A stretch of DNA of 64,000 bases from assembly GCA_016235455.1 (NCBI GenBank), contig JACRKZ010000166.1, positions 845 through 64,844 on the forward strand, read 5' to 3'. Below are positions 1 to 64,000 of the stretch, piece after piece. Both the position numbers and the translations under genes were made by a program. The notes under the pieces are model-generated. The model had not been told where the DNA came from and made no database searches. It saw only the letters and a program-made list of their open reading frames with translations. Origin of the DNA: Armatimonadota bacterium. Its GTDB lineage: Bacteria; Armatimonadota; UBA10988. Within the stretch, counting starts at the first letter, position 1. Every line of letters starts with the position of its first letter.

Positions 1-1628
1 ACTACGGCCTGGTCGGCGCGGGTGTGGGCACGATCCTGCCCATGCTGCCCATGGCGGCCGGCAAGCCCGTGGCCTACACCGTGTTCCTCAACCAGTGGCT
101 CCAGTTCGATAGGCCGGGCACCTACCGCGTCACCGCGGAGTCGCTGCTGGTGCGGCTGGGTGACACGATCACCAGTCCTCCGGCCTCGGCCCAGAGCCCC
201 ACGGTGATGCTGACCGTGACCGAGCCCGATGAGGCCGGCCGCCAGAAGCGGCTCGCCGCGGCGCAGACAGCCCTGGCCGGCGGGTCAGTCGAAGCCCGTC
301 GCGCGGCCACGCACGACCTGCGCTGCATGAGGGACAACCGCGCCATCGGCATCCTGTTCTCCTACCTCGACGATGCGGACATCATCGCCCGAGCCGACGC
401 CGTGACCGCTCTGTATGAGGTGCGCGACGGCAAGGCGCTTCGCCAGAACCTCGAGGACTACATCGGCGGCGAAGACAAGCTCATCCCGGCAGCGGCGCTC
501 ACCACGCTGGGCGCGCTCGCGGGCCGTGCGGCCGCCGCCGAGGAACCACTGCCCAGCGCGAGGTCGCAACGCTATGTCGCCGCGATCCACGACCTTCATC
601 GCCGGCTCGCCGAGCGCCTGCTGGCGGCGGTACCGACCATGCCGCCCGGTCGCGCGGCGGCCGAGATCGGCTGCTGCCTGGCCAACGAGTACCTGCCGAC
701 CGACCGCCTGGACTACTGGCGCATCGTGTTGCGCGATGCCCCGTTTCTCGCCGCGAACAACACCAGTGAGGTGTACGGCGCGCTCCGCCGCAAGTGCCGC
801 TTGCCCGCGCTGGGCGACGACCTGTCCGCCCTGGCCGAGAACACCCAGGCGCCCGGCGCAATACGTGATGCCGCGCTCGTGGCCCGCGCGCGCATGGAGC
901 TGAGCATGGCGCGCCACCTGGACATGCTGGCCACCGAGGCCATGCTGCCCAAGCCGGGCATCAGCGCCGAGGCCCTGGCGCTGATGGGCAACCACCGCGC
1001 CGACGAGGTGGCGGCGGCGCTGCGCCGGCTGCTCGCCGACCCCGACGCCACGGTCCGCCTCAGCGCCGCCAACCGCGTCTACCGCCTGGGCTCGGCCATC
1101 CAGCCGGCCGAGTTGCTGGCCGCGCTGGACCGCATCGGCGATCCGGCCACCGCCGAGAGCGAGTACCGCTACCTGCTGCTGGCCCTGGCCGAGCGCGACC
1201 CGGCAGCGGCCTGGCCCAAGCTCCGGGCCGTGCTCGACGGTCCACCTCGCCCACGGTCGCTGCTGCCCGGGTCAGCCTGGTCGGCCGCGGTCGCCAGCTC
1301 CCTGCCAGCCGCGCGTGAGTACGTGGCCCAAATCTTTGCCGGCACCGACCTGGCCCGGCTGCTGCCCATGCTGCGCGGCATGGCCGCCGCGGTGGAGCAG
1401 GCCGCCGAGGGCATGGACCCGCAAACGCGCGGTGGCCTTGGCTACTGGGTGCCAGACCTGATCGACGCCTTCTCCGCGGGCCGCACCTCGGAGGTGCGCC
1501 GCCTGGCCCAGGACATGCTGACCACGATCACCGGCGTCAAGCCCACCACGGCGGCGGAGCCGATCGACGCGCTGGCCGCGCGCTACGAGGAATGGCTAGA
1601 AGCGAACAAGCAGCACATAGGGCGGTAG
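1..1628 (+). CDS. HEAT-repeat (PBS-lyase-like) protein, 5'-partial (reading frame open to window edge)
   Basis: ORF 24..1628, in-frame sense codons back to nt 3. Repeated 'AA..L..L.D.D..VR..A..AL' HEAT-like units (e.g. 'DADIIARADAVTALYEV', 'DPDATVRLSAANRVYRLG'). High GC3 coding bias. Confidence 0.55.
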   Translation, partial: YGLVGAGVGTILPMLPMAAGKPVAYTVFLNQWLQFDRPGTYRVTAESLLVRLGDTITSPPASAQSPTVMLTVTEPDEAGRQKRLAAAQTALAGGSVEARRAATHDLRCMRDNRAIGILFSYLDDADIIARADAVTALYEVRDGKALRQNLEDYIGGEDKLIPAAALTTLGALAGRAAAAEEPLPSARSQRYVAAIHDLHRRLAERLLAAVPTMPPGRAAAEIGCCLANEYLPTDRLDYWRIVLRDAPFLAANNTSEVYGALRRKCRLPALGDDLSALAENTQAPGAIRDAALVARARMELSMARHLDMLATEAMLPKPGISAEALALMGNHRADEVAAALRRLLADPDATVRLSAANRVYRLGSAIQPAELLAALDRIGDPATAESEYRYLLLALAERDPAAAWPKLRAVLDGPPRPRSLLPGSAWSAAVASSLPAAREYVAQIFAGTDLARLLPMLRGMAAAVEQAAEGMDPQTRGGLGYWVPDLIDAFSAGRTSEVRRLAQDMLTTITGVKPTTAAEPIDALAARYEEWLEANKQHIGR

Positions 1629-1667
1629 ACAAGGCCACCAGCCGGCCCGAACTCTTCATCCGCCGCG

Positions 1668-1693
1668 AGTGGCACGGCGCAGGTCGTGCCACT
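1668..1693. terminator. GC-rich hairpin between convergent genes (agtggcacg-N8-cgtgccact)
   Basis: 9-bp perfect inverted repeat seen in the 118-bp gap between convergent CDS ends. No U-tract. Confidence 0.3.
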
Positions 1694-1745
1694 CATCGCG
1701 TGTTCCCGCCGGGTGTTCAGGATCCCGCCTTAGGATCGCGTGACG

Positions 1746-4349
1746 CTATGGCGCCGCCAGCCGCTCCAGCGACACGTTGTCCACATAGAAGCGGCCGGGC
1801 CGTTCGCCCGAGCCGACGAAGTAGACGCTGTCGCAGCGGAAGAACCAGTCGGTGGCGTACTTGACCGACCGCGTGGTGCGCGGCGGAGCCCCCGGCGAGG
1901 TGACCGTCACGCTGTAGCCCGGCTGGTCCCCGCCGAGAGCGAACTCGACCTCAAGGCGATGCCATACGCCACGCGCCAGCAAGCCGAGATCCTGGTCCGT
2001 GGCCACCAGGCGTCCGGCGGCGTCGATGCGCAGCGCGGGGCCGGGGCCTTTGCCCTCGTAGCGCAGCTCCATCTGGTTTTCGCAGCCGGCCTCGAACCGC
2101 AGGTCGTAGCGCAGCCGCGCGGTGCCGCGCCGGAACGGCGTCACCGAGCGGTGCAGGAACGGCCAGAAGCGCGAGCCGGCGGCCTCGGTGAACGCCACGA
2201 CCCGGCGGCCCTCGAGCTCGGCGACGGCCACCGTGGCGGCGTCGCGATTCTCCGGCGCCCACGGCCGAGCCGGCGGCTGGCCCGCGGCGACCTGCTCAAA
2301 GTCGTCGCTGAAAACCACACCCACGCGGTCGTCCGCTGGATGGCAGGTCGCCCCGGCCCGCGGCGTGTCGGCTGGCAGGAAGGAGGGCAGACGCGGCGTG
2401 TCCAGGTCGAGCAGCGCCGCGGCGTGGGTCTGCACGGTGTTGAACACCAGACGCAGGTTGCCATTGGCATAGCTGCTGGCCACCAGCGTGCCCGCGGGCA
2501 GCGCGCGTACGCGGGCCGGCGCCGCCGGCAGCGGCATCGTCACCACCACGCCGTTGCGCGGCGGATTGGCGTCGGTGAACTCGGCGGTGTCGACATCCGC
2601 CACCACGCCGTTGACCCGAGCGCTCAGGTCACACAGGTGCAGCACCATCTGGCCACCGCGCCGGCGCGCGGTGCACAGCCAGGCCGCGTCGCCGGCGTTG
2701 TCGATGCGGTACGACGGGCCCACGCCCAGCGCGCGCAACAACTCGGCACTCAGGCCGTCGTCTGGATAGGCCCGCGGCGTGCCGGCGGCCACCGCCACGC
2801 GCCCGCGGCCCAGCGGCTGGGCGGTCAGCGCCGGCCGGCCATCGGTCAGCGACAGCAGCACGCGCGCTGTCGTGGGCTCGAGCTTCCACGGACTGGCCAG
2901 CGAGAAGGGCTCGGTACCGACGTTGAGCCGCCCGGCGTCGCCCGCGGCGGGCTCGCTACGCTTGACGCCGAGCAGGGCCTCGGCGGCGGCCGGCTCGCGC
3001 AGGGCGCCGCCGGTGAGCAGCAGCGTGCCGCCGGCCTGGGCAAAACCGCTCAACGCAGTCAGTGTCTCGGGCGCCACCTGGCGCTGGTCGGGCACGATGA
3101 CCACGGCATAGCGCCCCAGCGCGCCGCGCAGCGTCACCTCGTTGACCACTTCGGCCAGGTAGTGGGCCTCGGACAGCGACCGCGCGATGTCCGGTGCCAA
3201 GCCATCCGAACGCGACCCGCCGGCGGCGCTCCACGAGGTCTCGCTCTCCAGCACCGCCACCTGCGCCAGCGAGCTCGTCGGGCCCAATACCGCCTGGCGG
3301 TCGCGCGCGAAGTTGGCCAGTTGCCGCGCCGTGTCGACGCCGTAGGGCGGCAGCGCGCCGCCGCCAAACGGCCACAGGAACCAGATGCCGCCATGGGCCA
3401 TGGTCACGGCGCCCTCCTGCAGGCTGCGCTGGAGGGAGTAGTTGCGCGTCAGCGACCGTGCCGCGGGCGTGGCGTGACTCATGATGTCGAATGGCTTGCT
3501 GCCCGCGCCCCAGCGCTGCGCGGCGCGCAAGGCCTGCCCGAAGCCACCCACATCGCCGCTCAGCGTGTCGGCGAAGTCGGGCACCGGCTCGGGGTCCCAG
3601 GCCCACGACCAGTTGCTCGTGTACAGCGTGCGCGGGCTGGCCTCGTGGATGGTCTTGGCCACCAGTCGGCGGTAGTCGCGGTAACGCGTACGGTGCCAGG
3701 CCACCCACTTGGCCCAATCGGGCGACGCTGCCTCGCGCGGCGCGGGCCGGCCGACCTCGGCCTGCCACTCAGCCAGGCAGTTGGCGCACCAGCACGGCCG
3801 CGGCAGGATGTAGTCGCCGTCGAACCACAGGCCGTCAGGATCGTACTTGGCGATGATCTCGCGGATCTGCGGCAGGAACTGCTCGTACAGATAGCCCCGA
3901 CCGGCGCGGTTGGGCCGTTGGCAGACGATGGGCTCGCCGTTGATCGAGACCTTGTCGTCGGCCTCGCGCGCGGCCCATTCAGGATGCGCGGCGAGTTGGT
4001 CGGGCCGGCGGTCCACCGACATGTAGACGCACAGCTTCTTGCCTTGGGCCCGCGTGATCTCGCGGAACACCGCCAGCGTGTCATAGCCTCCGGCGTCGGG
4101 GTTGTTCAGCCCGACGCGGGTAGGATACGTGGCCCAGCGGTTGCTCTGGCCCGAGACCTGCACCATGCTCACCGGAATGCTGGCCAGCGCAGCGGCCAGG
4201 TCGTCGCGCGGCACGCCTCGAGCCAGCAACTCGCTGTGGTTGTCGAAATGCAGGTTCACCACCGAGTCGCGGTACCAGGCATCGCGCTCCGCGCTCCGCA
4301 CCGAACCCATCGCCACCAGGGCGCCCGCCAGCATCATCAGTCGTCGCAT
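1746..4349 (-). CDS. secreted glycoside-hydrolase-like protein (TIM-barrel GH-like core, C-terminal LamG/concanavalin-like domain)
   Basis: ORF 1746..4487. Start moved to the M of 'MRRLMMLAGALVAMGSV' (signal peptide). 'DGLWFDGDY' GH-like motif region. C-terminus 'RFYVDNVSLERL' is lectin-like. Confidence 0.5.
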   Translation of the reverse strand: MRRLMMLAGALVAMGSVRSAERDAWYRDSVVNLHFDNHSELLARGVPRDDLAAALASIPVSMVQVSGQSNRWATYPTRVGLNNPDAGGYDTLAVFREITRAQGKKLCVYMSVDRRPDQLAAHPEWAAREADDKVSINGEPIVCQRPNRAGRGYLYEQFLPQIREIIAKYDPDGLWFDGDYILPRPCWCANCLAEWQAEVGRPAPREAASPDWAKWVAWHRTRYRDYRRLVAKTIHEASPRTLYTSNWSWAWDPEPVPDFADTLSGDVGGFGQALRAAQRWGAGSKPFDIMSHATPAARSLTRNYSLQRSLQEGAVTMAHGGIWFLWPFGGGALPPYGVDTARQLANFARDRQAVLGPTSSLAQVAVLESETSWSAAGGSRSDGLAPDIARSLSEAHYLAEVVNEVTLRGALGRYAVVIVPDQRQVAPETLTALSGFAQAGGTLLLTGGALREPAAAEALLGVKRSEPAAGDAGRLNVGTEPFSLASPWKLEPTTARVLLSLTDGRPALTAQPLGRGRVAVAAGTPRAYPDDGLSAELLRALGVGPSYRIDNAGDAAWLCTARRRGGQMVLHLCDLSARVNGVVADVDTAEFTDANPPRNGVVVTMPLPAAPARVRALPAGTLVASSYANGNLRLVFNTVQTHAAALLDLDTPRLPSFLPADTPRAGATCHPADDRVGVVFSDDFEQVAAGQPPARPWAPENRDAATVAVAELEGRRVVAFTEAAGSRFWPFLHRSVTPFRRGTARLRYDLRFEAGCENQMELRYEGKGPGPALRIDAAGRLVATDQDLGLLARGVWHRLEVEFALGGDQPGYSVTVTSPGAPPRTTRSVKYATDWFFRCDSVYFVGSGERPGRFYVDNVSLERLAAP

Positions 4350-4515
4350 GACGACCTTATACCAGATCGAGCGTGGCAGCGTGAGCCTTTGGTGGCATCG
4401 GCCGCCGGGCCGGTGGCCGCACCTGACCGCCACGCAAACGACCGGCCGGGACGCCGCGGCCATCATCGTCGGCGCGGCCGTTGACATTGGCCCGCCGGAT
4501 CGCTACCGTCTGCTC

Positions 4516-7500
4516 ATGAAGCATAGCTTAGCGATCAGGTCGCTGTGCCTGGGGCTGATGCTGGCCTTGGCCAGCAGTGCGGCCCCCAATCTGGCGCCGC
4601 TGGCCACCATCACCGCCGATACCGAGTGGAGCCGCGATTGGGGCCCTGAGTTCGTGGCCGACGGCCGCGTCGTCCCGCCGGGCGGGCACGACAAGGGGCT
4701 CGGCTGGGCGGTGCGCGGTGAGACCCATCGCCAGCACGCCACGCTGACGCTGGCCTGGCCGCAACCGGTGAGGATCGCTGAGCTGGTGGCCTACCAGCGC
4801 GCCTGCTACGGCCTGGGTGACTGCCTGCGGACCTTCGAGCTGCGGCTGGACGACCAACCCGTGATGACTGGCGAGTTGCGGCAGCTCTACGGCGCCCAGC
4901 CCATTCGACTGCCCCAGCCGCGCACCGCGCGGCGGCTGACGCTGCAATTCACCTCATCGTTTGGCGGTGACAATCCCGGTCTGGCCGAGCTGCAGGTGTT
5001 CGCCGACCATCCGCGCGCGAGTGACTTGGTGCCCGGCGTGCCACTGCCGCCCGAATGGCTCAAGGATCTGATGGCCGCGGGCGACACCGAGGCCGTGGCG
5101 CGCTTGCTGTGGCAGCAGGCCGAGACGGGCAACCTGGACGACGCCGGTGCCACGCTGGCCGCGCAGTGGCTGGGCGACCCCGACCCGTGGGTCCGCGCGC
5201 CGGCCGAATGGGCGCTGGCCCTGCGCGTCGGCTACGACAACAACAACGGTGCGGTGGTCTGGCCCGGCGCCGGCGACGCGCCCGCGTGGTACCGCCGTTG
5301 GCAGGCTGTGCCACGATCGAGCTATATCGAGTTGGACTGGGTGCGCCACGCACTAGTCAACGGCCTGGCCGACGATCCGGCGGCGCTGCGTGCCGACTTG
5401 GCCGCGCTTGTCGCCCGCGGCGAACGCACCGCGGCGCTCGCTCAGGACACGCGGCACGCCGAGGTGGCCGAGCACCTGACCGTGCTGCGCGCGGCCTCGA
5501 CGGAGGCTGGCGGCAACCTGTCGGCGGTGCGCGCGCACTGGCTGCTGGCGCGACGGGCGGTGCGCGGCATCGCTTTGGCGCGGCGGGAGCTGGCTTTTGA
5601 CCAGTTGGCCTTCACCACGCGGTTCGCGCCGCATCACAAGTCGAATGTCTGCGGCGTCCACTACAGCTTCGCCTACAAGCCTGGCGGCGACCTCTGCGTG
5701 CTCGACGACCTGCGCGGCGACCAGCCGGCGCGCGGCCTGCTGGCCGACCGGCTCGGACCCGGCCATGTGCATGGCGCCGACCTGTCGTTCGCCGGCGACA
5801 AGCTGGTCTTCGCCTGGGCCAGCCAGCCGGTCTGGCCACCGCGCGACGCGCAGGGCCGGCTGATCGACGTCTGTCACCAGCAGGAGAACCACGCCTTCGA
5901 GTTGATGAAGCTGACCCAGCCGGTGCACCTGTGGGAGATGGGCGCCGACGGCGGCGAGCCGCGGCAGTTGACCCACGACGACTACTGGAGCGATGTCGAG
6001 CCCACTTGGTTGCCCAATGGTGGGGTGGTGTTCTCGTCCGACCGGTCGGCCCACGCGCCATCGTGCGATGGCTGGGAGAACGACATCACCGACCTCAACC
6101 TGTACCGGCTGTCGCCCGACCGCCAGCGCATCCGTCGGTTGGCCAACCACAAAGACATCGACATGCACCCGCACGTGCTGGACAACGGCATGGTCGGCTA
6201 CCTGCGCTGGGAGTACCAGGAGCGAGACTTCTGGGACACGCACTCGTTCTGGGTCATGCGACCCGATGGCACGGGCGTCGATGCGCGGTTCAAGCAGCAC
6301 GTCACGCCGCCGTACAGCGTGCGCGAGGTGCGCTCGATTCCCGGCTCGAGCAAGCTGGCCGGCATCGCCGCGGGCCATCATACGTACCCGGTCGGGCCCC
6401 TGGTGACGCTGAACCCCGGCGCCGGGCTCAACAGTGATGCCGGCATCGGCATTGTGGCCATGGGCTCCGGCCCCCAGGAAGGGCCAATGGGCGGCGCGAT
6501 GGTGCCCGGCGGCGGCGTGCGCGACGCGCGCGGGCTCTATCTGACGCCGTACCCGCTGTCGGAAGACTGCTTCCTGACGTCCTTCGCCTTCCCGCACCGC
6601 TTCCGCCGGCCGACGCCCAACGGCCAGCCCGATGTGCTCAGCAACGACGCCTCGGTGTACCTTGTCGACACGCTGGGGAACAAGGAACTGCTGTACCGCG
6701 ATCCGCTGCTGTGCGTCGTGCAGCCCATGCCGTTCCGGCCGCGGCCGGCGCCGCCGGTGCTGCCCGATGCCACCGACTACACCAGGAACTACGCCACCTG
6801 CCTGATCAACGATGTGCGCGAAGGCGTGCCCGAGCTGGCGGCTGGCCAGGTGCGCTACCTGCGCATCATGGAGGCGTTGCCGTGGCCGGTGACGCGCGAC
6901 GAGGGTTCGCGCTACCTGGGCGGGGCCAGCTTCGACTGGCAGATCCGCCAGGAGCAGGTATGGAACCCTGTGCGGGTCATCGGCACGGTGCCGGTCGACC
7001 CCGACGGCTCCGCGCACTTCAAGGTGCCCGTGGCCAGCAATGCGTCGGTCTACTTCCAGATCCTCGATGAGAACCACATGGAACTGCGGCGCATGCGCAG
7101 TTCGGTATCGTTCCAGCCGGGCGAAGTGCGCGGTTGCCACGGCTGCCATGAGACCCGCGCCAACGCCGGCTACAGCCGACCCGGCACCGCCGCGCAGCGT
7201 CAGCCTGATCTGCCCGACCCGCCGTCGTGGGGCATGCGCCCGCTGGGCTACGAGTGGCTGGTGCAGCCGGTGCTCGATCGCCGCTGCGTGAGCTGCCACG
7301 GCGGCAGCAAGCCGGCCGGCGGGCTCGATCTGACGCCGCGGCCGGTCAAGTATGGGCTGGACACGATGGTCGGCTCGTACCAGGCCATCCGCGACAAAGG
7401 GCTGGTGGCTTGCAGCAATCAGCGGCTCAACGGCGCGGTGACCGGCGTGAAGCAGTTCGGGTCGCACGCCAGCCGCCTGGTCACGCACCTGCGCAGCGAT

Positions 7501-7683
7501 GCCGGGCACGCCGCGCTGGGCCTGACGGCGGACGAGTGGCTGGCGCTGGTGACCTGGGTGGACGCCAATTGCCCGTACAACGACCTGCTCTACAACAAGC
7601 GCCCGGCCGGCGGCGGCGCGCCGCGGCGCGAGCCGTTCCCATGGCACGACCCGTGGGCCGCCCCGAGCGAGTTGAGCAACTGA
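4516..7683 (+). CDS. secreted multidomain protein: F5/8-type-C (discoidin) domain, HEAT-like linker, TolB/PD40 beta-propeller, and a di-haem c-type cytochrome region (CHGCH, CVSCH) with PSCyt1-like C-terminal tail; paralog 1
   Basis: ORF 4102..7683; start at ATG 4516 ('MKHSLAIRSLCLGLMLALASSAAP' signal peptide). Discoidin-like 'LTLQFTSSFGGDNPGLAELQVF'. Propeller 'LYRLSPDRQ...YLRWEY'. CxxCH at 'GCHGCHETR' and 'CVSCHGGSKPAGGLDL'. Tail 'LALVTWVDANCPY'. Confidence 0.7.
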   Translation: MKHSLAIRSLCLGLMLALASSAAPNLAPLATITADTEWSRDWGPEFVADGRVVPPGGHDKGLGWAVRGETHRQHATLTLAWPQPVRIAELVAYQRACYGLGDCLRTFELRLDDQPVMTGELRQLYGAQPIRLPQPRTARRLTLQFTSSFGGDNPGLAELQVFADHPRASDLVPGVPLPPEWLKDLMAAGDTEAVARLLWQQAETGNLDDAGATLAAQWLGDPDPWVRAPAEWALALRVGYDNNNGAVVWPGAGDAPAWYRRWQAVPRSSYIELDWVRHALVNGLADDPAALRADLAALVARGERTAALAQDTRHAEVAEHLTVLRAASTEAGGNLSAVRAHWLLARRAVRGIALARRELAFDQLAFTTRFAPHHKSNVCGVHYSFAYKPGGDLCVLDDLRGDQPARGLLADRLGPGHVHGADLSFAGDKLVFAWASQPVWPPRDAQGRLIDVCHQQENHAFELMKLTQPVHLWEMGADGGEPRQLTHDDYWSDVEPTWLPNGGVVFSSDRSAHAPSCDGWENDITDLNLYRLSPDRQRIRRLANHKDIDMHPHVLDNGMVGYLRWEYQERDFWDTHSFWVMRPDGTGVDARFKQHVTPPYSVREVRSIPGSSKLAGIAAGHHTYPVGPLVTLNPGAGLNSDAGIGIVAMGSGPQEGPMGGAMVPGGGVRDARGLYLTPYPLSEDCFLTSFAFPHRFRRPTPNGQPDVLSNDASVYLVDTLGNKELLYRDPLLCVVQPMPFRPRPAPPVLPDATDYTRNYATCLINDVREGVPELAAGQVRYLRIMEALPWPVTRDEGSRYLGGASFDWQIRQEQVWNPVRVIGTVPVDPDGSAHFKVPVASNASVYFQILDENHMELRRMRSSVSFQPGEVRGCHGCHETRANAGYSRPGTAAQRQPDLPDPPSWGMRPLGYEWLVQPVLDRRCVSCHGGSKPAGGLDLTPRPVKYGLDTMVGSYQAIRDKGLVACSNQRLNGAVTGVKQFGSHASRLVTHLRSDAGHAALGLTADEWLALVTWVDANCPYNDLLYNKRPAGGGAPRREPFPWHDPWAAPSELSN

Positions 7684-7694
7684 CCTGCCCAAAT

Positions 7695-7728
7695 GATCAA
7701 GGCCGGCCGAAGGTTCGGCCGGCCTTGA
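7695..7728. terminator. perfect GC-rich hairpin (atcaaggccggccgaa gg ttcggccggccttgat) between convergent genes
   Basis: 16-bp perfect inverted repeat directly after stop of 4516..7683 and before stop of the minus-strand gene ending 7750. Weak or no U-tract. Confidence 0.4.
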
Positions 7729-7749
7729 TGCTGACTAGGGTGCCTTGGC

Positions 7750-9075
7750 TCAGGCCGTCGGCAGCTTGTAGCGACCGGGGATCGCGACATCGGGGTTGGG
7801 GATGTCGGGGTCCTTGGCCACGTCGAGCAGCTCGGCCGGCGGCAGCAGGCTGAAGTCGCTCTTGAGCAGAGCGTCCCAGGCCACGCGCTTGCCCGAATAC
7901 GCCGCCTCGCGGGCCATGACGGCCATGAAGGTGGACTCGGCGATGCGCTTGGCTTCGTTGATCGGTTTGCCCTCACGGATCGACTTGATCAGCGAGATGT
8001 GCTCCTGGACGTAGCCGTCACCGTGCTCGAGCTTGACGTCCGCGCGCTCAACCTTCTTGCCGTCGAGCAACGTGACGCCGTCGGTGCAGTTCGAGCGGCC
8101 CTTGGTGCCGATGATCTGCTCGCCGCCGTAGCCGTCGATGTTGCCGTGGCCGGACCAGCTCATGCACTTGGCGCCGTTGGGGAAGGTGAACTCCGCCGAG
8201 ATGCCGCTGTACATGTGGCTGTAGGTCGGGCGACCGCCGCCATTGTTGCCGTCAACGCGATAGCCAATGGCGTAGCAGGAGGTCGGATGCACGTCCTTGA
8301 AGGCCCACATGAGCACGTCGAGGTTGTGCACGTGCTGCTCGACGATCTGGTCGCCGCACAGCCAGTTGAAGTGGTACCAGTTGTCCAACTGCCACGACAG
8401 CGCCAGGCTATCGGGGCTCTTGCGCTTGCCCAAGCGCTCCCAGATGCCGCCGCCGCGCCATCCGACGTAACCGGTCTGGATGTCGCCGAGGGCGCCATCA
8501 TGGATCAGCTTCATCGTGCCCTGGTAGTTGGCCTGATAGCGGCGCTGCGTGCCGGTGACGAACGAGAGCTTCTTCTCGTCGGCCATCTTGGCGGCTTCGA
8601 GCATGAGGTTCACGCCGTGCGCGTCGACCGCGACCGGCTTCTCGGCGAAGACATGCTTGCCCTTCTCGATGGCGTAGGCGCAGATGTAGGGGCGCACGCC
8701 TGGAGGAGTGGCGGTAACCAGCACATCGATGCCGCTGTCGATGACCTGCTTGTAGGCGTCCCAGCCGCCGAACATGCGGTCGCCGATCTTGGCCTTGTCG
8801 CCCCAGTTCTTGGTGATGTTGTCGCCAAAGCCCTTGGCCTTGTCCAAGAACACGTCGCCGACCGCCCAGGCCACCATGCCCGGCTGGCCCGAGGCGCGTA
8901 CATGCTGGTCCAACGCGCCGGTGCCGCGACCACCACAACCCACCAGACCGACCTTGAGCGTGTCGGTGCCCTGGGCGAAGGCCCGCGTGCCGATCCCTGC
9001 CGCCAGGGCCGCTACGGTTGCGCCCTTGACGAAATCGCGGCGCCCGAACTCCGCGCCGGTTGCCTTGCTATCCAT
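7750..9075 (-). CDS. Gfo/Idh/MocA-family NAD(P)-dependent oxidoreductase with twin-arginine (TAT) signal, so periplasmic
   Basis: 'RRDFVKGATVAALAAG' TAT motif. 'KVGLVGCGGRG' Rossmann motif. 'EKPVAV' family motif. Confidence 0.85.
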   Translation of the reverse strand: MDSKATGAEFGRRDFVKGATVAALAAGIGTRAFAQGTDTLKVGLVGCGGRGTGALDQHVRASGQPGMVAWAVGDVFLDKAKGFGDNITKNWGDKAKIGDRMFGGWDAYKQVIDSGIDVLVTATPPGVRPYICAYAIEKGKHVFAEKPVAVDAHGVNLMLEAAKMADEKKLSFVTGTQRRYQANYQGTMKLIHDGALGDIQTGYVGWRGGGIWERLGKRKSPDSLALSWQLDNWYHFNWLCGDQIVEQHVHNLDVLMWAFKDVHPTSCYAIGYRVDGNNGGGRPTYSHMYSGISAEFTFPNGAKCMSWSGHGNIDGYGGEQIIGTKGRSNCTDGVTLLDGKKVERADVKLEHGDGYVQEHISLIKSIREGKPINEAKRIAESTFMAVMAREAAYSGKRVAWDALLKSDFSLLPPAELLDVAKDPDIPNPDVAIPGRYKLPTA

Positions 9076-9220
9076 TCCTACTCCTTAGTGGCCCCGCGGA
9101 CGGCGCCGCCTGCGTCGCCCTGTAGCCTGGTCGCCCAAGAACGACCGATTCAATGACTTCGGTGCCATGGTAGCGGTTCCTCTCACAGACCGCAACCCGC
9201 GAACCTTACAGAAGTCGGTG

Positions 9221-11131
9221 CTAGGCGCCCGGCGCGGCTCGGCGCCCGGCGTCGATGACGCCCCGGCGGCGCAACTCGCCCAGCGTCTCGGCGACGAGCG
9301 ACGGCACGTCACGCGAGCCGCTGTCCAGGTGCAGCGCCGGCTGCTCTGGTGCCTCGTACGGCGCCGAGATGCCGGTGAACCCAGGGATCTCGCCGCTGCG
9401 CGCCTTGGCATAGAGCCCCTTGGGGTCGCGCCGTTCGCATTCGGCCAGAGGTGCGTCGACGTAGGCCTCGAGGAAGCGGTCGGCGCCGATGATCTCCCGC
9501 GCGCTGTCACGGTCGGCGCGATAGGGTGAGATGAACGCGGTGATGACGATCAGCCCGGCATCGCAGAACAGCTTGGCCACTTCGGCCAGGCGCCGGATGT
9601 TCTCGGCGCGGTCGGCCGGCGAGAAGCCCAGATCACGGCATAGCCCGTGGCGCAGGTTGTCGCCGTCGAGCACCATGCACGTGTAGCCCAGCGCCACGAG
9701 TTCCTCTTCCAGCGCGTAGGCCACGGTCGACTTGCCGGAGCCGCTGAGGCCGGTCAGCCACAGCGTGGCCGGCTCCTGGCCGAGCAGCGCGGCGCGCTCC
9801 CCGGGGGTCACGCGACCGCGATGGCGGGTGATGTTGCGCGCGGCGCCGCCGCCCGCCACGTGCAGCCGGTCGATGACCATGCCCGCGGCGACGGTGCCAT
9901 TGGTGGTCGGATCGACGAGGATGAAGCTGCCGGTGGCGCGGTTGCGGCTGTACTCATCGCACAGGATCGGTTGGTGCAGGTGCAGCCGCACGCGGCCGAT
10001 CTCGTTCAGCCCCAGCGTGCCCGCCGGCTGGCGATGCAGCGCGTTGGGGTCGATGCGGTACGTGACCTCGCTCACCTCGGCCTTCACCGACCGCGTGGTG
10101 TGCTTGACCAGATAGGGCTGGGCCACGCGCAGCGGCGCCTCGTCCATCCAGACGCAGATGGCTTCGACCTCGCGTGCGGTCCAGGGCAGGTTGCCCGCGC
10201 GCACGATCATGTCGCCCCGCGCGATGTCAATCTCGTCGGCCAGACAGAGCGTCACCGCTTGGGGCCAGAAGGCGTGGTCGACATCGCCCTGCGGCCCGAT
10301 GATGCGCGCCACGCGGCTCCAGCGGCCCGACGGGAGCACCACCACTTCCTCGTCCAGGCGCACCACACCCGAGGCCACCGTCCCGCAGTAGCCGCGGAAC
10401 TCGGCGTTGGGGCGCGAGACATACTGCACGGGGAAGCGGAAATCGATCAGGTTGCCCGTGCCCACCAGCGGCACGCTCTCCAGGTGCCCGAGCAGCGTGG
10501 GCCCGTCGTACCAGGGCATATGCTCGCTGCGGCGCGCCACGTTGTCGCCCAACAGCGCGCTGACGGGGATGAACGTGATGTCGGGACAGCGCAGCTTGGC
10601 CGACCAGGTCAGGTACGCTTCGCGCAGGCGGCAGAACGTGTCCTCCGACCAGTCGACCAGGTCCATCTTGTTGACCGCCACCACCAGGTGCGGGATGCCC
10701 AGCTGGCTGGCGATGAAGCCGTGGCGCTTGCTCTGGGTCAAGACGCCCTGACTGGCGTCCACCAGGATCACCGCCAGATCGGCCGTGGACGAGCCCGTGG
10801 CCATGTTGCGCGTGTACTGCTCGTGGCCCGGCGTGTCGGCGATGATGAAGCGCCGCCGCGGGGTGGAGAAGTGGCGGTAGGCGACGTCGATGGTGATGCG
10901 CTGCTCGCGTTCGGCCTTCAAGCCGTCGGTGACCAAGGCCCAGTCGATCTCCACCTGGCCGTTGCGGGTGGAGGCCGTGCGGACCGCGGCGAGCTGGTCG
11001 TCGTACAGGCCCTGTGCATCGGCCAGCAGCCGCCCGATGAGCGTCGACTTGCCGTCATCGACGCTACCGGCGGTGGCGAATCGCAGCAGGTCGGCGCGCT
11101 GCACCTGAGCTAGCAGGCTGTCCAGGTCCAT
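9221..11131 (-). CDS. cysNC: bifunctional sulfate adenylyltransferase subunit 1 / adenylyl-sulfate kinase (CysN-CysC fusion)
   Basis: ORF 9221..11566. Start re-picked at 'MDLDSLL' (ATG overlapping cysD stop, TGATG). GTP-binding 'GSVDDGKST', 'DTPGHEQY', 'NKMD'. C-terminal APS kinase '[11 protein letters not shown]...[10 protein letters not shown]'. Confidence 0.9.
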
Positions 11132-12090
11132 CAGAAGTAACCCTCGCGCTTCTTCTGCTCCATGGAGGCGTCCTGGTCGTGGTCGATGACGCGCGTGGTG
11201 CGCTCCGACTGCTTGGCTGCCATCATTTCCGCGACGATGGCCTCCAGCGTGTCGGCGGTCGACTCGACCACGCCGGTACACGGATGGCAGCCTAGGGTGC
11301 GGCAGCGGCAGACCACCGGCTCGGGCTGCTCGCCGGGCAGCAGGCGCGTGTCGGCGTAGACCGGGATGAGCTGGCCAGCGCGCCTCACTACCGGTCGCTC
11401 GGCGGCGAAGTAGAGGGGCACCACCTCGATCTGCTCGCGGTGGATGTAGAGCCAGATGTCCAGCTCGGTCCAGTTGGACAGCGGGAAGACGCGGATGGAC
11501 TCGCCCTGGCCCACGCGGCCGTTGTAGAGGTTCCACAGCTCGGGCCGCTGGTTGCGCGGGTCCCACTGGCCGAACCGGTCGCGGAACGAGTAGACCCGCT
11601 CCTTGGCGCGGGAGCGCTCCTCCTCGCGCCGCGCGCCGCCGAAGGCCGCATCGTAGCCACCCGCCGCCAGGGCGTTGAGCAGCGCCTGGGTCTTGAGCTG
11701 CGCGCAGCAGCGCACGGTGCCCAGGTCATAGGGGTTGGCGCCGCCGGCGATGGCCTCCTCGTGGCGATAGACCCGCAGCTCGACGCCCGCCTCGGCGCAC
11801 ACGCGGTCGCGGAAGGCCAGCATCTCGGGGAACTTGAGGCCGGTATCGACATGCAGCAGCGGGAAGGGCACGCGGCCCGGCGCAAAGGCCTTCTGGGCCA
11901 GCCGCAGCATGACCGAGGAGTCTTTGCCGACCGAATAGAGCATCACCGGCCGCTCGAACTCGGCGGCCACCTCGCGCAGGATGTGAATGCTCTCGGCCTC
12001 GAGCTGGTCCAAGGTCGACAGACGCAAGGGTTCGACCAGCACTAGCACGGCTCCTAGGTCAGTACAGGAGTCTAGGACTCGCGCGCGCAA
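11131..12090 (-). CDS. cysD: sulfate adenylyltransferase subunit 2
   Basis: Near full-length colinear similarity to E. coli CysD ('[33 protein letters not shown]', '[21 protein letters not shown]', C-terminal 'KKREGYF'). The true start is probably an internal GTG (~12048) rather than the TTG at 12090. Confidence 0.9.
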
Positions 12091-12096
12091 GCGAAC

Positions 12097-13011
12097 TTGA
12101 CGATGGGGTCAAACTCTAGCACAATCAGGCCAAGAGGAAGCGACGTGCCGCGCGACCAGGTCATCACACGCGACGAGTACTTCGAGCCGGGCCGTCTGCC
12201 GCTGGCCGTGCTGCGTGTCTCGGGTCACCGGCCGACCGCGGTGCATCGGCATGAGTTCTCGGAGCTGGTGGTGGTCTTCCGCGGTCGTGGGCGCCATGTC
12301 ACCGACTCGGGCAACTGGCCGATTCGCGCCGGCGACGTGTTTGTGCTCCATGGCGACCAGGCCCACGGCTACGAGAACACCGACGATCTCGACCTGGCCA
12401 ACATCCTCTTCAGCCTCGACGAACTGCCGCTGCCGCGGGTGGATCTGGGCGCGCTGCCTGGCTACCACGCGCTGTTCGACCTGGAACCGCGCTACCGCTC
12501 GCGCGACGGCTTCGACAGCCGCCTGCGCCTGGGACCCGAGCCGCTGCGCGCGGTGGCGGCGCTGGTCGACCGCCTGGCCGACGAGCTGCGCAGCCGCGAG
12601 CCGGGCTCCGGCTTCGCCAGTCTAGCCACGTTCATGCTGCTGGTGGCCGAGCTGAGCCGGCACTACACCAGCGACCCGCCGCCGGCGGCTCAGCCCCTGC
12701 TCGACCTGGGCCGCGTGGTCAGCTACCTCGAGCAGCATTTCGACGACGAGATCACGCTCGACAGCCTGGCCAAGATGGCCTGCCTGTCGCGCCGCTCGTT
12801 GACCCGCGCCTTCCGTGGCGCGTACGGCTGCTCACCCATCGATCACCTCATCCGGCTGCGCGTGGCGCGAGCCGCGGTGCTGCTCGAGGATCCTCGACTG
12901 AGCATCACCGAGATCGCCGGACGCACCGGGTTCGGCGATGGCAACTACCTGGCGCGTGTGTTCCGTCGGCAGATGGGTTGCACCCCGTCGGCGTACCGGC
13001 GGATGCGATAG
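12097..13011 (+). CDS. AraC-family transcriptional regulator (cupin sensor domain + C-terminal HTH)
   Basis: C-terminal '[33 protein letters not shown]' AraC HTH. N-terminal cupin '[14 protein letters not shown]'. The annotated TTG start is only 6 bp from the cysD start, so the real start is likely the GTG near 12146. Confidence 0.8.
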
Positions 13012-13019
13012 CACGGGAG

Positions 13020-13898
13020 ATGGCGATGCGCGTGGCCCCAGTGGTTCTGCTCCTGCTGGCCAGCGCCGCGCTGGCCGCGCCCGACGACGGGCGCCGACTG
13101 CTGTTTGCCTGCGAAGGGCAGCACCGGATCGTCGAGTTCGGCCCCGACGGCGGCGTGGTCTGGGAGTACCCGGCCGAGATGGCACGCGATGTCTGGCGGT
13201 TGCCCAACGGCAACACGCTGTTCTGCTACAACGATGCCTACGACGGTGGCAACAGCAACCCCAGCGGCGTGATGGAGGTCACGCCCGACAAGCGCGTGGT
13301 CTTCAGGTTCGGCACCACCGGCCAGGTCTGGAGCTGCCAGCGCCTGGCTGACGGCACCACACTGGTCGGCGCCGCCAGCCAGGGCAAGCTGCTCATCGTC
13401 GGACCCGACAGCGCGCTGGTTCGGTCCATCGCCCTCAAGGGCGCGCCCGGCCATAGCTGTTTGCGCAACGCCCGGCAGATCGAGGGCGGGCACTTCCTGG
13501 TGGCCGAGGAGGGATCGCGGGCCGTGCGCGAGTATGCGGCCGACGGCGCGCTGCTGCGCGAGATCACCGTCGACTTCCCACCTTACTCAGCGGTACGACT
13601 GGCCAACGGCAACACACTCGCTTGCGGACAAGGCAAGATGGTCGAGGTCGACGCCACCGAGCAGGTGGTCTGGTCGCTGACCGCCGCAGACGTGGCCGAC
13701 CTGGGCGTTCGCTGGTTCTCTGGGCTGCAGGCGCTGCCGGACGGTCGGGTCCTGGTGTCGAACGCCGGCGGCAAGGTGCCGTTCTTCGAGGTCGACCGTG
13801 CCAAGCAGGTCAGCTGGCGCTGGCCGGCCGACGCGCCGACGGTGGCAATGGGCCATGGCGTGCAGCGTCTGGACGTGGCGGGCGCGCCGATACGCTAG
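13020..13898 (+). CDS. secreted beta-propeller repeat protein (repeated 'NGNTL'/'DGRVL' blades; ASST/PQQ-like fold), function unknown
   Basis: ORF 12978..13898; start at 'MAMRVAPVVLLLLASAALAAP' signal peptide. 5-6 repeats 'LPNGNTLFCY', 'LADGTTLVGAASQG', 'LANGNTLACGQG', 'LPDGRVLVSNAG'. Confidence 0.55.
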   Translation: MAMRVAPVVLLLLASAALAAPDDGRRLLFACEGQHRIVEFGPDGGVVWEYPAEMARDVWRLPNGNTLFCYNDAYDGGNSNPSGVMEVTPDKRVVFRFGTTGQVWSCQRLADGTTLVGAASQGKLLIVGPDSALVRSIALKGAPGHSCLRNARQIEGGHFLVAEEGSRAVREYAADGALLREITVDFPPYSAVRLANGNTLACGQGKMVEVDATEQVVWSLTAADVADLGVRWFSGLQALPDGRVLVSNAGGKVPFFEVDRAKQVSWRWPADAPTVAMGHGVQRLDVAGAPIR

Positions 13899-13914
13899 AG
13901 CCGAGGAGGTACAC

Positions 13915-15411
13915 ATGACCGCGCTCCTGATGACCGCGCTGTTGCTGGCGCCGGGCGATGCTGACCGCTGGACGGCGGAGCAGGCCTGGTCATGGTACAT
14001 GGCTCGGCCGTGGCTGGTTGGCTGCAACTACGTGCCCGCCACGGCGGTGAACGACGTGGCGATGTGGCAGGCGGCCACGTTCGATGCCAAGACCATTGAC
14101 CGCGAACTGGGCCTGGCGCAGGACCTGGGCTTCAACACTGTGCGCGTGTTCCTCAACTACGTGGTGTGGGAGGACAACCCCGTCGCGCTCAAGGCCAACT
14201 TCGGCCAGTTCCTGACGCTTGCCGACAAACACGGGCTGGTGACGCTGCCCATCCTGTTCGATGATTGTTTCAAGCCCGAGCCGCGCGTGGGCCCCCAGGA
14301 GGCACCGGAGCCGGGGGTCCACAACAGCCAGTGGGTGCAGAGCCCCGGCGCCAGCCGTCGCGACAACCGCGCCGCCTGGCCCAAGCTCGAGCAGTACGTC
14401 AAGGACTTGGTCGGCACGTTCGCCGCGGACCCGCGCGTGCTGGCCTGGGAGCTGTACAACGAGCCCACCGCTTCGCTGCCGTTGGTGGAGGCGGCTTTCG
14501 GCTGGGCTCGCGCCGCCAAGCCGAGCCAGCCGCTGACCACGACCGTCTACGGCGATGAGGCCATGCAGAGGCGCATCGCCGCCTTGTCCGACGTGCTGAG
14601 CTTCCACAACTACGGCCCGCTGCCCGAGGTCACCGACCAGGCCGCGAGGCTGCTGGCCCAAGGCCGGCCCGTGCTCTGCACCGAATGGCTGGCGCGCGGG
14701 GTGGGCAGTCAGGTCGAGAGCCATCTGCCGTACTTCCGCGAGAACAAGGTCGCCTGCTGGAACTGGGGCTTGGTGGCCGGCCGCACGCAGACCATGTACC
14801 CCTGGGGCTCACCCAAGGGCGCGCCGGAGCCGGCGGTGTGGCACCATGACCTGTTGCGGCCCGACGGCACGCCGTACAGCAAGCGTGAGGTGCAGGTGAT
14901 CAAGGTGGTCACCGGCCGGTTGCCGGCCAGCGCGGTGCCGGTGCGCACCGTGCTGGTGGCCACCGCCGAGCGCACGCCGCAGCCGTGGCGCTTCACCTTG
15001 GCCCAGCCGGCTGCCGACTGGTTCAGCCCGACCTTCGCCGACACCGGCTGGCAGCTCGGCGCGGCGCCGTTCGGCACGGAGGAGGCCCGCTATGCCCGTC
15101 GGCCAATGACGATCTGGACCACGCCGGACATCTGGTTGCGGCGTGCGTTCACGCTGCCCGAAGGCGGCTGGGGCGAGCCGGTGGTCGTCTGCCACCATGA
15201 TGAGGACGTGGAGGTCTACCTGAACGGCGTGCTGGCGGCGCGCCTCCCCGGCTACAACGCGACCTACGACCGCTTCGACATCGCGCCAGCGGCGCGCGCC
15301 GCATTGCGGCCCGGGCGCAACCTGCTGGCTGTGCACTGCCGCCAGACCCGCGGTGGGCAGTATGTGGATGTGGGCATCGAGGGCGAGCCGCCCTCCAACG
15401 CGCCGCGCTAG
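13915..15411 (+). CDS. glycoside hydrolase, GH5-like (clan GH-A) catalytic domain + C-terminal galactose-binding-like beta-sandwich
   Basis: ORF 13798..15411; ATG 13915 preceded by 'gaggaggt' SD. 'WLVGCNYVP', acid/base 'WELYNEPT', nucleophile region 'PVLCTEWLARG'. Paralogous to both halves of 33137..35590. Confidence 0.75.
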   Translation: MTALLMTALLLAPGDADRWTAEQAWSWYMARPWLVGCNYVPATAVNDVAMWQAATFDAKTIDRELGLAQDLGFNTVRVFLNYVVWEDNPVALKANFGQFLTLADKHGLVTLPILFDDCFKPEPRVGPQEAPEPGVHNSQWVQSPGASRRDNRAAWPKLEQYVKDLVGTFAADPRVLAWELYNEPTASLPLVEAAFGWARAAKPSQPLTTTVYGDEAMQRRIAALSDVLSFHNYGPLPEVTDQAARLLAQGRPVLCTEWLARGVGSQVESHLPYFRENKVACWNWGLVAGRTQTMYPWGSPKGAPEPAVWHHDLLRPDGTPYSKREVQVIKVVTGRLPASAVPVRTVLVATAERTPQPWRFTLAQPAADWFSPTFADTGWQLGAAPFGTEEARYARRPMTIWTTPDIWLRRAFTLPEGGWGEPVVVCHHDEDVEVYLNGVLAARLPGYNATYDRFDIAPAARAALRPGRNLLAVHCRQTRGGQYVDVGIEGEPPSNAPR

Positions 15412-15412
15412 C

Positions 15413-15802
15413 TCAGCCCACCATCGGCTGTGCGCGCTTGACCAGCTGGATGGCGAAGCCGAACGGGTCGCGCATCATGCAGATCACATCGCCGCTGGGA
15501 ATGGTGCGGGCAGCTTCCTGCACTTCGGCACCGGCGGCCAGCAGGCGATCGCGCTCGGCTTCCACATCCTCGACGCTGAAGGCGATGTGCAGCACCAGCG
15601 GGTTCTGCTCGCGGTAGTCGGGCAGCGGCGCGGTGGGGTTGCAGTAGAACTCGACCATCACCTGGCCCGAGGCGTCGGCCAGGAAGGTGGTGTACGGCGG
15701 CTCGGGTTGGGCGCGCCGCACCTGGAAGCCGAGGTGCTTCGTGTACCACTCGGCGACCGCTTGGGGATCGGCCACCTGATAGCCGACGTGTTCGATACGC
15801 AT
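15413..15802 (-). CDS. VOC/glyoxalase-family protein
   Basis: ORF 15413..16018, start re-picked at 'MRIEHVGYQVAD'. Glyoxalase fold motifs 'HIAFSVEDVE', 'GFAIQLV'. Confidence 0.7.
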   Translation of the reverse strand: MRIEHVGYQVADPQAVAEWYTKHLGFQVRRAQPEPPYTTFLADASGQVMVEFYCNPTAPLPDYREQNPLVLHIAFSVEDVEAERDRLLAAGAEVQEAARTIPSGDVICMMRDPFGFAIQLVKRAQPMVG

Positions 15803-15870
15803 GGTTACGTCTCCGGAAACAGCCAGGCCGACCCCACGGGCCGGCCTGGCGCGATCAGCCTGGCTGACAC

Positions 15871-16791
15871 CTACTTGGGCTTCTGCTTGTCGGCTTCGGG
15901 CTGGAAGCGCTCGATGAGCCCTTGGATCTGCTCGGCGTTGTCGCTCTTGGGGTCCACCGCGAGAGCCTTCTTGAGCAGGGCCACAAGCCCGACGAAGTCC
16001 TTGGTGTTGAAGAAGCATTCGCCCTCTTCGAGCATGGCCTGCTGCTTCTGCTCAGCGGTCACGCCGTCGAGCTTGGCGGCCTTCTCGAAGGCGGCCTTGG
16101 CCTCTTCGTTCTTGTCCGCGGCCAGCAGCGCGCGCGCGGCGTCCATGGCGGCCCGGTAGGCGTACTTCTTCTTCAGGCCGGCCTTGCCATCGGCGTCGAG
16201 CTTGACGATCTCCGCGGAATAGGCGGGGATGTCCTCGGTGCCCACTTCGAGCGCGTCCAATGCGGTCACCACCTGGTCGAGCAGCTTGGCGCGCTCGACG
16301 CCCTTGGCGGCGTCAGCCTTGGTCTTAAGGTCTTTGACGTCCTTGGCCGCCTTGACCAGTTCGCCCAGGTGCGCGATGTACTTCTCGGGGCCGCCCTCCT
16401 GATAGCCGGTCTTGGCCACGGCCTTGCCCTCGGCGTCGAGCAGCAGGATGGTCGGGAAGCCCTCAATCTTGAACTGCGCCTGCAGCTTCTCGTTCTGGGC
16501 CTTGAGCGGCGCGGGCAGCTCCTTCTTGTTGGGGAAGTCCAGCTCCAACAGCACGAAGCTCTTGGGCGCGGCGGCCTTGAACTCGTCCTTGTCGAAGACT
16601 TCGCCCTTGAGCTTGATGCACCAGCCGCACCAGTCCGAGCCGGTGAAGTCGGCTAGGATCAGCTTACCGTCGGCCTTGGCCCGGGTCTTGGCGGCCTCAA
16701 AATCGGTGATCCACAGGCTCTCTTCGGCCAATGCCGGCAACACCAGCACACCGAGCAGCAGCAAGAGCGAAGCGAGAGAACGTTGTCGCAT
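15871..16791 (-). CDS. secreted thioredoxin-like protein (WCGWC active site) with Lys/Ala-rich TPR-like C-terminal domain
   Basis: ORF 15871..17349, start at 'MRQRSLASLLLLLGVLVLPALA' signal. 'FTGSDWCGWCIKL' CxxC thioredoxin motif. Confidence 0.75.
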   Translation of the reverse strand: MRQRSLASLLLLLGVLVLPALAEESLWITDFEAAKTRAKADGKLILADFTGSDWCGWCIKLKGEVFDKDEFKAAAPKSFVLLELDFPNKKELPAPLKAQNEKLQAQFKIEGFPTILLLDAEGKAVAKTGYQEGGPEKYIAHLGELVKAAKDVKDLKTKADAAKGVERAKLLDQVVTALDALEVGTEDIPAYSAEIVKLDADGKAGLKKKYAYRAAMDAARALLAADKNEEAKAAFEKAAKLDGVTAEQKQQAMLEEGECFFNTKDFVGLVALLKKALAVDPKSDNAEQIQGLIERFQPEADKQKPK

Positions 16792-17014
16792 ACGGGTCAC
16801 TCCATGGCCCAGGCAGCGGCCCGAGCGGCTGGTAGAGCATACACTGCGGCGCACACCGGGCACAAGGGCGGGATGTGACCGGCCAGTGATCCGTGTGGGT
16901 ACGACGCGGCCGCCCTGGCACCGGCTCGTCGCCACGCCGGGGCCCCCTCGCCGCCGTGCCGCACCCCGGTTCGGCCAACTCGCGACTGGTTCGACGGCAG
17001 ACCCAGAAAAGGCC

Positions 17015-17043
17015 TTGACGGCCCGCGTCACTCGTACGATAAT
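17015..17043 (+). promoter_or_regulatory. sigma70-like promoter (TTGACG -17 nt- GATAAT) placing the transcription start site at or near the arsR ATG (leaderless mRNA)
   Basis: -35 TTGACG at 17015, 17-nt spacer, -10 GATAAT ending 17043. The arsR ATG is at 17050. Confidence 0.4.
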
Positions 17044-17049
17044 ACGTGC

Positions 17050-17412
17050 ATGGGTGTGCAACTGGACAAACAGGAGACGCAGGAGCCGGAGGGCACGACG
17101 GGCGGTTGCGGCTGCATGACAGGCATGCCCGACGCGCGGTTCTTCAAGGCGTTGTGCGAGCCGACGCGGCTGCGTATCCTGGCGGTGCTGCTCGAGGCGG
17201 GCGCGCCGCGCGCCGTGTCGGATATCGCCCAGGGGTTCGACGTCGATGTGTCGGTGGTCTCCCGGCATCTGGCGATGCTGCGTGACCAGCGGATCCTCAC
17301 CGCCACGCGCCAGGGACGCGAGATCTACTACAGCGTCGACCATGCGCATCTGGTGGCGGCGCTACGCGACTTCGCCGCCGCCATCGAGGTCTGCTGCCCG
17401 CCTTCGGGCTGA
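17050..17412 (+). CDS. arsR: ArsR/SmtB-family metalloregulatory repressor
   Basis: HTH 'CEPTRLRILAVLLEAGAPRAVSDIAQGFDVDVSVVSRHLAMLRDQRIL'. Cys pairs at the N-terminus ('GGCGCMTG') and C-terminus ('EVCCPPSG'). Confidence 0.8.
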   Translation: MGVQLDKQETQEPEGTTGGCGCMTGMPDARFFKALCEPTRLRILAVLLEAGAPRAVSDIAQGFDVDVSVVSRHLAMLRDQRILTATRQGREIYYSVDHAHLVAALRDFAAAIEVCCPPSG

Positions 17413-17464
17413 TCAAGGCACAGCTTGGTCCCGTGCGCCCATCGTGTGCGCAAAGACATGCATA

Positions 17465-17480
17465 TGTGCACAATTGCACA
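17465..17480. promoter_or_regulatory. dyad TGTGCA-caat-TGCACA in the low-GC arsR-arsM spacer; candidate ArsR operator
   Basis: Perfect 6-bp inverted arms with 4-bp spacer in an AT-richer 130-bp gap immediately upstream of arsM. Confidence 0.3.
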
Positions 17481-17541
17481 GACATACCATTCAGAGCGGC
17501 CGCGTCGGCGAGGAAGCCGGCGCGGCAGGAAGGGAAGACCG

Positions 17542-18396
17542 ATGAGTGAGAAGCAGAGCGTGGTAGACGCCGATGCCGTCCGGACCTCCGTGGCGGAGTC
17601 CTACACGGCGCGTGTGGCGCAGGCGGGCGGCTGCGGTTGCGGCTGTGGTGACAGCGGCGCGAAGTCGGCGGGCTACACCGCGGACGACCTGAGCCGGGTG
17701 CCCGAGAGCGCCGCGGTGCCGTCGTTCGGGTGTGGCAACCCGCTGGCCTTCAGCGAGGTGCGGCCGGGCCAGACGGTGCTTGATCTGGGCTCCGGGGCTG
17801 GCCTGGATCTGCTCATCGCCGCGGAGAAGGTCGGCCCCGAGGGCCGGGTGATCGGCGTCGACATGACCGAGGCCATGGTCGACCGCGCGCGGCGCAATGT
17901 GGCGGCTGCCGGGCTGGGGCAGGTGGAGGTCAGGCAGGGCCTGATCGAAGCGCTGCCCGTGGAATCGGGCAGCGTCGACTGGGTCATCTCCAACTGCGTG
18001 ATCAACCTCTCCCCGGAGAAGGAGCGCGTGTTTGCCGAGATCGCCCGCGTGCTGCGGCCGGGCGGGCGGATGCTGGTCTCGGACATCGTGGCGGAGAACC
18101 TGCCGGAGTGGCTGCGGGCCAGCGTAGCGGCCCACGCCGCGTGCGTGGGCGGGGCGCTCAGCGAGGCGGAGTACCTGGCGGGGTTGCGGGCGGCCGGCCT
18201 GACCGAGGTGGCCGTGATCGGGCGGCATGACTTCGGCGAGCAGGAGTTGCGGGCCGTCGCGGCGTCCGAGGGGCTGGCGTCATTGGACACGGGCGGCGCT
18301 GGTGCGGCGTCCGTCGACGACGTCCTGGCCACGCCGGGCCTGAACGTGGCCAGCATCAAGGTCAGCGCTCGCAAGCCGAGTTGCTGCTCGGGCTAA
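17542..18396 (+). CDS. arsM: arsenite S-adenosylmethionine methyltransferase
   Basis: ORF 17425..18396; ATG 17542 after 'aagggaag' SD. 'FGCGNP', SAM motif 'VLDLGSGAGLD', conserved Cys in 'VISNCVINLS' and 'AAHAACVGG'. Cys-rich N-terminus 'GGCGCGCGD'. Confidence 0.85.
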   Translation: MSEKQSVVDADAVRTSVAESYTARVAQAGGCGCGCGDSGAKSAGYTADDLSRVPESAAVPSFGCGNPLAFSEVRPGQTVLDLGSGAGLDLLIAAEKVGPEGRVIGVDMTEAMVDRARRNVAAAGLGQVEVRQGLIEALPVESGSVDWVISNCVINLSPEKERVFAEIARVLRPGGRMLVSDIVAENLPEWLRASVAAHAACVGGALSEAEYLAGLRAAGLTEVAVIGRHDFGEQELRAVAASEGLASLDTGGAGAASVDDVLATPGLNVASIKVSARKPSCCSG

Positions 18397-18442
18397 CCGA
18401 AGGCTGTGAGCACGGCTCGGTGCGTGCTGCGCCGGGCCGTGC

Positions 18443-20002
18443 TCACGGCTTGACCCGAATGCCCACATCATCCACCCACGCCGCTCCGCCGCGCGCGACG
18501 ACCTCCAGGTCGATCTTGGCCGCCTCGGCCTCGGCCCAGGTCAGCGCCCTGGCCACACGCGTCCACTCGGTGCCGGCGGTGGCACCGATCTCGAGGTAGC
18601 GGCCCAGCCAGCGGCCGTCGTCGCCAAACAGCGCGCACTTGAGCTCGGCGCTCGCGCCCGGCGCGCAGCGGATCCAGGCCCACACCTCCACCGTCGCGCC
18701 GACCTTGACCGGCACCGGCGTCGCCGACTTCAGGTTGGGCTCCGGCGCGTCGAGCTTGACCGATCGGCGCCCACCGTGGGGGCCAGTCTCGTCGAACACG
18801 ACGTCGCCGCCGCCGTAGTTGACCCAGCCCCAGCGTCGCTCGAAGCCCGGGTTGTAGAGCAGGTTGCCGTCTTGGGCAGCCAGGTCGGCGGCGGTGAACA
18901 CCGGGATGTCGTCGTACACCGGCACACTGACGCCCAGCGAGTGCGGCGTCGGGTCGACGTGGTTGGGGCTGTCGGGGCAGAAGGCGTCGCGCAGTGCGTC
19001 GAGGTAGCCGAAGCCGTGCTGCTCAGTTGGCTCCAGGTAGCTGCCTTCGCCAAACTCGTTCCAGCACTCGGCGATGACGGCATTCACCTCCGGGTCGACA
19101 TAGCGCTTGGCCGCCTCGCACATGGCGCGGAACTTCTCGGGCCGGGCGCCGGTGCGCACCATGGCCTTGTCGCCATACCACGGCCGCGAGTCCCAGCCGG
19201 GCGAGACCGGCGGGATGAACGGCAGCACGCCTTCGTCGCGCGCCTGCCGCCACATCGTCTCGTAGCCGCTGACCATGGTGTCATACGGCGCCTGCCGGGC
19301 GCCGGGCGGCAGGTTGATGCTGGCGTAGTTGTAGGCCGAGCAGGCGCTGTAGCCGGCGGCCTTGAGCGACTTCTGGTCGTGCTGGGCCAGCGCCACCAGG
19401 AACAGCCGGGTGCCGGCCTCGGCTTCCATGCGGCGGATGAGCGCGGCGCAGCCCTCGACGCCGAAGCGCTCGATGAGCCGCCGCGGCTGGGACACCCAGA
19501 CCACCGCGCCGTCCTTGATCTTCAGGTAGTTGGGCTGGCCAAGGTAGCGCTCGCGCCAGACGCGCGCCATGCGCAGCATCTGCTCCTCGGTATAGTCGAC
19601 CGGGCCGGCCTCCTCGTTGCACCAGAAGACGCCGAAGCGCATCTGGTCGCGGTAGCGGGCGCGCAGGAAGCCCTGATCCAGCGCGCTGTTGTGGATGCTG
19701 ACCTGGCCGGACCGGTAGTCGTAGTACCAGTCGAAGGCGAAGAAGTCGATGCCGTGCTCGACCGCCCATTTGATATGCCAGTCGGCCACCTCGGGCTCGC
19801 CGTCGCGATACCAGCCGAGCACGGGCACCGGCCAGCCGTTCTGCGCCATGGGCACCCAGCGGGCGGCGTTGAAGTGGCCGGGGAAGTAGTAGCTGCCGAC
19901 GAGCAGCGGGCTGGCGGCGGGTTGCGGCGTCGGCGGCAAATCGGTCTGGCCAACCCCGGCCAGGCCGAGCAGCGCGATCAACACCAGGGCCAGGCTGGTC
20001 AT
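18443..20002 (-). CDS. secreted glycoside-hydrolase-like protein (TIM-barrel, 'DFFAFDWYYDY') with C-terminal CBM4/9-like domain
   Basis: Signal peptide 'MTSLALVLIALLGLAGV'. C-terminal 'GFERRWGWVNYGGGDVVFDE...VEVWAWIR' CBM-like. Confidence 0.55.
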   Translation of the reverse strand: MTSLALVLIALLGLAGVGQTDLPPTPQPAASPLLVGSYYFPGHFNAARWVPMAQNGWPVPVLGWYRDGEPEVADWHIKWAVEHGIDFFAFDWYYDYRSGQVSIHNSALDQGFLRARYRDQMRFGVFWCNEEAGPVDYTEEQMLRMARVWRERYLGQPNYLKIKDGAVVWVSQPRRLIERFGVEGCAALIRRMEAEAGTRLFLVALAQHDQKSLKAAGYSACSAYNYASINLPPGARQAPYDTMVSGYETMWRQARDEGVLPFIPPVSPGWDSRPWYGDKAMVRTGARPEKFRAMCEAAKRYVDPEVNAVIAECWNEFGEGSYLEPTEQHGFGYLDALRDAFCPDSPNHVDPTPHSLGVSVPVYDDIPVFTAADLAAQDGNLLYNPGFERRWGWVNYGGGDVVFDETGPHGGRRSVKLDAPEPNLKSATPVPVKVGATVEVWAWIRCAPGASAELKCALFGDDGRWLGRYLEIGATAGTEWTRVARALTWAEAEAAKIDLEVVARGGAAWVDDVGIRVKP

Positions 20003-20011
20003 GGGCGGCTC

Positions 20012-21697
20012 CTAGCGCGCGGAGAAGGGCTTGGTCTCAGTCACTGTGAAGGTGTGGGAGTCGTTGCCAATGTCCCTTGCGCCAGCGGGCAGATCGGTCA
20101 CTTCGTTGGCTTCCAGCGTGGCGGCACCGACGGCTTTGTCGTCGATGTGGATGGCTTCCTGGCCGGGCGCCTGGATGCGGTTGCGGCGGATCAGCGCGGT
20201 CTGGGGGTGGCCGCCGGTGAAGTGGATGCCGCGGAACAGCGCGCCGGCGATGGTGTTGTCCGCCAGCGTCAGGTTGTCGACCCCGGTCGACCCCGCATAC
20301 AGCCACATCGCGCCACGCCGCTGCCCGGCGAAGTTGCTGCCACCACGCAGGATGCGGTTGTCGCGTATGACGGTGTCGGACAGTGGGTGCATGGGGTAGG
20401 CGCCCGGCAGGTTCACCGTGAACGGCGACATGTAGCCGTCGGCGAAGGTGTTGCGCTCCACCAGATGGCCGCGGCCGCCGGCGATGTCGCAACCATGGCC
20501 CCACCACGGGGCGACCACGGTGTTGAGCGTCACCGTCACGCGCTCGGTGAGGTTGGGCGAGGAAGCGTTGGACAGCACGGCAATGCCATCGTCGCCTGTG
20601 CCGCGCACATGGCAGCCGGCGACCAGCGTGTCGCGTGTGGTCAGGTTCTTGCCGTTGTTGACGTTGATGCCATCGGCATACGTCTGGCGCACCCGGCAGT
20701 CGCGGATGGTGCCGCGTTCGCCGGCGATCCAGAAGCCGCAGTGGACATGCGTCATCCAGACCCTCTCGACCACATAGTCGTTGGCCAGGCCGATGAAGGC
20801 GCTGGCGGTGTCGCCACGGCGGGTACAGTCGAGCGCCTCGATGGTCAGGTCGCGCACCTGCGGGCCGTTGCCTTTGAGGGCGAACCCGCCGTAGCCGCCG
20901 AACGGGCCTCTGGCCGCCGGGGCGGTGAGCAGCAGCTTGGTGTGCCACATGCCGGCGCCGTCGACCTTCACGCTGTCGAGCGTGACGCGGCGCAGGTTGA
21001 GCCAGGTGCCCGGCGGCAGCCAGACGCTCTTGCCCTCAGCCTTGGCCTGCTCCACACAGCGCTCCAACGCCTTGGTGTCGGCCTCCGCATCCCTGCCAGT
21101 GGCGCCGAAGTCGGTGATGGATAGCGAGCCCGCGGGCTGCGCCAAGGGCGCGCCGAAGGGTTCGGGCTCGACGAGATCGATGCGGTAGTAGGCGGCAGTG
21201 TCCTCGGCGTCGCGGCGCAGTGCCAGCTTGTCGCCGCGCGCTAGCGGGGTGTCGAGCCGGTAGGCGGTCTCGTCCCAGAAGACGTGCGGCCAGGCGCTCG
21301 GCGTGTTGCTTTGGCCGTTCTCGGCCGGCTTTCCCTCGCCATAGAGCCAGTTGTACCGCGAGTTGAGCGTCAGCGTCTGGCGTCGCTGGCCATTCACGTA
21401 CAGGCCGAGCGTGGCGCTTTGGCCACCGCCCTCGGGGGCGTCGGGGATGCAGTGGCGGATGACCAGGCCCTGGGCCGGTGCGCCAACGGCGAACTCGACG
21501 CTCTGCCCGGTCTGGCTCAGCTCCACATAGCCACGACCGGCGGCCTCGATCTCGGGGGTGATCTGGTTGGGCTTGGGCAGGCCGACGAGGCGGACGACGC
21601 GGCCGTTGGTCGGTGCGTCCTCGGCCTCGAACGTGAAGGTGGATGGCGTTCGGATAGGCGCGGCAAAGACGGTCAGCAGAGCGAATATCGACAGCAC
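20012..21697 (-). CDS. secreted right-handed parallel beta-helix protein (pectate-lyase-fold glycanase) with N-terminal beta-sandwich domain
   Basis: ORF 20012..21778. GTG start 21697 after GGAG gives the signal peptide 'MLSIFALLTVFAAP'. Beta-helix repeats 'GINVNNGKNLT', 'GTGDDGIAV', 'HGCDIAGG'. Confidence 0.6.
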   Translation of the reverse strand: MLSIFALLTVFAAPIRTPSTFTFEAEDAPTNGRVVRLVGLPKPNQITPEIEAAGRGYVELSQTGQSVEFAVGAPAQGLVIRHCIPDAPEGGGQSATLGLYVNGQRRQTLTLNSRYNWLYGEGKPAENGQSNTPSAWPHVFWDETAYRLDTPLARGDKLALRRDAEDTAAYYRIDLVEPEPFGAPLAQPAGSLSITDFGATGRDAEADTKALERCVEQAKAEGKSVWLPPGTWLNLRRVTLDSVKVDGAGMWHTKLLLTAPAARGPFGGYGGFALKGNGPQVRDLTIEALDCTRRGDTASAFIGLANDYVVERVWMTHVHCGFWIAGERGTIRDCRVRQTYADGINVNNGKNLTTRDTLVAGCHVRGTGDDGIAVLSNASSPNLTERVTVTLNTVVAPWWGHGCDIAGGRGHLVERNTFADGYMSPFTVNLPGAYPMHPLSDTVIRDNRILRGGSNFAGQRRGAMWLYAGSTGVDNLTLADNTIAGALFRGIHFTGGHPQTALIRRNRIQAPGQEAIHIDDKAVGAATLEANEVTDLPAGARDIGNDSHTFTVTETKPFSAR

Positions 21698-21758
21698 GGG
21701 CAACTCCAAGGTTCTGGACCTGGAGTTGCCCGCGCCGCTGCGGAGTCCTGCCGTCAGC

Positions 21759-23240
21759 TCACCCGCACCACATTCCAACCACCGTCATCCGCCCACCATC
21801 GACGGTCGGCGCCGCCAGCGTGGTCGGCACCACCGTCGACTGCGCGTCGATCGTGTTCGTCGCCAGCAGGTCGTCATGCCGCAGCACCTCGTGGCTGGCC
21901 GTCGCGAACGCGCCGAACGAGCGCGCGTCGAGGTCGACCGCCAGCGGCTCAGTCAGGCTGCGGTTGACCGCGAACAGCGTCAGGCCGCCCTCGTCGTCGC
22001 GGACGACCGACAGGCCCAGCAGGTCGGCGCCGGCGCGCTCCTTGCAGTCGTACTTGGGGCTGTCGACCAGGGCCCGGAGCACCGTGCCGCGGCCGAGCGT
22101 GGAGGCTTGTTGCAGCGGCCAGAAGATGGGCTGGCGCCAGGCGGGGCCGCCTTTCTGGGTGAGGATGGGCGCGATGACGTTGACCACCTGGGCGATGCAG
22201 CCGATCTTCACGCGGTCGCAGTGGTTGAGCAGCGTGATCAACATGCCGCCGACCACCAGCGCGTCCTCCATGGTGTACTGGTCCTCGAGGATCGGCGGGG
22301 CCAGCTCCCAGTCCTTGATCTTGCGCTTCTCGCGGTCGTTGCTGCTGCGGAACCAGACGTTCCACTCGTCGAACGACAGCATGATGCGCTTGCGGCTGTG
22401 GCGCACGGCGGCCACGTGGTCGGCGGTGCAGACCACCTCGTCGATGAACTCGCCCATGGAATCGGGTTTGGCCAGGAAGCTGGGCGTGTCGCCCTCGCCG
22501 TTGCCGTAGTAGGTGTGGATGGAGACGTAGTCGACATGATCGAAGGTGTGGGTCAGCACCTCGCGTTCCCAGTCGCCGAACGTGGGCATGTGGCGGTGCG
22601 AGCTGCCGCAGGCGATCATTTCGATGCTCGGGTCGGTCCACTTCATCAGCTTAGCGGCCTCGCAGGCCACGCGGCCATACTCCGTGGCGGTCTTGTGGCC
22701 CATCTGCCAGGGGCCGTCGACCTCGTTGCCCAGGCACCACAGCTTCACCCCGTGCGGCTCGGCGTAGCCGTTGGCGCGGCGCAGGTCCGACAGTTCGCTG
22801 CCGCCGGGGTGGTTGCAGTACTCGACCAGCCGGCGCGCGTCCTCGGGTCCGCGGGTGCCCAGGTTGACCGCCAGCATCGGCGCGGTGCCGACCTTGCGAC
22901 ACCAGGCGGCGAACTCGTCGGTGCCGAACAGGTTGGGCTCGGTGCTCTTCCAGGCCAGGTCCAGCCGGCTCGGCCGCTGTTCGCGCGGGCCGATGCCGTC
23001 TTCCCACTGGTAGCCGGAGACGAAGTTGCCGCCGGGATACCGCATGACCGGCATGTCCAGCTCGCGCACCAGCGCCAGCACATCGCCGCGGAAGCCGTCG
23101 GCGTCGGCGGTGGGGTGGTCGGGCTCGTAGATGCCCTCGTAGATGCAGCGGCCCAGGTGCTCGGCGAAGCCACCGAACAGCCGCGGGTCGACGCGGTCGA
23201 TCACGAAGTCGCGGTCAACGGTCACCTTGGCGGTCAGCAT
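21759..23240 (-). CDS. abfA: alpha-L-arabinofuranosidase, GH51
   Basis: Start 'MLTAKVTVDRDFVIDRVDPRLFGGFAEHLGRCIYEGIYEP' matches the AbfA N-terminus. 'WCLGNEVDGPWQ' acid/base. Full-length ~493 aa. Confidence 0.85.
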   Translation of the reverse strand: MLTAKVTVDRDFVIDRVDPRLFGGFAEHLGRCIYEGIYEPDHPTADADGFRGDVLALVRELDMPVMRYPGGNFVSGYQWEDGIGPREQRPSRLDLAWKSTEPNLFGTDEFAAWCRKVGTAPMLAVNLGTRGPEDARRLVEYCNHPGGSELSDLRRANGYAEPHGVKLWCLGNEVDGPWQMGHKTATEYGRVACEAAKLMKWTDPSIEMIACGSSHRHMPTFGDWEREVLTHTFDHVDYVSIHTYYGNGEGDTPSFLAKPDSMGEFIDEVVCTADHVAAVRHSRKRIMLSFDEWNVWFRSSNDREKRKIKDWELAPPILEDQYTMEDALVVGGMLITLLNHCDRVKIGCIAQVVNVIAPILTQKGGPAWRQPIFWPLQQASTLGRGTVLRALVDSPKYDCKERAGADLLGLSVVRDDEGGLTLFAVNRSLTEPLAVDLDARSFGAFATASHEVLRHDDLLATNTIDAQSTVVPTTLAAPTVDGGRMTVVGMWCG

Positions 23241-23387
23241 GTCGGTCTCCCAGCGGCGGAGTATAGCGAATCGCGACCGACGTGGCGACGGGTTGAGCGG
23301 ATAGGTCAACTATTCGCTGCTCGCGCCGCCGATGCGGCCAAAGGGATGCAGCGACCGACACCGTATCTGCCTCTGGAGTAACCTGAG

Positions 23388-25247
23388 ATGGGCGGCGAGC
23401 GGAATGAAGAAGCGCGATGGCCGGGCGACCTGCGCCTCGCGGTCTGTGCGCTCGTGGCCTGGCTCTGGCTCTGGCTACGGGTCGACCCGAGCGGCATGTA
23501 TCACGGCTCGGGCCTGACTCTGCTGCCCACGTACAGCGTCGATCCCGTGTCCCGCGCGGGCCAGTTGGCGCTCATCGGCGGGCCGCTGGGTTACGCTTCG
23601 GCCTGGCTGGCGCAGTGGTTCGTCTGGCCAGCGGCGGGGGCGGGGCTGCTGACGCTCTGCGCACTGGCCGCGGCGTTGGCGGCCGATCGTGCCGCCACCT
23701 GCCTGGCCGGGAAGCGCGTGCCCGGTGTGCGCTACGTGCCGTGGCTGATGTTCCTGTTGGCCGATGGCCAGTACCTCTACCTGCTCGACTGGCAGGCGGG
23801 CTGGGCGGTGGCGCTGGGCGCCGCGGCCACCTACCTGTCATGGTCGCAGCCACGGCCGGCGGTGCGAGCCCTGGTCGGGCTGGCCGCGCTGGCGGCCCTG
23901 TACCGCCTGTTGGGCGGCGCGGCGCTGGTGGCGGTGCCGCTGGCCGCTGTCGGCGAGACGCGCTGGCGCGGGAGGCGTTGGGTGTCGGTAACCGCGGTCG
24001 TCGCGGGTCTGGCCATGCCGTGGGTGGCTTGCCGGCTCGGCTTCGACCAGGCGCCGGCCCAGGCCTACCGCAATCTGCTGCCACTCGCTGCCTTCAACGA
24101 CCAGTTCGGCATCGCCCGAGCCATCGGCTTGGGCATGTTGGCCTTCGGCGTGCTGGCCGGCGCGCTGGCGGTCAGCACCGCGACTCAAGCGCGGCGGGCA
24201 CCGCGGCCGGCGGTGGCTTGGGCTGGTGTCAGCGCCATGCTGCTGCTGGTGCTCGTCGGCTTTCGCGACGGGTCGCAGGCGGTGAGCCTCGATCTCTGCC
24301 GCCGGGCCGCGGACGGCGACTGGGCCGGGTTGCTGGCCTCCTCCCAGCGGTTGGAGCCGCTGACTCGGACCTGCTGGGAGGACGCCAACATTCTGCTGGC
24401 GCTGGCGCATACCGGGCAGGTGGGCGACCAGCTCCTCGCGCGCGGCGTGCGCACGCTGGCCTTCCTGCGCGACGCGCCCGTCTTCGGCGACCAGGTGGCG
24501 GTCACGCGCATGAGGGGCCAAGGCGGGCTTCAGTTGCGTGATCTGATGCTCGACCTCGGCCTGGTGAACCACGCCGAGCACGACAACGAGGAGGCGCTGG
24601 AGACTCAGGGCATCTACGCGCCGGTGGCGGTGTCGATGGCGCGCATCCAGGTGCTCCAGGGCCGGCCGGAGACCGCGCGTGTGCTGCTGCGCCTGGCCGC
24701 CGCGCAGCCGGGCGATCCGGCTGGCGCCGGTCGACTGCTGCACGCCCTGCGCGGCGACCCCAGCCTGGCGGGCGACCCCGCGCAGGTGGCGCTGAGTCAG
24801 AACCGGCTGCACACCGACCTGTACCGGGCCGCGCAGCTCCTGCCGGTGCTGGAGCAAGCGACGATCGAACACCCCGAGAACCGCCTCGCCTGGGAGTACC
24901 TGATGGCCGCCTGCCTGCTGTTCAATGAGGTGCCGCGGTTGGTGGCCGCGTTGCCTCGGATGACGGCCTATGGCCGCACGGCGCTGCCCCGGCACTGCGA
25001 GGAGGCTGTGCTCTGTCACGAACTGCTCACGGGCCGGCCGGCCGAACTGGGCCGCTGGTCGGTGCGGCCGGAGGCGCGGGCGCGGTTCGCTGCGTTCGGT
25101 CAGGCGCTCGGCGGCGCCGACAGCGTGGCGGACGCACTGTGGCAGCCGAACCACCCCAAGCCCAACGCGGCGCGCGTCTGGCAGGGGGCGTGGACCGATA
25201 CCTACTACTACTATCGCCTGTTTGGCATGTCGGGGGCGGTGCGATGA
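23388..25247 (+). CDS. polytopic integral membrane protein (>=10 TM) with C-terminal soluble helical domain; function unknown
   Basis: Hydrophobic helices throughout residues 20-300. Stop overlaps the next gene's start (ATGA). Confidence 0.5.
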   Translation: MGGERNEEARWPGDLRLAVCALVAWLWLWLRVDPSGMYHGSGLTLLPTYSVDPVSRAGQLALIGGPLGYASAWLAQWFVWPAAGAGLLTLCALAAALAADRAATCLAGKRVPGVRYVPWLMFLLADGQYLYLLDWQAGWAVALGAAATYLSWSQPRPAVRALVGLAALAALYRLLGGAALVAVPLAAVGETRWRGRRWVSVTAVVAGLAMPWVACRLGFDQAPAQAYRNLLPLAAFNDQFGIARAIGLGMLAFGVLAGALAVSTATQARRAPRPAVAWAGVSAMLLLVLVGFRDGSQAVSLDLCRRAADGDWAGLLASSQRLEPLTRTCWEDANILLALAHTGQVGDQLLARGVRTLAFLRDAPVFGDQVAVTRMRGQGGLQLRDLMLDLGLVNHAEHDNEEALETQGIYAPVAVSMARIQVLQGRPETARVLLRLAAAQPGDPAGAGRLLHALRGDPSLAGDPAQVALSQNRLHTDLYRAAQLLPVLEQATIEHPENRLAWEYLMAACLLFNEVPRLVAALPRMTAYGRTALPRHCEEAVLCHELLTGRPAELGRWSVRPEARARFAAFGQALGGADSVADALWQPNHPKPNAARVWQGAWTDTYYYYRLFGMSGAVR

Positions 25248-26761
25248 CCCGACGACGATGGCTGGTCCTGGCTGGCGTGGCCGTGGCACTGGCGGCGGCC
25301 ATCGCCACCCGCCTGCCGGGCCCGAGGCCCAGCGGTCAAGTGGCTCAGGAAGCTGCGGCGCCGCGGCTGTGGCCAGCGCTCGACGGCGTCGTGCTGCCGC
25401 CGAACATCGCGCCGCCCGGCCTGCGCATCGACGAGCCGGGCACAGCCTGGCACGTGCTGGTCAAGGGCGAGCGTGGCGCTGCGGTGCAGGCCTCGGGCAC
25501 GCGGCCCGGACTGAGCCTGCCCCTGCGCGGGTGGCGCCGCCTGCTGGCGGCCAATGCCGGCGGCCAGTTGGCGCTGGTCGTCAGCGCGCGCCGGGCGGCA
25601 GGCGGCTGGACGCGGTACGCGCCGGTGGCGCTGAGCGTGGCTCGCGAGCCGATCGACCGTTACCTGGTCTACCGCATGTTGCCGCCGGCCTACAGCCTGG
25701 TCTCCGATACGGGTATCTACGAGCGCGACCTGACCAGCTACCGGCAGCGTCTGGTGGTCCACGGTCGCCAGGTGAACGGCTGCGTCAACTGCCACACGTT
25801 CTGGCAGGGCTCGGGCCGGCGCTTCACGCTGGGCACCCGCAGCGACACCTGGGGCAACCGGACGCTGCTGGCCAACGGCGGCAAAGTGGTCTCGCTCGCG
25901 CAGCCTGTGGGCTTCGGCACGTGGCACCCCGACGGCAAGATGGTGACCTTCTCGGCCAACAAGGTGGTGCAGTTCTTCCACACGGCCGGCAACGAGACGC
26001 GTGAGGTGATGGACATGCACGGCGCGCTGGCCTGCTTCGACATCGCGCAACAGCGCTTCGTCAGCAGCCCCGAGCTGTCTCAGCCCGAATACCTGAACAG
26101 CTATCCGTGCTGGGCACCGGATGGCCGCACACTCTACTTCGTCCGCGCGCGCCGGCCGTGGGGGCCCGGTGAGCCCTATCCGCCGAAGCAGTATGACCAG
26201 GTGCGCTACGACCTGGCGCGCATCAGCTACGACCCGGCGACGAGCACCTGGGGCCATGTCGAGACGCTGCGTTCGGGCCGGGCGGCGGGCCGCAGCTTCG
26301 TCTTCCCGCGCGTCTCGCCCGATGGACGCTGGTTGCTCTACACATCGTGCGAGTTCGGCTGCTTCCCCGCCTTCAAGGCGTCAGCCGACCTGGGTCTGAT
26401 CGACCTGCGCACCGGACGCGACCAGCCGGTCGAGGTCAACAGTGACCGGTCGGAGAGCTGGCACACCTGGTCACGCAACGGTCGCTGGGTCGTGTTCTCC
26501 AGCAAGCGCGCCGACGGCCTGCTCACCAAGCTCTACCTGGCCTACTTCGATGCCGACGGCCGGATGCATCCGCCGTTGCTGCTGCCCCAACGCCGAGCCG
26601 ACTACTACGACCGGCTGTACCACAACTACAACGTGCCCGAGTTGGTCGAATCGCCGGTGGCGGCCTCCGCTGGTCAGCTCGGTCGGGCCGGTCGTGAGCC
26701 GACGCAGGTCAAGGCCAAACTGCCAGACGGTGTCGGACCCGCGGCAGTCACCGCGCAGTGA
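25244..26761 (+). CDS. secreted TolB/PD40-like beta-propeller protein carrying one CxxCH haem-c motif
   Basis: ORF 25139..26761, start 'MTRRRWLVLAGVAVALAAAIA'. 'GCVNCHTF' CxxCH. PD40 repeats 'WAPDGRTLYFV', 'SPDGRWLLYTS', 'WSRNGRWVVFSS'. Confidence 0.6.
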   Translation: MTRRRWLVLAGVAVALAAAIATRLPGPRPSGQVAQEAAAPRLWPALDGVVLPPNIAPPGLRIDEPGTAWHVLVKGERGAAVQASGTRPGLSLPLRGWRRLLAANAGGQLALVVSARRAAGGWTRYAPVALSVAREPIDRYLVYRMLPPAYSLVSDTGIYERDLTSYRQRLVVHGRQVNGCVNCHTFWQGSGRRFTLGTRSDTWGNRTLLANGGKVVSLAQPVGFGTWHPDGKMVTFSANKVVQFFHTAGNETREVMDMHGALACFDIAQQRFVSSPELSQPEYLNSYPCWAPDGRTLYFVRARRPWGPGEPYPPKQYDQVRYDLARISYDPATSTWGHVETLRSGRAAGRSFVFPRVSPDGRWLLYTSCEFGCFPAFKASADLGLIDLRTGRDQPVEVNSDRSESWHTWSRNGRWVVFSSKRADGLLTKLYLAYFDADGRMHPPLLLPQRRADYYDRLYHNYNVPELVESPVAASAGQLGRAGREPTQVKAKLPDGVGPAAVTAQ

Positions 26762-26879
26762 CCGCCGGCTTGGCGCCGCGGGTGGCGCTCCTGCCGGCAG
26801 GCGACCTCGGTAGGCGCGCGCCAGACGCCATGGAGAGTCGCCCTCGGCCGCCCTCCAGGGTGTCTGGCGCTAGCCGAGG

Positions 26880-28166
26880 CTACGGATACAGCGCCATCAA
26901 CGCATCCGCGAACAGCTTCATGCCGTGCGGATCCGGATGGTTGATGGCGTTGGACAGCAGCGTCGAGTAGGGGATGCCCTGGCGCCACAACCTGCCCCAG
27001 CGCAATGACGCGTCGGCCAGGGCGATGTTGTGCTTGGCGGCGAAGGCGCGCAGCCCGGCCACGTAGGGACGCGGGTCGGCATCGATGTCGCGTTCGCGGT
27101 CGAGCCCCATCCAGTCGCCGCGCACGTAGTGCGGCGTGATGATGATCCACTCGGCGCCGATGCCCTGGAAGTCTCCGAGCAGCTTGGTGTACTTGGTCTC
27201 CACCACCTCGGGCGTCATGTAAGCGTCGTTGACGAACTCGGAGACGATCAGGTCAGGCTTGCAGCCCAGCACCTTCTCGGCGTAGTTCCACTGGCTGCCG
27301 GCCGGCTCGCCCAGGAAGCTGTCGGTGTTGCGACCGCCCCAGCCCAGGTTGATCAGCTCGATGTTGGCCTTTGGGAAGCGCTCTTTGAGGCGCGTGACGA
27401 ACTGCGCCTGCCAGCGCTGCGTGGCCGGATTGGGCAGGTAGCCCGCGTCGGTGACGCTGTCGCCCCAGGCCAGAATGCGGATCTTCTCGCCCGACTGCAG
27501 CTTGGCCAGGCTCTTGGGCGTGAGCTTCTCGGCGATGCTCGGCGTGGGCTTGGCGGCCTCGGGGTAGGCCGCCTCGAGCACGGGCAGGATGCTGGCGGGC
27601 ACCAGCCTTTCGGCGCGGCCGGGCACCCAGATGTTGACCACGCGGGTTTCGCCCTCGCCCAGCGGTGTCTGCTGCGGCAGCGACTGGTGCGGCTGACCGA
27701 TGCGGTAGGCTGGCCGGCCGTCGCGGGCGATGACCACGCTGTCGATGCGGCCCATGCCATGACGGTAGCTCATCCACACCGGCTTGCCGTCGGGCCAGCC
27801 ATCGGCCAGGCGGCCCACGGTGCCCCAGTCCAGGTCGGCTTCGTAGTCCTTGCCCTTGACCAGCGCCGGCGCGTCGGGCGTTGGCCCACCGCGCAGCACG
27901 AGCGTGTCCGGGAACAGGTAGGTGCGCGCGGAGCACTCGTCGGACTTGATGCCGCGCAGCACGACGCCCTTGCACCAACCGCCGGCGCCAGGGTTGAAGA
28001 CTGGCAGCGAATCGTACTTCTCGCCGGTCACCACGGCGCCCGAGGCGACCGGCACGGTGTAGGTGTAGGTGGCCTCGCCCGCGACCACGCGGATGGACCA
28101 GTCACCCACGACTTCGACGTTGGGCGCGGCCAACAGGGCCAAGGCAGGCAGACAGAACAGCGTCAT
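26880..28166 (-). CDS. SGNH/GDSL-family hydrolase (carbohydrate esterase-like) with N-terminal beta-rich domain
   Basis: ORF 26880..28247, start at 'MTLFCLPALALLAAP'. 'ILAWGDSVTDAGY' (GDS block), 'GWGGRNTD'. Confidence 0.75.
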   Translation of the reverse strand: MTLFCLPALALLAAPNVEVVGDWSIRVVAGEATYTYTVPVASGAVVTGEKYDSLPVFNPGAGGWCKGVVLRGIKSDECSARTYLFPDTLVLRGGPTPDAPALVKGKDYEADLDWGTVGRLADGWPDGKPVWMSYRHGMGRIDSVVIARDGRPAYRIGQPHQSLPQQTPLGEGETRVVNIWVPGRAERLVPASILPVLEAAYPEAAKPTPSIAEKLTPKSLAKLQSGEKIRILAWGDSVTDAGYLPNPATQRWQAQFVTRLKERFPKANIELINLGWGGRNTDSFLGEPAGSQWNYAEKVLGCKPDLIVSEFVNDAYMTPEVVETKYTKLLGDFQGIGAEWIIITPHYVRGDWMGLDRERDIDADPRPYVAGLRAFAAKHNIALADASLRWGRLWRQGIPYSTLLSNAINHPDPHGMKLFADALMALYP

Positions 28167-28198
28167 CGTCGTCTCCCGAGTCGCGGAACCCGAGCAGC

Positions 28199-28278
28199 GC
28201 ACATCCGCAGATGACGCAGATGAACGCAGATGGTTCTGTGTTCTCATCTGCGCTTATCTGCGTCATCTGCGGATGTGC
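28199..28278. repeat. ~34-bp near-perfect inverted repeat with ~12-nt loop, arms containing 3x tandem CGCAGATGA
   Basis: Left arm 'gcacatccgcagatgacgcagatgaacgcagatgg', right arm 'tcatctgcgcttatctgcgtcatctgcggatgtgc', 2 mismatches. Locally low GC. Lies in the gap between two minus-strand genes. Confidence 0.6.
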
Positions 28279-28303
28279 TTCTCGCAGTGCACGGGGTGCA
28301 GGC

Positions 28304-29425
28304 CTAGATCGTCGTCGGGTCGCCGTGGCGAGGCGGCAGCGGGTGAGGCCGGACCAGGGCGCCGCCCTGTTCGTAGCTCTCGATGGCAGCCCAGGTGTAC
28401 TCCAGCACAGCCAGGGCATCGCGGCCCGAGGCGCGCAGGTTCTGCGGCGAGACACCGTTGGTCACGTCTTCGAGGAAGGCGTGGATGCGCCGCGGGAAGG
28501 TCTGGCCGAAGTCGGTGATACCGGTGTTGGTCTCTTCGACACCACCGGTGCCGCCGCCGGACATCTTGCTCGGGTCACCGGCCTTCTCGGCGCCAGGCGC
28601 GGGCCAGTAGGTGATCTTCTCGATGCAGTTCTCGATGCAGAAGGCGCCCTTGGTGCCCGACAGCTCGAAGCTCCACCAGCCACCCAGGCCATACGGCGCG
28701 TCGCCGCGCTGGCTCAGCAGGTAGCCTAGCGCGCCGCTCTCGAACTGCAGGTGGATGCTGACGCTCGAGACCATCACGTCGCCCGCCTGCCGACGCACGC
28801 CGGGGCGGTTGGCGAAGCACTGCACGTGGGTCACGTTGCCGCAGTAGTGGCGCATGACGCTGAAGGGATGCGTCAGAAAGGCCTTGAAGTGCGCGTAGGG
28901 GAAGCCCCACCAGCGCGGATCCTTGTTGGGGGCGTAGTTGTACTCGCCACCAGAGAAGCCCATCTTGTGCAGGCAGTAGACCAGCTCGCCCACCTGCCCG
29001 TTCCTGATGTATTCCTCGCCCTTGGCCGCGGTCTCGGTGAAGAAGTGGTTGAGGTTGCAGCCCAGCAGCAGGTTCTTCTCCGCGGCCTTGGCCACCATCT
29101 GCCGAGCCTCGGTGATCTCGTTGCTCAGCGGCTTCTCGCACAGCACGGCCTTGCCGGCTTCGAGCGCTTCCATGGTGGGCTCAAAGTGCCAGGAGCCGTT
29201 CTCGAAACCGCCGGTGGTGACGTCGACGATGTCGAGGTCCTCGTTGCGCAGCATGTCGGTCAGCGAGTAGTAGGCCTTCACGCCATACTTCTCCGCGGCC
29301 TCGTCAGCCCGCGCCTTGACCACGTCGCACACCGCCACCAGATCCGCCAGGTCATCGTCCGTGTGGCACTGGGCGTGGTGGTTGCCAATGCCTCTCAAGC
29401 CGACCACGCCGACCTTCAACGCCAT
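28304..29425 (-). CDS. Gfo/Idh/MocA-family oxidoreductase (cytoplasmic)
   Basis: ORF 28304..29635, start re-picked at 'MALKVGVVGLRGIGNHH'. 'CEKPLS' family motif. Confidence 0.8.
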   Translation of the reverse strand: MALKVGVVGLRGIGNHHAQCHTDDDLADLVAVCDVVKARADEAAEKYGVKAYYSLTDMLRNEDLDIVDVTTGGFENGSWHFEPTMEALEAGKAVLCEKPLSNEITEARQMVAKAAEKNLLLGCNLNHFFTETAAKGEEYIRNGQVGELVYCLHKMGFSGGEYNYAPNKDPRWWGFPYAHFKAFLTHPFSVMRHYCGNVTHVQCFANRPGVRRQAGDVMVSSVSIHLQFESGALGYLLSQRGDAPYGLGGWWSFELSGTKGAFCIENCIEKITYWPAPGAEKAGDPSKMSGGGTGGVEETNTGITDFGQTFPRRIHAFLEDVTNGVSPQNLRASGRDALAVLEYTWAAIESYEQGGALVRPHPLPPRHGDPTTI

Positions 29426-29706
29426 GGGTATCTCCCTATCCTGGGCGCCGCATCCGAGTGCGTCGCGTTGGTAGGATCGGTTCCGCGCGGCCGGTCGGGG
29501 TCCTTCCCGCGGGTTAGGATTACCGGGCCAGTTCGTAGCACATGCGGGCCAAGGTGGCAGTTGCAGCGCCGTTGCCGGACGTTCACAACCTGGCAGCAAA
29601 GCGCGCTGAACCGTGTCCCGACGGCCGCGTCTCATGGTGCCGAAGTGGTTTCGTGGCCCGGGATGGTCCGAGCCGCGCTCGGTTCAGTCAACAAGGAGAC
29701 ACGACG

Positions 29707-30225
29707 ATGAAGAGCCCGCTCAAGTGGACCGCGCTGGCTGGCGTGGTGCTGATAGCTGCTATCGCGACGGCGGTCACGACGCCGGCACCCCTGCCCTGGA
29801 GTGCCACGGCCGGCAAGCCCAAGGTGGAGCCCGGTAGCACGACTGGCTGCTTCCTGTGGAGTGACAAGGACACGGTCACGGTGATGACGACCACGCAGAG
29901 CAAGAAGGGACTGCGCTGGAACGGCCGCATCGAGGTGCGCGGTGCCACCATCGTCGCGCCGCGCGGCATGAAGGACGAGAAGCGTGACGGCTTCAGCCAG
30001 CCCAAACCCAACGTGCTGGAGTTCAGCTTCGACACCCATACCAACGTCGACGGTGTGAAGTTTGGCCTGAAGCCCGACCCCAAGGCCACCCCCTCGGGCG
30101 ACACGCCCAAGCCGGTGCTCTGTGCCGGTGTGAAGCTGGAGGGCAATGTGACGCCGAAGCTGTACTACGGCGCCAAGCCCACCGCCGCTCCGAGCAACCC
30201 GGTGGCCTTCGACCTGACCAGGTGA
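29707..30225 (+). CDS. small secreted protein of unknown function
   Basis: ATG 29707 after 'aaggagac'. Signal/TM 'MKSPLKWTALAGVVLIAAIATAV'. Beta-rich. No recognisable family. Confidence 0.4.
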   Translation: MKSPLKWTALAGVVLIAAIATAVTTPAPLPWSATAGKPKVEPGSTTGCFLWSDKDTVTVMTTTQSKKGLRWNGRIEVRGATIVAPRGMKDEKRDGFSQPKPNVLEFSFDTHTNVDGVKFGLKPDPKATPSGDTPKPVLCAGVKLEGNVTPKLYYGAKPTAAPSNPVAFDLTR

Positions 30226-30318
30226 TGGCCGTCCTGCGCGGCGACGCCAGTCCCTGTGGCGCCGCCACGCAGCGTAGATAGGGCGGGCCGCCGGCAGGAG
30301 TGCCGGCGGCCCGCTGGC

Positions 30319-33087
30319 TTATTGCGCGTCGCGGCAGACGGTCGCGTCCGGCACCGCGCCGGGCATGTCGTCCCGCGGCTTGACGGCCAGTTGCTGCCGT
30401 ACCGGCGCGAACACGGCCAGGATGGCCTGATAGTCCGGGTCACTGGTGCCCGCGAAGACTGCCTGACCGCACTTGCCGCTGCCGCCCTGGGCTTTGGCCA
30501 GCGGCGCGGCAGCGAAGCCGTTGAGTTCGGGCCGGTCGAGCCGGGTCCATACCGGCCGCGGCAGCGACTGCGCATGGCACGAGGCGCAGCGCCGCTGGCG
30601 TACGTCGGCCAGCACCTTGTCGAGCCCAGCGGGATAGATGCGGCGGCAGCCGACGGCCAGCGGGTAGGCGGTCTCGCTGGTGCCGTAGTAGGGCACGTTG
30701 AGGTCGATCCAGCTCAGGATGCGTTGCCGCTCGCCGGCCTCGAGCTTCACCCGGGCCTGGCCGTCGGCGCCGGCATGGCCGCCGATGACGATGTCGGCCA
30801 GCCGGCTGCGCGGCGAGCCCCAGGCGCGCGGCGTGATCTCCAGGATGTTGGCCTCCTGGCCGTTGTAGGTGGGGATCCACGACGTGTATGGGTTGTCCAG
30901 CTCGCCCTCGCCGATGGACCGTCTCCCGCGCGCCAGCGTCTCATACGAGACGTTGAAGAAGTCGGTCTTGTCGCCGGCCAGATCGACCCCGCCCGCGGGC
31001 GCCACGCCGTCATGGCAACTCACACAATGCCGGTCCAGCACCGGCTGCACCACCGACGCGTAGTCGAAGCCGACGCCTTGGCCCCAGTCGGGAGGCGTGA
31101 GCGCCGCGGGAGGCGAGGCCAGCGCCGACGGTCGACGTGGCGGCGTGGTCGTCGTGCGCTGCTCGTGACAGCCGACGCAACCTTGCGTCTCGCCCGGCAT
31201 GAGGTGGGTGAAGGTCCTCATGCGCTGGACGGCACGGCCTTCGGCGTCGAGCGCCATGAAGTAGATGGGTACGCCCGCGGGCACCTGGAAGTGCGCCGAG
31301 CCGTCGTCGGCCACGGGTGCGAAGCCCCAGACCTTCTTGCCCGCGTAGGTTGCGCCGCAGGAGATCACCGGGAACTGGAACCCGAAGGCGCGGTTGGCCA
31401 CGTCGGTGCGGACCGGCTTCTCCATCTCCTGCACCACGGCGATGCGCTTCACCTCGCCGCGCTTCACCACTGGCTCCAACCCGCGATAGACGTCCTCGAC
31501 GAACATCGTGGCCCACCCGCCCACGCCCGCCGACGCTGGTTCTGACAACTTCGTGGCGATGGCCGGCACCGCCCGCGCTCGCACCGGCGCGGCGTTGTGG
31601 AAGCCCATGCCGTCGCGCGGCGCGACCACCTCGGCTTCGCTGGTGCGGGCATAGTCGCGCAGCAGCACGGTGCCATCGCGCGACACCAGGTACCACTGGT
31701 CGTCGAGCGGGTAGGGTGTGGCATAGGGCCCGCGGATGTGGTTGCCGCTGCCCTGGTCGACCTTGCCGGCATCGATCTCGGGCGTGAGGTTGGTCAGCGC
31801 GGCCTGGGTGTTGTCGCCGTAGCCACGGTCGATCAGCCCGATGGCGCCGCGAGCCGGGCCGTTGTGCGCGGTCAGCGTGCACAACACCTTGGTGCTGCCG
31901 GGCACCGCGCGAGCTTCCATGATGGTGGCGGGACTGAGCACGCGATTGCCCCAGAATCCGGCCAGACCCGTGCCGTCGGGACTGATGGTCCACAGGCTCT
32001 GGATGGGGATGGCCGGCCGGTCGACGTATTCCCACCGGGAGTAGATGATACGCCCGTCGTTCAGCACGCTCGGCGTGAAGTCGTTGACCAGATTGGCGCT
32101 CAGCCGACGCGCATCGCTGCCGTCGGCGTTCATCCTGAACAGCAGGCCGACGGGCGACACCCAGCAGTAAGCGAACCGGGCCGCGCGCGTGGACAGGAAG
32201 GCGATGCCGCCATCCGGCAGCCAGCAGCCGTTGTAGTCATGCCAGCGGCCGGTGGTCAGTTGCCGGAGTCCGGTGCCGTCGGCGGCGACGGTCCACAGGT
32301 GATAGCCCTGGTCGGTGGCCTGGCGCCAACTGAAGAGGATGGTCCGCGCGTCGGGCGAGACGTCGCAGTCGAGGATCTGCCCCGCGCCGGCGTCGACCAG
32401 CCGTGTCATCGCACCGTCGGGCTCGCGCCGCCACAGGCCGCCGCCGGCCCGGAAGCCCTCGGTGTGGTAGGTGTAGACGTGGCTGGAATCGATGGGGTAG
32501 CGCTGCACCATGACCAGCGGGTCGAGCTTGACCGGGAGTTCGGCCAGCGCCTTGACATCGAGCGTCGACTCGCCGGGCAGCGAGCGCTTGGGCGCCGGCG
32601 TGGCAAAGACCATGATCTCCGATGCGCCGGGGTTGGAGCCGCCATAGGAGCTGCCAAAGACGAAACGGAGCGACTTGGTGACCACTGGCTGGGCCAGCGT
32701 GATCCGCTGCGGGTCGCTGCGCTGCCGGAACTGGCCTGCAGCCAGTTCCTTACTGTCCGCGTCGAGCAGCCGATAGCCCTGCCAGGCTTCGGCCATCTCC
32801 CAGGCGTTGCGCGCGTAGTAGACCACCTCGGCCACGGTGACCGGCTCGGGCCAGGTCAGTGTGAACTCGGCGCCCTGCCGATGCGTGCTCCCGTTGACCG
32901 CCCAGGCCCGGCCGACGTCGTCGTGCGAGCCCGCGCCGGGAATGACGCCGTCGATGGCGCGGTCGGCGCCGTAGGTGTCGTTGAACGCCGACGTGGCGGT
33001 CGCCGTGGCGTGACGAGCCAGGTTCTCGGGCATCTCGGCGGCGGTCAGGCCGCCGAGCGACAGCAGGCAAGCGATCAATGCGCGCAT
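30319..33087 (-). CDS. paralog 2 of discoidin / PD40-propeller / multi-haem c-type cytochrome protein (three CxxCH: GCVGCHE, CVSCHD, RCASCHA)
   Basis: ORF 30319..33510, start at 'MRALIACLLSLGGLTAAE'. Colinear with 4516..7683 ('GETQGCVGCHEQRT...HCVSCHDG...SWIDLNVPYYG'). Confidence 0.7.
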   Translation of the reverse strand: MRALIACLLSLGGLTAAEMPENLARHATATATSAFNDTYGADRAIDGVIPGAGSHDDVGRAWAVNGSTHRQGAEFTLTWPEPVTVAEVVYYARNAWEMAEAWQGYRLLDADSKELAAGQFRQRSDPQRITLAQPVVTKSLRFVFGSSYGGSNPGASEIMVFATPAPKRSLPGESTLDVKALAELPVKLDPLVMVQRYPIDSSHVYTYHTEGFRAGGGLWRREPDGAMTRLVDAGAGQILDCDVSPDARTILFSWRQATDQGYHLWTVAADGTGLRQLTTGRWHDYNGCWLPDGGIAFLSTRAARFAYCWVSPVGLLFRMNADGSDARRLSANLVNDFTPSVLNDGRIIYSRWEYVDRPAIPIQSLWTISPDGTGLAGFWGNRVLSPATIMEARAVPGSTKVLCTLTAHNGPARGAIGLIDRGYGDNTQAALTNLTPEIDAGKVDQGSGNHIRGPYATPYPLDDQWYLVSRDGTVLLRDYARTSEAEVVAPRDGMGFHNAAPVRARAVPAIATKLSEPASAGVGGWATMFVEDVYRGLEPVVKRGEVKRIAVVQEMEKPVRTDVANRAFGFQFPVISCGATYAGKKVWGFAPVADDGSAHFQVPAGVPIYFMALDAEGRAVQRMRTFTHLMPGETQGCVGCHEQRTTTTPPRRPSALASPPAALTPPDWGQGVGFDYASVVQPVLDRHCVSCHDGVAPAGGVDLAGDKTDFFNVSYETLARGRRSIGEGELDNPYTSWIPTYNGQEANILEITPRAWGSPRSRLADIVIGGHAGADGQARVKLEAGERQRILSWIDLNVPYYGTSETAYPLAVGCRRIYPAGLDKVLADVRQRRCASCHAQSLPRPVWTRLDRPELNGFAAAPLAKAQGGSGKCGQAVFAGTSDPDYQAILAVFAPVRQQLAVKPRDDMPGAVPDATVCRDAQ

Positions 33088-33136
33088 GAGGGTGTCCTCA
33101 GACGAGAGTGTGGCAGAGCGCGGTGGCAGACGCAAG

Positions 33137-35590
33137 CTACTTGCCGGCAATGCGCCGTATTGCTTCCACTTCGGCCGGGTCAAACGCTGTCCCATCGGCC
33201 CGCAGCAGGTCGTGATGCCAGACCTTGGGCGCCGGGTCACCGGGCTTGGAGCCCCACGGCATGTAGGTCTGCGTGCGCCCGGCGACCAAGCCCCAGCAGT
33301 AGCTGCCCACCTGCTTCTCCCGCAGCAGTGCCAGATCCGTGGCCCAGCGACTGCCCAGCACACGCGACATCCATTCGGTGCAGAGCAACGGCCGGCCCTG
33401 TGCGGCGAACTCATCGATGGCCGACCGCAGGGCCTGGACGTCGCCGTAACGGTGGAAGGAGACCACGTCCGACAAGGCCAGCATGGTCCTGGCGCAGCCC
33501 GCGGGGCCACCCCACGGCCCGGCGGTCAACGGCTGGCTCGGCGCGGCGGCGCGGGCCCAGCCGAAGGTCGCGGCCAAGAAGGGTTCGCTGCCATCGCCAT
33601 GCGCGCAGTTGCCCGGCTCGTTGTACAGGTCCCAGGCGACAATACGCGGGTCGTCGGCGTGGGTGCCTACCAGATCCTTGACAAACGCCTCGGGCCCCGC
33701 CCATCGGGTCCTGTCGGCGACGATCCCGTGGCCGGGGCTGGGCACCCAGCCGCTGTTGTGGACCCCAGTCACGGGGTCGGGCTGCGGGCCGACGCTCGGC
33801 TCTCGCCCGGCGAACGCGCAGTCGTCGAACAGCACGGGCATCACGCTCTGGCCATGCTTCGCGGCGAGTGCCAGGAAAGCCTCGAAGCGCGCGCGGAAGC
33901 CAGCGGGGTCGTCGGCCCACACCACGTAGTTGAGGAACACGCGCAGCGAGTTGAAGCCCAGACCTTGGGCCCAGCCGAGTTCGCGGTCCATGGTGGGCTG
34001 ATCGAAGGTGGCGGCCTGCCACATCTCGACATCGTTCACGGCGCTGGATGGCAGGTAGTTGCAGCCGACCAGCCAGCCCGCGCGCGCCGACCACTGCGCG
34101 GCGCGTTCCGTTGTCCACCGCGTCGCGGGCAGCGGCTCGGCGGCCACCAACTGCACGTAGGCATCGGTCGCATCGGCCCGCTTGTCGCCGGTCACGCTAA
34201 CCACGAGCTCATGCTGGCCAGGGGCCAGCCCGGTCAGCCGGTGACGCTGGTTCCAGGCCACGGTGGGGCCAAAGGTGTCCAGCGGAGGCAGATCGCGGCC
34301 GTCGAGCGCGAGGCCGGCGATGCCGCAGTCCGGGCCGGACTTGTGCACCAGAGCCAGGCCGGTTCCCGCAAACCTGATCCTGGCTGTGCCACCGGCCTCG
34401 CGGCAGAAATGCAGCGCGCCACCCAACGGGCCGCTGCCTGTCCAGCGTGTCCAGCCGTCGCCGAAGGCGATGCCGGCGTCGTCGTGCGCGGGCAGGCCAG
34501 GCCTGGTCTGCATCTGGCGGTAGTCGCGGTGGGCGAAGTCGAGCGCGGTGTCGTGCGTCAGCGCTCGAATGGCCGTGTGCTCCGCCGGGTCGTACGGTTG
34601 ACCATCACGGTGGTACAGGTCGTGAAACCAGACGGCGGGTTGCGGGGCGCCGCGCTTGCTCGACCAGCCGAACTGGCATTGGGTGCGGCCGTTGACCAGG
34701 CCCCAACTCAGGCAACCGACACCTTCGTCGCGCAGCAGCGACAGGTCGGTCGACCAGACGCTGCCGAGGGGCCTCGCCATCCATTCGGTGCAGACCACCG
34801 GCCGGCCGTGGCGCTTGAAGCGCTCGATGGCCGAACGCAGGCCGTCGCGGTTGCCGTAACAGTGAAAGCTGACGATGTCCGACAGCTCGATCTGCCGCTG
34901 GCTGAGGGCGGCCGACGCACCCCATGGCCCCATGGTCAACGGCTGGCTTGGCCGCGACTCGCGTGCCCAGGTGAAGGTGGCCTCAACCAGGGGCAGGCTG
35001 CGGTCACCCAGGCCGCTGTTGCCCGGCTCGTTGTACAGGTCCCACAGCACGACGCGGGGGTCCTGGCCGAAGCGGCCGACCATGGCCCGCACGTACTTCT
35101 CGAGGTCGGGCCAGGCGCCGCGGTCCTCGACGGCGCGGAGGCCAGGACTCGGTGTCCAGCTCGGCAGGATCATGCCGGGGACAGGTTCGCGTTGCGGGCC
35201 GAGGTGGGGCTCGGTGACCGGTGGGTCGCCAAAGCTGCAGTCGTCGAACAGCACGGGCATGACACGGATGTGGTGCCGGTTGGCTATTGCCAGAAACTGG
35301 TCGAAGCGCCGCTCGGTGCCAGCCGGGTCATCGTGCCACACCAGGTACTGCACAAACACCCGCACAACATTGAAGCCGAGCGTCTGCGCCCAGCCCAGCT
35401 CGCGGTCGATGGTCACGGCGTCGAAGGTGGCAGCCGACCAGAATTCGGTCGTGTTGGCCGCGCTCGAAGGCACGTAGTTGCAGCCCACCAGCCACGGCTG
35501 CGCGCGATACCACTCCCAGGCGCGTTCGGCCGGCCAGGTGGTCGGACCAGCCAGCAGGCTGGACATGATCAGGGGCACGGCGGGGGTCAT
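33137..35590 (-). CDS. secreted protein with two tandem GH5-like (clan GH-A) catalytic modules, each followed by a beta-sandwich domain
   Basis: Internal duplication: 'AERAWEWYRAQPWLVGCNYVPSSAAN...WDLYNEPGNSG...VVCTEWMARP' and 'TERAAQWSARAGWLVGCNYLPSSAVN...WDLYNEPGNCA...LLCTEWMSRV'. Confidence 0.75.
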   Translation of the reverse strand: MTPAVPLIMSSLLAGPTTWPAERAWEWYRAQPWLVGCNYVPSSAANTTEFWSAATFDAVTIDRELGWAQTLGFNVVRVFVQYLVWHDDPAGTERRFDQFLAIANRHHIRVMPVLFDDCSFGDPPVTEPHLGPQREPVPGMILPSWTPSPGLRAVEDRGAWPDLEKYVRAMVGRFGQDPRVVLWDLYNEPGNSGLGDRSLPLVEATFTWARESRPSQPLTMGPWGASAALSQRQIELSDIVSFHCYGNRDGLRSAIERFKRHGRPVVCTEWMARPLGSVWSTDLSLLRDEGVGCLSWGLVNGRTQCQFGWSSKRGAPQPAVWFHDLYHRDGQPYDPAEHTAIRALTHDTALDFAHRDYRQMQTRPGLPAHDDAGIAFGDGWTRWTGSGPLGGALHFCREAGGTARIRFAGTGLALVHKSGPDCGIAGLALDGRDLPPLDTFGPTVAWNQRHRLTGLAPGQHELVVSVTGDKRADATDAYVQLVAAEPLPATRWTTERAAQWSARAGWLVGCNYLPSSAVNDVEMWQAATFDQPTMDRELGWAQGLGFNSLRVFLNYVVWADDPAGFRARFEAFLALAAKHGQSVMPVLFDDCAFAGREPSVGPQPDPVTGVHNSGWVPSPGHGIVADRTRWAGPEAFVKDLVGTHADDPRIVAWDLYNEPGNCAHGDGSEPFLAATFGWARAAAPSQPLTAGPWGGPAGCARTMLALSDVVSFHRYGDVQALRSAIDEFAAQGRPLLCTEWMSRVLGSRWATDLALLREKQVGSYCWGLVAGRTQTYMPWGSKPGDPAPKVWHHDLLRADGTAFDPAEVEAIRRIAGK

Positions 35591-35697
35591 GGCGGCGGCT
35601 CCATTGCGCTGCCAGTTCGAGCGCGGGCGCGCGCCTCCTTCACGCTTGACGCCACGCCCCTCCTTGCCTAGAGTTGAGGGTGTCAGGGAGGTCAGCC

Positions 35698-37152
35698 ATG
35701 GTCAGGCGTACCGCTGTGCTGGTGGTTGGAGGTCTGCTGCTGCTCGGCGCGGCCCGGGCACAGGTGGTGTTCCCGCAGTTCGCCTTCCCGGCCAAAGTCG
35801 CGGGCGGGCATATCGTCTTCAGTCGCCTGATGCCCGTCAAACTGGCGGCTGGGGGGCTCACGGCCGACACCATCGTCTCCAAGCTGTTCGTCATGAACGG
35901 CGACGGCACGAACCCGCAGCCGTTCCTGGTCACGGCCGACCTGACCCAGTTCAAGGAGCCGCGCTGGTCGCCGCAGTTCGACCGGCTGGCCTTCAGCTCC
36001 AACTTCGCCAGCTCGCGCTCGGCCTGCATGACCGACATTTTCGAGGCACGAGCCGGCGGCGTGGTGCGTCGCGTGACCGGCAACGACCTGGTCGGCGCCG
36101 CGCCCATCGGCTATGGGTCGGTGGTCGGCCGCGTTGACCCGCAGTTCAAGGACGACCCCACGGCTGTGCATAAGGGCGGCGAGATCAGCGTCACCGCCCA
36201 GGGCATGGACGGCGCGGTGGTGCATCCGTCGCTGACCGACAACAGCTTCACGCTGCCCCGCGTCGCCGCGGGCGACACGGTGTGGGTCAAGGTCTGGGTC
36301 ACGGAGCGGCTGGGCACGCTGACCATGATCAAGGTGCGCCCCGGCGAGGTCACCAACATCGGCACGGTCAAGCTCAACGAGGGCACGTTCACCGCCTCCA
36401 AGCCCAGCCTCTCGGTGGGCGGGCAGCATGTGGTCGGCATGGGCGGGCTGACTCAGGTGGCGTTGACCGACAACCCCATCGGCGGGGTGATCGGCGAGAC
36501 GGTGCCGGGCTTCCAGGCGGGCAAGCAGAAGACGATCAGCGGCGCCGAGAGCATTTGTGTCTACGAAGGCCGCACCGGCGCGCTGCTGGGCAGTATCGAC
36601 CTGGGCAAGCTGGGCTACGAGCAGGCCAAGGAACCGGCGCTGTCGCCAGACGGCACGGCCATCGCGTGCGCCTGGGGCAAGATGACGCAGGAGAACCTGG
36701 CGCTGGTGCCCGTGGCCAGCGTGCTGGCCAATGCTCCCGCGCCGAAGGTGCTGGTGCCGGGCCAGATGCTCATGTTCCAGCCCGGTGCGCCGATGATCGG
36801 CTGTGGCGGGCCGGTCTGGTCGCCCGACGGCAAGCGCCTCGCCTTCACCCGCACCATCGTCATCGGCGATGGTACGGTCAGCGCGGGCATCTGGGTGGTC
36901 AACGTCGACGGCTCCGGCCTGAAGGAAGTGGCCGCCCAAGGGCTTGAACACCTGTGCTGTCAGCCCTGCTTCTCGCCTGATGGCACGAAGCTGGCGTTCA
37001 CGGCGCTGACCGGCCGGCGGGGCCCGCTGAAGGTCGAGCAGCTCATCGCATCGCAGTTTGGTCTGGACATCTTCAGCGTGGATCTGGCCTCGGGCAAGCA
37101 GACGCGGCTCACGCAGGATGGCGCGAGCTGCGAGCCGGCCTGGGGGCCGTAG
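35698..37152 (+). CDS. secreted TolB/PD40-like beta-propeller repeat protein
   Basis: ATG 35698 after 'agggaggt'. Signal 'MVRRTAVLVVGGLLLLGAARAQ'. 'WSPQFDRLAFSSN', 'WSPDGKRLAFT', 'FSPDGTKLAFTA'. Confidence 0.6.
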   Translation: MVRRTAVLVVGGLLLLGAARAQVVFPQFAFPAKVAGGHIVFSRLMPVKLAAGGLTADTIVSKLFVMNGDGTNPQPFLVTADLTQFKEPRWSPQFDRLAFSSNFASSRSACMTDIFEARAGGVVRRVTGNDLVGAAPIGYGSVVGRVDPQFKDDPTAVHKGGEISVTAQGMDGAVVHPSLTDNSFTLPRVAAGDTVWVKVWVTERLGTLTMIKVRPGEVTNIGTVKLNEGTFTASKPSLSVGGQHVVGMGGLTQVALTDNPIGGVIGETVPGFQAGKQKTISGAESICVYEGRTGALLGSIDLGKLGYEQAKEPALSPDGTAIACAWGKMTQENLALVPVASVLANAPAPKVLVPGQMLMFQPGAPMIGCGGPVWSPDGKRLAFTRTIVIGDGTVSAGIWVVNVDGSGLKEVAAQGLEHLCCQPCFSPDGTKLAFTALTGRRGPLKVEQLIASQFGLDIFSVDLASGKQTRLTQDGASCEPAWGP

Positions 37153-37233
37153 CCGCGAGCGCCAGGCGGCCCCGTCCGACGCCGTCGCGTGTGTTATACT
37201 GACCGACGATCTCATCCGACGGCGGAGTGGCTC

Positions 37234-38751
37234 ATGAGCACTGGACGATGGCGACCCTTTGTGCTGCTGGCGACGCTGGCGCTGAGCGCCTTGGCGCTGC
37301 GCACCGTGGCCCAGGAAGCGGCCAAGCCCAAGGCGGCCCAGAGCAATGCCAGCCTGCTGACCGCGGACCGCGCGGTCATCGACGCCACCAACGCCGTCGC
37401 CAAGCCGGGCAAGACGACCGCCGCGCCGACCGCGGAGCAGGCCGTCGCCGCCGCGCCGCAGGGCTTTGTGCCGCCTGACCTGGGCAACTACCAGGTCACG
37501 GTCTTCGCCGATGGCGTGGGCCTGGTGCGGCGCGTCGAGGACATCGACCTGTCGGTCGGCCGCAACGAGTTCGCCGTGAGTGAGGTGGCCCGCCGCATCG
37601 ACAGCGGCTCGGCTCGCCTGCGTCCGCTGGACGATCCGAACCGCTTCGTGGTGCTCGAGCAGTCGGGCGGAGCGCCGCGCGACGCCAAGCAGTTGCTCAA
37701 CGCCGCCGTGGGCCGCGACATCCGCGTCCGCGACGGCGACTACACGGTATCTGGCAAGCTGGTCAGCGTGGACGACGAGGGCGTCATCCTGGCCGCCGAC
37801 GGCGAGGTGCATGTGCATCCCAAGGGCCAGGTCATCCTGCCCAAGGAGGCCGCGCTGCCCGACCTGACGCCCAAGCTCTCGTGGATGCTCGACACCGAGC
37901 GCGCGGGCAAGGCGCCGGCCGAGATCACCTACCTGACCCACGGCCTGACCTGGTCCGCCGACTACGCGGTGACGGTGCTGCCCCAAGGCCAGTTGGTCAG
38001 CTTCGACGCCTGGGTCAACCTCGACAACACCTGCGGTGTCGACTTCGACAACGTCGGCTTCATCTTCGCCGGTGACGCGGCCCTGCCGACGCCGCCGGCT
38101 CCCGCCGCCGGCGCAGCGCCGAACGCGGTGCCCATGGAGTCGGCCGCCGGCAAGCGCTTCTACCTGCCGCGCCGGGCCAGCCTGGCCAACGGCAGCGCCC
38201 GTCGCTACCAACTCGCGCAGGCCACCGCGGCGCGTGGCGCGCTGCGCTACGTGGCCACGGTCGGGCCCGAGGGCCTGCAGGGGCTGCGCTCGGCGGTGCG
38301 GCTGGTCAACAATGGCGCCGCCGGCCTGGGCGTCCCGCTGCCGCCGGGCCCGGTACGCATCTATGCGCCCGACGCGTTGGGCCGCCTGCAGTTGGTCGGC
38401 CGGCAGACGCTGGCCACCGTGTCGCCCGATGCGCCGTTCACCTTCGAACTGGGCGGCGACGCGCCGGAGGGCTTGACCGCCACGGTCGAGACCGCCAACG
38501 ACGGCGGCGCCCTGCGCCGCACGGTCCGCCTGCGCAACCAGCGGGCTGAAGATGCCGCCGTGACCGTCGTCGAGAAGCGCGCCGCCGGCTGGCAGTTCGT
38601 CTCGGCCAGCAGCACGTTCAGCCCGGTCAGCGGTGGTCAGTCGAGCACCGAAGTGACCGTGCCCGCCGGCGGTGCCGTCGAGGTCCGCTACCAGATCCAA
38701 TTGCCGGGCGCCCCGACCACGGGAGCTCGCGGACGCGCCGGAGGCGCCTGA
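37234..38751 (+). CDS. secreted DUF4140/DUF4139-like (MuiA-family) protein
   Basis: Signal 'MSTGRWRPFVLLATLALSALALRTVAQE'. Architecture and length (~505 aa) typical of COG5316-like proteins. Identified by pattern recognition only. Confidence 0.4.
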   Translation: MSTGRWRPFVLLATLALSALALRTVAQEAAKPKAAQSNASLLTADRAVIDATNAVAKPGKTTAAPTAEQAVAAAPQGFVPPDLGNYQVTVFADGVGLVRRVEDIDLSVGRNEFAVSEVARRIDSGSARLRPLDDPNRFVVLEQSGGAPRDAKQLLNAAVGRDIRVRDGDYTVSGKLVSVDDEGVILAADGEVHVHPKGQVILPKEAALPDLTPKLSWMLDTERAGKAPAEITYLTHGLTWSADYAVTVLPQGQLVSFDAWVNLDNTCGVDFDNVGFIFAGDAALPTPPAPAAGAAPNAVPMESAAGKRFYLPRRASLANGSARRYQLAQATAARGALRYVATVGPEGLQGLRSAVRLVNNGAAGLGVPLPPGPVRIYAPDALGRLQLVGRQTLATVSPDAPFTFELGGDAPEGLTATVETANDGGALRRTVRLRNQRAEDAAVTVVEKRAAGWQFVSASSTFSPVSGGQSSTEVTVPAGGAVEVRYQIQLPGAPTTGARGRAGGA

Positions 38752-38755
38752 TACC

Positions 38756-39586
38756 ATGACCTTCACCGTCGCCCACAGCCCCGATGCTGATGACGCTTTC
38801 ATGTTCTATGCCCTGGCCCACCGCAAGGTGGACACGGGCGACCGCCGCTATGAGCACGAGCTCAACGACATCGAAACGCTGAACCGATGGGCACTCGAGG
38901 GCCGTTACGAAGTCACCGCCGTCAGCATTCACGCCTATGCCTACCTGGCCGACAAGTACGCGCTGCTCAGCGCCGGCGCCAGCATGGGCGAGGCCAACTA
39001 CGGGCCGCGGCTCGTCGCGCGCCGGCCGATGACGCTCGACGAGGTGAAGGGCGTGACCGTGGCCGTGCCTGGCACGCTGACGTCTGCCTATCTTGTGCTC
39101 AAGCTGTTCGCGCCCGACGTCGAAACCGTCGTCATGCCGTTCGACACCATCCCCGAGGCCGTGGCCACGGGCCAGGTGGAGGCCGGCGTGCTGATCCACG
39201 AAGCGCAGCTCACCTATGCCGAGCAGGCGCTGACCCTGGTGCTCGACTTCGGCAAGTGGTGGTACGACCGGCACCAGCTGCCGCTGCCGCTGGGCGGCAA
39301 CGTCGTGCGGCGTGACCTTGGCGATGAGCTCATTGCGCACATCGGTGCCGACCTCAAGGCGTCCATCCAGTATGCGTTGGCCCATCGTGATGAGGCCCTG
39401 GACTACGCGCTGGGCTTCTCGGGCGGGCTCGACCGTGGACGCGGTGACGAGTTCGTGGGCATGTATGTCAACGACCGCACCGTGGACTACGGCGACGAGG
39501 GCCGCGAGGCCGTGCGCCGGCTGCTGGCCGAAGGCGCTGAGCGGGGCATCATCCCGCACGCGGTGACGCCGCACTTCGTGGGTTAG
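38756..39586 (+). CDS. mqnD: MqnA/MqnD-family protein, most like 1,4-dihydroxy-6-naphthoate synthase (futalosine pathway)
   Basis: 'MTFTVAHSPDADDAFMFYAL', 'ETLNRWALEGRYEVT', 'GVLIHEAQLTYAEQ', 'LPLPLGGNVVRRDLG' match conserved MqnD blocks. Start 5 nt after the preceding stop. Confidence 0.55.
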   Translation: MTFTVAHSPDADDAFMFYALAHRKVDTGDRRYEHELNDIETLNRWALEGRYEVTAVSIHAYAYLADKYALLSAGASMGEANYGPRLVARRPMTLDEVKGVTVAVPGTLTSAYLVLKLFAPDVETVVMPFDTIPEAVATGQVEAGVLIHEAQLTYAEQALTLVLDFGKWWYDRHQLPLPLGGNVVRRDLGDELIAHIGADLKASIQYALAHRDEALDYALGFSGGLDRGRGDEFVGMYVNDRTVDYGDEGREAVRRLLAEGAERGIIPHAVTPHFVG

Positions 39587-39616
39587 GCGGCGCGGGTCGC
39601 GGGGAACAGACCCATC

Positions 39617-40498
39617 ATGCGAGCGACCCTGCGCCAGGTTCTGGTCATTGCCCGGCTGACCGCGGCCGATGCGTTGCGGTCGCCGCTCTATCACCTCGTC
39701 TGGCTGACTGCCCTGTGCGTCGCCGGCACGCTGCCACTGCTCGACTACCTGGCGCTGCATGAGAAGCGCCGGCTGGTGGTCGACAGTTTGCTGGCCCTGG
39801 CCCTCACCGGTGGCTCACTGCTGGGCATCCTGCTGGCGGCCGACGGTGTGGGCGGCGAGGTGCGCCGCGGCACGCTGGCCCTGCTGCGCACGCGTGGCGC
39901 GGAGCCCGCGGCGTGGCTCGGCGGCAAGCTGCTTGGCCTGGCCGCGGCGCTGCTGCCCTTCGCCTTCACACTTGGTCTGGCCGTTATCTTCGGCTCGCGC
40001 GTGGCGGCTCAGCCCTTCCACAACGACGCAATGGCCGCGCGCGGCTGGTGGCTGGCGCTGCTCGGCGCGACCGCGCTGTGGGCGGGCAGCCGCGGCCGGC
40101 TCAGGTTGGCCTGGCTGCTGCCGCTGTCATTGGCGTTGGCTTTCGCCCTTTTGCGCGGTGGGTGGGAGCGAGACGATCTCGCCGTCCTGCCGGCGGTGGT
40201 AGGCACGGGCTGCGGCATGGTGCTGGCGGCCTGGGTGGCGGCTGTTCTGGCGCTGGCCGTCGATGTCGTCACGACGGTGTGGCTGGGCGTCGTCATCTTC
40301 CTGGTCGGCGTGGCGGCCGATAGCTGGCTGACCGGCGCGGGTCGCCTGCTGTGGTTGGTGGGGCCGAGCTGGTCGCTCTTCCAGCAGACCGATGCGGGCT
40401 GGCCAGCGACGGCGCGCGCGGCGGGCTATCTGCTGGCCTACGGCCTGGCGTTGGTGGCCTTTGGCGCCGGCCTGCGGGCCGCGAAGGAGCCGCGATGA
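39617..40498 (+). CDS. ABC-2-type transporter permease-like membrane protein
   Basis: 6 predicted TM helices. Stop overlaps the next start (ATGA). Confidence 0.5.
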   Translation: MRATLRQVLVIARLTAADALRSPLYHLVWLTALCVAGTLPLLDYLALHEKRRLVVDSLLALALTGGSLLGILLAADGVGGEVRRGTLALLRTRGAEPAAWLGGKLLGLAAALLPFAFTLGLAVIFGSRVAAQPFHNDAMAARGWWLALLGATALWAGSRGRLRLAWLLPLSLALAFALLRGGWERDDLAVLPAVVGTGCGMVLAAWVAAVLALAVDVVTTVWLGVVIFLVGVAADSWLTGAGRLLWLVGPSWSLFQQTDAGWPATARAAGYLLAYGLALVAFGAGLRAAKEPR

Positions 40499-41343
40499 GC
40501 GCCGTGCTGCGAGCCGACAGCCTGACTCGCGTCTTCCGCGACGCCTGGGGCCGGCCGCGGGTGACGGCGGTCAGCGACGTCAGCTTCGAGGTCGGCCGCG
40601 GTGAGGTGGTGGGGCTGCTAGGCCCCAACGGTGCGGGCAAGTCGACCACTGTCAAGCTGCTACTCGGCCTGCTGCGGCCGACGGCCGGAGCCGCACGCAT
40701 CCTTGGCCAGCCGCCCGACAGTCGCGCGGCGCGAGCCGCGGTGGGCTACCTGCCGGAGGAGACGCGCCTTTACCCGCACCTGACGGCGACCGAGACGCTG
40801 GCCTTCTTTGCCCAGGTCGCCGGTGTGAAGGCCGACCTGCCCGCACTGCTGGCGCGTGTCGGCCTGACCGGCGCGGCCCACCGGCGGGTCGGCGAGTACA
40901 GCAAGGGCATGAACCGCCGGCTGGGCCTGGCGCAGGCGCTGCTGGGCTCGCCGGAGCTGCTGGTGCTCGACGAGCCCACTTCGGGGCTCGATCCACTGGG
41001 CCGGCGCGATGTGAAGCAGCTCATCGGCGAGTTGGCCGCGGGCGGCACCACCATCCTGCTGTCCAGCCACCTGCTGGCCGAGGTGGAGGACGTCTGCGAC
41101 CGCGTGCTCATCCTCTGTGGCGGCCGGTTGGCGGCGCAGGGCAGCCTGTGGGAACTGCTGAGCGATCCCGATGAGTTGACGCTACGCCTGCCGCGGCTTG
41201 ATGCCGAGACGCTGGCGCGCGTGCTGGCGGCCGTGCGCGCCGAGACCGGCGCCGCGGTCACCGTCCAGCCCGCATCGCTGGGGCTGGAAGCCTACTTCCT
41301 CGACCTGGTGGCGCGTCTGGGCGCTGGAGGGGGCCAGCCATGA
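40495..41343 (+). CDS. ABC transporter ATP-binding protein
   Basis: Walker A 'GPNGAGKST', signature 'YSKGMNRRLGLAQAL', Walker B 'LLVLDEPTSGLD'. Confidence 0.85.
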   Translation: MSAVLRADSLTRVFRDAWGRPRVTAVSDVSFEVGRGEVVGLLGPNGAGKSTTVKLLLGLLRPTAGAARILGQPPDSRAARAAVGYLPEETRLYPHLTATETLAFFAQVAGVKADLPALLARVGLTGAAHRRVGEYSKGMNRRLGLAQALLGSPELLVLDEPTSGLDPLGRRDVKQLIGELAAGGTTILLSSHLLAEVEDVCDRVLILCGGRLAAQGSLWELLSDPDELTLRLPRLDAETLARVLAAVRAETGAAVTVQPASLGLEAYFLDLVARLGAGGGQP

Positions 41344-42467
41344 GGCCCGCGCTGGCGGTGGCGCATGCGACGCTGGTCGCCGCTTGGCGCGGTGGCCCAG
41401 CGCCGGCCATGGCCGGGCTGCTGGCGGCGCTGCTGCTGTGGCTGCCGAGCCAGGTCGGCCGTGACGACGTCGGGCTGTGGCAGATCACGTTGAGCGTGGC
41501 GCAAGCGTTGCTGCTGCTTGGCACCGGCTGGTTGGCGGTGGATAGCGTCGGCCGCGACTTGCGCGAGGGCCAGGCCGCCCTGCTGGCCACGCGCCCGCTG
41601 AGCCGCGGCGCCTGGTGGCTGGGCCGCTGGCTGGGCGTCGTGGCCGTGGCCTGGGTGCTGTTGGCAGGCGTCGTGATGCTGGTCCTGGCGCAGGCCCGCG
41701 GGCGGTGCCCACTGCCGCACACCGAGACGCGCGCGGCCATCGACCGCTCGCTCGTGCTGCAGCCCGACCAGCCCGTGACCGTGTCATTGCCCGGCGGGCC
41801 GGGCGAGTTGCGGCTGACCGTGCGCGCGCCCGAGCCGCTGAGCCGACCGGCACGCCTTGACCTTGCCGCCGCCAGCGCGCCTGACCGCGCCGTCGACGTT
41901 TGGCCCGACCGCCTCTACCGGCTGCCGTGGCCCGGCGGCGGGTCGATCACGCTGACCAATCGCGGCGCCGGGGCGCTGGCGGTGATGTCGCGCGACGATC
42001 TGCGGCTGCGCTGCGCCGCGGGCAACCCGTGGGCCAACCTGGGCCGCGTGGTCGTGCTGATGGCGCTGCAACTCGCCTTCATCGCGGCGCTGGGTGCGGC
42101 GGCGGCCAGTTGCCTGAGCCATCCGGTGGCGCTGTTCGCGGTGCTGGCCTGGCTGGTGGCGGCGGCGCATGCGCCGTTGCTGCCCGATGCGCCGATCGTG
42201 GCACCAGGCGAGCCGGGCCACCATGAAGCGGCTCCCTCGCCGCTGTGGCTGGTCACGCTCAACGGCGGTCGGCTGACCGGGCTGTGGGTGACCGACGCGC
42301 TGCACCACACCTGGCGGCTGGGCGACCTGGGGGATGGCCGGCTGGTGCCCGGCGGTGACCTTGTCGCGTCCTGCTGGCGGCTGGGGCTGGGCCAGACCGG
42401 CGCCGTGTTGCTCATCGGCGTGCTGCTCTGGCGGCGGCGCGAGTTCGGGCTGGAGGACCGGCCATGA
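41340..42467 (+). CDS. membrane protein with large extracytoplasmic loop (putative second permease component)
   Basis: N- and C-terminal TM clusters flanking a ~150-aa soluble segment. ATGA-coupled on both sides. Confidence 0.45.
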   Translation: MRPALAVAHATLVAAWRGGPAPAMAGLLAALLLWLPSQVGRDDVGLWQITLSVAQALLLLGTGWLAVDSVGRDLREGQAALLATRPLSRGAWWLGRWLGVVAVAWVLLAGVVMLVLAQARGRCPLPHTETRAAIDRSLVLQPDQPVTVSLPGGPGELRLTVRAPEPLSRPARLDLAAASAPDRAVDVWPDRLYRLPWPGGGSITLTNRGAGALAVMSRDDLRLRCAAGNPWANLGRVVVLMALQLAFIAALGAAAASCLSHPVALFAVLAWLVAAAHAPLLPDAPIVAPGEPGHHEAAPSPLWLVTLNGGRLTGLWVTDALHHTWRLGDLGDGRLVPGGDLVASCWRLGLGQTGAVLLIGVLLWRRREFGLEDRP

Positions 42468-43606
42468 GGCGTTGGCTGGTCATCATAGCCGCGTTGGCTG
42501 TCGCCGCGAGCCTGCGACCGGTGCCGCGGCCGCGACGGGCCATGCCCGACGCGCCGCCCGGCGTGTCGCTGGCGGCCACGGCGCTGGGCGGGTTCAACGG
42601 CGTTGCAGCCAGTTACGTGTGGCTCTACGCTTCACGCCGCGAGGAGGCCGGCCAGCCCTTTGAGTTGGTGCGCGCCGCGCGCTGGGTGTCGGCGTTGCAG
42701 CCCAACCTCGGCTCGCTCTACGACTTCCAGGCCTGGAACCTGGCCACCAACGTGGCGGACACCTTCGGCTCGCCGCCCGAGCGCTGGCCGTGGGTGGAGG
42801 CCGGTCTGAACCTGCTGTACGACGAGGGCCTGGCCCGGCGTGGCGACGACCCGCGGCTGCCCGGCGCTCTGGCCTCGCTGCTGCTGGGTCGCGTGTGTGG
42901 CGGCCAGGACGATGCGGCTGAGTACTTCCGCCAGGCCTTCGCGGCGCGCTGGACACCCATCGTCGGTCCACCACCGACGCGCTGGCCGGCGGTCGCCGGG
43001 TTGGAGCGCTGGCGCATGGAGGCGCGTTCGTGCGCCGAGATCGACAGCCGGTTCGGCCCGCTCGACTGGCGCACGGGTTGGGCGCATGCGTTGTACTGGG
43101 CGCGGCGCGGGGCGCTGGCTTCGCCTTCACGGCGGCAGTCGCGGCCGCTCTGGTCGTGGCAGATCGAAGCCCTGCGCGGCGCCTGCCTGGACGGTCGCAT
43201 CATCACCGCGCCCGGCCAGGGGGTGTTCGTCACGGTGCCCATGCCGGAACTCGCGGTCAAGGTGGAGGCGCTGTACGACGAGGCACTGGCGCGGCTGCCC
43301 CGCGACCAGGGCCTGCGCGCTGGTCGCCAGGCATGGCGCGACGAGGCGGCGCTGATGCTGGTCGCGTATGGCCTGTCGAGCGATGAGTCCGCCGCCGAGC
43401 GCACCGTGGCCGCACTCACCGACGGCGATGCCGGGATGGCGCAGTCCGTGGCCGACAGCTACGCACTCAGGGCGCTGCTCTGCGGCCGGTTGGGCGATGC
43501 CGCGGCGGCTCGTGGGCTGACTGGCATGGCACAGCGCGTGGCGCGGTCCGCGGGGCTGGACTGGTCGGCGGTGCAGCGCCGGGCTGGCGAGGCGCTCGGT
43601 CGTTAG
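42464..43606 (+). CDS. secreted alpha-helical hypothetical protein
   Basis: Signal 'MRRWLVIIAALAVAASLRP'. Last gene of the coupled block, followed by a terminator. Confidence 0.4.
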   Translation: MRRWLVIIAALAVAASLRPVPRPRRAMPDAPPGVSLAATALGGFNGVAASYVWLYASRREEAGQPFELVRAARWVSALQPNLGSLYDFQAWNLATNVADTFGSPPERWPWVEAGLNLLYDEGLARRGDDPRLPGALASLLLGRVCGGQDDAAEYFRQAFAARWTPIVGPPPTRWPAVAGLERWRMEARSCAEIDSRFGPLDWRTGWAHALYWARRGALASPSRRQSRPLWSWQIEALRGACLDGRIITAPGQGVFVTVPMPELAVKVEALYDEALARLPRDQGLRAGRQAWRDEAALMLVAYGLSSDESAAERTVAALTDGDAGMAQSVADSYALRALLCGRLGDAAAARGLTGMAQRVARSAGLDWSAVQRRAGEALGR

Positions 43607-43630
43607 CCTGGGCCAACGGGGGACTCGACC

Positions 43631-43662
43631 CCAAAAGCAAAAGCTCCGGCCGAAGCCGGAGC
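43631..43662 (-). terminator. rho-independent terminator of rpsT (gctccggc-ttcg-gccggagc followed by UUUUGCUUUUG on the minus strand); also ends the converging plus-strand operon
   Basis: Perfect 8-bp stem with 4-nt loop, followed by a T-rich run on the minus strand. Confidence 0.65.
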
Positions 43663-43698
43663 CAAACCGTTATGTAGCCAACCGAGCCTAGGCCAAGC

Positions 43699-43965
43699 CT
43701 ATTCAGCGCTCGTGTCGACAGCCTTGTGCAGGCGAGCAGCGCGGCGGCGAGCATGGTTGATGTGGACAATCCCGCGCTTGGCGGCCTTGGCCAACTTGCT
43801 CTCCGCGGCGGCGGCGAGCTTCTGCGCCTCGGCGGTATCGCCGGCAGCCACAGCCTCGCGGGCCTTCTTGATGATGGTCTTGATCTCGGACTTGGCCGCG
43901 ACGTTGCGCAGGCGGCGGCGTTCGCTCTGCAGTACTCGCTTCTTCGCCGATGCTTTGTTGGGCAC
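43699..43965 (-). CDS. rpsT: 30S ribosomal protein S20
   Basis: 'MPNKASAKKRVLQSERRRLRNVAAKSEIKTIIKK...AKRGIVHINHARRRAARL' is the canonical S20 sequence. Confidence 0.9.
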   Translation of the reverse strand: MPNKASAKKRVLQSERRRLRNVAAKSEIKTIIKKAREAVAAGDTAEAQKLAAAAESKLAKAAKRGIVHINHARRRAARLHKAVDTSAE

Positions 43966-44128
43966 GTTCCGGACTCCTCAATGGGCTCAATCAACCCGGC
44001 AAAGATAGCACGGTCACACGAATCTGGCAAGGATGCGTTGGTGGACGAGAGGCAGAGGACGCTGGAGACGTCCAGGGTGCCGCGTCGCACCCAAACCTAC
44101 GACTCGCGTCCGCCATCCCGCGGGCGGC

Positions 44129-45160
44129 TCACAGCTTCAGCGTGACCGCCTCGCCGCTCTGCGCCGACAGCCGGCCGGCCTCCAGCACGGCGATCTGGCG
44201 CCGCAGTTCGTGGTGCTTGACCAGCGGCGCCGCGCCGTCCAGTAGCACTGCGGCGATGTTGGCGTAGTAGTCGCGCCAGCGGCCGCGCAGCGTGGGCACC
44301 ACGCGCTCGCCTTGGCCGTCGCTGATCTTCCCGTCCTGGGCGGGGTCGACCACCGCGGAGTCGATGTCGCCGGCGTTCATAGCGCCTTCCTGGGGGTCCA
44401 GGCCGTACTTGGCGTAAGTGCCCAGCGTGCCCTTGACCAGCCAGCGCGGCTTGCTGAGAGCACACATCGACGATACATCGACGATGCCCGTGCGGCCGCC
44501 CTCGAAGGCTACGGTGAGGTGGGCGTCGCTCTCCACATCAAACTCGGGGTAGGCCCAGTCCATGCGCCCGTAGACCGATTGGATCGTCTCGGGGAACAGC
44601 AACAGCAACTGGTCGACGAGGTGGGCGCCGAGGTCGAGGTAGCGTCCGCCGCCCATGGCGGCCTGACCACGCCAGCCGCCCCACGGCCGCAGGCCTTGCC
44701 AGGCCAGCTCCAGCCAGCGCACGTCGCCCAGCTCGCCCGAGTCCATGAGCGTGCGCACGGTCTGGTAATCGCCGTCGCAACGCCGGTTCTGGAACACGCT
44801 GAGCATCACGCCGCAGCGCTCGGCGGTGGCGATCATGCGGTCGCAATCGGCCAGCGAGAGGCACATGACCTTGTCGGTGACGACATGCTTGCCGGCCTCC
44901 ATGGCCGCGCAGGCCAGGTCGGCGTGGGTGCTGTTGGGCGTGGCGACCACCACCAACTGCACGCTGTCGTCGGCCAGCGCCGCGTCGAGGCTGGGGATGA
45001 CCGGGCAGCCGCGTTCGTCGGCGATGCGCTGGGCCACCTCCGGCCGGCGGGCGACGATGCCGGCCAACTCCAGTCGCGGCTCCAGGCCGATCAGGTACGA
45101 GTGGAAGTTACGGCCGGCATAGCCGTAGCCCACGACCACGGTGCGGATCTGCTGCTCCAT
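44129..45160 (-). CDS. Gfo/Idh/MocA-family oxidoreductase
   Basis: Start re-picked at 'MEQQIRTVVVGYGYAGRNFH'. 'TDKVMCLS' motif region. Confidence 0.8.
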   Translation of the reverse strand: MEQQIRTVVVGYGYAGRNFHSYLIGLEPRLELAGIVARRPEVAQRIADERGCPVIPSLDAALADDSVQLVVVATPNSTHADLACAAMEAGKHVVTDKVMCLSLADCDRMIATAERCGVMLSVFQNRRCDGDYQTVRTLMDSGELGDVRWLELAWQGLRPWGGWRGQAAMGGGRYLDLGAHLVDQLLLLFPETIQSVYGRMDWAYPEFDVESDAHLTVAFEGGRTGIVDVSSMCALSKPRWLVKGTLGTYAKYGLDPQEGAMNAGDIDSAVVDPAQDGKISDGQGERVVPTLRGRWRDYYANIAAVLLDGAAPLVKHHELRRQIAVLEAGRLSAQSGEAVTLKL

Positions 45161-45162
45161 GC

Positions 45163-46224
45163 TCAAGCCTCCAGAACCGGCCGCGTCAGGCCGGCGGCCA
45201 ATGGCGCGGGCCGCTCGCAGGTGCTCTCGATGGCCACGTGACGGCCTTCGTCGGACGAGCGGTGGATGCCGTCCATGACCTCCAGCACGTGGAAGATCAG
45301 GTCGGCGCCGGCGCGTGCCGGCCGGCCGAAGCGGATGGCGCAGGCCATGTCGGCGATGGCCAGGCCGCGCGAGTTGTCGTCGAAGCCGTGGCTCAGCGGC
45401 ATGGTCACCGGTTCTTTGTGACGCGGCTGCAGCACCACTGGCCCGCCAAACATGTTGGGGTCCGGGCAGGTCAGGTTGGCTTCGCTGCCCCACAGTTCGA
45501 GCCGCGGTTGATAGCCGAAGGACGCGGCGGTCGCGGTGATCACGCCGCGCACACCACAGGCGAAGTCGAGCGTGCCGCAGCTCAGGCCGGGCATTTCGTA
45601 TTCGGCGGGGTCGTGCTCCGAGACACGCGGGCTGGCCGTGCTGCCCGAGACCCGCGTGACCGGCCCCAGCAGCGCCACCAGCGCGGTCAGGTAGTAGACG
45701 CCGAGGTCGAACATCGGGCCCGCGCCGCGCCGGTGATAGCGCACTGAGGGCACACCGAAGGCAAAGAACGCGGCGCTGGTGATCAGTTCGCCCAGCCAGC
45801 CATCGTCGATGAGCTTGCGGCAGGTCTGCAGCCCCGCGCCGAGGAAGGTGTCCGGCGCGCCACCGAGCGTCAGCTCGCGCATGGCGGCCTCAGCCAGCAG
45901 CAGCCGGCCTTCGGCGGCGGTGGCGGCCAGCGGCTTCTCGGTGAAGACATGCTTGCCAGCGCGCAGGGCGGCCAGGTTGACCTCGTAATGGGCGAAGGCA
46001 TTGGTCAGATTGACGACCATCTCCACCGCGTCGTCCGCCAGCAGTTCGTCGGGCGTGCAAGCCCGCGGCACGCCATACTCCGCGGCTCGCGCCGCGGCGG
46101 CCTCGGGCAGCAGGTCGGCCACGGCCAGCACCTCGACCTGCGAGGTGAAGCGGCGGGTCAGGTTCTCCAGATAGCGCGCACTGATGGCGCCGCAGCCGAT
46201 GACTCCGAGTCGCAATCGCTCCAT
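45163..46224 (-). CDS. Gfo/Idh/MocA-family oxidoreductase
   Basis: 'MERLRLGVIGCGAISARY', 'FTEKPLA'. Confidence 0.8.
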   Translation of the reverse strand: MERLRLGVIGCGAISARYLENLTRRFTSQVEVLAVADLLPEAAAARAAEYGVPRACTPDELLADDAVEMVVNLTNAFAHYEVNLAALRAGKHVFTEKPLAATAAEGRLLLAEAAMRELTLGGAPDTFLGAGLQTCRKLIDDGWLGELITSAAFFAFGVPSVRYHRRGAGPMFDLGVYYLTALVALLGPVTRVSGSTASPRVSEHDPAEYEMPGLSCGTLDFACGVRGVITATAASFGYQPRLELWGSEANLTCPDPNMFGGPVVLQPRHKEPVTMPLSHGFDDNSRGLAIADMACAIRFGRPARAGADLIFHVLEVMDGIHRSSDEGRHVAIESTCERPAPLAAGLTRPVLEA

Positions 46225-46244
46225 CCGGCTTCTCCTGGTTCGGG

Positions 46245-47282
46245 CTAGACCTGCTTGAAGTGGACCTCGCTGACCTCACGCAGCTTCGCGGCGGCCTGTT
46301 CGGCCGTCACGTCGCGCTGGGCCTCCGCCAGCATCTCGTAGCCCACCATGAACTTCTTGACGGTGGCCGACCGCAGCAGCGGCGGGTAGAAGTGGGCGTG
46401 CAACTGCCAATGGCTCTGGTCGCCGGCGAGCGTCGGCGCGCCGTGCCAGCCCATGGAGTAGGGGAAGGTGCACTCGAACAGGTTGTCGTAGCGGGTGAGC
46501 ATGCGCTTGAGGATGTCGGCCAGTCCATCGCGCTCTGCCTGGTCCAGGTCCGGCAGCCGCAGCACATGGCGGCGCGGCACGAGCAGGACCTCATAGGGCC
46601 ACAAGGCCCACCAGGGCACCACCGCCACCCAGGTGTCGTTGGCGACGACGATGCGCTCGCCGCTCTCGGTCTCGGTGGCCAGGTAGTCGACCAGCAGTGG
46701 CAGGCCGTGCTCGGCGGCGTAGGCGCGCTGGCGGGCGTCCTCCTTGAGGATCTCGTTGGGCAGCGCCGAGCCGGCCCAGACCTGGCCGTGCGGATGCGGG
46801 TTGGAACAGCCCATCACCGCGCCCTTGTTCTCGAACACCTGCACCCACGGGTAGGTCGCGCCCAGTTCGGTGATCTGGTCAGCCCACAGGTCGACCACCG
46901 AGCGGATGGCCGGTAGTTCCATCTCGGGCAAGGTCAGGTCGTGCCGCGGCGAGAAGCAGATGACGCGGCAGGTGCCGCTCTCGGCCTCGGCGCGCAGCAG
47001 GCGATGCTCGGCGGCGCCGACGTCGGGCGAATCGGTCAGCAGCGCGGCGAAATCGTTGGTGAACACGAAGGTGGAGTCGTACTTGGGGTTGGTCAACCCG
47101 CCCGCGCGCTCATTGCCGGGACAGAGGTAGCAGCGGGGATCGTGTGCCAGCCGCTGCTCGACGGCGGGCTTCTCCACCTGGCCCTGCCAGGGGCGCTTGG
47201 TGCGGTGCGGCGAGACGAGGATCCAGTCGCCGGTCAACGCGTTCAGCCGGCGGTGCGGGTGTTCGGTCGGGTCAAACAGCAT
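46245..47282 (-). CDS. galT: galactose-1-phosphate uridylyltransferase (HIT-family, class I)
   Basis: '[34 protein letters not shown]' matches the E. coli GalT N-terminus. Zn/Fe ligands 'CYLCPGN'. Active site 'HPHGQ'. Confidence 0.9.
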
Positions 47283-47338
47283 GATCGAGCAGCCTCCCAG
47301 CAAGGCTGCCATGGTACCACGGACCCAGGGGTTTGTCC

Positions 47339-47399
47339 TGCCGCCTTTGGGCGGTCAGCGGGCCGGAATGCGGCGCTGCTGACCGCCCAAAGGCGGCAC
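47339..47399. repeat. perfect 20-bp inverted repeat (gccgcctttgggcggtcagc / gctgaccgcccaaaggcggc) with 15-nt loop upstream of galT
   Basis: Read directly from the sequence. No adjoining U-tract on either strand. Confidence 0.55.
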
Positions 47400-47411
47400 G
47401 GCAAACGTCGG

Positions 47412-48341
47412 TCAGCGCAGCTTGTCGAGGGCGCGGATGGCGGGCATCATGCCGGCCTGATCAGCGGCGTCGAGCATGACGAACTTGCGTACGCCAACCT
47501 CGATCATCGGCTTGATGGCGGCCTTGATGCGGGCCTGGGTCTCGGGGTCGGCCTTGGCGATGGTCTGGGCCAGGCGGTCGATGCGCGAGACGAAGCCCTG
47601 CACCGCGTTGGCGCGCTCCTGGGGCGACAGCTTGCGGTACTCGGAGAAGGCCGTCTCAACGCCCTGCTCCATCATCTTCTGGCGCTGCTCGGCCGGCAGC
47701 TTCTCGAACATGCTCAACCCGTTGAGCATGTCCTGCGGGTTGACCGGCATGAGCACCCAGCCATAGACCCACTTACACTTGGCCTTCTCGGCCACGCCGT
47801 TGAGCACGTCGACCAGCGGCTGCTCGGTGTCGTTCTTGGCGGTGGCCAGCAGGTCGGCGGCCTCCGGCGTGCAGCGCACGGTCTCCTTGGTGGCGGCGGC
47901 CAGCACCAGGGCGATGGTGGACAGCTTGGTGTCCTTCTCCAGGCCCATCTTGACCTTGACGTCGGTCTTCAGCTCTTCGGCGCCGCGAGCCTGCTCCGTG
48001 GTGCAGAAGATGATGCAGCGCTTGGGCTGGGCCTGCGCCTGCCCGGCCACGGCCATCAGCGCCAGGCGAGCTGGCACTTCGCGGCTGGCGGTCACCGTGC
48101 CCTCGACCTTGGAGTCGACCAGGATGACCGTGTCCAGCAGTTCACCGAGTTTGACCGCCGCGTCGGCGATGGGCGTGTCCTTGAAGTTCAAGGTCACGGT
48201 CTTCTCGCCAGGCTGCGGCGCCAAGAAGCCCCCGGCCGCCGGCTGGGCGGGCTGCTGCTGAGGTTGGGTAGCGAACTGCGCCTGCGCGGCCGTGAGGGCC
48301 AGCAGGGACAGCAGCACCAGCGGTAGATGTCGACTCACCAT
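47412..48341 (-). CDS. secreted hypothetical protein (Gln/Ala-rich linker; STN/secretin-N-like beta-alpha module)
   Basis: Signal 'MVSRHLPLVLLSLLALTAAQA'. 'TVTLNFKDTPIADAAVKLGELLDTVILVD' module. Confidence 0.45.
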   Translation of the reverse strand: MVSRHLPLVLLSLLALTAAQAQFATQPQQQPAQPAAGGFLAPQPGEKTVTLNFKDTPIADAAVKLGELLDTVILVDSKVEGTVTASREVPARLALMAVAGQAQAQPKRCIIFCTTEQARGAEELKTDVKVKMGLEKDTKLSTIALVLAAATKETVRCTPEAADLLATAKNDTEQPLVDVLNGVAEKAKCKWVYGWVLMPVNPQDMLNGLSMFEKLPAEQRQKMMEQGVETAFSEYRKLSPQERANAVQGFVSRIDRLAQTIAKADPETQARIKAAIKPMIEVGVRKFVMLDAADQAGMMPAIRALDKLR

Positions 48342-48457
48342 GGGTTCTCTCCAGAATCCGTAACCTGTATTGTGTCCGTTGGACGCGCGCTGGTCAACCG
48401 ATGTTCATCGGCAGCGGGTGTCTGAAGGAACTCGGCGATCGCTGGGCGGTGGTGCGG

Positions 48458-51400
48458 CTAGCGCGACTCCGCCCACAACTCGGCCGGGGGCTCCTTCAGC
48501 AGCCGTACCGGCCCCAGCAACCCAGACTCCCGCAAGTCGCCATAGCTGTTGTTGATCAGGTTGGCCACACGGATACGAACCGTGTTGCGGCCGGGCCGCA
48601 ACACCTTGCTCACGTCGAACCGGTATGGCCCCCACAGCCGGTCGCCGACGCTCTGGCCGTTGACCCAGACCTGCGCGGCGGCCGCCACGCGGCCCAGGTC
48701 CAGGTACACCGAACCGTCGACCTTCGGCGCGTCCATCTCGCACGTGTAGTCCAGCCGGCCCGAGAAGCGCGCCAGGCCCCAGGCCTTCCAGTCCTCCAGC
48801 GGCTTGACGCAGCCGGCCAGGAGGTCGGCGGGCACGGGCTGGGGGTGTTCGAGCCGGGGCTGGTCGGCGGCAACGCAGCGCACGGTCCACGGGCCGCTGA
48901 GCTTGGCCAGCTCGGCGTCGGGCGGGCTCGGACGCGTTTCCGGCCGGCCCTGGCGCACGGTCGGGTCGAGCGAGAGCCACAGCCCTTCCAGCGGCTGCAG
49001 GACGAGCGCGACACGCGCCCCGGCGGGCGCCGCCATGGTGACCACCGAGTGCCGGCTGCCGTCCTCGGGATTCCACACGTCCGCGCCGCCGTGGAGGCCG
49101 CGGAACTGCAGCTCGAGGCGCTGTACCGAGGTGGTGTTGTTGGCCAGCCAGAATACGTCGCGCCCGCCGATGCGGCGGTGGGCCTGGAGCAGCGGGAGGG
49201 TGCCGCTGACGATGCGCACCGGAGAGCACAGCCACGCCGGCTCGCCCGCCATCAACGGCTTGACCGAGCCCGCCGACGCATGGAACGTCTTCTGCCGCCG
49301 GAGCTCGGCCATGACCAGCGCCAGCCGCGCATCACCGCCGCCGTGCTCCGCCGACGCTGTGGGCAGCTCGCCCAGTGCCACCACATGCCCGCCAGCGCGC
49401 GCAAAGGCCAGCATCTTCTCGGCCACGGCGCCGGTAATCAGGTCCAGCGGCGGCAGCACCACGGTCGAGAAGGCGAAGTCGCCGCGCCGCAGCTTGCCGT
49501 CACGGATCGTCATCTGGCCCACATAGTGCCGGTCGCCCACCAGAAACTCGATGCGGCCGGCGGCCAGCTCGTCGATGGCCTGAGCGTAGACGCGGTTGAT
49601 CTCATTGATGCGTCGGCCAGCGGCGCTGGTCTCGGGCATGGACCACAGGTCCTTGTCCAGCAGCCCGGCGTTGGCATTGGCCCAGACGCTCTCCAGCGGG
49701 TTGTACAGCAGCACGTCGGGCACGGCATGGCCCACGGAGTTCAGGTAGCTCGAGCGCCGCGCGAAGTCGGCATAGTGGTGCATCATCGGGTACATCGGGC
49801 TATCGCTGTACCAGTCGGGCATCCACGGGTTGCCATCCATCTTCCGCGCGGCGAACACGCCGTGCGGGATCTGATGGGCCACGCCCCAGGCGGTCATGGC
49901 GTTGAGCGCCTGCTTGAGGAAGGTCGGGTTGAAGGTGCCCCAGCCGCCGGCGCCCAGGACCTCGCTCATGGCCCGCGTGCCCTCGAACTCGGCCACCGAC
50001 ACGGCCTCCTTGAAGTCGTGGACCCGGATGGCCTTGTCGCCCAGGCAGTCCTGGCCGGGCATGGTCAGCGCGCGCAGCATCTTGAGGTGGTCGCCCACGG
50101 CGTTGAGCTGCGGCTGCAGGCCCTCTTCCCAGAAGTGCGCCGTGGTGTACATGCCGCGCTTCTCGTGCCAGTCGGTGACGGCGCGGAAGGTCGCCGCGTA
50201 GCAGTCGCTGACCGCCTCGAACCACTCGTAGCGCAGGCGCTTCTCGGCGCCGCGCGTGTCGCGATCGATCATCAACGGCATCAGCGCGCGCATGTCCCGA
50301 CCAAAGCGCTGGGCAAAGTGCCGCTCCAGCGTCTCCGACCAGGCCAGCCCGCGGCCGTAGTCGCCTTCGTTGTCGATGAAGTCGCCGGGGATGGACCGGC
50401 CCAGCTTGTCACCGTAGCGCTTGGCATAGGGCTCCAGCGCGATCTGGGTGAAGGCCGGCGCGAGCCGCTCGTCGATGTAGTTGACGCCGCCGCCATCGAC
50501 GCCCGGCGCGTGGTACTGGGTGAACACGTAGACCCGCTGGTCACCATCGGCCGGCGCCTGCCAGTCGAACGCAGCGCCGTCGCCAATGACCTTCAGCGTG
50601 CCCGCGTCGATGATTGCCGTGGCCTGCTCCTCCGACGTCGCTGCCAGGTGGTAGGGCGCCGCGGTGGATTCCCCCAGGTCGCGGACCGCCACCCAGCCAG
50701 GCGCCGCCAGGTCGGCTCGCGGCCAGCCGGCCGGCTTGTCAAGGCGCGCGCGCCAAGTGCCGTCGGTCAGCGCACGGATCTCGCGACCGTCGGCCAGGCG
50801 CGCGGCCAGGCCGACGTTCAGGGCCGCCGGGCCATCCAGGTTGCGTGCCTCTACGGTGAGCGTGTGCCGGCCGGGCGTCAGCTTGCCGGTCAGGTCGAAG
50901 CTCTGCGGGGTCATCCACACATCGCCGCCGCCGACTTCGCGGCCGTCCAGGTACAGCTTGTAGGCGTTGTCCGCGGTGGCCTGCGCCGCGGCGGCGGTGA
51001 TCGTCTGGCCCGCAGGTAGCTCGAAGCCGGTCGCGAACCACACCGTGCCTTCACTGGTCACCCTGTCGGGATGCCACACCCAGTGGCCCAGTCGAGCCGT
51101 CAGCGGCGCGGCGCCCAGCGGCTGCGCCAGGCGCGCGGCGACCGCGTAGAAGCTCTGCGGCACCTTCACTGTCTGGCCGGCACGCACGTCGAGTGTCTCG
51201 CAGGCCAGCGACGTCGCCGCCAGTTCGGGGTGCTGTTTGACCACGCGGCCGTTGGCCTGCATGCTCGGCCACCAATACTCGTCGCAGTAGCCCAGGTAAG
51301 TCTTGGCCTGCTCAGCCTGACCCAGCGCGCCCGAGAACGCAGAGAACCAGGGCTCGCCGAGCCACTGCGCGTCGGGCAGGTCGGGCGTGCCCACCATCGA

Positions 51401-51649
51401 GCGCCGCGCGTGGGCATAGCCCGGCGCGAAGCCCTGCTCTGTCATGACTCGGGCCATCTCGGTCATCTTGGCCGTGTTCAGCGGCTCATCCCAAAACCAG
51501 AACATGAATGGCGCATAGGCCATGTCCGGGTTGGCGAAAGTCTTGGCGGCCTGGTCGAAGGTGACCTGAGGGCGCTGACCCCAGTTTGCGGGCTTGGGCT
51601 GGGCGACGGCCGCGGTGGCCACGGCCAGCGCGAAGAGCAGACGGAACAT
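48458..51649 (-). CDS. large (~1060 aa) secreted glycoside-hydrolase-like protein with C-terminal galactose-binding-like jelly roll (GH106/GH2-like architecture)
   Basis: ORF 48458..51742, start at 'MFRLLFALAVATAAVAQ'. C-terminal 'VWVNGQSVGDRLWGPYRFDVSKVLRPGRNTVRIRV'. Family assignment is tentative. Confidence 0.5.
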   Translation of the reverse strand: MFRLLFALAVATAAVAQPKPANWGQRPQVTFDQAAKTFANPDMAYAPFMFWFWDEPLNTAKMTEMARVMTEQGFAPGYAHARRSMVGTPDLPDAQWLGEPWFSAFSGALGQAEQAKTYLGYCDEYWWPSMQANGRVVKQHPELAATSLACETLDVRAGQTVKVPQSFYAVAARLAQPLGAAPLTARLGHWVWHPDRVTSEGTVWFATGFELPAGQTITAAAAQATADNAYKLYLDGREVGGGDVWMTPQSFDLTGKLTPGRHTLTVEARNLDGPAALNVGLAARLADGREIRALTDGTWRARLDKPAGWPRADLAAPGWVAVRDLGESTAAPYHLAATSEEQATAIIDAGTLKVIGDGAAFDWQAPADGDQRVYVFTQYHAPGVDGGGVNYIDERLAPAFTQIALEPYAKRYGDKLGRSIPGDFIDNEGDYGRGLAWSETLERHFAQRFGRDMRALMPLMIDRDTRGAEKRLRYEWFEAVSDCYAATFRAVTDWHEKRGMYTTAHFWEEGLQPQLNAVGDHLKMLRALTMPGQDCLGDKAIRVHDFKEAVSVAEFEGTRAMSEVLGAGGWGTFNPTFLKQALNAMTAWGVAHQIPHGVFAARKMDGNPWMPDWYSDSPMYPMMHHYADFARRSSYLNSVGHAVPDVLLYNPLESVWANANAGLLDKDLWSMPETSAAGRRINEINRVYAQAIDELAAGRIEFLVGDRHYVGQMTIRDGKLRRGDFAFSTVVLPPLDLITGAVAEKMLAFARAGGHVVALGELPTASAEHGGGDARLALVMAELRRQKTFHASAGSVKPLMAGEPAWLCSPVRIVSGTLPLLQAHRRIGGRDVFWLANNTTSVQRLELQFRGLHGGADVWNPEDGSRHSVVTMAAPAGARVALVLQPLEGLWLSLDPTVRQGRPETRPSPPDAELAKLSGPWTVRCVAADQPRLEHPQPVPADLLAGCVKPLEDWKAWGLARFSGRLDYTCEMDAPKVDGSVYLDLGRVAAAAQVWVNGQSVGDRLWGPYRFDVSKVLRPGRNTVRIRVANLINNSYGDLRESGLLGPVRLLKEPPAELWAESR

Positions 51650-51908
51650 GGCAGGCTCCCACGGCCGAGCCACAGGCCTCGGCGCGTCCCACATCGGTCG
51701 ATGCCACCGTGTTCGTCGCGCTGGCCGCCGCACCTCCGCCACGCGCAGGAGCCAGCCGCCGCGCCGCGAAGCATGGGGCGCCGCGCCGCGACAGCGGCCG
51801 GCGCCACAGGCGATGAGTCGGCGCCCAGCGAGGTAAGTAAGCGCTCATTCACCTGTTCTGCTACACTCGGCGGGCGGCCCGGTCACACTGGGTCCAGAGA
51901 ACGATGAC

Positions 51909-53951
51909 ATGAAGCATCCTGCCATCAAGCGTATCGCTATCGTGCTGCTCCTGGTCGGCGTCGGGTTGGTGGTCAACCGCGTGCGTCATCCGCGCGAGGA
52001 TCCCACGCTGGTCAAGGGCAGCGGCACGGTCGAAGCCACGGAGATTGGTGTGGCCTCGCAGGCCACGGGTCGCATCGACAAGCTGTTGGTGGCCGAAGGC
52101 GACGCCGTGACCGAGGGTCAGGTGCTGGCTCAGCTGAGCGCCGATGCGCTGAGCGCCGACCACGAGCGCACGGAGGCGGCGGCCTTCTCGGCGCGCATGA
52201 GGCTGGCCAACCTGGCGCGCGGCAGCCGCTCGGAGGAAGTCCGGGCCCGCGCCGCCGCGTTGTCGGAGGCGCTGGCCAACGTGCAGGGCGCGCGGCGACA
52301 GATGGCCAATGCGCGGGATGCCTACCAGCGCCCGCCCGACCTGCGGGCCGCTTACGACACGGCGCACACGCAGGTGCGGGCCAGCGGCGCGCAGCTCGAC
52401 CAGGCGCGAGCCCAGTTGGCCGAGGCCAAGGCCGGCGCGCGGCCCGAGGAGCTGAGCGCTACGCGCGCGGCGCGCGCCGCCGCAGGTTCGGCGGCCGTGG
52501 GTGCCGGCGCGGCGGTGGACCAGGCTGACGCTGCCCGGCGCGCGGCGGCCGCGCAGTTGGCCGAGGCCGACGCCGCGATCAAGGGCGCCCAGGCCGATCT
52601 GGCCCAAGCCCAGGAGATTCTGGCCCAGCGTAGCGCCGCCACGACGCAAGTCGCCGCGGCGACGTTGCAGCTGGAGAGCGCGCAGGCGGCGCAGGCGGCG
52701 GCGCAGGCGCGCCGCGACACCGTGGAGTCGCCGCCGCGACCCGACCGGCGCGACCAGGCCGAGCAGGCCCTGAGCCAGGCCCGCGCGGCGCAGGCGTTGG
52801 CTGAGGCCGAGGCCAAGCGCCAGCGCAACCTGTTCGAGCAAGGCGCGATCAGCCGGCGCATTCTGGACCAGGCCAGCACGACGCTGGACCAGGCCCGCGC
52901 CGCCACGAAGTCGGCCGAAGCCGGGCTGCGCGATCTCGATGCCGGTGCGCGCGACAGCGAACGCCGTGAGGCCAGCGCCTCGCTGACCGGCGCGCAGGCG
53001 GGCGTACGCGGCGCCGAGGCGGCCCTGGCCAACGCCAAGCACGAGCAGGCTATCGCCGTGGCCGCCGCGCAGCAGGCGGTCGAGCGCGCCAAGGCGACGC
53101 TGGCCGGGGCCAACGAACGCCGCGCGCAGGCGGTGGCCAACCAGGACCAGTCGGCCGACCGACTGCGCGGCTCACGCGCCACGGCCGAGCAGGCCAAGGC
53201 CCAGAGCGAGCAAAGCCAGGCCGCGCTGGACCTGGCGTTGGCCGGCACGCGCGCCGAGCGTCTGGCGCAGAGCAGCGCCGCCGTGCGCACCGCCGAGGCC
53301 CAGAGCGCCGGCGCCCAGGTGGCGTTGAGCAATGCCGAGCGGGCCTACCAGGACCGCTTCACCTATCGCGCCAACCTGCTGGCCGCGGAGCAGTCGGCCA
53401 GCGCCGCGGCGGCACGGGTCGACCAGGCCCAGGCGCAACTGGACCTGGCGCTCGCGGGCAACACCTCCGAGGTGATCGAAGCGGCGCGCGGTGAGCTGAA
53501 CCAGGCCACCGCCGCGGAGAAGACGGCCAAGGCCCGGCTGGACGACACGGTCATCCGCGCGCCGGCCACGGGCACGGTGAGCGAGCTGATCCTGCGCCAG
53601 GGCGAGGCCTGTACGCCGGGCTCCGTCGTGGTGCGCATGCTGGACCTGGCGCACTTGTGGGTGCGGGTCTATCTGCCGACGACGGCGTTCACCAAGGTCA
53701 AGCGCGGTCAGGACGTCGACGTGCTGGCGGACGCCTTCGCCAAGCCCGTGCGTGGCCAGGCCAGCCGCCGGTTCGCCGGCCGGGTGCTGACCGTCAGCGA
53801 CCAGGCCGAGTTCACGCCGAAGAACGCGCAGACCGTGGAGGAGCGGGTCAAGCAGGTGTTCTGGGTCAAGATCGATGTGGGCGACGGCCAAGGGTTGCTC
53901 AAGCCGGGCATTCCCGTGGACGTGCGGCTGCGCGTGGGTCAGGGCGGCTGA
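51909..53951 (+). CDS. HlyD/YbhG-family membrane-fusion (periplasmic adaptor) protein with ~480-residue Ala/Gln/Arg-rich coiled-coil hairpin
   Basis: N-terminal TM 'IAIVLLLVGVGLVV'. Repeats of 'L.AGxRxEE(V/L)' HlyD_D23-type units. C-terminal beta-barrel 'VIRAPATGTVSEL...VKIDV'. Confidence 0.8.
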   Translation: MKHPAIKRIAIVLLLVGVGLVVNRVRHPREDPTLVKGSGTVEATEIGVASQATGRIDKLLVAEGDAVTEGQVLAQLSADALSADHERTEAAAFSARMRLANLARGSRSEEVRARAAALSEALANVQGARRQMANARDAYQRPPDLRAAYDTAHTQVRASGAQLDQARAQLAEAKAGARPEELSATRAARAAAGSAAVGAGAAVDQADAARRAAAAQLAEADAAIKGAQADLAQAQEILAQRSAATTQVAAATLQLESAQAAQAAAQARRDTVESPPRPDRRDQAEQALSQARAAQALAEAEAKRQRNLFEQGAISRRILDQASTTLDQARAATKSAEAGLRDLDAGARDSERREASASLTGAQAGVRGAEAALANAKHEQAIAVAAAQQAVERAKATLAGANERRAQAVANQDQSADRLRGSRATAEQAKAQSEQSQAALDLALAGTRAERLAQSSAAVRTAEAQSAGAQVALSNAERAYQDRFTYRANLLAAEQSASAAAARVDQAQAQLDLALAGNTSEVIEAARGELNQATAAEKTAKARLDDTVIRAPATGTVSELILRQGEACTPGSVVVRMLDLAHLWVRVYLPTTAFTKVKRGQDVDVLADAFAKPVRGQASRRFAGRVLTVSDQAEFTPKNAQTVEERVKQVFWVKIDVGDGQGLLKPGIPVDVRLRVGQGG

Positions 53952-54874
53952 TGCAGGCCGTCAGCGTCACCGGGCTCAGTCGCCACTACGGCACCACGCG
54001 GGCCGTGGACGACGTGAGCTTCGAGGTGGCCAGCGGCGAGATCTTCGGCATCGTCGGCCCTGACGGCGCCGGCAAGACCACGCTCATGCGGCTGCTGGCG
54101 GGCATCGTCACGCCCACGTCCGGCGGCGCCATGGTCGCCGGGTGCGACGTGGTGGCCGATCCCGAGGCCGTCAAGCAGCGCATCGGCTACCTGTCCCAGG
54201 TCTTCTCGCTGTACCGTGATCTGACGATCGGAGAGAACATCGACTTCGTGGCCGACCTCTACAGCGAGGACCTGGTCCGCGCGGGCGAAGCCAAGGCCCG
54301 CATGTTGGCCATGACCGGCCTGGCGCCGTTCGTCGACCGCCAGGCGGGCCGGTTGTCGGGCGGCATGAAACAGAAGCTGGGTCTGATGTGCGCGCTGATT
54401 CACCGGCCCACGGTTCTGCTGCTGGATGAGCCGACGACGGGTGTCGACCCGCTCTCACGGCGCGACTTCTGGCGCATTCTGGCCGACCTGCCGAGCCAGG
54501 GCGTGACCATTGTGCTCAGCTCGCCGTACATGGACGAAGCGTCACGCTGCCATCGGCTGGCGCTCATGGACCATGGTCGCGTGCTGGCGGTGGGCAGCGC
54601 CGCCGAGCTGGCCGCGCGGGTCAGCGGCCAGATGGTCGAGGTGGTCACACCCGACCCGCGTGGCGCGCTGCGCGTGCTGGAGGGCCTGCCGGGCCTGCTC
54701 AGCGCCACGCCGTTTGGCGATGCGCTGCATGTGCGGCTGGACGGCGACGACGCCGTGGCGCGGGTGAGCGCGGTGTTGGCCGGCGCCGGCGTGGTGTTCA
54801 GTGAAGCCCGCCCGGCCGAGGCCAGCCTGGAAGACGCCTTCATCGACCTCGTGGGCCGGGGGGAGACGGCATGA
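53951..54874 (+). CDS. ABC transporter ATP-binding protein (YbhF N-half-like)
   Basis: ATG overlaps the HlyD stop (TGATG). 'GPDGAGKTT', 'LSGGMKQKLGLMCAL', 'LLLDEPTTGVD'. Confidence 0.85.
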   Translation: MQAVSVTGLSRHYGTTRAVDDVSFEVASGEIFGIVGPDGAGKTTLMRLLAGIVTPTSGGAMVAGCDVVADPEAVKQRIGYLSQVFSLYRDLTIGENIDFVADLYSEDLVRAGEAKARMLAMTGLAPFVDRQAGRLSGGMKQKLGLMCALIHRPTVLLLDEPTTGVDPLSRRDFWRILADLPSQGVTIVLSSPYMDEASRCHRLALMDHGRVLAVGSAAELAARVSGQMVEVVTPDPRGALRVLEGLPGLLSATPFGDALHVRLDGDDAVARVSAVLAGAGVVFSEARPAEASLEDAFIDLVGRGETA

Positions 54875-55812
54875 GCGAGCCAGCCCCGGCCATCGTGGTG
54901 CGCGACCTGGTCAAGCGCTTCGGCGCCTTCGCCGCGGTGGACCACGTCTCGCTGAGCGTCGCGCGCGGCGAGGTATTCGGCTTCCTCGGGCCCAACGGCT
55001 GCGGCAAGTCGACCACCATCCGCATGATCTGCGGGCTGCTGGGGCCGACCAGCGGCAGCATCGAGGTGGCCGGCCTGGATGTGCGCACCCATGCCGAGCA
55101 GATCCGCGCGCGGGTGGGGTACGTGGCGCAGTTCTTCAACCTGTACCGCGACCTGACGGTCTATGAGAACCTGACCTTCTACGGCGGGGTCTACGGTGTG
55201 CCGCGCGCCGAGCTGCGGTCGCGCGTCGAGCACTGGTGTGAGCGGCTAGACCTGAGCCGATACGGACGGGTGCTGTCGGGCGAGCTGTCGACCGGCGTGC
55301 AGCGCAGCCTCGCGCTGGCCGCGGCGGTGCTGCACGAGCCGGCGGTGCTGCTGCTCGACGAGCCCACCAGCGGCGTTGACCCCATTGCGCGGCGTGCCTT
55401 CTTCGATGTCATCGGCGAACTGGCCGACGGCGGCACCAGCATCCTGGTCACCACGCACGTCATGGACGAAGCGGACCGCTGCGGGCGGCTGGCGCTGATG
55501 GATCGCGGCAAGCTGGTGGCCGAAGGCACGCCCAGTGAGATCCGCGCCATGGGCGGCACCGACATCTGGCAGGTGTCGGCCGACCCGCCCAGCCGCGCGC
55601 TGACGCTGGCCGAGCAGCATCCGGGCGTCGACGCGCCGGCGCTGTTTGGCACGCGGCTGCAGTTCAGGGTGAGCGACGGCACCACCGCGGTTGCCGTGGC
55701 GCAGTGGCTGCGCGACCAGGGCGTGACCTGCGATGAGCCGCGGCCGGTGCGCGCCACCATCGAGCACGCCTTCCTGCAACTGCTGCGCCGGGACGACGGA
55801 GACAACGAATGA
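54871..55812 (+). CDS. ABC transporter ATP-binding protein (YbhF C-half-like)
   Basis: 'GPNGCGKST', '[15 protein letters not shown]', '[11 protein letters not shown]'. ATGA-coupled. Confidence 0.85.
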
Positions 55813-56939
55813 GGCGCACCCGCGCCATCGCGCGCAAGGAGTGGATCCACATCCTGCGGGACAAGCGCAGCCTGGCGGCGGTGCTGACGCTGCCCGTCGT
55901 GCTGGTGCTGCTCTATGGGTACGCGGTCAACTTCGACCTCAACGCGCTGTCGTTTGCCCTGGTGGACGACGACCACAGCGCCGCCTCGCGCCACTTGGCC
56001 GAGAACCTGAGCGGGGTGCGGCCGTTCGTCTTCAAGGGCACGCTGGCCAACGCCGCCGAGGCCGATAGCGTTTTCCAGCGCGGCATCGCACGCGTGGTGG
56101 TGGTCGTGCCGGCGGGCTTCGAGCGGCTGCTCGACAGCGGCCGGCCGTCGCCGGTGCAGGTGCTCGTCGATGGCTCCGAAGGCACCATCGCCACCATTGC
56201 CCAGACCTACACGGTCGGCGCGATCAGTACGCTCGGCCGCACACTGACCAAGGCACAGGCCCAAGGTCGCGGCATCTCCAAGCGGTTGCTCGAGCCGGCC
56301 ATCGATGTGCGCGTGCGCGTGCTGTACAACCCCGACCTGCTCAGCCGCATGTTCCTCGTGCCGGGCCTCATCGGCATCATCCTGATGATGCTCGCGGCAC
56401 TGCTCACCTCGGGCATCATCGTGCGCGAGCGGGAGAGCGGCACGTTTGAGCTGCTGGCGGCCAGCCCCATCGGGCCGATGGAACTGCTGGTGGGCAAGAT
56501 GCTGCCCTACCTGATCATCGGCGCGGCCGATGTGGTGGTGGCGGTGGGCATGGGCTGGGCGGTGTTCGGTGTGGAGCCCAAGGGCAGCCTGCTGCTCCTC
56601 TTCGCACTGTCGCTGGTCTACGTGCTGGCCAGCTCGGCCATTGGGCTGTTCTTCTCGTGCGTGGCGCGCAGCCAGCAGACGGCGATGATGATGGCCTTCG
56701 TGGCCACCGTCATCCCGACCATGATCCTCTCGGGCTTCGCCTTCCCGGTGCGCAACATCCCGCTGGTGCTGCAGGGCCTGTCGCAGATGCTGCCGGCCAC
56801 GCACTACATCGCGATCGCCCGCGGCATCATCCTCAAAGGCATCGGCCTGGGACCCATCTGGTGGCATGGCCTGGCCCTGGCGCTGCTGACCGTGTTCTGG
56901 ATGCGGCTGGCGCTGCGCAAGTTCAGCAAGACGCTCTGA
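55809..56939 (+). CDS. ABC-2-type exporter permease (YbhS/YbhR-like)
   Basis: '[22 protein letters not shown]' N-terminus. 6 TM. Large first periplasmic loop. Confidence 0.8.
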   Translation: MRRTRAIARKEWIHILRDKRSLAAVLTLPVVLVLLYGYAVNFDLNALSFALVDDDHSAASRHLAENLSGVRPFVFKGTLANAAEADSVFQRGIARVVVVVPAGFERLLDSGRPSPVQVLVDGSEGTIATIAQTYTVGAISTLGRTLTKAQAQGRGISKRLLEPAIDVRVRVLYNPDLLSRMFLVPGLIGIILMMLAALLTSGIIVRERESGTFELLAASPIGPMELLVGKMLPYLIIGAADVVVAVGMGWAVFGVEPKGSLLLLFALSLVYVLASSAIGLFFSCVARSQQTAMMMAFVATVIPTMILSGFAFPVRNIPLVLQGLSQMLPATHYIAIARGIILKGIGLGPIWWHGLALALLTVFWMRLALRKFSKTL

Positions 56940-56952
56940 GGACGGAGACACC

Positions 56953-58071
56953 ATGCGGTTGCGCTATCTGCTGGTCAAGGAGCTGCTCCAGATGCGGCGT
57001 AACCCGGCCATGCTGCGCATGGCTGTGTTCATGCCCATCATGCAGACGCTGCTGCTGTCCTTCGCGGCCAACATGGACGTGACCAACGTGCCGCTGACCA
57101 TCTGGGACGCCGACCGCAGCCCGCAGAGCCGGGCGCTGGTGCAGATGGTCGGCTCCTCCAACGCCTTTGTCCTGAAGGGCTACCGCATGTCGCCCGAGGA
57201 GCTGGAGCACGACCTGGACTCGGCGCGGGCCTCGCTGTGTCTGGTCATCCCCGCCGGATTCGCGCGCGACGTGGAGCGTGGCGAGGCGACGCTGCAGGTG
57301 CTGGTCGACGGCACGGAATCCACGACCACGACCGTGGCCGCGGCCTACATCGCGCAGATGGCGGGCGACTTTGGCGCGCAGGTGCAGCGCAAGCTCGTGG
57401 CGCGGCGTGGCTTGCACCTCAACCTGGGCCAGATCACGCCCGTGCCGCGCGTGCTCTACAACCCCGACGCGCGCACGCTGTGGTTCATGGCGCCGGCCAT
57501 CATGGCGCTCGTGCTGACCACGCTCATGCAGAACATCACCGCCCTGTCCATCGCTCGTGAGCGCGAACTGGGCACGCTGGAGCAGTTGGTGATGACGCCG
57601 GTGCGGCCCGCGGAGATCCTGCTGGGCAAGCTGGTGCCCGTGGGGGTGATTGGTCTGTTCGACGCCGGCCTGGTCAGTGTCATCGTGGTGCATGCGCTGC
57701 ATGTGCCGTTTCGCGGCAGCGTGGCGCTGCTGGCCCTGGCCACGATCATCTTCTTGTTCGCCGTGCTCGGGTTGGGGTTGCTCGTGTCCACCGTGTCGCA
57801 CAATCAGCAGCAGGCGCAGCTGACCAACTTCTTCCTGTCGTACCCCTCGATGCTGCTGTCGGGCTTCATCTTCCCCGTGTGGAACCTGCCGGCCCCGCTG
57901 CAGCCGGTCAGTCGGCTGGTGCCGATGACGCATTTCCTGGAGATCACGCGCGGCGTGTTTCTACGGGGCTCCGACGCCTCCGCGCTGGCCGGCCATCTGG
58001 CGTGGATGGCCGGCCTGGCGACTGCATTCTTCGTCGTGGGCGCCTTGCGCTTCCACAAGCGACTCGACTGA
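56953..58071 (+). CDS. ABC-2-type exporter permease (YbhS/YbhR-like), second copy
   Basis: 'MRLRYLLVKELLQMRRNPAMLRM'. Same architecture as the preceding permease. Confidence 0.8.
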   Translation: MRLRYLLVKELLQMRRNPAMLRMAVFMPIMQTLLLSFAANMDVTNVPLTIWDADRSPQSRALVQMVGSSNAFVLKGYRMSPEELEHDLDSARASLCLVIPAGFARDVERGEATLQVLVDGTESTTTTVAAAYIAQMAGDFGAQVQRKLVARRGLHLNLGQITPVPRVLYNPDARTLWFMAPAIMALVLTTLMQNITALSIARERELGTLEQLVMTPVRPAEILLGKLVPVGVIGLFDAGLVSVIVVHALHVPFRGSVALLALATIIFLFAVLGLGLLVSTVSHNQQQAQLTNFFLSYPSMLLSGFIFPVWNLPAPLQPVSRLVPMTHFLEITRGVFLRGSDASALAGHLAWMAGLATAFFVVGALRFHKRLD

Positions 58072-58140
58072 GCCCTCACCCGCGCCGCGCTGGCCGGCCG
58101 CTCGATCGCTCGGCGGGCCGGGCAGAACGCACACGTTGGC

Positions 58141-58599
58141 TCAATCGGCCGTGGGCGGGGTGGGGGCCGTGTCGCCAACCGGGCCGAGCTTGCGCAGGTA
58201 GACCCAGCCGCGCTGTGGATAGGTGGTGCGGCCGGTCCGCGCACCGATCCAATCGGCTACCTTCTGCGAGGTCCACTTGCCGCCGCCGGGCGGCGCCTGG
58301 TGCAGTGCCGCAGCCAGTTCGGCCTGTTGCGCGGGTGACAGCATGGGCGTGGCGCCGGGGTTGGCGTGGCGCCGGTCGGTCAGACAGCCGGGGCCGTTCT
58401 CGTTGTACTCATGCACCAAACGGCGGACCCAAGGGATCGAATACCCGGTCGTCTCGGCTACTTTGCGCGTGGACGAGCCGCTCGACATCAGAAAGATGAC
58501 CTGATAGCGGAGACGCTCGACGGGATCTCTGCTGGCACGGAATCTGCTTTCCAGTTCGTCTGGCGTCAAATGCGGCTTCACAATCGGACGTCGCGGCAT
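58141..58599 (-). CDS. orphan IS630-family transposase N-terminal HTH/winged-helix domain (no DDE catalytic ORF follows); likely insertion-sequence remnant
   Basis: ORF 58141..58698, start at 'MPRRPIVKPHLTPDELESRFRA'. 'STRKVAETTGYSIPWVRRLVHEYNENG' HTH typical of IS630/Tc1 OrfA. The adjacent region holds no transposase core. Confidence 0.55.
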   Translation of the reverse strand: MPRRPIVKPHLTPDELESRFRASRDPVERLRYQVIFLMSSGSSTRKVAETTGYSIPWVRRLVHEYNENGPGCLTDRRHANPGATPMLSPAQQAELAAALHQAPPGGGKWTSQKVADWIGARTGRTTYPQRGWVYLRKLGPVGDTAPTPPTAD

Positions 58600-58737
58600 G
58601 TGGGATCCTCCTACCCAGGCCGACAGGGGCACGCTACGGTCCCCGCAGGTCGGTATTATTGCCCACGCACCGCGGATTACGGGATACGTTGAATTCACAT
58701 AGGCGACATGTTCGGCCAGGAGCCGACTCGTCGGCGT

Positions 58738-61689
58738 TTAGGTGGTGGGTTGCCACCAAAGCGACTCCCAGTAGCGTCGCTCAACTGCGTATGGATCAAT
58801 GGGCTCGCCATCGGTTCGTCCGGGCGCCAGGATGCCATAGCGTTGCATCTCGCGAACCCAGGCTGCACGGGGCTGGAAACCCGGCATGTCGAACCGCCGG
58901 ATGGTGTTGAGCTGAGTGGAGGCCGCCTGCACCATGGCCAGGATGGCCTGGTAGTCGGTGTCGTCGGTGCTGGGCAGTACCGCCTGGCCGCAGCGTTGCC
59001 AGCCGCCCGCCGCCTTGGCCAGCGGCGCCAGCAGCAGCGCCGACTGGGCCGGTTCGGTGAGGTCGTAGAGCAAGTGGCGCGCGAAGCGACGGCGCGGGTC
59101 GTTGGGGCCCATGTCCTCCCACGGGGGGCCGGTGATCTCGTCGGTGGCCGATTGGGGCAAGGCCTTGGCGCCGGTGTGGCAGCTGTTGCAGCGGCGCCCG
59201 AGCGCTGCCATGCCGGCCTTCGTGACGGGCTGCTGCAGGTCGGCGCGGTCCAGGTTGTTCTGGGCGTAGCCGCCGATCATGCCGCAACCCAGCGCGGCGT
59301 AAGTGCCTGGGTGCGGTGCGCCGACCTCTATCCAGAGGCGCACGGTACGTCGTTCCTGGTCGGTCAGGCGCACGCCGTGGTGGGCCTCGGTGAGCTTGGC
59401 CATGAGCGGGCTGGCGCTGCTGCCGAGCTTGCGCGGCGGGTAGTTGCTGATCGGCCGGTTGCGTCCGTCGGCCACCTGACTGCGCGCGGTCAGCGCGAAG
59501 TAGCTGAGGGTGAACAGCGGGCCGCGATGGTTGATCAGGTTGACGTCGCCGTCACGGCGCTGCGGGTTGTGGCAACTCACGCAGTGGCGGTCCCAGATGG
59601 GTTGGATGTCGCGCGGGTAGTCCAGCACGTCGGGCACGTCGCTGATCGGCGTGATGGCCGACGGCGCGCGCATCACGGCCGCGGGCATGGCCGTCGCCGT
59701 CCGTGGCGGTGCCTTGGTGCGGTGCTCGTGGCAGCCGACGCAGCCCAACGTCTCGCCCGGCTGCACGGTGGCGAAGCTCTGCATGCGCTTGACGGCCAGA
59801 TCGTCCTGGTCGAGTGCGACGAAGATCAGGCTGCGTAGCGCCGGCGCCTCGAAGTAGGCGGAGCCGTCGGGCTCGACGGGCACGGTGCCCAGCACGCGTT
59901 CCAGGGTGAACGTGCCGCCGTAGCTCAACGGCTCCATGCCGCCGGTGAAGTTGACCGGCTTGGGCAGGCTTTCGAGCACCAGCAGCTTCTTGATCTCGCC
60001 GCGCGTCACGCCCTCCATGTTGCGGCCCAGGTGCACGTCCTGGAGCATGAAGCGGCCGGTAGTGCGGGCCAGTTCGGCGCGCGCGGGAATGACCCGCTCG
60101 CGCCCGCGGACGATCACCGGACGCGGCTCGTTGAGCCAGTAGCCTGCCTGCTGGTCGGCCGCGGGCAAGGCGAACAACTCGGCGGTGCGGCCGCGCTCGT
60201 CGCACAGCATCAGCGAACTGCCGCGCGCGGCCATGATGGTGTCTTCGCCAAACGCCCACGGGTCGCGGAAGTCATCGCCGCGGGTCAGCGCGCGGGCCGA
60301 GCGGTTCTGGTCGGGCCCGGCCTTGGGGTCGATGATGCCGATGCGACCCTCGTGTTCGGTCTTGCCGTGGCCGGGCGAGAAGCTGGCCACGATCTTGTGG
60401 CTGCCGGGGATGGGTTTGGCGTCGATGAACACGTCGCCGGCGCGCTGGTTGCCGAACCACACCTCCTGCACCGTGCCGTCGGGGTAGGCCGACCACAGGT
60501 GGTGGTAGTGCACCTGGCTGCGATCGACATACTCCCAGCGCGTGTAGAGAATGCGGCCGTCGGGCATGACCCAGGGCGTGTTGTCGTGCTCGTTGTTGCT
60601 CGATATCGGCCGCAGATTCGTGCCGTCGGCATCGCAGCGGTAGAGAATCGCCACCTGCGTCAGCCAGCAGTTCACCCACCGCTTGCAGCGCGTGGAGACG
60701 AACACGATGCCGCCGTCGGGCAGGTAGGCGGGTTCGATATCGTCCCAGTCGCCGGTGGTGATCGGGCGCACGGAACGATCGGCCAACGTCATCTCGTACA
60801 GGTTGTAGTGGTCGCTGGTGCCGCGGCGCCAGCTGAACAGCATCTTCTGGCCGTCGTAGCTGACCTGCGGGTCGCGCAGGCCGCCCTGCGGGTCGTCCAG
60901 CAGCGTCTCCAGCGCCTTGGTGCGCAGATTGAGCCGGCACAGCCGCCCGCCAGGTCGGTAGAGCTTGGCCGCGCTGTCGGCCGCGTAGTACGAGAAGTTG
61001 GCGTACCAGTGCTCGCCGACAGGCTTGCGTAGTGCAAAGACCACCGAGTCCACGGGCGCCATGGTGCCCGTCAGCGCGCGCTCCACCAGATCCCCCGAGC
61101 CGCCGTTGACGGCCGGCGCCGCCTGCTCGGCGCTCAGCAGCAGGTAGTCGTAGATGATCCAACTGCCGTCGTCCATCGTTACGGTCAGTTCGTTCGTCCC
61201 GGCCTTGGCCCCGCCGGCCGCCACGGGCACGGCCAGGTCGCTAGGCTCGCTGAGTAGGAATGGATCGAAGGCCAGTTCGGTGCCGTTCTTCGCCGGCAGG
61301 CGCTGCTCGAGCAGCTTGTTGCCGTTGATCGCGATGCGGATCAGGCTCGGTTCCCAGCTGGCCAGGTAGCCCAGGTGCAGCCACAGCGGTCTGGTCGGCG
61401 CGTCCTTCAAATTGAAGCGCAGCGTGAAGGTCTGCGGCTTCCCGCCGGCCCAGCTATCGTGCGTGCTGGGGTGGATGTAGGGCCAATCGGTCAGCTTGCT
61501 CTGGCCGAGCGTGACCACCACCGGCTGCCGGTACGTTTCCGCGTAGCCGGTCCAGGTGCGGTCACACAGCCCAAACTCCGCGCACGACCCGTCGGGCGTG
61601 CCCAGTTGCATGAGCGGCGCCTCCGCGGCCACCAGCCGCCCAGCGATCAGCACGACCAGCCACCAACGCAGTGATCTCAACCAATTCAT
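58738..61689 (-). CDS. paralog 3 of PD40-propeller / tri-haem c-type cytochrome protein with a different N-terminal beta-sandwich domain (three CxxCH: GCVGCHE, CVSCHN, CNSCHT; PSCyt1-like 'RLWIEVGAP')
   Basis: Signal 'MNWLRSLRWWLVVLIAGRLVAA'. The propeller and cytochrome part is colinear with the other two paralogs ('RWEYVDR', 'GETLGCVGCHEHRT', 'HCVSCHNP'). Confidence 0.7.
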   Translation of the reverse strand: MNWLRSLRWWLVVLIAGRLVAAEAPLMQLGTPDGSCAEFGLCDRTWTGYAETYRQPVVVTLGQSKLTDWPYIHPSTHDSWAGGKPQTFTLRFNLKDAPTRPLWLHLGYLASWEPSLIRIAINGNKLLEQRLPAKNGTELAFDPFLLSEPSDLAVPVAAGGAKAGTNELTVTMDDGSWIIYDYLLLSAEQAAPAVNGGSGDLVERALTGTMAPVDSVVFALRKPVGEHWYANFSYYAADSAAKLYRPGGRLCRLNLRTKALETLLDDPQGGLRDPQVSYDGQKMLFSWRRGTSDHYNLYEMTLADRSVRPITTGDWDDIEPAYLPDGGIVFVSTRCKRWVNCWLTQVAILYRCDADGTNLRPISSNNEHDNTPWVMPDGRILYTRWEYVDRSQVHYHHLWSAYPDGTVQEVWFGNQRAGDVFIDAKPIPGSHKIVASFSPGHGKTEHEGRIGIIDPKAGPDQNRSARALTRGDDFRDPWAFGEDTIMAARGSSLMLCDERGRTAELFALPAADQQAGYWLNEPRPVIVRGRERVIPARAELARTTGRFMLQDVHLGRNMEGVTRGEIKKLLVLESLPKPVNFTGGMEPLSYGGTFTLERVLGTVPVEPDGSAYFEAPALRSLIFVALDQDDLAVKRMQSFATVQPGETLGCVGCHEHRTKAPPRTATAMPAAVMRAPSAITPISDVPDVLDYPRDIQPIWDRHCVSCHNPQRRDGDVNLINHRGPLFTLSYFALTARSQVADGRNRPISNYPPRKLGSSASPLMAKLTEAHHGVRLTDQERRTVRLWIEVGAPHPGTYAALGCGMIGGYAQNNLDRADLQQPVTKAGMAALGRRCNSCHTGAKALPQSATDEITGPPWEDMGPNDPRRRFARHLLYDLTEPAQSALLLAPLAKAAGGWQRCGQAVLPSTDDTDYQAILAMVQAASTQLNTIRRFDMPGFQPRAAWVREMQRYGILAPGRTDGEPIDPYAVERRYWESLWWQPTT

Positions 61690-61824
61690 CCGATATCTGC
61701 CTGCTAGACCCTGGGTGTTTCGACGCCCATCCTGGGTTCCTTGTTGTCACACCTTCATCGCAAACGATCAATGTGAAAAAGGAGTTGGGCGCCTGAGCGC
61801 CAACCTCCGGTGCGGGAGCTGATC

Positions 61825-64000
61825 ATGAAGGTGTTGCGCGCGATGCTGCTGGGCGCCGGGCTGGTCACGGCCTGTGCGGCGGAACCGAACACGCCCGCCG
61901 AGCTGGCCATTCTGCCGACGGTGCTGCGGCCGGCGGCGAAGGTGCCGCCGTTGGGACCCAACAACTGGGGCGGCTGTGGCGCGGTGGAGTGGGCGGCCAA
62001 CAACTTCGTCCGCAACGCGGGCAACGAGCCGGTCTACTGGCGCAACCTGCACCGCGCGGCGCGCGTGGGTCCGAACTGGTTCGAGATCGACGGACCAGGC
62101 ACGAGTTGGTGGGACTTGTGGGCCAGCGGCTTCCTCAGTGGCGCCGACCTGCGCATCTACCGCCTGGTGGACGCCAAGGGCCAGCCGGTACCGGCGCAGG
62201 GCGACTACCTCGACACGGCGGCGGCAGCCCGCGCGCAGTTCGTGGGTAACGGCCGCATTGTGCCCGAGGGCGACCCGAACCTGCCCGACGGAGGCTGGGT
62301 GGCCAACCAGTATGCGGATGTGAGCCCCAACGCCTGGATCCGGCATCGCAACCTCAGCGCCACGGACGCGAGTTGGTTCGCGCCGGGCCGGGCGGTGTGG
62401 TACGCCGTGGTGGCGGTCAGCGCCGACGGCAAGGAATCCGAGCTGTCGGGCGAGGTCAGCGCCACGCCCACCGCCGGGGGCAACCCGCCGCCGAGGCTGC
62501 TGGTCTCAAGCGGCGACGACAAGACTCCCGACTGCGCCACCGGCCAGGACTTCCGGCTGGCGACCAAGGTCTACGGCGGCAAGGCGCCGCTTCGCTATAC
62601 CGCCACGCTGCCGCCTGGGCTGAGCATCGATGCGGGCGGCGTGATCAGCGGTAAGCCCACGGGCGAGGTCAAGGGCTTCGCCGCCAAGGTGACCGTGACC
62701 GACGCGGACGGCCGTTCGGACCAGCGCACCTGGCTGCTGGCCGCGCCGGGCCCGGCCGGGGCCGGCAAGCCCGAGCCGCCCAGCAACGTCAAGGCGGTGG
62801 CCGGCGACGGCTTCGTCACGCTGTCGTGGACGGCCAGCCCTTCGCCCAACGTGGTGGCCTACCGGCTCAAGCGCTCGACGGCGCCCAAGGCCCAGCAGGT
62901 GCAGCGCGTCTATGTGACGGCGGACACCCCCAAGCTGCTGCCGTGGGACTACATCGTGCTCAGCAAGCGCTTCGGCAACTTCGACATGAAGTATGTGAAC
63001 ACGCGCGTGCGCGGGATTGACGGCAACTTCGACCGCCCCGCGTGGTACTGGGACAAGGGGCAGAGCAAGGTCAAGATGGGCTTGGCGCCACATGGCGGCA
63101 AACTGCCAGCCGACTTCGTCGACCCCGGCGAGACCTGCCTCAAGGTGGTGGCCGAGGCGGGCGAGCAGAGCATCCGCCAGATCGTCTTCATCGACAACAA
63201 CAAGGGTGGCGAATCGCTGTGGTACGGCCAGTTCGAGCCGGGCCGGCACTACCGCCTCGAGGTGTGGATGAAGGCCGAGGGCCTGGCCGACCCGACGGTG
63301 CGCTTCGGCTATGGCACCCAGTACCCCGAGGCAGCCAAGTCGTTCCAGCTCACGGGTGAGTGGCGCAAGTACACGCATGAATGGGATGCTGGTGAGCGGC
63401 CGACCAACACCTGGCATTTCGGCCACACCTTCACCTTCAGCGGGCCGGGGACGCTGTACCTGGACAACGCGCGTATCTATCGCTGCGACCAGCCGACCGA
63501 CGCGGCCAAGCCGTATGTGCCGGGCCGCACGGTGCTCGACGAGCTGCTGGCCAGCCAGCCGGCGACCGGCGGCAAGTCGGCGCACCGCATCTGGTTCCTG
63601 GATCGCGATGCCACCATGGACTCCATCCTGAGCTGGCATGCCAACGCCAAAGTGCAGCCCAACTGGCGCACCGCGGTCGAGGGCACCATGGAGATGACGC
63701 TGCCCATGGGCCTGGCCTTCGACCTGGCAACTGGCGACTCCCCGGCCAATCGTTGCCGGCCCTGGCTGGTGCTGCAACATGTGTTGCACTCCGAGGCCGA
63801 CTGGCAGGCGCTGGTCGAGTATCTGGCGGCACCTTACGACCCGGCCAAGGACAGTGCTCGGACCAAGCCGTGGGCAGCCCGCCGCGCGGCACAGAAGGGC
63901 GACAACCGCCCGTGGACCGACGAGTTCGCCAGCATTACCATCGAGTTCGGCAACGAGACGTGGCACAACGGTGCCTTCGACGACTGGCTGGGCTTCAACC
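61825..64000 (+). CDS. secreted multidomain protein, 3'-partial (runs off window): He_PIG/dystroglycan-type Ig-like domain + fibronectin-III + C-terminal GH-like region
   Basis: Open frame from ATG 61825 ('MKVLRAMLLGAGLVTACAAEP') to the window end. It is absent from the ORF track only because it lacks a stop. Strong GC3 bias. 'LRYTATLPPGLSIDAGGVISGKP' (He_PIG). 'PEPPSNVKAVAGDGFVTLSWTAS' (FN3). Confidence 0.55.
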   Translation, partial: MKVLRAMLLGAGLVTACAAEPNTPAELAILPTVLRPAAKVPPLGPNNWGGCGAVEWAANNFVRNAGNEPVYWRNLHRAARVGPNWFEIDGPGTSWWDLWASGFLSGADLRIYRLVDAKGQPVPAQGDYLDTAAAARAQFVGNGRIVPEGDPNLPDGGWVANQYADVSPNAWIRHRNLSATDASWFAPGRAVWYAVVAVSADGKESELSGEVSATPTAGGNPPPRLLVSSGDDKTPDCATGQDFRLATKVYGGKAPLRYTATLPPGLSIDAGGVISGKPTGEVKGFAAKVTVTDADGRSDQRTWLLAAPGPAGAGKPEPPSNVKAVAGDGFVTLSWTASPSPNVVAYRLKRSTAPKAQQVQRVYVTADTPKLLPWDYIVLSKRFGNFDMKYVNTRVRGIDGNFDRPAWYWDKGQSKVKMGLAPHGGKLPADFVDPGETCLKVVAEAGEQSIRQIVFIDNNKGGESLWYGQFEPGRHYRLEVWMKAEGLADPTVRFGYGTQYPEAAKSFQLTGEWRKYTHEWDAGERPTNTWHFGHTFTFSGPGTLYLDNARIYRCDQPTDAAKPYVPGRTVLDELLASQPATGGKSAHRIWFLDRDATMDSILSWHANAKVQPNWRTAVEGTMEMTLPMGLAFDLATGDSPANRCRPWLVLQHVLHSEADWQALVEYLAAPYDPAKDSARTKPWAARRAAQKGDNRPWTDEFASITIEFGNETWHNGAFDDWLGFN

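Follow-up and report, generated by a model that had tools for sequence, protein, structure and literature searches.

Two adjoining genes of an Armatimonadota metagenome-assembled genome (MAG), at present named "hypothetical protein" and "PD40 domain-containing protein," belong to a gene pair conserved across about ten phyla. The first (gene A) encodes a polytopic membrane protein of the family DUF6057; the second (gene B) encodes a TolB/PD40-type six-bladed propeller, apparently exported, with a single CxxCH motif as a candidate attachment site for haem c. On balance we favor the view that the two proteins form a self-contained cell-envelope complex of approximately 1:1 composition, in which a TPR arm of protein A would hold the mono-haem propeller at the cytoplasmic membrane. 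There is no description of the A-B pair in the literature searched, which likewise has no mention of DUF6057; on haem propellers of the PD40 or TolB-like kind it yielded nothing relevant.

The gene pair and its junction

The window (the whole stretch of DNA analyzed) is 64 kb long, and both genes are on its + strand. Gene A (23388..25247) begins with an ATG and encodes 619 amino acids; a Shine-Dalgarno-like GGAG (23375..23378, + strand) ends 9 nt upstream. Gene B (25244..26761), read from the ATG at 25244, encodes 505 amino acids. As the first-pass annotation had noticed, the two overlap by the sequence ATGA (25244..25247, + strand), made up of the gene B start codon (ATG, 25244-25246) and the gene A stop codon (TGA, 25245-25247). 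Within the 3′ end of gene A, 7 nt upstream of the gene B start, is a purine-rich GGGGG (25232..25236, + strand), which may serve as ribosome-binding site in the coupled translation of gene B. The NCBI annotation of the source MAG has the same two proteins, of 619 and 505 amino acids, under consecutive accessions (MBI5835260 and MBI5835261), the first of them identical to the gene A product. Look-ups by exact sequence returned no record for the gene B product or for the B protein of a second A-B pair in this MAG. An Rfam scan of positions 23000-27000 gave no match above threshold, and a scan for promoters and terminators found none of the latter and a single promoter-like site, on the opposite strand.

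Conservation of the pair

The expectation that the same pairing would recur in other genomes was confirmed: a homologue of A adjoins B in 76 of 79 loci. The idea of a coupled gene unit also stands, and the 4-bp overlap itself is kept across phyla. Of 61 same-strand junctions in which B follows A, 45 have a 4-bp overlap (ATGA or GTGA) and five more a 1-bp overlap. In some loci the order is B then A, or the genes are divergent, so the adjacency survives rearrangement. In an A variant fused to a MacB-like periplasmic domain, B is still the next gene and the ATGA overlap is kept. Motif (see below), pairing, and overlap are thus all more than chance.

Paired loci were found in Planctomycetota, Armatimonadota, Verrucomicrobiota, Lentisphaerota, Latescibacterota, Chitinivibrionales, Riflebacteria, Anaerolineales, and Aegiribacteria, and the B family was confirmed at 402 or more places in species-representative genomes. 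The carriers are known here solely from MAGs, from sediments, groundwater, and digesters.

The two families have diverged together. Distance matrices for A and B are correlated (Mantel test, r = 0.47, p = 0.001), and for 38 of 67 pairs A and B have the same nearest neighbor. Where one genome has paralogous pairs, these are old, with A copies 28-37% and B copies 48-51% identical; one locus (L015) has three pairs in tandem, and the MAG from which the window comes has a second A-B pair. By all-against-all clustering of neighboring ORFs, A and B alone are conserved. No electron donor or acceptor genes are conserved near the B loci, and any redox role would therefore be one without a visible partner.

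The propeller protein (B)

Protein B has exactly one CxxCH, in the sequence GCVNCHTF (nt 25778-25801, aa 179-186). The first-pass annotation was right that there is a single haem-c motif, but not in placing it near the N-terminus: it follows a beta-sandwich of ~100 amino acids, at the entry to the propeller. The N-terminus proper (aa 1-21, 25244..25306, + strand; MTRRRWLVLAGVAVALAAAIA) is a predicted signal peptide or membrane anchor, modeled by AlphaFold2 as a helix at aa 2-21. The beta-sandwich domain (approximately aa 33-135, 25340..25648, + strand) was delimited from AlphaFold2 secondary structure and conservation; in it the motif IPPNIAP is conserved, and W97 and W122 are invariant. The propeller (approximately aa 140-470, 25661..26653, + strand) is recognizable both by PD40 repeats above threshold and by its six-bladed fold, predicted with high confidence; R144, R161, R199, and H246, around the motif, are invariant.

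The candidate covalent attachment site is CVNCH (aa 180-184, 25781..25795, + strand). As anticipated, the motif is kept among orthologs: C-x-N-C-H is present in all 119 database homologues and in all 84 homologues found in genomes (203/203 sequences, 35-63% identity), with C180, N182, C183, and H184 invariant. With the predicted hydrophobic N-terminal signal or anchor, protein B has both the conserved motif and the export expected of a c-type cytochrome, and it most likely binds one covalent haem c at C-V-N-C-H. Export is most likely through Sec. A lipobox-like Cys is found at the N-terminus in 28 of 119 homologues, and across the family the signal is mostly not of the twin-arginine type, with no conserved twin-arginine motif. 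The B of the window begins MTRRRW; Tat export with a cytoplasmically loaded cofactor was considered and rejected as a family trait, because many homologues are without any Arg pair.

Protein B matched no cytochrome fold in structure comparisons and no cytochrome Pfam family. The best PDB sequence matches to the motif region, all sub-threshold, were to the c-type cytochromes OmcS (E 0.035), OmcE (0.22), and cytochrome c2 (0.6), each aligned at its haem motif. In the AlphaFold2 model, built without haem, G179-F186 is a beta-strand; if this strand is regular, Cys180 and Cys183 would be on opposite faces, which would be unusual for haem attachment. There are precedents for haem proteins on beta folds: in cytochrome cd1 nitrite reductase, haem chemistry takes place on or beside a beta-propeller, and in cytochrome f a c-haem, with the motif C-A-N-C-H, is bound directly to a beta-rich fold.

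The possibility that B is an ortholog of TolB was rejected, with a TIGR02800 score of 25.9 bits against a cut-off of 343 and no tol or pal genes conserved nearby. The N-terminal domain of TolB is alpha/beta, whereas that of B is a beta-sandwich; B carries the invariant CxxCH; and the conserved neighbor of B is DUF6057, not tolQRA or pal.

The membrane protein (A)

The match of protein A to Pfam DUF6057 (PF19529) is full-length (E 1.3e-49; 170 bits, cut-off 29.8), with residues 60-612 aligned to model positions 49-568 of 569. An exhaustive search of representatives found at least 1707 clusters of relatives (50% identity) at E<=1e-3. The sequence is Ala/Leu-rich. The AlphaFold2 model (pLDDT 91.3) predicts, with high confidence, a helical membrane domain at aa 11-291 (23418..24260, + strand) and an alpha-solenoid at aa 292-619 (24261..25244, + strand). 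With the DUF6057 match, this bears out the earlier description of the protein as polytopic.

The membrane domain, with approximately 7-9 helices, has no match among solved structures in the PDB. It is the less conserved half of the protein and has few conserved polar residues; its conserved features include a periplasm-facing P-G-G…Y…Q segment and Glu190. In an alignment of 98 sequences, there is no conserved His or Cys in this domain, with highest column frequencies of 0.50 and 0.56, respectively. The C-terminal domain, the most conserved part of A, consists of repeated helix-turn-helix units and resembles known TPR domains. From the distribution of K/R-rich loops, it is probably outside the cytoplasm, in the periplasm. 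At two positions that are nearly invariant in the family, protein A of the window differs from the consensus, with Q for K424 and S for R470.

Two functional assignments for A were tried and rejected. It has none of the conserved ligands, CxxCH motifs, or family matches of a NapC/NrfH-type quinol dehydrogenase or a cytochrome b, and nothing in it points to a path for electrons through the membrane or out of it. The combination of a polytopic domain with TPR is also known from GT-C glycosyltransferases (compare TMTC and PMT-like enzymes), but comparison with solved structures gave A no GT-C membrane fold, and neither the end of the first helix nor the first external loop has an invariant acidic residue.

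Possible function(s) of the pair

The preferred reading is that A and B are two subunits of a cell-envelope module, produced in roughly equal amounts. Protein A would sit in the cytoplasmic membrane by its helical domain, with the TPR-like solenoid of ~330 residues projecting into the periplasm. Protein B would stay membrane-bound, in this organism by an uncleaved anchor and in roughly one relative in four by a lipid anchor, and would fold as a beta-sandwich followed by a TolB-type six-bladed propeller, with haem c at the start of the second blade. Arg144, Arg161, Arg199, and His246, which are near the motif in sequence and strand order, could be partners of this haem, for its propionates and in axial or distal positions. 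B would be held by the TPR arm; the haem-propeller may be the working head, as a catalytic site or a site for binding a small ligand, and A its membrane platform, chaperone, or activator. Counting against this reading are the strand in which the model places the motif, the missing cytochrome fold or family match in B, the absence of a conserved redox partner nearby, the two departures of the window's A from its consensus, and the size of the A membrane domain, which is large for a simple anchor. A partial parallel is the ActH-LytH system of Staphylococcus aureus, in which a polytopic protein binds and activates a membrane-anchored enzyme by way of an extracytoplasmic TPR domain. ActH has no sequence relationship to A, however, and its membrane domain is rhomboid-like; its partner is an amidase, whereas the putative partner of A is a propeller with a haem motif.

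The first-pass annotation had seen in the pair a minimal, membrane-anchored version of a propeller-cytochrome theme, and a possible electron entry or exit point for larger paralogs. Three larger CxxCH proteins are indeed encoded in the window (4102-7683 on the + strand; 30319-33510 and 58738-61689 on the – strand), and all three match HZS_alpha (PF18582, E 1e-19 to 1e-24). In hydrazine synthase alpha, a six-bladed PD40-type propeller goes with c-type haem motifs that are not part of a classical cytochrome fold (PMC12758564). The HzsA-related proteins are like B in being exported and in combining a six-bladed PD40-type propeller with a c-type haem motif outside a cytochrome fold, but the domain order is reversed, with the haem motifs after the propeller. 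In protein B there is no match to PF18582, and BLAST of B against the three HzsA-related proteins gave none either; by hhalign, B and the HzsA-like profiles align with 58% probability over 77 columns, corresponding to two generic PD40 blades, with the CxxCH sites unaligned. B was therefore rejected as a paralogue of these proteins, and the minimal propeller-cytochrome description is not supported. An HzsA-like neighbor was found in only one of 79 B loci, and a multihaem ORF of any kind within 7 kb in only three others. In the exceptional locus, from Lentisphaerae (L007), the B homologue starts 9 bp past an HzsA-related gene, which stands in the place of A. A second apparent "membrane protein + PD40" pair in the window, at 33086-37152, was rejected, its 861-aa ORF being a shadow ORF of Arg/Gly/Ala-rich nonsense; the PD40 protein within that interval is without CxxCH. 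A role of the pair in carrying electrons from the membrane or the quinone pool to the larger HzsA-related propeller-cytochromes, or back, would be compatible with their presence in the same window, with the arrangement at L007, and with the probable haem on B. It is nevertheless very improbable given the rarity of such neighbors and the limits of the similarity; A moreover matches no quinol-oxidizing family, in its membrane domain no His, Cys, or Met is conserved that could bind haem b or another redox center, and one haem on a large propeller would make a poor electron wire. The proposed module would work alone, and not be wired to the HzsA-related cytochromes of the window.

Other readings keep the association of A and B and change its meaning. 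Protein A might be a dedicated maturation or assembly factor, holding unfolded apo-B for haem attachment or folding and not remaining as a stable partner. CcmI and NrfG, TPR chaperones of apocytochromes, offer a possible precedent: such chaperones resemble A in having a membrane-anchored periplasmic TPR domain and a genetic link to a c-type cytochrome. Such a role would fit the conservation of A, which is centered on the solenoid, the strict adjacency of the two genes, and their co-divergence, and the unusual, non-cytochrome context of the haem site in B might call for a special chaperone. But A has 7-9 helices where CcmI/NrfG-type proteins have 1-2, shows no match to their families or, above noise, to any other cytochrome biogenesis family, is without the conserved His and the Trp-rich motifs that mark haem-handling membrane proteins (CcmF or CcsA, for example), and is not encoded with haem lyase genes. 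The conserved ATGA coupling, moreover, suggests equimolar synthesis, which would be wasteful for a catalytic assembly factor, and we regard this role as unlikely. We would give about the same low credence to the idea that the CxxCH binds a metal or forms a disulfide within a TolB-like envelope scaffold, with the pair as a structural or mechanical envelope module comparable, perhaps, to TolB and the TPR protein CpoB or to FtsEX-type partners. Both cysteines and the following His are strictly invariant, which for an exported protein marks haem c, and we know of no conserved non-haem use of this exact motif in the periplasm; B, as its TIGR02800 score indicates, is not TolB, and ABC ATPase genes are no more conserved nearby than are tol or pal. 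Finally, A could conceivably transport or flip a substrate of the membrane or envelope, for example a lipid-linked or hydrophobic one, with B as its periplasmic substrate-binding or processing partner. The large polytopic domain with its P-G-G…Y…Q segment and Glu190, the MacB-domain fusions, and, at 18 of 79 loci, a nearby SGNH-like/TPR protein are in keeping with this, and several diverged pairs per genome would fit differing substrate specificities. Among solved structures, however, no transporter fold is similar to the membrane domain, which is the less conserved half of A and has few conserved polar residues; with no energizing component conserved nearby, this reading seems very unlikely.

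Significance

Two anonymous annotations can now be replaced by a defined two-gene module with a clear anatomy, a predicted cofactor, and a predicted partner, and a tempting but unsupported tie to the HzsA-related cytochromes has been removed. The genomes that carry it, from Planctomycetota, Verrucomicrobiota, Armatimonadota, and related lineages, are rich in CxxCH proteins that have no explanation. Should the haem prove real, the pair would join a propeller of the TolB type, bearing a c-haem but no cytochrome domain, to a membrane protein with a fold that matches no solved structure. It is conceivable, if somewhat short of probable, that it represents an undescribed class of envelope machine, present in some ten phyla or more, a single genome often having several diverged copies: a c-haem on a TolB-type propeller blade, serving as a new periplasmic haem enzyme or ligand sensor, that would work only 1:1 with a membrane protein of new fold gripping it through a TPR arm.

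A Conserved Two-Gene Unit

Gene A (23388-25247, + strand), encoding a 619-aa DUF6057 membrane protein, has an ATG start with GGAG 9 nt upstream. Gene B (25244-26761, + strand), encoding an exported PD40/TolB-like propeller of 505 aa when read from the ATG at 25244, follows directly, with a run of GGGGG 7 nt upstream of its ATG. The ATGA overlap reported in the first-pass annotation is confirmed at 25244-25247, where B's ATG lies over A's TGA. The products are identical to MBI5835260 (NCBI "hypothetical protein," locus tag HZB16_23380) and MBI5835261 (NCBI "PD40 domain-containing protein"), which are consecutive in one Armatimonadota metagenome-assembled genome. At the ~70% G+C of the window long spurious ORFs are common; despite this, A and B are real genes. 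The long ORFs overlapping them (23838-25289 and 25211-26257, - strand; 23417-24541 and 24970-26004, + strand) are shadow ORFs resulting from the base composition, and antisense ORFs over B cluster in 62 loci solely because B itself is conserved. The upstream neighbor (a GH51-type arabinofuranosidase) and the downstream one (a GDSL hydrolase) are both on the opposite strand, so A-B is a free-standing two-gene unit.

The pairing extends to other genomes, one of two points on which the first-pass annotation's idea would otherwise have been refuted: among the best 79 loci retained from at least 402 B relatives confirmed in a scan of GTDB species genomes, 76 have an A homologue directly adjoining B. 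Gene order is mostly A then B, with B then A in ~10 loci and divergent genes in three. Same-strand A-then-B junctions have a 4-bp ATGA/GTGA overlap in 45 of 61 cases, and a 1-bp overlap in five others. Their hosts belong to Planctomycetota (Pirellulales, Phycisphaerae, Sedimentisphaerales, Brocadiaceae), Armatimonadota, Verrucomicrobiota, Lentisphaerae, Latescibacterota, Chitinivibrionales, Riflebacteria, Anaerolineales, and Aegiribacteria. Clustering of all neighboring ORFs across loci gave no conserved neighbor besides A and B.

Distance matrices for A and B co-diverge (Mantel r = 0.47, p = 0.001), with the same nearest neighbor in 38 of 67 pairs; mean identity across phyla is 31% for A and 49% for B. 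There are several old A-B copies per genome. Tandem arrays of two to three diverged pairs occur at four loci (L013, L015, L052, L053), with three pairs at L015 3450-15491; within arrays the A copies are 28-37% identical and the B copies 48-51%. The unit was duplicated whole and then retained. A second pair (MBI5835215, MBI5835216) is encoded in the window's host genome, which, by accession arithmetic, probably also has a third B.

Some DUF6057 variants of ~1280-1350 aa (P0166, P0192, P0209, P0228) have a MacB-like periplasmic core domain fused N-terminally. At L080, such a fusion (5723-9562) is followed by B (9559-11103) with an ATGA overlap, and L081 is the same. The fused proteins have no FtsX Pfam match, their permease part being degenerate, and no ABC ATPase gene adjoins them.

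Other genes recur near the pair at some loci. A ~390-aa FkbO/Hyg5-like chorismatase with a RidA (L-PSP) domain, usually on the same strand just downstream of B, adjoins the pair in 13 of the best 79 loci (L001, L013, L019, L023, L031, L036, L040, L042, L056, L064, L070, L076, L079) and also in L080/L081 and L083; at L080, chorismate synthase and EPSP synthase genes come after it. Either a functional link or shared inheritance of gene order could explain this. A ~730-aa protein, with a membrane helix at its N-terminus, an SGNH/GDSL-like region, and TPR repeats at its C-terminus, is found near the pair, in variable orientation, in 18 of the 79 (e.g., L041 8684-10873, + strand). At L066, one of the three loci without A beside B, a 514-aa ORF (4478-6022), a transposase by eye reading, is located between succinate dehydrogenase/fumarate reductase-like ORFs a short way upstream of B. 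If it is a transposase, A may have been lost there through rearrangement.

Protein Architecture

The Pfam family DUF6057 covers the entire A protein (170 bits; cut-off 29.8). An AlphaFold2 model built with 98 relatives is confident (pLDDT 91.3, pTM 0.92), and divides A into a helical membrane domain (aa 11-291), a fold without a solved relative, and an alpha-solenoid (aa 292-619). Lys/Arg-rich loops found family-wide (aa 108-115, 152-158, 190-198, 267-274) would, by the positive-inside rule, place the C-terminal solenoid in the periplasm. The best-conserved residues are all in the solenoid (N394, E397, E402, N498, E503, E539, Y609), and the family alignment shows no conserved His or Cys in the membrane domain. 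Armatimonadota members form a divergent branch of the family; in the window's A, positions 424 and 470 are Gln and Ser, where Lys and Arg are found in >90% of the family.

B consists of an N-terminal hydrophobic helix (replaced by a lipobox-like Cys in 28 of 119 relatives), a ~100-aa beta-sandwich, and a six-bladed PD40 propeller. Its single CxxCH (GCVNCHTF, nt 25778-25801) was originally described as near the N-terminus, but at aa 179-186 it is about a third of the way along, in the first strand of the second blade. Its conservation among relatives, the other such point, is complete: C180, N182, C183, and H184 are invariant in 119 aligned database relatives (35-63% identity) and present in 84 of 84 relatives from species-representative genomes. 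R144, R161, R199, and H246 are likewise invariant.

Possible Functions

B rather probably carries haem, since the three residues that define a CxxCH site show no variation at all and the protein is exported, and since the B family has no conserved twin-arginine signal. Sub-threshold PDB sequence matches to the motif region are exclusively c-type cytochromes, aligned at their haem motifs. Against this, the model puts the motif in a beta-strand, and no cytochrome fold or family match was found for B. High conservation (relative to A) and the invariant Arg and His give B the appearance of an enzyme or ligand site rather than of a scaffold.

The pair had also been suggested to be an electron entry or exit point for larger paralogs, with B as their minimal version. 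The candidates are three HzsA-related proteins (HZS_alpha, PF18582) at 4102-7683 (+), 30319-33510 (-), and 58738-61689 (-), each with a carbohydrate-binding-like N-terminal domain (DUF7402/F5_F8_type_C, or PL4 CBM-like), a PD40 propeller, an HZS_alpha domain, and, beyond the propeller, two to three CxxCH motifs. The combination of domains may point to redox chemistry acting on glycans; the genes are scattered among glycoside-hydrolase-type genes. B is not a reduced form of these proteins: BLAST gave no match between them, hhalign aligned two generic PD40 blades alone (probability 58%), and the haem motifs are on opposite sides of the propeller. A lacks anything able to carry electrons, leaving the entry/exit idea unsupported, and the lack of a conserved redox partner speaks against a dedicated electron-transfer chain. 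The sole link found between the families is a Lentisphaerae locus (L007) where an HzsA-related gene (4035-6944, +) takes A's usual position, 9 bp before a B homologue (6953-8527, +), with no DUF6057 gene; it is an exception rather than a pattern.

Elsewhere in the window, a secreted PD40 protein without CxxCH is encoded at 35674-37152 (+). A second membrane-plus-propeller pair was considered there and rejected, the 861-aa ORF at 33086-35671 (+) being an Arg/Gly/Ala-rich shadow ORF. A fused CysN/CysC-type sulfate adenylyltransferase GTPase subunit and APS kinase (9221-11566, -) is unrelated to the pair.

The evidence supports A and B as the two subunits of one module, produced in nearly equal quantities. 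In this reading, A would provide a membrane platform whose TPR arm lies in the periplasm, and B would be a membrane-tethered propeller, most likely with one covalently bound haem c. Coupling, co-divergence, and the conserved TPR surface suggest that the two bind physically, for which ActH-LytH is an architectural precedent. The literature searched has no mention of DUF6057 and nothing on haem-bearing TolB-like propellers; both families are already in Pfam, but only as a DUF and a generic repeat. The chance that the module will turn out to be a haem-propeller machine of a distinct class is put at somewhat below even. The window's pair is a typical representative of the module, itself undescribed, which joins known ideas, haem c carried by a beta fold and a polytopic TPR protein paired with a partner in the periplasm, in a form not previously described.

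Follow-up and report, generated by a model that had tools for sequence, protein, structure and literature searches.

The closest described system is hydrazine synthase: HzsA of the anammox planctomycete Kuenenia stuttgartiensis (PDB 5C2V chain A) is the sole solved relative by sequence, and the best by fold, of the protein analysed here. HzsA consists of a beta-propeller, followed by the HZS_alpha middle domain with a CxxCH motif (haem alphaI) and by a further domain with a second CxxCH at the haem alphaII position. In true HzsA, the ligation of haem alphaI is non-canonical: Tyr591 is a ligand of the iron, and His587 and Cys303 are zinc-bound. HZS-like proteins are also widespread outside the anammox bacteria, where their function is unknown (PMC12758564, PMC10732223). 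These proteins (clades I-IV of PMC12758564; the 'hzs-like genes' of PMC10732223) belong to the same superfamily as the protein studied here, are widespread in PVC bacteria and are named 'HzsA-related protein' or 'discoidin domain-containing protein' by NCBI. The non-anammox homologues carry neither Tyr591 nor Cys303, and the key catalytic residues are not conserved (PMC12758564). Both studies focus on copies co-localised with beta-gamma homologues, and a discoidin-fused tri-haem subfamily with an additional C-terminal module is described in neither.

Galactose oxidase offers a second comparison, since it is a secreted redox enzyme in which an N-terminal discoidin-type module (CBM32) precedes a beta-propeller. 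It differs in its copper-radical active site, the lack of haem and another type of propeller. In Foldseek searches it was a second-tier match (E 1e-17 to 1e-12) with a TM of only ~0.2, so the likeness holds at the level of single domains and is used as an analogy only.

The analysed DNA (the window) is a 64-kb stretch of an Armatimonadetes MAG, with three HzsA-like paralogs: paralog 1 (4516-7683), paralog 2, which is the subject of this work, and paralog 3 (58738-61689, minus strand). On the minus strand, the open reading frame of paralog 2 starts with ATG at 33087 and stops with TAA at 30319-30321; its product is 100% identical to NCBI HZB16_23405 (Armatimonadetes MAG). A longer frame starting at GTG 33510 was considered and dropped: it would overlap the neighbouring GH5 gene by 374 nt, and the ATG at 33087 precedes the signal peptide and agrees with the 922-aa database protein. 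The features of the locus are listed in the table.

Coordinates of the features at the paralog 2 locus (nucleotide positions in the window; aa, residues of paralog 2)
Feature	Position (nt)	Strand	Basis or remark
Paralog 2, predicted HzsA-related tri-haem c-type cytochrome gene	30319..33087	minus	922 aa; ORF, Pfam and model
Signal peptide-like N-terminus (MRALIACLLSLGGLTAA)	33037..33087	minus	sequence inspection
DUF7402 / discoidin (F5/8 type C)-like module, aa 22-161	32605..33024	minus	PF24135 E 2e-13; PF00754 E 4.6e-5
PD40/TolB-type beta-propeller, ~aa 190-540	31468..32520	minus	weak PD40 matches; TolB and HzsA fold matches
HZS_alpha middle domain, aa 544-642, ending in CxxCH 1	31162..31458	minus	PF18582 E 3.8e-24
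CxxCH 1 (CVGCH, aa 637)	31165-31179	minus	HzsA haem alphaI position
CxxCH 2 (CVSCH, aa 688-692)	31012-31026	minus	aligned to HzsA 'DAKCAMCHD', haem alphaII site
C-terminal module, aa 800-922	30322..30690	minus	holds CxxCH 3 and the invariant C873 and M908 (nt 30364-30366)
CxxCH 3 (CASCH, aa 834, in 'RRCASCHAQ')	30574-30588	minus	motif read in C-terminal module
Tandem GH5-like glycoside hydrolase gene	33137..35590	minus	817 aa; upstream of paralog 2
GH5 domain motifs NEP/TEW	35024-35032/34781-34789 and 33614-33622/33371-33379	minus	present in both domains
Gap between GH5 gene and paralog 2, 49 nt	33088..33136	minus	GAGGA Shine-Dalgarno-like motif ~8 nt before ATG
Two perfect 14-bp GC hairpins	30283-30314 and 30236-30270 (span 30236..30314)	.	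between the convergent stops of paralog 2 and ORF 29704-30225

The predicted protein comprises, in order, a signal peptide, the DUF7402 module, the PD40 propeller, the HZS middle domain (haem site 1), a haem-alphaII-like domain (site 2) and a module of ~120 aa (site 3). The AlphaFold (AF2) model had a pLDDT of 89.4; the DUF7402 module was modelled as a beta-sandwich (pLDDT above 90) and the propeller region as all-beta blades. The middle domain scored 85.5 bits against a Pfam gathering cut-off of 26.6, covered the whole profile (1-98) and aligned to the haem alphaI region of HzsA. The best Foldseek match in the PDB was HzsA itself (5c2v_A, E 1.3e-27, TM 0.52-0.61, 811 columns).

Paralog 2 is nevertheless not a hydrazine synthase. 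It shares only 16% identity with HzsA and differs from it by the extra discoidin-like module at the N-terminus and the extra C-terminal module, whose CxxCH 3 lies beyond the end of HzsA. Its host is an Armatimonadetes MAG instead of an anammox planctomycete, and no hzsB or hzsC is adjacent. The match to the NCBIfam hydrazine_alpha equivalog (NF052339) was partial (aa 541-642, E 7.5e-12) and scored 44 bits where 800 are required. No HzsBC-like gene was found in the 64-kb window when seven HzsBC-like proteins taken from other loci were used as tblastn queries, and the only CxxCH-containing ORF besides the HzsA-like paralogs encodes a PD40 protein that carries one motif.

Three CxxCH motifs were counted in paralog 2 (aa 637, 688 and 834), for a chance expectation of 0.0045 motifs per protein; at least three occurred in 0/20000 shuffles. 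All three were conserved in 120/120 orthologues (the best homologues, 54-67% identical and from several phyla). C637, C640 and H641 were invariant among these orthologues, as were CxxCH 2 and H771 (nt 30775-30777), a candidate distal ligand and the probable second axial ligand at haem site 2. H771, M623, H203 and C308 were invariant even across paralogs 1 and 3. Attachment of haem c requires export, and the conserved motifs in a protein with a signal-peptide-like N-terminus qualify paralog 2 as a predicted c-type cytochrome.

The third motif deserves separate consideration: CxxCH 3 might be a structural or metal-binding pair of cysteines, or a chance motif, in a protein that is effectively a di-haem HzsA-like one. 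A fold search with the C-terminal module detected no cytochrome fold, and all cytochrome matches of the C-terminal 283 aa alone against Pfam were sub-threshold, as this explanation would have it. Against it, the two cysteines and the histidine of the motif and Met908 were each 100% kept in the 120 orthologues and in paralog 3, with M908 and C873 invariant in every sequence bearing the third motif. In the model, the motif comes after a helix, as in c-type cytochromes; the module showed profile similarity to the haem-binding segments of reaction-centre cytochrome c; and the chance expectation given above is very low. A motif that does not bind haem is thus considered highly improbable.

The sequence-only reading had presented the third haem motif as a gain of this copy and had proposed its conservation in orthologues as a check. 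The CASCH sequence is real and passed that check, but it is no peculiarity of paralog 2: it was also found at the aligned position in paralog 3, and the tri-haem C-terminus is standard throughout a large group of orthologues, spanning Verrucomicrobiota, Lentisphaerae, Planctomycetota, Armatimonadetes and Hydrogenedentota. The layout shared with paralog 1, also claimed by that reading, was borne out by Pfam (DUF7402 and HZS_alpha in both), and in paralog 3 a PL4-type CBM-like module takes the place of DUF7402. The three paralogs are 30-33% identical in pairs (BLASTP, over the core), compared with up to 67% for orthologues in other phyla, and they are ancient copies. Two motifs were present in 104/150 of the closest cluster representatives of paralog 1, which belongs to a distinct, equally conserved di-haem subfamily. 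The superfamily is large: a search with paralog 1 matched 3992 representatives of clusters formed at 50% identity. Fusions to Laminin_G_3, F5/8 type C, NPCBM and CBM9 modules recur in it.

The neighbouring gene had been read as a double-GH5 protein, which agrees with our results: self-alignment showed a genuine internal duplication, with 56% identity between the catalytic domains across 327 aa, and both domains carry the NEP and TEW motifs. Domain 1 matched Pfam Cellulase (PF00150) with 46.7 bits against a threshold of 23.5; domain 2 alone remained below this threshold (16.5 bits), yet shares the identity to domain 1 given above. Relatives in the PDB were distant (matches with E above 1e-3). 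NCBI names the product 'cellulase family glycosylhydrolase', and its relatives are annotated as cellulase-family proteins or endo-1,4-beta-mannosidase. A cytoplasmic location was weighed because the leader is short and uncharged; in homologues this position is occupied by a canonical signal peptide, making the predicted export of the GH5 protein likely. A third GH5-like copy in the window (13798-15411) has no cytochrome neighbour.

The GH5 gene had been placed 50 bp downstream of paralog 2, back-to-back with it. The two genes are indeed adjacent, with a gap of 49 nt; as both lie on the minus strand, the GH5 gene is upstream and the arrangement is head-to-tail. Scans of the gap revealed no promoter-like or terminator-like site and no unusual RNA structure (z -0.52). 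Past the stop of paralog 2, the region of the two hairpins had a predicted RNA folding energy of -63.7 kcal/mol (z -5.45; 0/200 shuffles as stable). These GC hairpins have no T-tract and were therefore missed by the terminator scan; the transcription unit probably ends here. Co-transcription of the GH5 gene and paralog 2 is plausible, given the short gap without a terminator and the position of the hairpins.

Such an arrangement could reflect a dedicated two-gene module, with the cytochrome directly involved in breaking down polysaccharides; it might, for instance, oxidise the substrate or product of the GH5 enzyme or activate it reductively. Apart from the shared strand, the gap and the hairpins, it would fit with this explanation that both proteins look exported, that a CAZyme-like or CBM-bearing neighbour is present at all three HzsA-like paralogs, and that GH95/GH78-like genes lie near the closest orthologues. 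The comparison of loci spoke against it. A GH5 relative was found within 10 kb at 0/80 orthologous loci (tblastn, all window proteins), and an HzsA-like gene at 0/4 loci of GH5 homologues. The pairing is absent from Armatimonadetes orthologue loci, and one Victivallales MAG (GCA_964402115.1) has both genes, on different contigs. The GH5-like copy at 13798-15411 does without a cytochrome, and CAZyme-like genes make up about a fifth of the window (~8-9 of roughly 38), so a GH neighbour is unsurprising and would be expected by chance in ~40% of cases (a rough estimate). The adjacency is a feature of this one genome, and a dedicated module is accordingly regarded as unlikely. As a property of the cytochrome family, the link to polysaccharide hydrolysis that the sequence-only reading drew from this adjacency is not supported. 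Since the third haem site is a trait of the family and the GH5 adjacency is peculiar to one genome, the finding is largely ordinary: paralog 2 is a member of a known, uncharacterised HzsA-related family.

For the neighbours of the orthologues, 174 flanking proteins were profiled with a codon-usage ORF caller and Pfam. No dominant partner emerged among them. The CAZyme share was modest, at roughly 8-10%, a raw figure read from family tables that list only families with at least two members and so under-count singleton CAZymes. Some orthologues adjoin varied glycan-degradation genes (GH95, GH78-like, sulfatases, SGNH esterases), among them the two closest (L001 and L002), which lie near GH95 and GH78-like genes.

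The commonest recurrent neighbour was a protein of about 630-656 aa with a beta-propeller and a di-haem CCP/MauG region (6/68 immediate upstream neighbours, 4/106 further neighbours). One protein of this type matched both HzsB (E 1.3e-36) and HzsC (E 5.8e-27), and this recurrent neighbour is, on these matches, a predicted fused HzsB/HzsC homologue. Co-localised alpha/beta-gamma HZS homologues have already been described (PMC12758564, PMC10732223). Paralog 2 could therefore be the alpha-like subunit of an HZS-like multi-haem complex, with its fused beta-gamma partner encoded elsewhere in the genome and a small redox substrate (nitrogen oxide- or hydroxylamine-like) instead of a glycan; in Verrucomicrobia, the orthologue shares an operon with a fused HzsBC homologue, which points in the same direction, to a multi-subunit complex acting on small molecules, and away from glycan chemistry. 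However, verrucomicrobial orthologues adjoin the fused beta-gamma gene and paralog 2 has none nearby: no beta-gamma homologue was found within the window, nor is one present at most orthologous loci. Small-molecule chemistry also leaves the N-terminal lectin-like modules unexplained, and the key catalytic residues of HZS are not kept in non-anammox homologues, as noted above. Membership in such a complex is considered rather improbable.

A looser link of the superfamily to glycans does hold, through its CBM-/lectin-like fusions and its variable CAZyme/sulfatase neighbours, and the repeated fusions are a better carbohydrate link than the GH5 adjacency. A literature search returned nothing on DUF7402 and no characterised HzsA-like enzyme tied to glycans. 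We favour, with some reservation, the reading that paralog 2 is an exported, glycan-tethered tri-haem cytochrome related to HzsA, whose adjacency to the GH5 gene is opportunistic and specific to this genome. The N-terminal lectin-/CBM-like module would tether the enzyme to a glycan or glycan-rich surface (binding being assumed from the fold class). Catalysis would take place at haem 1, where the propeller meets the middle domain as in HzsA, and haems 2 and 3 may pass electrons to a soluble partner or accept them from it. The GH5 gene and paralog 2 are probably co-transcribed, but their order would have arisen opportunistically within a CAZyme-rich region, without an obligate functional pair.

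A bolder proposal is that the discoidin-/CBM-fused HzsA-related cytochromes are new glycan-targeted haem oxidoreductases, a bacterial 'auxiliary activity' family in which lectin tethers are swappable, glycans or their decorations are oxidised or oxidatively cleaved at haem 1 and the third haem is the electron exit to the respiratory chain. This proposal draws on the recurrent CBM-like fusions and the variable CAZyme/sulfatase neighbourhoods, and we consider it a long shot.

Because the GH5 adjacency is not conserved, the paralog 2 locus itself amounts to little beyond one more example. There are thousands of HZS-like proteins outside the anammox bacteria, and by the accounts of PMC12758564 and PMC10732223 the function of none of them is known. 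Should the lectin-fused tri-haem subfamily indeed act on glycans, the polysaccharide degradation of PVC bacteria and Armatimonadetes would gain a redox activity based on haem, and it would become clearer from what kind of enzyme hydrazine synthase evolved.

The 922-aa product of paralog 2, the flagged HzsA-related gene, is 100% identical to the deposited 'hypothetical protein HZB16_23405 [Armatimonadetes bacterium]' and was found in a window of 70% G+C. Its N-terminus (MRALIACLLSLGGLTAA) is signal-peptide-like in appearance, and its domains and motifs are listed in the table. Given its composition, 0.0045 CxxCH motifs are expected by chance, and three were obtained in 0 of 20000 shuffles. In a sequence search of solved structures, HzsA (5c2v_A) was the sole match: the alignment covers the middle domain with the haem alphaI motif, and the haem alphaII motif ('VDFRRDIQPILDAKCAMCHD' in paralog 2, 'FDYASVVQPVLDRHCVSCHD' in HzsA). 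An AlphaFold2 model, with an alignment of 122 sequences as input, was confident (pLDDT 89.4, pTM 0.86) and gave 5c2v_A as top PDB fold match (E 1.3e-27, TM 0.52/0.61, 811 columns, 16% identity); the next matches, galactose oxidase (discoidin and propeller) and TolB, were much weaker and domain-level. Paralog 2 is exported and has the HzsA fold, a lectin-like module at its N-terminus and three conserved motifs for haem c attachment; its family is very large and uncharacterised. HzsA itself was ruled out: the NCBIfam equivalog scored 44 bits (cut-off 800), and a search of the 64-kb window for HzsB/C-like genes found none.

Features of the paralog 2 locus and its surroundings
Feature	Position	Strand	Details
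Paralog 1	4516-7683	+	1055 aa; large insertion between discoidin-like module and propeller
GFO/IDH/MocA oxidoreductases, several	7750-9075, 28304-29428, 44129-45493, 45163-46224		
CysN/CysC-type fusion (GTPase + APS kinase) adjoining PAPS_reduct-domain gene	9221-12090	minus	
Single-domain GH5-like gene	13798-15411	+	55% and 50% identity to the two domains of the tandem GH5
Dense CAZyme cluster	18443-23309 and 48458-51742		WbsX-like; GH87-like alpha-1,3-glucanase with beta-helix; GH51-type alpha-L-arabinofuranosidase C-terminal domain match; GH106-like alpha-L-rhamnosidase
PD40/TolB-like beta-propeller protein	25139-26761	+	single CxxCH (VNGCVNCHTF)
Two adjacent perfect 14-bp GC-only hairpins	30236-30314		immediately 3' of paralog 2 stop, facing convergent ORF
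Paralog 2 ORF	ATG 33087 to TAA 30319-30321	minus	single ORF, 922 aa
DUF7402; F5/8 type C	paralog 2 aa 22-161		Pfam, E 2e-13; E 4.6e-5
PD40 repeats	paralog 2		Pfam, weak
HZS_alpha (hydrazine-synthase alpha middle domain)	paralog 2 aa 544-642		Pfam E 3.8e-24, 85.5 bits (cut-off 26.6)
CxxCH motifs	paralog 2 aa 637, 688, 834		CVGCH, CVSCH, CASCH
Tandem GH5 gene	33137-35590	minus	5' of paralog 2 in head-to-tail order, 49-nt gap
PD40/TolB-like beta-propeller protein	35674-37152	+	divergent from GH5 gene, 83 nt apart
Paralog 3	58738-61689	minus	983 aa; propeller, HZS_alpha, three-CxxCH core as in paralog 2

The sequence-only reading had taken the third CxxCH for a gain of paralog 2. The motif is present, but it is no gain: it was conserved in 120 of the 120 best homologues (54-67% identity; MAGs of Verrucomicrobiota, Lentisphaerae, Planctomycetota and Armatimonadetes), each with exactly three motifs and the last in an 'RRCxxCH' context, and the third motif of paralog 3 sits at the aligned position. 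In the homologue alignment, C834, C837, H838, C873 and M908 each show 100% conservation, and H771 is also invariant. H203, C308 and M623 of the propeller and middle domain do not vary in the 120 orthologues or in either distant paralog; they may line the haem 1 pocket or supply an extra haem ligand or a crosslink. The C-terminal module was covered by no family in the Pfam search; its profile weakly matched haem-binding segments of reaction-centre tetrahaem cytochromes (E 7e-4). The third motif is preceded by a helix and followed 70 residues later by an invariant Met; this pattern would fit a His/Met electron-transfer haem.

Paralog 1 stops short of the third motif and carries two CxxCH only. 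Among its 150 closest cluster representatives, two motifs were found in 104 and three in 21; together with the counts for paralog 2, this shows that a single superfamily contains two conserved sub-architectures, one di-haem and one tri-haem. Since its closest relatives are also two-haem, paralog 1 represents a separate conserved subfamily, not a decayed copy. Core identity among the three window copies was only 27-33% (BLASTP), so these are old lineages. At the N-terminus of paralog 3, DUF7402 gives way to a PF14683 match (PL4 domain III, CBM-like); the region around its third motif contains inserts, and the protein ends in a tail of ~40 aa. The gene next to it (61777-63999), in divergent orientation, encodes He_PIG and CBM_4_9 domains. 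One superfamily representative (P0272, 1774 aa) contains two complete HzsA-like units and four CxxCH motifs in one polypeptide.

The GH5 gene, described earlier as back-to-back with and downstream of paralog 2, in fact lies upstream on the same strand. Its tandem nature was borne out: the two catalytic domains, one N-terminal and one C-terminal, share 56% identity over 327 aa, and both retain NEP and TEW. Domain 1 is above the Pfam Cellulase threshold; domain 2 alone is below. The NCBI name is 'cellulase family glycosylhydrolase', some relatives are endo-1,4-beta-mannosidase at JGI, and tandem-domain homologues were found elsewhere. The window holds a third catalytic-domain copy (13798-15411) without a cytochrome neighbour; shortly upstream of this copy is the gene for an AraC-type regulator (12097-13011). 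Scanning of the 49-nt gap between the tandem GH5 gene and paralog 2 revealed no promoter-like or terminator-like site and no unusual RNA structure (z -0.52), and a GAGGA motif lies ~8 nt upstream of the paralog 2 ATG. The hairpin pair beyond the stop (-63.7 kcal/mol, z -5.45) was missed by the standard terminator scan because it has no T-tract. From this layout, the two genes may plausibly share one transcript.

A dedicated GH5-cytochrome module is disfavoured, as the pairing is not conserved. In 80 orthologous loci of paralog 2 (one-genome-per-species contigs, flanks up to 10 kb), tblastn queried with the GH5 protein detected no relative (0/80), the Armatimonadetes orthologue loci examined likewise lacked the pairing, and the loci examined around tandem or near homologues of the GH5 gene held no HzsA-like gene (0/4). 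In the Victivallales MAG GCA_964402115.1, the best orthologues of the two genes are on separate contigs. The window is CAZyme-dense (GH51, GH87-like, GH106, GHL6/fucosidase-like, WbsX-like, SGNH esterase and three GH5-like domains; about 8-9 of ~38 genes), so that a GH neighbour is roughly estimated to arise by chance ~40% of the time. A link of the cytochrome family to polysaccharide hydrolysis is thus not supported by the adjacency as a property of the family; as stated, neither headline feature, the 'gained' haem or the GH5 link, holds up. Sulfate-activation genes (9221-12090) lie amid the glycan-degradation genes.

Flanking ORFs of the orthologues were called with a codon-usage model trained per locus, in agreement with database gene calls for loci L001 and L081. 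No single partner dominated in Pfam scans of 174 flanking proteins. The neighbour that recurred most often was a ~630-656 aa protein combining a beta-propeller with a di-haem CCP/MauG domain, encoded directly upstream of the orthologue in several Verrucomicrobia loci; one such protein gave matches to HzsB (E 1.3e-36) and to HzsC (E 5.8e-27). This neighbour is the fused beta-gamma homologue reported in HZS-like clusters (PMC12758564, PMC10732223). In Verrucomicrobia loci L003-L008 and L048, the fused HzsB+HzsC homologue, with two CxxCH, is upstream of a tri-haem discoidin-fused paralog 2 orthologue (in L005 at 7972-9912, same strand, 29-nt gap), an arrangement that resembles an HZS-like operon outside the anammox bacteria. 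These operons support a rival, less likely reading in which paralog 2 would belong to an HZS-like complex whose beta-gamma partner is encoded elsewhere in the genome. The next most frequent neighbours were sulfatases (7), GFO/IDH/MocA oxidoreductases (4), tandem HZS_alpha paralogs (4) and beta-helix proteins (3). GH95 and GH78-like genes lie near the two orthologues most similar to paralog 2.

For a carbohydrate link, domain fusion is sturdier evidence than gene order. The extra domains of 36 long superfamily representatives included Laminin_G_3 (6), F5/8 type C (4), NPCBM (3), Laminin_G_2 (3) and CBM9 (1), and no GH catalytic domain. No function of a non-anammox HzsA homologue has been confirmed by experiment in the literature (PMC12758564), so the locus adds a member to a known, uncharacterised kind; a broad family of enzymes that act on alternative substrates has been proposed (PMC10732223). 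By analogy with HzsA, haem 1 beneath the propeller would be the site of catalysis. Haems 2 and 3 may form an electron relay, and the swappable N-terminal module would tether the enzyme to glycans.

Follow-up and report, generated by a model that had tools for sequence, protein, structure and literature searches.

In an Armatimonadota bacterium, a gene resembling mqnD lies between a gene for a secreted DUF4139-like protein and a set of ABC-2-like transporter genes, which raises the question of whether the enzyme and the transporter serve a common function or merely share a gene order. In the stretch of DNA that we analysed (64,000 nt; hereafter the window), the cluster comprises six genes, as a preliminary description had claimed; they are co-directional on the plus strand, with GC3 values of 0.84–0.89. 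The NCBI calls of the two end genes are identical in length to ours (505 aa for g1, HZB16_23420; 380 aa for g6, HZB16_23445), and the tag numbering between them is consistent with six genes in succession. The same description had every junction as an ATGA overlap or a gap of less than 10 nt. This holds for g1/g2, which are separated by 4 nt, and for g3/g4, g4/g5 and g5/g6, which overlap by ATGA, but not for g2/g3, which are 30 nt apart. In relatives, too, no junction is looser than g2/g3, where the genes lie 19 nt (L169), 55 nt (L168) and 124 nt (L003) apart. The six genes are presumably co-transcribed.

The product of g2 (38756–39586, plus strand; 276 aa) matches Pfam family PF02621 over profile positions 2–251 of 252 (241 bits against a cut-off of 26; E=1.8e-71). 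This family has been divided into DUF178 (the MqnA type) and DUF191 (the AF1704 type) (PMC2174479). The sole PDB matches to g2 at E<=0.01 were AF1704 from Archaeoglobus (1zbm; 3.7e-74, 51% identity) and TTHA1568, the MqnD of Thermus thermophilus (2czl/3a3u; 3.7e-61, 44% identity), with no MqnA-type chain among them, which places g2 closer to the MqnD type than to the MqnA type. The likeness to these members of the former DUF191 branch extends over the full length of g2 (about 275 aa), and includes the absence of a signal peptide and the shared motifs SPxxxDxFxFYA, ETLNR, G(L/V)(L/I)IHE and LPLPLG. The differences are the position of the gene, with a secreted DUF4139-like protein encoded on one side and an ABC-2 module on the other, and two clade-wide substitutions, G150A and R223G. 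The earlier identification of g2 as an MqnD homolog is therefore borne out by both the PF02621 score and the identity to Thermus MqnD. A sequence scan of g2 found no hydrophobic segment, signal peptide or lipobox; its first beta-strand begins at residue 3 and its alignment to the solved structures at residue 4. The protein is thus predicted to be cytoplasmic, with no export signal.

Upstream, g1 (37234–38751, plus strand; 505 aa) has a signal-peptide-like N terminus and weak, co-linear matches to DUF4140 (17.1 bits, E=7.7e-3; cut-off 27) and DUF4139 (20.3 bits, E=5e-4; cut-off 31.8), and it also matches TIGR02231 weakly (23.5 bits, E=2e-5; cut-off 112.6). It resembles the DUF4139/MuiA (mucoidy inhibitor; PF13598/TIGR02231) family in this domain order and in its signal peptide, and differs in that g1 itself falls under every cut-off. 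Its remote homologs P0275–P0277 (26–30% identity) contain PF13598, and one of them (P0275; E=5e-23 to g1) scores 41 bits against that model, above the cut-off of 31.8. Taken together, these matches suggest that g1 belongs to the DUF4139 (MuiA-like) family, albeit as a divergent member. The earlier label of a secreted DUF4140/4139-like protein thus stands on the signal peptide and the remote homologs, but not on matches of g1 itself. We know of no established biochemical function for this family. Among the loci examined, g1 adjoins mqnD only in those of Armatimonadota.

The next three genes had been described as a permease–ATPase–permease-like set, and our searches are compatible with this. The ATPase, g4 (40495–41343, plus strand; 282 aa), matches PF00005 (114.7 bits, 6.3e-33) and has intact Walker A (GPNGAGKST), Walker B (LLVLDEPT) and H-loop motifs. 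Its top NCBIfam matches are the DrrA (TIGR01188; 1.1e-58) and GldA subfamilies, both below cut-off, and its nearest solved chains are the nucleotide-binding domains of ABCA4/1/7/3 (7e-63), followed by NosF (2.2e-54); g4 is thus predicted to be an ABC ATPase of the ABC-2/type V class. The flanking proteins, g3 (39617–40498, plus strand; 293 aa) and g5 (41340–42467, plus strand; 375 aa), have about six hydrophobic segments each and no significant Pfam match. For g3, the hydropathy profile indicates about six transmembrane segments, the second of which is followed by the motif E-x-R-x-G-T...R...GK. The window protein itself has no Pfam or PDB match, but its homolog in L112 matches ABC2_membrane_4 (1.5e-5, below cut-off) and that in L169 has a faint match to ABC2_membrane_2. 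In g5, an insert of about 120 residues lies between TM3 and TM4, and the window copy lacks about 85 insert residues that most relatives have. The match of g5 to ABC2_membrane_3 is not significant (E=0.072), and its PDB search gave nothing significant either, the NosY match being at E=2.1. Its homologs match ABC2_membrane_2 weakly and GldF at 2.5e-4, both below cut-off; an ABC2_membrane_2 match at 1.9e-4 among the permease homologs is also below cut-off. Through these weak or transitive matches, g3 and g5 are probably ABC-2-like permeases.

Three known systems resemble this set in part. The NosFY components of the NosDFY(L) copper-delivery ABC-2 complex (PDB 7o0y) share with it the proximity of g4 to NosF and small permeases of about six transmembrane segments; at other loci the module moreover comes with an accessory protein in the periplasm and is linked to an ATPase for heavy metals. 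In contrast to NosFY, the operon encodes no NosD-like beta-helix domain and no NosL, has two unlike permeases instead of one, and has a TPR-like solenoid as the accessory protein. A NosDFY copper-maturation system was rejected as a candidate given the lack of a NosD-like domain in the operon and the non-significant NosY match. The gliding-motility transporter GldA/GldF/GldG also combines an ATPase, a small ABC-2 permease and a membrane-anchored accessory protein, and g4 matches GldA at 1.5e-52; a g5 homolog accounts for the weak GldF match. However, the scores are far from the equivalog cut-offs (178.9 versus 402.6 for GldA and 21.1 versus 288.5 for GldF), and neither the six operon proteins nor the scanned relatives showed a GldG-type domain, so this candidate was rejected as well. 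Among solved structures, the nucleotide-binding domain of g4 is matched best by the ABCA lipid exporters (ABCA1/3/4/7), which belong to the same type V class and likewise have an extracytoplasmic domain within the permease. They differ in being eukaryotic full transporters made of a single chain, whose extracellular domains are very large, and no homology of g3 or g5 to them was detected.

The last gene, g6 (42464–43606, plus strand; 380 aa), encodes an all-helical protein with an N-terminal hydrophobic helix (anchor or signal), in keeping with the secreted helical protein noted earlier at the operon end. Its fold is of the TPR-type alpha-solenoid class, and the helix probably holds it in the membrane. 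The family, of which g6 serves here as founding member, has no Pfam model and comprises 1396 cluster representatives at 50% identity. It is a large unnamed family of probably membrane-anchored TPR-like proteins, encoded nearly always after an ABC-2 ATPase and a permease.

This association is visible in 80 metagenome loci centred on g6, where the order is ATPase, g5-like, g6-like. Homologs of the g5 family occur in 62 of the 80; a g5-like gene adjoins g6 in 48/53 loci and the ATPase is found in 30/35. In its extended form, seen for example in L112 and L170, the module encloses three SPFH genes (HflK/C-like) together with a P-type ATPase of the heavy-metal (P1B) group. Of the 28 loci whose upstream flank exceeds 5.6 kb, 15 have this form, whereas the window copy is without the SPFH and P1B genes. 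The module appears to be a conserved envelope system of poorly studied phyla, in many genomes with SPFH scaffold proteins and a P-type ATPase for heavy metals enclosed.

The preliminary description suggested examining operon conservation in relatives. We found that the order g1–mqnD–g3...g6 is kept in seven Armatimonadota-type loci (the window, L003, L087, L095, L168, L169 and L170), and that it persists, also in L170 with its extended module, while g6 identity drops to about 37%. Among the four copies of g2 that were aligned (window, L003, L087 and L095), identity is 70–80%. By the yardstick of that description the operon is thus conserved, and simple inertia would not readily account for such persistence.

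Two readings of g2 other than an ordinary MqnD have to be considered. It might be a neofunctionalised MqnD paralog with another naphthoate-like chemistry, the true mqnD lying elsewhere in the genome. In line with such a paralog, and as noted earlier for the surroundings of g2, no second PF02621 or radical-SAM domain was found among about 45 ORFs scanned in the 64 kb window, and no other mqn gene lies within 10 kb on either side of g2 in L003, L169 and L170. The mqn genes are, however, commonly dispersed around genomes. The clade-wide changes at otherwise conserved positions also fit a paralog: G150A adjoins the His-Glu pair, and R223G is the sole non-conservative change; site 223 is nevertheless not conserved in Thermus MqnD, which has Q there. 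Overall, of the 79 columns with at least 95% conservation among its other homologs, g2 retains 75. A phylogeny of the paralog had been suggested as a check, and the tree of 85 g2 homologs tracks the phyla, with Armatimonadota as its own phylum-level branch and no rate acceleration; identity to other phyla is 54–59%, the same as among those phyla themselves. About 40 bp upstream of the orthologs in 17 loci lies a radical-SAM gene whose C-terminal region is of the CofH/MqnC type, and about 1.1 kb upstream of those in 11 loci a UbiA prenyltransferase. This linkage to MqnC/E-type radical-SAM and UbiA genes is a clade-level one, seen in Acidobacteriota orthologs. The phylum-like tree, the retained columns and the Acidobacteriota mqn neighbours argue for a housekeeping futalosine enzyme and against the moonlighting MqnD proposed earlier, and we consider a neofunctionalised paralog very unlikely. 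Acidobacteria, Planctomycetes and Gemmatimonadetes are users of the futalosine pathway, the number of MqnD-positive proteomes being equal to the number surveyed (PMC3914697). Fimbriimonas produces MK-10 and MK-11, and the only vitamin-K-related genes reported in its genome paper are ubiE and a quinone reductase (PMC4072686). Even less credible, to the point of being nearly dismissible, is that g2 serves the neighbouring ABC transporter as its substrate-binding protein. The reading follows the NCBI name of P0001, which is identical to g2 ('ABC transporter substrate-binding protein'), and the PF02621 fold is indeed similar to that of periplasmic binding proteins (PMC2174479). Against it stand the missing signal peptide and lipobox, a first beta-strand that begins as early as residue 3, and the mqn genes adjoining g2 orthologs. 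In addition, g4 falls in the exporter-type ABC-2/ABCA/NosF class, which to our knowledge does not use binding proteins. An ABC importer with a binding protein was rejected, g2 being signal-less and g4 of an exporter-type class, and the NCBI label is probably wrong.

A further possibility is that g2 is functionally coupled to the module, which might export or traffic an MqnD-related product (a quinone species, for instance, or 1,4-dihydroxy-6-naphthoate as a means of cross-feeding) or need to have its expression matched to menaquinone synthesis, in which case the retention of mqnD in the operon would be accounted for. Such coupling would fit the position of mqnD directly upstream of g3 in all seven Armatimonadota loci, with short and extended forms of the module alike, and exporters of soluble quinone precursors have been postulated and never identified (PMC4746308). 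A separate adjacency in Isosphaeraceae (n=3) points the same way: there a g6-like gene is followed after 155 bp by mqnD, in an order different from that of Armatimonadota, and this mqnD is not sister to the Armatimonadota genes in the mqnD tree. The 155-bp gap weakens that case, however, as does the aconitase gene that follows mqnD; the mqnD–aconitase pair also occurs in the module-less relatives L029 and L052. The wider distribution argues against coupling: g1 and g2 occur in just 2 of the 80 g6-centred loci, leaving 78 without mqnD, and the module occurs in only 3 of 80 g2-centred genomes, all Isosphaeraceae and with profile searches included, leaving 77 without it. Moreover, g2/g3 is the loosest junction (19–124 nt), and elsewhere the module has SPFH proteins and an ATPase for heavy metals embedded in it rather than quinone genes. 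These counts also tell against a dedicated naphthoate exporter as a version of the small-molecule export system put forward earlier. We therefore regard a functional link between mqnD and the module as unlikely.

We consider it probable that the cluster joins two unrelated functions, an ordinary MqnD (g2) and a reduced copy of a widespread ABC-2 module (g3–g6), in one Armatimonadota-specific gene order. As an MqnD tightly coupled to g1, the gene for the secreted DUF4139-like protein, g2 would be a cytoplasmic enzyme with a periplasmic-binding-protein fold that makes 1,4-dihydroxy-6-naphthoate from cyclic de-hypoxanthine futalosine, a step of the futalosine route to menaquinone. In the module, g3 and g5 may form a heterodimeric permease powered by two copies of the g4 ATPase, with the N-terminal helix of g6 in the membrane and its TPR-like solenoid in the periplasm as an adaptor for a substrate or partner protein. 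The enclosed SPFH genes and P1B ATPase in about half of the well-flanked other loci make an envelope- or metal-related job most likely, that is, export or mechanotransduction of the NosFY/ABCA kind and not naphthoate chemistry, although the genes on which this reading depends are missing from the window copy. A more far-reaching proposal, to which we give only a small chance, is that g3–g6 are the minimal form of an undescribed envelope machine of Armatimonadota, Planctomycetota, Verrucomicrobiota and Kiritimatiellota. This machine would consist of an ABC-2 heterodimer with a membrane-anchored TPR partner, its full form nesting three HflK/C-like SPFH proteins and a P1B ATPase; in Armatimonadota it would be tied to menaquinone synthesis through g1–mqnD, for example by handling naphthoate or quinone or by assembling a quinone-dependent periplasmic metalloprotein.

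An isolated mqnD alone is no sign of new chemistry, and should g2 be nothing more than MqnD, the chief practical consequence is a correction of the NCBI annotation. The link to mqnD in Armatimonadota is among the few clues to the function of the module on which experiments could be designed.

Downstream of the operon, where a clean terminator had been described, a GC-rich hairpin with a 9-pair stem and a 4-nt loop (43642–43663; computed fold, strand unassigned) lies between g6 and the convergent rpsT (43699–43965; PF01649, 5e-24). The hairpin is real, but its T-run (TTTGCTTTTG) is on the minus strand, the plus strand continuing CAAACCG. On the basis of a consensus scan, this orientation indicates that the hairpin terminates rpsT.

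The block at 37234–43606 comprises six plus-strand open reading frames (g1–g6), with a third-position G+C content of 0.84–0.89, as in real genes, in a window of about 70% G+C; the NCBI calls for the two end genes (HZB16_23420 and HZB16_23445) have the same lengths. These encode a secreted DUF4139-like protein (g1, 37234–38751), an MqnD-type protein (g2, 38756–39586), two ABC-2-like permeases (g3, 39617–40498; g5, 41340–42467), an ABC ATPase (g4, 40495–41343) and a TPR-like protein (g6, 42464–43606). The preliminary description held that every junction is an overlap or a gap of less than 10 nt. This is correct for g1/g2, which are 4 nt apart, and for g3/g4, g4/g5 and g5/g6, which share ATGA overlaps, but not for g2/g3, where the gap is 30 nt; the same junction is also the loosest in relatives (19 to 124 nt). 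Scanning for promoters revealed no sigma-70-like site either ahead of g1 or in the g2/g3 gap, and neither Rfam nor tRNA searches gave a match anywhere in the window. The clean terminator said to close the operon had to be reassigned. The hairpin 3′ of g6 (43642–43663) carries its T-run on the minus strand, and the consensus scan predicts it to be the terminator of the convergent rpsT gene (43699–43965). It may also stop plus-strand transcription, although it is not a canonical terminator for that strand.

Conservation of the operon in relatives was borne out: the order g1, mqnD, g3 to g6 is kept in seven Armatimonadota loci (the window, L003, L087, L095, L168, L169 and L170). Between the window and L003, identity is 70% for g2, 43% for g1, 37% for g3, 56% for g4 and about 37% for g6. 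A gene for a 161-amino-acid Metallophos_2 phosphoesterase overlaps the g6 stop codon in L003 (15314–15799), L168 (10098–10583) and L169 (15802–16287); the window lacks this gene, and there rpsT lies convergent to g6 instead. The other flanking genes vary among these loci, and the conserved unit is therefore the six-gene block. A PD40 β-propeller gene (35674–37152), considered as a seventh member, was rejected, as it is not kept upstream of g1 in L003, L168, L169 or L170.

We conclude that g2 is most likely a housekeeping MqnD, given its database matches, its lack of a signal peptide, its place among homologs and what is known of the phyla concerned. The PF02621 match runs end to end (241 bits), and at E ≤ 0.01 structures of just two relatives were matched, AF1704 (51% identity) and Thermus TTHA1568 (44%), the latter deposited as 'Menaquinone biosynthetic enzyme'; no MqnA-type chain was among the structure matches at that threshold. 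The old families DUF178 and DUF191 correspond to this same split between MqnA-type and MqnD-type proteins (PMC2174479). An identical protein (P0001, 100% identity) is named 'ABC transporter substrate-binding protein' by NCBI, which is probably a fold-based misannotation, because no signal peptide was found on g2 and it groups with MqnD orthologs. Homologs with 54–64% identity occur in Gemmatimonadota, Acidobacteriota, Planctomycetota, Aquificota and Rubrobacteraceae. In a neighbour-joining tree of 85 homologs those phyla come out as clades and the four Armatimonadota sequences form a separate branch, with the Armatimonadota proteins 54–59% identical to those of other phyla, the level seen among those phyla themselves. 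Moreover, g2 of the window retains 75 of the 79 columns that are at least 95% conserved in other homologs, and the sole non-conservative change across the Armatimonadota clade is R223G, at a position where Thermus MqnD has Q.

The neighbours of g2 orthologs point the same way. Of the 80 genome loci, 17 have, some 40 bp upstream of the ortholog, a radical-SAM gene whose product has the CofH/MqnC C-terminal region, and 11 have a UbiA prenyltransferase gene about 1.1 kb upstream. Zhi et al. reported the futalosine pathway in Gemmatimonadetes and in every member of Acidobacteria and Planctomycetes that they sampled, and in these three phyla the MqnD-positive proteomes are as numerous as the proteomes surveyed (PMC3914697). 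Within Armatimonadota, Fimbriimonas ginsengisoli makes MK-10 and MK-11, and the only vitamin-K-related genes reported in its genome paper are ubiE and a quinone reductase (PMC4072686); these quinones and this gene set fit a futalosine route. A literature search returned nothing relevant on MqnD with ABC transporters, or on futalosine with Armatimonadetes. As had been described, g2 has no other mqn genes nearby: among about 45 window ORFs scanned against Pfam, there was no second PF02621 and no radical-SAM domain. The only other window gene with any possible quinone connection encodes a class I SAM methyltransferase (17413–18396, plus strand), with a best match to the generic Methyltransf_31 and a secondary match to UbiE/COQ5 (1.1 × 10−14).

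The association of mqnD with the transporter genes had been taken to suggest moonlighting chemistry or a distinct export system. This idea is mostly explained away by the ortholog-like tree position and conserved columns of g2 and by the distribution of the g3–g6 module, which is largely independent of mqnD. Around g6 relatives, sampled in 80 metagenome loci, an ABC ATPase is followed by a g5-like permease and then the g6-like gene almost without exception: where the upstream sequence reaches 1.5 kb or more, the permease is present in 48 of 53 loci, and where it reaches 3 kb or more, the ATPase is present in 30 of 35. A g3-like permease occurs in about 50 of the 80, and homologs of g1 and g2 in only two (L087 and L095), both with the six-gene order of the window. 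Conversely, profile searches of 80 genomes centred on g2 orthologs recovered the module in only three, all Isosphaeraceae (L004, L013 and L024). There the order is ATPase, 808-amino-acid permease, g6-like gene, a 155-bp gap, mqnD and aconitase, and the mqnD–aconitase pair also occurs in the module-less relatives L029 and L052. A real functional link between the module and menaquinone synthesis would account for the persistent gene order in Armatimonadota and for this second, looser adjacency; a rough post hoc estimate puts the probability of a second independent adjacency within 10 kb at a few per cent. Set against the separation of module and mqnD elsewhere, we regard such a link as improbable, with a modest chance of being real. 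The mqnD tree gives no support to a joint horizontal transfer of mqnD and module genes between Armatimonadota and Isosphaeraceae, and that idea was discarded. The Isosphaeraceae module (L004:3651–9846; L013; L024) has a single g5-like permease and a conserved upstream gene of 144 amino acids that matches no family; no gene resembling g3 was detected in this module.

We therefore favour the reading that an ordinary MqnD and a secreted DUF4139-like protein are encoded ahead of an ABC-2 module, itself a reduced copy of a widespread type. The nearest solved relatives of the ATPase g4 are ABCA nucleotide-binding domains and NosF, which places it, by sequence, in the ABC-2/type V exporter class. Both g3 and g5 have about six hydrophobic segments and, after the second, the motif E-x-x-G-(T/Q)...P-x-x-R...G-(K/R)-x-L, which we take to be a feature of NosY/GldF-type permeases. 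Sequence and profile searches of Pfam and the PDB gave no significant match for either protein itself, and their homologs match ABC2_membrane_2, ABC2_membrane_4 and GldF weakly. The g5 of the window lacks about 85 residues of an extracytoplasmic insert present in most family members (alignment columns about 160–235), and L003 and L168 carry partial deletions at the same site. A second, conventional ABC-2 system, unrelated to g3–g6, lies at 51837–58071 (plus strand); there, two permeases with strong matches to Pfam ABC2_membrane_3 are encoded together with an ABC ATPase and an HlyD-like membrane-fusion protein.

No Pfam family covers g6. A word-index search found only three relatives; it took a full HMMER profile search, run over 1.84 billion representatives, to identify 1,396 relatives at E ≤ 1 × 10−3 and 867 at E ≤ 1 × 10−10. 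Named members come from Kiritimatiella and Verrucomicrobiia; the UniRef label 'DUF4034' on a Kiritimatiella member was not reproduced with current Pfam. An AlphaFold2 model built on a 90-relative alignment is all-helical and confident (pLDDT 93.2, pTM 0.90), superseding a model from three sequences only (pLDDT 58.6). Across the family, helix 1 is strongly hydrophobic (mean 2.4) and preceded by a positively charged N terminus, and helix 2, which has Arg and Asp in its interior, is amphipathic (1.4). We infer that the N terminus is an anchor or signal that places the solenoid outside the cytoplasm. Some members from Verrucomicrobiia (Limisphaerales; P0192, P0210 and cluster members) have an FKBP-type peptidyl-prolyl isomerase domain at the C terminus, a hint that the TPR-like partner may serve as a chaperone or adaptor.

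In 15 of the 28 loci with enough upstream sequence, the module takes an extended form in which the g3-like permease is separated from the ABC ATPase, g5 and g6 by three SPFH (HflK/C-like, Band_7) genes and a P-type ATPase gene. Examples are L112 (199–11428), with a P-type ATPase typed as heavy-metal P1B (TIGR01525, 544 bits), and L170 (9939–19870); others are L100, L107, L115, L140, L149, L150, L153, L155 and L159. In L170, assigned to Armatimonadota UBA10988, the order is g1, mqnD, g3, three Band_7 genes, P-type ATPase, ABC ATPase, g5 and g6. We propose that a g3/g5 heterodimer with two g4 subunits would form a type V ABC complex, with g6 as a periplasm-facing TPR partner that would recruit a substrate or another partner. 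Given the SPFH proteins and P1B ATPase associated elsewhere, and NosF and ABCA as the nearest ATPases, the complex would most likely act in envelope-related or metal-related export or in mechanotransduction. MqnD is already known, as are ABC-2 transporters with accessory proteins; no description of the g6 accessory family or of the eight-gene extended form appears to exist in the libraries searched. This widespread unnamed module, mildly interesting in itself, is a by-product of the analysis.

The secreted protein g1 has a signal peptide and weak, co-linear, below-cut-off matches to DUF4140 and DUF4139, on the latter of which the literature search found nothing relevant. The word-index search gave six relatives. 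Remote homologs (26–30% identity) carry PF13598, and one of these, P0275, adjoins uvrB rather than mqnD.

Elsewhere in the window, three proteins of 1,000–1,200 amino acids contain a 'hydrazine synthase alpha middle domain' (PF18582; 4087–7683, plus strand; 30319–33525 and 58738–61746, minus strand). Besides this domain, two of them have DUF7402 and the third a CBM-like domain as well as weak cytochrome c motifs. Sulfate-activation genes (9221–12108, minus strand) encode a fused CysN-type GTPase with APS kinase and a CysD-like PAPS_reduct-domain protein, and an AraC-type regulator (12076–13011) is divergent from them.

Follow-up and report, generated by a model that had tools for sequence, protein, structure and literature searches.

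How far can the periplasmic adaptor of an efflux pump be lengthened, and what does its length say about the envelope that it crosses? A tripartite pump has to fit the distance between two membranes exactly, which makes the lengths of its parts a physical constraint on the envelope. The question is raised by a 680-aa adaptor encoded in the 64-kb stretch of Armatimonadota DNA analysed here (the window), in which a helical hairpin of 467-468 residues (AlphaFold secondary structure) is inserted in the lipoyl domain. The explanation that we favour, and which we hold to be rather probable, is that this protein is the adaptor of a YbhGFSR-type ABC-2 efflux pump, in which the hairpins form a tube of about 35 nm that docks onto TolC across an unusually wide periplasm. 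The transport function of the pump is ordinary and the type of system is already known; the length of the hairpin is the new part.

Identity of the adaptor and organisation of the operon

The five genes and the parts of the adaptor are listed below.

51909..53951, + strand: YbhG-type periplasmic adaptor (membrane fusion protein), 680 aa, ATG start
51921..51986, + strand: N-terminal transmembrane anchor (aa 5-26; AlphaFold helix 5-26, hydrophobic sequence AIKRIAIVLLLVGVGLVVNRV)
52008..52136, + strand: N-terminal half of the split lipoyl domain, with a barrel strand (aa 34-76; Biotin_lipoyl match at aa 44-79, strands 34-76)
52143..52838, + strand: ascending hairpin arm (aa 79-310; AlphaFold helical segments of about 25, 67, 95 and 33 residues)
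52818..52853, + strand: hairpin tip with the RLS motif R304-x3-L308-x6-S315 (RQRNLFEQGAIS), at the exact centre of the insert 79-545
52854..53543, + strand: descending hairpin arm (aa 316-545; AlphaFold helical segments of about 30, 96, 67 and 26 residues)
53544..53948, + strand: C-terminal lipoyl half and beta-barrel (aa 546-680; HlyD_D23/HlyD_3 matches at aa 491-634, strands 548-675)
53951..54874, + strand: ATPase 1, counterpart of the N-terminal half of YbhF (ABC_tran 3e-30; 39% identity to YbhF residues 6-305)
54871..55812, + strand: ATPase 2, counterpart of the C-terminal half of YbhF (ABC_tran 1.7e-32; 47% identity to YbhF residues 330-553)
55809..56939, + strand: YbhS-like ABC-2 permease (ABC2_membrane_3 2.1e-47; best E. 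coli match YbhS, 31% identity, 189 bits)
56953..58071, + strand: YbhR-like ABC-2 permease (ABC2_membrane_3 2.6e-43; best E. coli match YbhR, 34% identity, 205 bits)

An earlier note on this DNA had proposed a HlyD/YbhG-type adaptor in a YbhGFSR-like ABC-2 exporter, and this assignment is borne out by Pfam (HlyD_D23, HlyD_3 and Biotin_lipoyl for the adaptor), by NCBIfam and by the gene-by-gene matches to E. coli. The adaptor, which is rich in alanine (A 24.7%, R 10%, Q 8.4%, L 8.4%), displays the hallmarks of the HlyD superfamily: an N-terminal anchor, a split lipoyl domain with an inserted alpha-hairpin, and a beta-barrel/adaptor fold. Its AlphaFold2 model (mean pLDDT 82) consists of a transmembrane helix (aa 5-26), beta strands (34-76), helices from 79 to 545 and again beta strands (548-675), with the helical insert 79-545 lying between the beta segments. 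The GSGTVEA block of the N-terminal lipoyl half is invariant in the family alignment. The C-terminal part has no membrane-proximal domain and carries the EFTPKN and RVKQVFWVK motifs common to YbhG relatives. Judged by profile scores, the adaptor is a YbhG-like relative and not a YbhG equivalog, because PRK03598 (YbhG), while being the top NCBIfam model, scores 204 bits in 4 stretches against a cut-off of 393. In addition, PF25881 (HH_YBHG) is precomputed on the closest homologues.

The operon follows the gene order ybhG-F-S-R of the CecR-regulated E. coli system, each window protein matching its positional counterpart best (31-47% identity). It differs from it in that YbhF is one protein while the window has two genes. 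Indeed, as the earlier note had described, the ATPase is encoded by two genes, which are followed by two ABC-2 permeases (ABC_tran and ABC2_membrane_3 matches); the two ATPase genes are separate and overlap by ATGA, and their nucleotide-binding domains (NBDs) are not fused as in YbhF. ATPase 1 has a canonical signature (LSGGMKQK) and no H-loop histidine (SSPYMDEA), whereas ATPase 2 has a canonical H-loop (TTHVMDEA) and a degenerate signature (LSTGVQR). The same asymmetry of ATP sites is found in E. coli YbhF, with NBD1 lacking the H-loop His and NBD2 a degenerate signature. In NCBIfam, the window ATPases and permeases hit best the model of RbbA, from the E. coli YhiI-RbbA(YhiH)-YhhJ system, at successive positions (NBD1 90-234, NBD2 264-487, permeases 540-902). 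RbbA is however a single fused NBD-NBD-permease protein, while the window proteins are products of separate genes and score 211-265 bits each; identity with the RbbA equivalog (NF033858, cut-off 1050) was rejected on these scores.

Of the junctions, all described earlier as translationally coupled, the first three are overlaps (TGATG, ATGA and ATGA, in this order); the last is no overlap but a 13-nt spacer containing GGAG. The five-gene order (adaptor, two NBDs, two permeases) is kept in 13 Armatimonadota loci. In relatives, TetR regulators are encoded ahead of the operon, the place that cecR has in E. coli; the window differs from E. coli in having no TetR gene immediately before the adaptor. 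A promoter and terminator scan of positions 51600-58400 returned no more than expected by chance. The exporter probably handles small amphipathic or xenobiotic molecules, by analogy with what was proposed for E. coli YbhFSR, the only source of data on drug or cation efflux (PMC7190983).

Architecture of the hairpin

The earlier estimate of a coiled coil of about 480 residues agrees well with the helical insert of the AlphaFold model. Helix breaks are found at aa 104-107, 174-178 and 274-277 of the ascending arm and at aa 346-348, 445-447 and 516-519 of the descending arm. Counted from the tip, they lie at 34, 133 and 204 residues (descending) against 37, 137 and 207 (ascending), that is, at matched heights. 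All six coincide with homologous motifs that are kept across the family (RGSRSEE 104, AGARPEE 175, PPRPDRRD 274, AGARDSE 345, AGTRAER 445 and AGNTSEV 516). Thus, of the five or more AGxRxEE repeats noted earlier, the repetition itself is real, with six motifs, while the strict pattern matches at 2 sites only in the adaptor (aa 175 and 445); the break repeat is better described by the looser GxRxEE[IV] or PRPxxRE. The modules delimited as U2, U3, D2 and D3 are mutually homologous, with an hhalign probability of 94-97% in 4/6 pairs and of 74-77% for U2-D3 and U3-D3; reversed controls had scores of about 10.

The central tip carries an RLS motif. Its R304 and L308 never vary within the clade; at its third position, S, A and T all occur. 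This motif was defined as the TolC-binding tip of adaptors (PMC3391258), and the tip of the adaptor is, on its sequence, a predicted TolC-docking motif. With paired GxRxEE[IV] breaks and RLS at the central tip, the hairpin is of the YbhG type.

As the earlier note had read from the sequence, the helices are heptad-regular and not disordered low-complexity sequence. An a/d register is present in each of the 11 predicted helices (z = 2.2-4.2 against shuffles), the fraction of LIVMF being 0.30-0.51 at a/d positions vs 0.02-0.17 elsewhere. Over aa 80-545, the family profile has a 7/3 harmonic at z = 6.7; Fourier analysis of the hydrophobicity of the adaptor as a single sequence gave no significant 3.5-residue peak (z ~0). 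The arm segments match partner-wise (25/67/95/33 vs 26/67/96/30) and not neighbour-wise. These partner-wise segments, the equal heights of the breaks, the central RLS, the paired indels and quantised lengths described below, and the heptad register in all 11 helices argue for a single antiparallel hairpin. By calibration on EmrA, in which 168 residues measure 127 A (PMC4158417), i.e. 1.51 A per residue, pairing of the two arms would give one antiparallel coiled coil of about 35 nm.

Hairpin length among relatives

The hairpin of E. coli YbhG has 127 residues against 468 here. In a sample picked without regard to the hairpin, the median is 141 residues and lengths like that of the adaptor occur in 6/103 proteins. 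Among the about 280 relatives measured, 468 residues tie for the longest, and the length is thus as exceptional as the earlier note had stated. In the literature, we found no report of adaptor hairpins this long. Matches of 820-940 aa from Chloroflexota, considered as longer hairpins, were rejected: each consists of two adaptors fused in tandem and has a pair of lipoyl halves and a pair of barrels.

Insert lengths are quantised across relatives (127, 269, 412, 440, 468), with breaks every 71 residues. Each of the steps from 127 to 269 and from 269 to 412 adds one 71-residue GxRxEE module per arm; beyond 412, the hairpin gains 28 and 56 residues via paired 14-residue indels. Indels in homologues are likewise paired, a loss of 14 or 28 residues from the up arm going together with one of 14 or 28 from the down arm. 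These comparisons show that the hairpin is the ancestral 127-residue YbhG hairpin extended by two storeys, each a helical module of about 71 residues per arm, and that its third storey is longer by a further 28 residues per arm. This paired and quantised growth shows neatly how nature can lengthen an antiparallel coiled coil and keep its register, a principle that could help in designing trans-envelope machines of matched length.

Every operon whose hairpin has 412-468 residues is from Armatimonadota. In this phylum, operons of the same type have hairpins of about 216, 269, 321, 335, 412, 440 and 468 residues, and metagenome-assembled genomes (MAGs) labelled Fimbriimonadaceae have either the 269 or the 440 type. 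The 13 Armatimonadota species-representative genomes contributed one locus each. A search aimed at the coexistence of different hairpin lengths in one genome, carried out on all retrieved loci, found no second adaptor on the same contig in those of Armatimonadota.

Comparison with solved and modelled adaptors

The adaptor has the same parts as E. coli YbhG: a TM anchor, a lipoyl domain split by a hairpin that GxRxEE motifs interrupt and that has RLS at its centre, and a beta-barrel, with no membrane-proximal domain. It differs from YbhG by its six breaks instead of 2 (G104, G175) and by the position of its RLS, at 304-315 instead of R133/L137/S144. The best PDB matches, both in sequence and in fold, are EmrA proteins of A. 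aeolicus and E. coli (PDB 4TKO, 8ZAL, 8ZAR). EmrA is also TM-anchored, also lacks the membrane-proximal domain, and has a long hairpin that is straight despite a paired heptad interruption. The A. aeolicus EmrA hairpin (168 residues, 127 A) was termed 'exceptionally long', and in the model of its authors the EmrA hexamer is a tube, docked to TolC and sealing the periplasm (PMC4158417). The hairpin described here is 2.8 times longer, which makes it nearly three times the longest solved, and is built of repeated modules; moreover, the partner transporter of EmrA is of the MFS type (EmrAB-TolC) and that of the adaptor of the ABC-2 type. MacA, HlyD and AcrA, which have an RLS or RLT tip, differ by hairpins only 47-115 A long, and MacA and AcrA are further set apart by a membrane-proximal domain and by partner transporters with large periplasmic domains.

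A proposed trans-envelope assembly

We propose that six copies of the adaptor would form a helical tube atop a heterodimer of the YbhS- and YbhR-like permeases, by analogy with MacA, EmrA and HlyD; the hexameric state is assumed from MacA and EmrA. The pump would be driven by an ATPase heterodimer, in which one ATP site is of the consensus type and the other degenerate, and the RLS tip would dock onto a normal-sized TolC-family exit duct encoded elsewhere in the genome. No TolC/OEP gene is present among all called genes of the 64-kb window, nor is an OEP gene found beside the other 468-type gene (P0001). TolC-family (OEP) genes of about 450 aa do lie directly upstream, on the same strand, of the 412-type adaptors of four loci (L002, L003, L005 and L007; E = 1e-37 to 1e-41), and one lies directly upstream of a 418-aa Armatimonadota adaptor (L085). 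In L005, for instance, the OEP gene is at 8505-9893 and the adaptor gene at 9821-11740. The TolC tunnel is about 10 nm long. Normal-sized TolC-family genes next to the 412-type sister adaptors therefore point to a tripartite pump that would span roughly 45-50 nm, the sum of the hairpin, of an estimated 5-6 nm for the lipoyl and barrel domains and of the TolC tunnel. This would be about twice the E. coli periplasm, and the length of the hairpin may then report an unusually wide periplasm in the lineage. Combined with a normal-sized TolC, the roughly 35-nm hairpin would exceed every such conduit described so far.

This assembly supposes a straight hairpin, a geometry that we infer from secondary structure, symmetry and paired indels. 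The adaptor could be long in sequence and not in reach, with a flexible hairpin or one that bends or folds back at its three paired breaks, an ordinary periplasm, and modules that are near-neutral duplications. The breaks do contain Gly or Pro, are paired at three heights and have a low pLDDT (56-66), the hairpin of CusB is known to fold into a short bundle (PMC4446572), and operons of this one type differ greatly in hairpin length inside a single phylum; we nevertheless regard this reading as unlikely. We give still less weight to an adaptor working without TolC, in which the hexameric tube alone would cross a thick wall or periplasm and reach or penetrate the outer layer, as proposed for Spr0693 or YknX of Gram-positives. 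The absence of an OEP gene from the window and from the surroundings of P0001 speaks for it, as do the hairpin-bearing adaptors that monoderms possess (PMC4446572) and the presence of the Spr0693 structure among the fold matches. Against it, OEP genes adjoin sister adaptors in five Armatimonadota loci, the TolC-docking motif is kept at the hairpin tip, and Armatimonadetes are reported as diderms with OmpM tethers.

The earlier note had instead related the length to PVC bacteria (Planctomycetes, Verrucomicrobia and allies) and their enlarged periplasm, and had called for a comparison of lengths between PVC and other phyla. High G+C and a context rich in glycoside hydrolases are what favours such an adaptation, and both are non-specific. 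This reading is highly improbable: the window comes from an Armatimonadota MAG, the close relatives of the operon are from Armatimonadota throughout, and the hairpins of PVC homologues in this subfamily have only 113 (Verrucomicrobiota), 127 (Lentisphaerae and Kiritimatiellota) or 179-181 residues (Planctomycetota). The origin of the window follows from a neighbouring gene, for GalT, whose product is 100% identical to the NCBI protein MBI5835277.1 of an 'Armatimonadetes bacterium' MAG. In the taxonomic sense, the long forms lie outside PVC, although they are rare overall. As for a non-functional sequence, whether low-complexity sequence of Ala, Gln and Arg, a spurious frame in GC-rich DNA or an assembly error, it can be suspected from long shadow ORFs on the opposite strand (51861-53042 and 52352-53332) and from the absence of the exact adaptor sequence from a collection of 15 billion proteins. 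We rejected this idea, to which we grant practically no chance. Indeed, GC3 in the adaptor frame is 0.89, orthologues 48-57% identical with the same architecture occur in at least nine independent MAGs, the gene is translationally coupled to that of the ATPase, and the AlphaFold model is confident and the heptads ordered. In addition, tandem and direct repeat searches of the DNA found no recent repeats, and the length is therefore not the product of a recent duplication or misassembly.

Hairpin length as a possible ruler of the periplasm

If the efflux-pump reading with a straight hairpin is followed further, the length of the adaptor hairpin might serve as a genome-readable ruler of periplasm width, graduated in storeys of one 71-residue GxRxEE module per arm (about 10.5 nm) and in paired two-heptad steps (about 2 nm), the 412-468 forms indicating a periplasm of about 45-50 nm bridged by a 35-nm nanotube on an ordinary TolC. 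We put this forward tentatively, as an idea that may well turn out wrong. If different hairpin lengths coexisted in one cell, the strict ruler model would fail. In the literature, we found no measurement of the periplasm width of Armatimonadota. A straight hairpin would predict, for a phylum of diderm Terrabacteria about which little is known, a periplasm of unusual width, and would offer a simple sequence-based proxy for the envelope dimensions of uncultured bacteria, while a folded-back one would be a new adaptor architecture.

A conceptual likeness exists with the OmpM/SlpA and Omp-alpha tethers of diderm Terrabacteria, in which coiled-coil length also fits the dimensions of the periplasm. 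These belong to an unrelated family and are trimeric parallel coiled coils acting as structural tethers and not as transport conduits. Armatimonadetes are diderm Terrabacteria with OmpM/SlpA-type tethers and carry OmpM homologues, and in diderm Terrabacteria the length of the coiled-coil tether tracks periplasm width (bioRxiv 10.1101/2021.05.31.446380; PMC9388160). The tethers measure 28 nm for SlpA and a predicted 45 nm for Omp-alpha (PMC9388160).

An operon homologous to E. coli ybhGFSR

The adaptor gene is a genuine open reading frame of 680 aa with a GC3 of 0.89 in its frame; opposite-strand ORFs across the region were read as shadows of this Ala-codon-rich frame. It is followed by four genes with Pfam matches. 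Each entry ends with the best match and % identity obtained when the proteins were compared directly with those of E. coli K-12 cecR-ybhGFSR:

51909-53951, +, adaptor, with Pfam Biotin_lipoyl (aa 44-79) and HlyD_D23/HlyD_3 (aa 491-634); YbhG, 31% over 247 residues (aa 428-674)
53951-54874, +, ABC ATPase 1, directly 3′ of the adaptor; YbhF N-terminal half, 39%
54871-55812, +, ABC ATPase 2; YbhF C-terminal half, 47%
55809-56939, +, ABC-2 permease 1; YbhS, 31%
56953-58071, +, ABC-2 permease 2; YbhR, 34%

Neighbouring genes overlap at the first three junctions (TGATG, ATGA and ATGA), and a 13-nt spacer with GGAG separates the two permease genes. The top NCBIfam model for the adaptor is PRK03598 (YbhG), at 204 bits under a cut-off of 393. 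Judged by these protein-by-protein best matches, the system is a YbhGFSR homologue, in which YbhF, a single protein in E. coli, is encoded by two genes.

The H-loop histidine is missing from ATPase 1 (SSPYMDEA), and the signature of ATPase 2 is degenerate (LSTGVQR). Both defects fall in one composite ATP site, leaving one degenerate and one consensus site. The same asymmetry is kept in ten Armatimonadota loci (L001-L013 range) and in E. coli YbhF (locus L086; motifs STSY and LPLGFKQR), and is thus ancestral to the family. As cecR precedes ybhG in E. coli, a TetR gene lies 5′ of the adaptor in the related loci L083/L084, L085 and L087; the window has none directly before its adaptor. In E. coli, tolerance to tetracycline, cefoperazone and chloramphenicol as well as transport of Na+/Li+ have been associated with YbhFSR, which probably acts with TolC (PMC7190983).

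The earlier note had described a YbhGFSR-like exporter with a two-gene ATPase, which the 31-47% matches bear out, and had suggested a link to Planctomycetes or their PVC allies, which is wrong: the window belongs to Armatimonadota and PVC hairpins of this subfamily are ordinary. A planctomycete origin of the window is ruled out by the closest operon loci, which are all (13/13) Armatimonadota MAGs whose ATPases share 44-69% identity with those of the window, and by the galactose-1-phosphate uridylyltransferase GalT (46245-47312, −), identical (100%) to NCBI MBI5835277.1 from ‘Armatimonadetes bacterium’. The exact adaptor sequence (window 51909-53948) was not found in a 15-billion-protein collection that does contain this GalT; in the deposited annotation the adaptor gene may have a different start or be marked as a pseudogene.

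Predicted layout of the adaptor

With the query adaptor aligned to nine homologues as input, AlphaFold2 predicts these elements (mean pLDDT 82):

aa 5-26, TM helix
aa 34-76, N-terminal beta strands
aa 79-310, up-arm helices, with breaks at aa 104-107, 174-178 and 274-277
aa 311-315, turn at the hairpin tip
aa 316-545, down-arm helices, with breaks at aa 346-348, 445-447 and 516-519
aa 548-675, C-terminal beta strands

Top Foldseek matches are adaptors (EmrA 4TKO, 8ZAL and 8ZAR, and MacA); like EmrA, the protein lacks a membrane-proximal domain. All six breaks coincide with a conserved GxRxEE[IV] motif, the third up-arm break being a PRPDxRE variant. Since they lie at near-equal distances from the turn (up arm: 37, 137 and 207 residues; down arm: 34, 133 and 204), the breaks of both arms stand at matched heights, and segment lengths pair partner-wise (25/67/95/33 versus 26/67/96/30) rather than neighbour-wise.

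The exact centre of the helical insert that splits the lipoyl domain is occupied by R304-x3-L308-x6-S315. Throughout the clade its R and L do not vary, and its last residue is S, A or T. In MacA, AcrA and MexA the RLS motif forms the tip that binds TolC, and HlyD has a related RLT (PMC3391258); by this match, R304/L308/S315 is an RLS motif and a putative TolC-docking tip. The beta-barrel carries a seven-residue loop insertion, FAKPVRG (aa 610-616, window 53736-53756), unique among the query's ten closest relatives and of low local pLDDT.

A coiled coil of exceptional length

The earlier note had proposed an exceptionally long coiled coil, and both parts of this claim hold. A single-sequence Fourier test on the adaptor gave no significant heptad signal; in the family profile, the 7/3 heptad harmonic reaches z = 6.7 and is coherent over aa 80-545. 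When the best a/d register was found for each of the 11 predicted helices, LIVMF residues made up 0.30-0.51 of a/d positions versus 0.02-0.17 elsewhere, polar residues were depleted at a/d, and per-helix z-scores against best-of-seven-register shuffles were 2.2-4.2. With a heptad register in the family profile and in every helix, the region is a coiled coil and not a disordered or low-complexity stretch.

Lengths were surveyed by searching 1.84 billion cluster representatives with the C-terminal 152 residues alone, which kept the hairpin from influencing the ranking. Among the best 150 of 6,153 matches, 103 were complete single-unit adaptors, with a median insert of 141 residues and a mode of 127; six reached at least 400, the maximum being 468. 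The query ties with its homologue P0001 for the longest hairpin among ~280 relatives measured; more distant matches may include longer ones. The 168-residue, 127 Å hairpin of A. aeolicus EmrA was called exceptionally long by its authors, whose yardstick was the 47-67 Å of MexA, AcrA, ZneB and MacA (PMC4158417). At the EmrA rise per residue, the 467-468 residues of the query would extend over ~35 nm.

Proteins of 821-940 aa, abundant among the matches, were rejected as longer hairpins: each has two lipoyl halves and two beta-barrels and is thus a tandem-fused double adaptor. Such proteins, annotated as HlyD-family, number 38 (including P0010, P0015, P0020, P0021, P0024, P0041 and P0048), and those with a label are from Chloroflexota or Anaerolineae; at L048 (2876-5536) the two units are adjacent ORFs with a single stop codon between them. 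Leptolinea MAGs (L071, 8811-9440; L072, 9737-10366) encode YbhG-like adaptors with ~6 residues between the lipoyl halves, essentially hairpin-less and BesA-like.

Modular growth of the hairpin

Inserts were measured with HMMs built from the alignment of the query and its homologues P0001-P0009.

Hairpin insert length (residues) in YbhG-type adaptors
468: query, P0001
440: MAGs labelled Fimbriimonadaceae
412: MAGs labelled Armatimonadia
269, 321, 335: other five-gene operons of this type in Armatimonadota
~216: P0064 (Armatimonadota), by eye from the sequence rather than by HMM
179-181: Planctomycetota
127: Lentisphaerae, Kiritimatiellota, E. coli YbhG
113: Verrucomicrobiota
103: most other phyla

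The 127-residue form is broken at insert positions 27 and 98, and the 269-residue form at 27, 98, 169 and 240; in the 412-residue form a motif search placed the breaks at 27, 98, 240, 312 and 383, the remaining one (~169) being a PRPxxRE variant. The hairpin thus lengthens in steps of one 71-residue module on each arm (127 + 142n), and the 440 and 468 forms have 14 or 28 extra residues per arm inside the third module. Indels come in pairs when the query and P0001-P0009 are aligned: where 14 residues are absent from the third up-segment, 14 are absent from the third down-segment, and sequences without 28 residues on one arm also lack 28 on the other.

The query's four long modules (U2 and U3 of the up arm, D2 and D3 of the down arm) are homologous in hhalign profile-profile comparisons, with probabilities of 74-77% for U2-D3 and U3-D3 and of 94-97% for the other four of the six pairs, and scores of 31-60 versus ~10 for reversed controls. 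No DNA-level repeat was found, so the module duplications are old. Intermediate hairpins of 179-193 residues (L034, L052 and L061 from Planctomycetota; L014 from Clostridium ganghwense) use a shorter module of ~26-33 residues, likewise GxRxEE-initiated; module insertion thus appears to be a general way in which the YbhG-type family alters hairpin length.

Outer-membrane partner and envelope

No gene for a TolC-family outer-membrane factor (Pfam OEP) was found in the 64-kb window. Clustering the flanking ORFs of the Armatimonadota loci returned one conserved neighbour, an ORF of ~450 aa that immediately precedes the adaptor, in the same orientation, in L002, L003, L005 and L007; it matches Pfam OEP with two repeats (E = 1e-37 to 1e-41) and has no insertions. 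L085 has the order TetR, OEP (444 aa), adaptor, NBD, NBD, permease (NBD, ATPase). Because insertion-free OEP genes adjoin the relatives' adaptors, the long-hairpin adaptors of the clade probably pair with normal-sized TolC-family ducts.

What is observed is the adaptor's domain make-up, its modular hairpin with a central RLS motif, the content of the operon and the OEP genes adjoining adaptors of relatives; from these we infer a hexameric 12-helix tube, ~35 nm long, that would sit on a YbhS/YbhR-like heterodimer and dock tip-to-tip on a TolC-type trimer. The lipoyl and barrel rings would contribute ~5-6 nm by our own estimate, and the TolC tunnel measures ~10 nm; together with the tube, the pump would span ~45-50 nm. 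EmrAB-TolC was modelled at 22.5 nm (PMC4158417).

Armatimonadetes belong to the diderm Terrabacteria and have OmpM/SlpA-type tethers (bioRxiv 10.1101/2021.05.31.446380; PMC9388160). As diderm Terrabacteria can have a very broad periplasm, reaching 121 nm in D. radiodurans, and the length of their coiled-coil tethers matches envelope spacing (PMC9388160), a wide periplasm in the adaptor's lineage is plausible but unproven. However, the same operon type in Armatimonadota spans hairpins of 216 to 468 residues; each of 13 species-representative genomes yielded a single locus, under scan patterns that would miss more divergent types. Ordinary in its transport function, the system has a hairpin of extreme architecture and length, whose implication for the envelope is testable.

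Other features of the window

4102-7683, +, HZS_alpha (hydrazine synthase alpha-like) middle-domain paralogue
30319-33510, −, HZS_alpha middle-domain paralogue
39617-43606, +, second ABC system (ABC_tran ATPase at 40351-41343)
58141-58698, −, 185-aa ORF with HTH_32, HTH_29 and HTH_23 domains, directly downstream of the operon
58738-61689, −, HZS_alpha middle-domain paralogue

The 185-aa ORF resembles the N-terminal part of an IS630-type transposase and looks like a transposase remnant. In the second ABC system, the 293-aa protein 5′ of the ATPase and the 375- and 380-aa proteins 3′ of it have no Pfam match; the latter two may be divergent permeases. The three HZS_alpha paralogues (983-1193 aa) each also have DUF7402, a CBM-like domain or cytochrome-c-like motifs, and a similar gene lies near a related operon (L081, 2298-5969). 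Finally, the region 1746-35590 is dense in glycoside hydrolases (GH5, GH106-like, alpha-1,3-glucanase, arabinofuranosidase and fucosidase-like) and also contains GFO/IDH/MocA oxidoreductases, a gene set consistent with a polysaccharide-degrading lifestyle.
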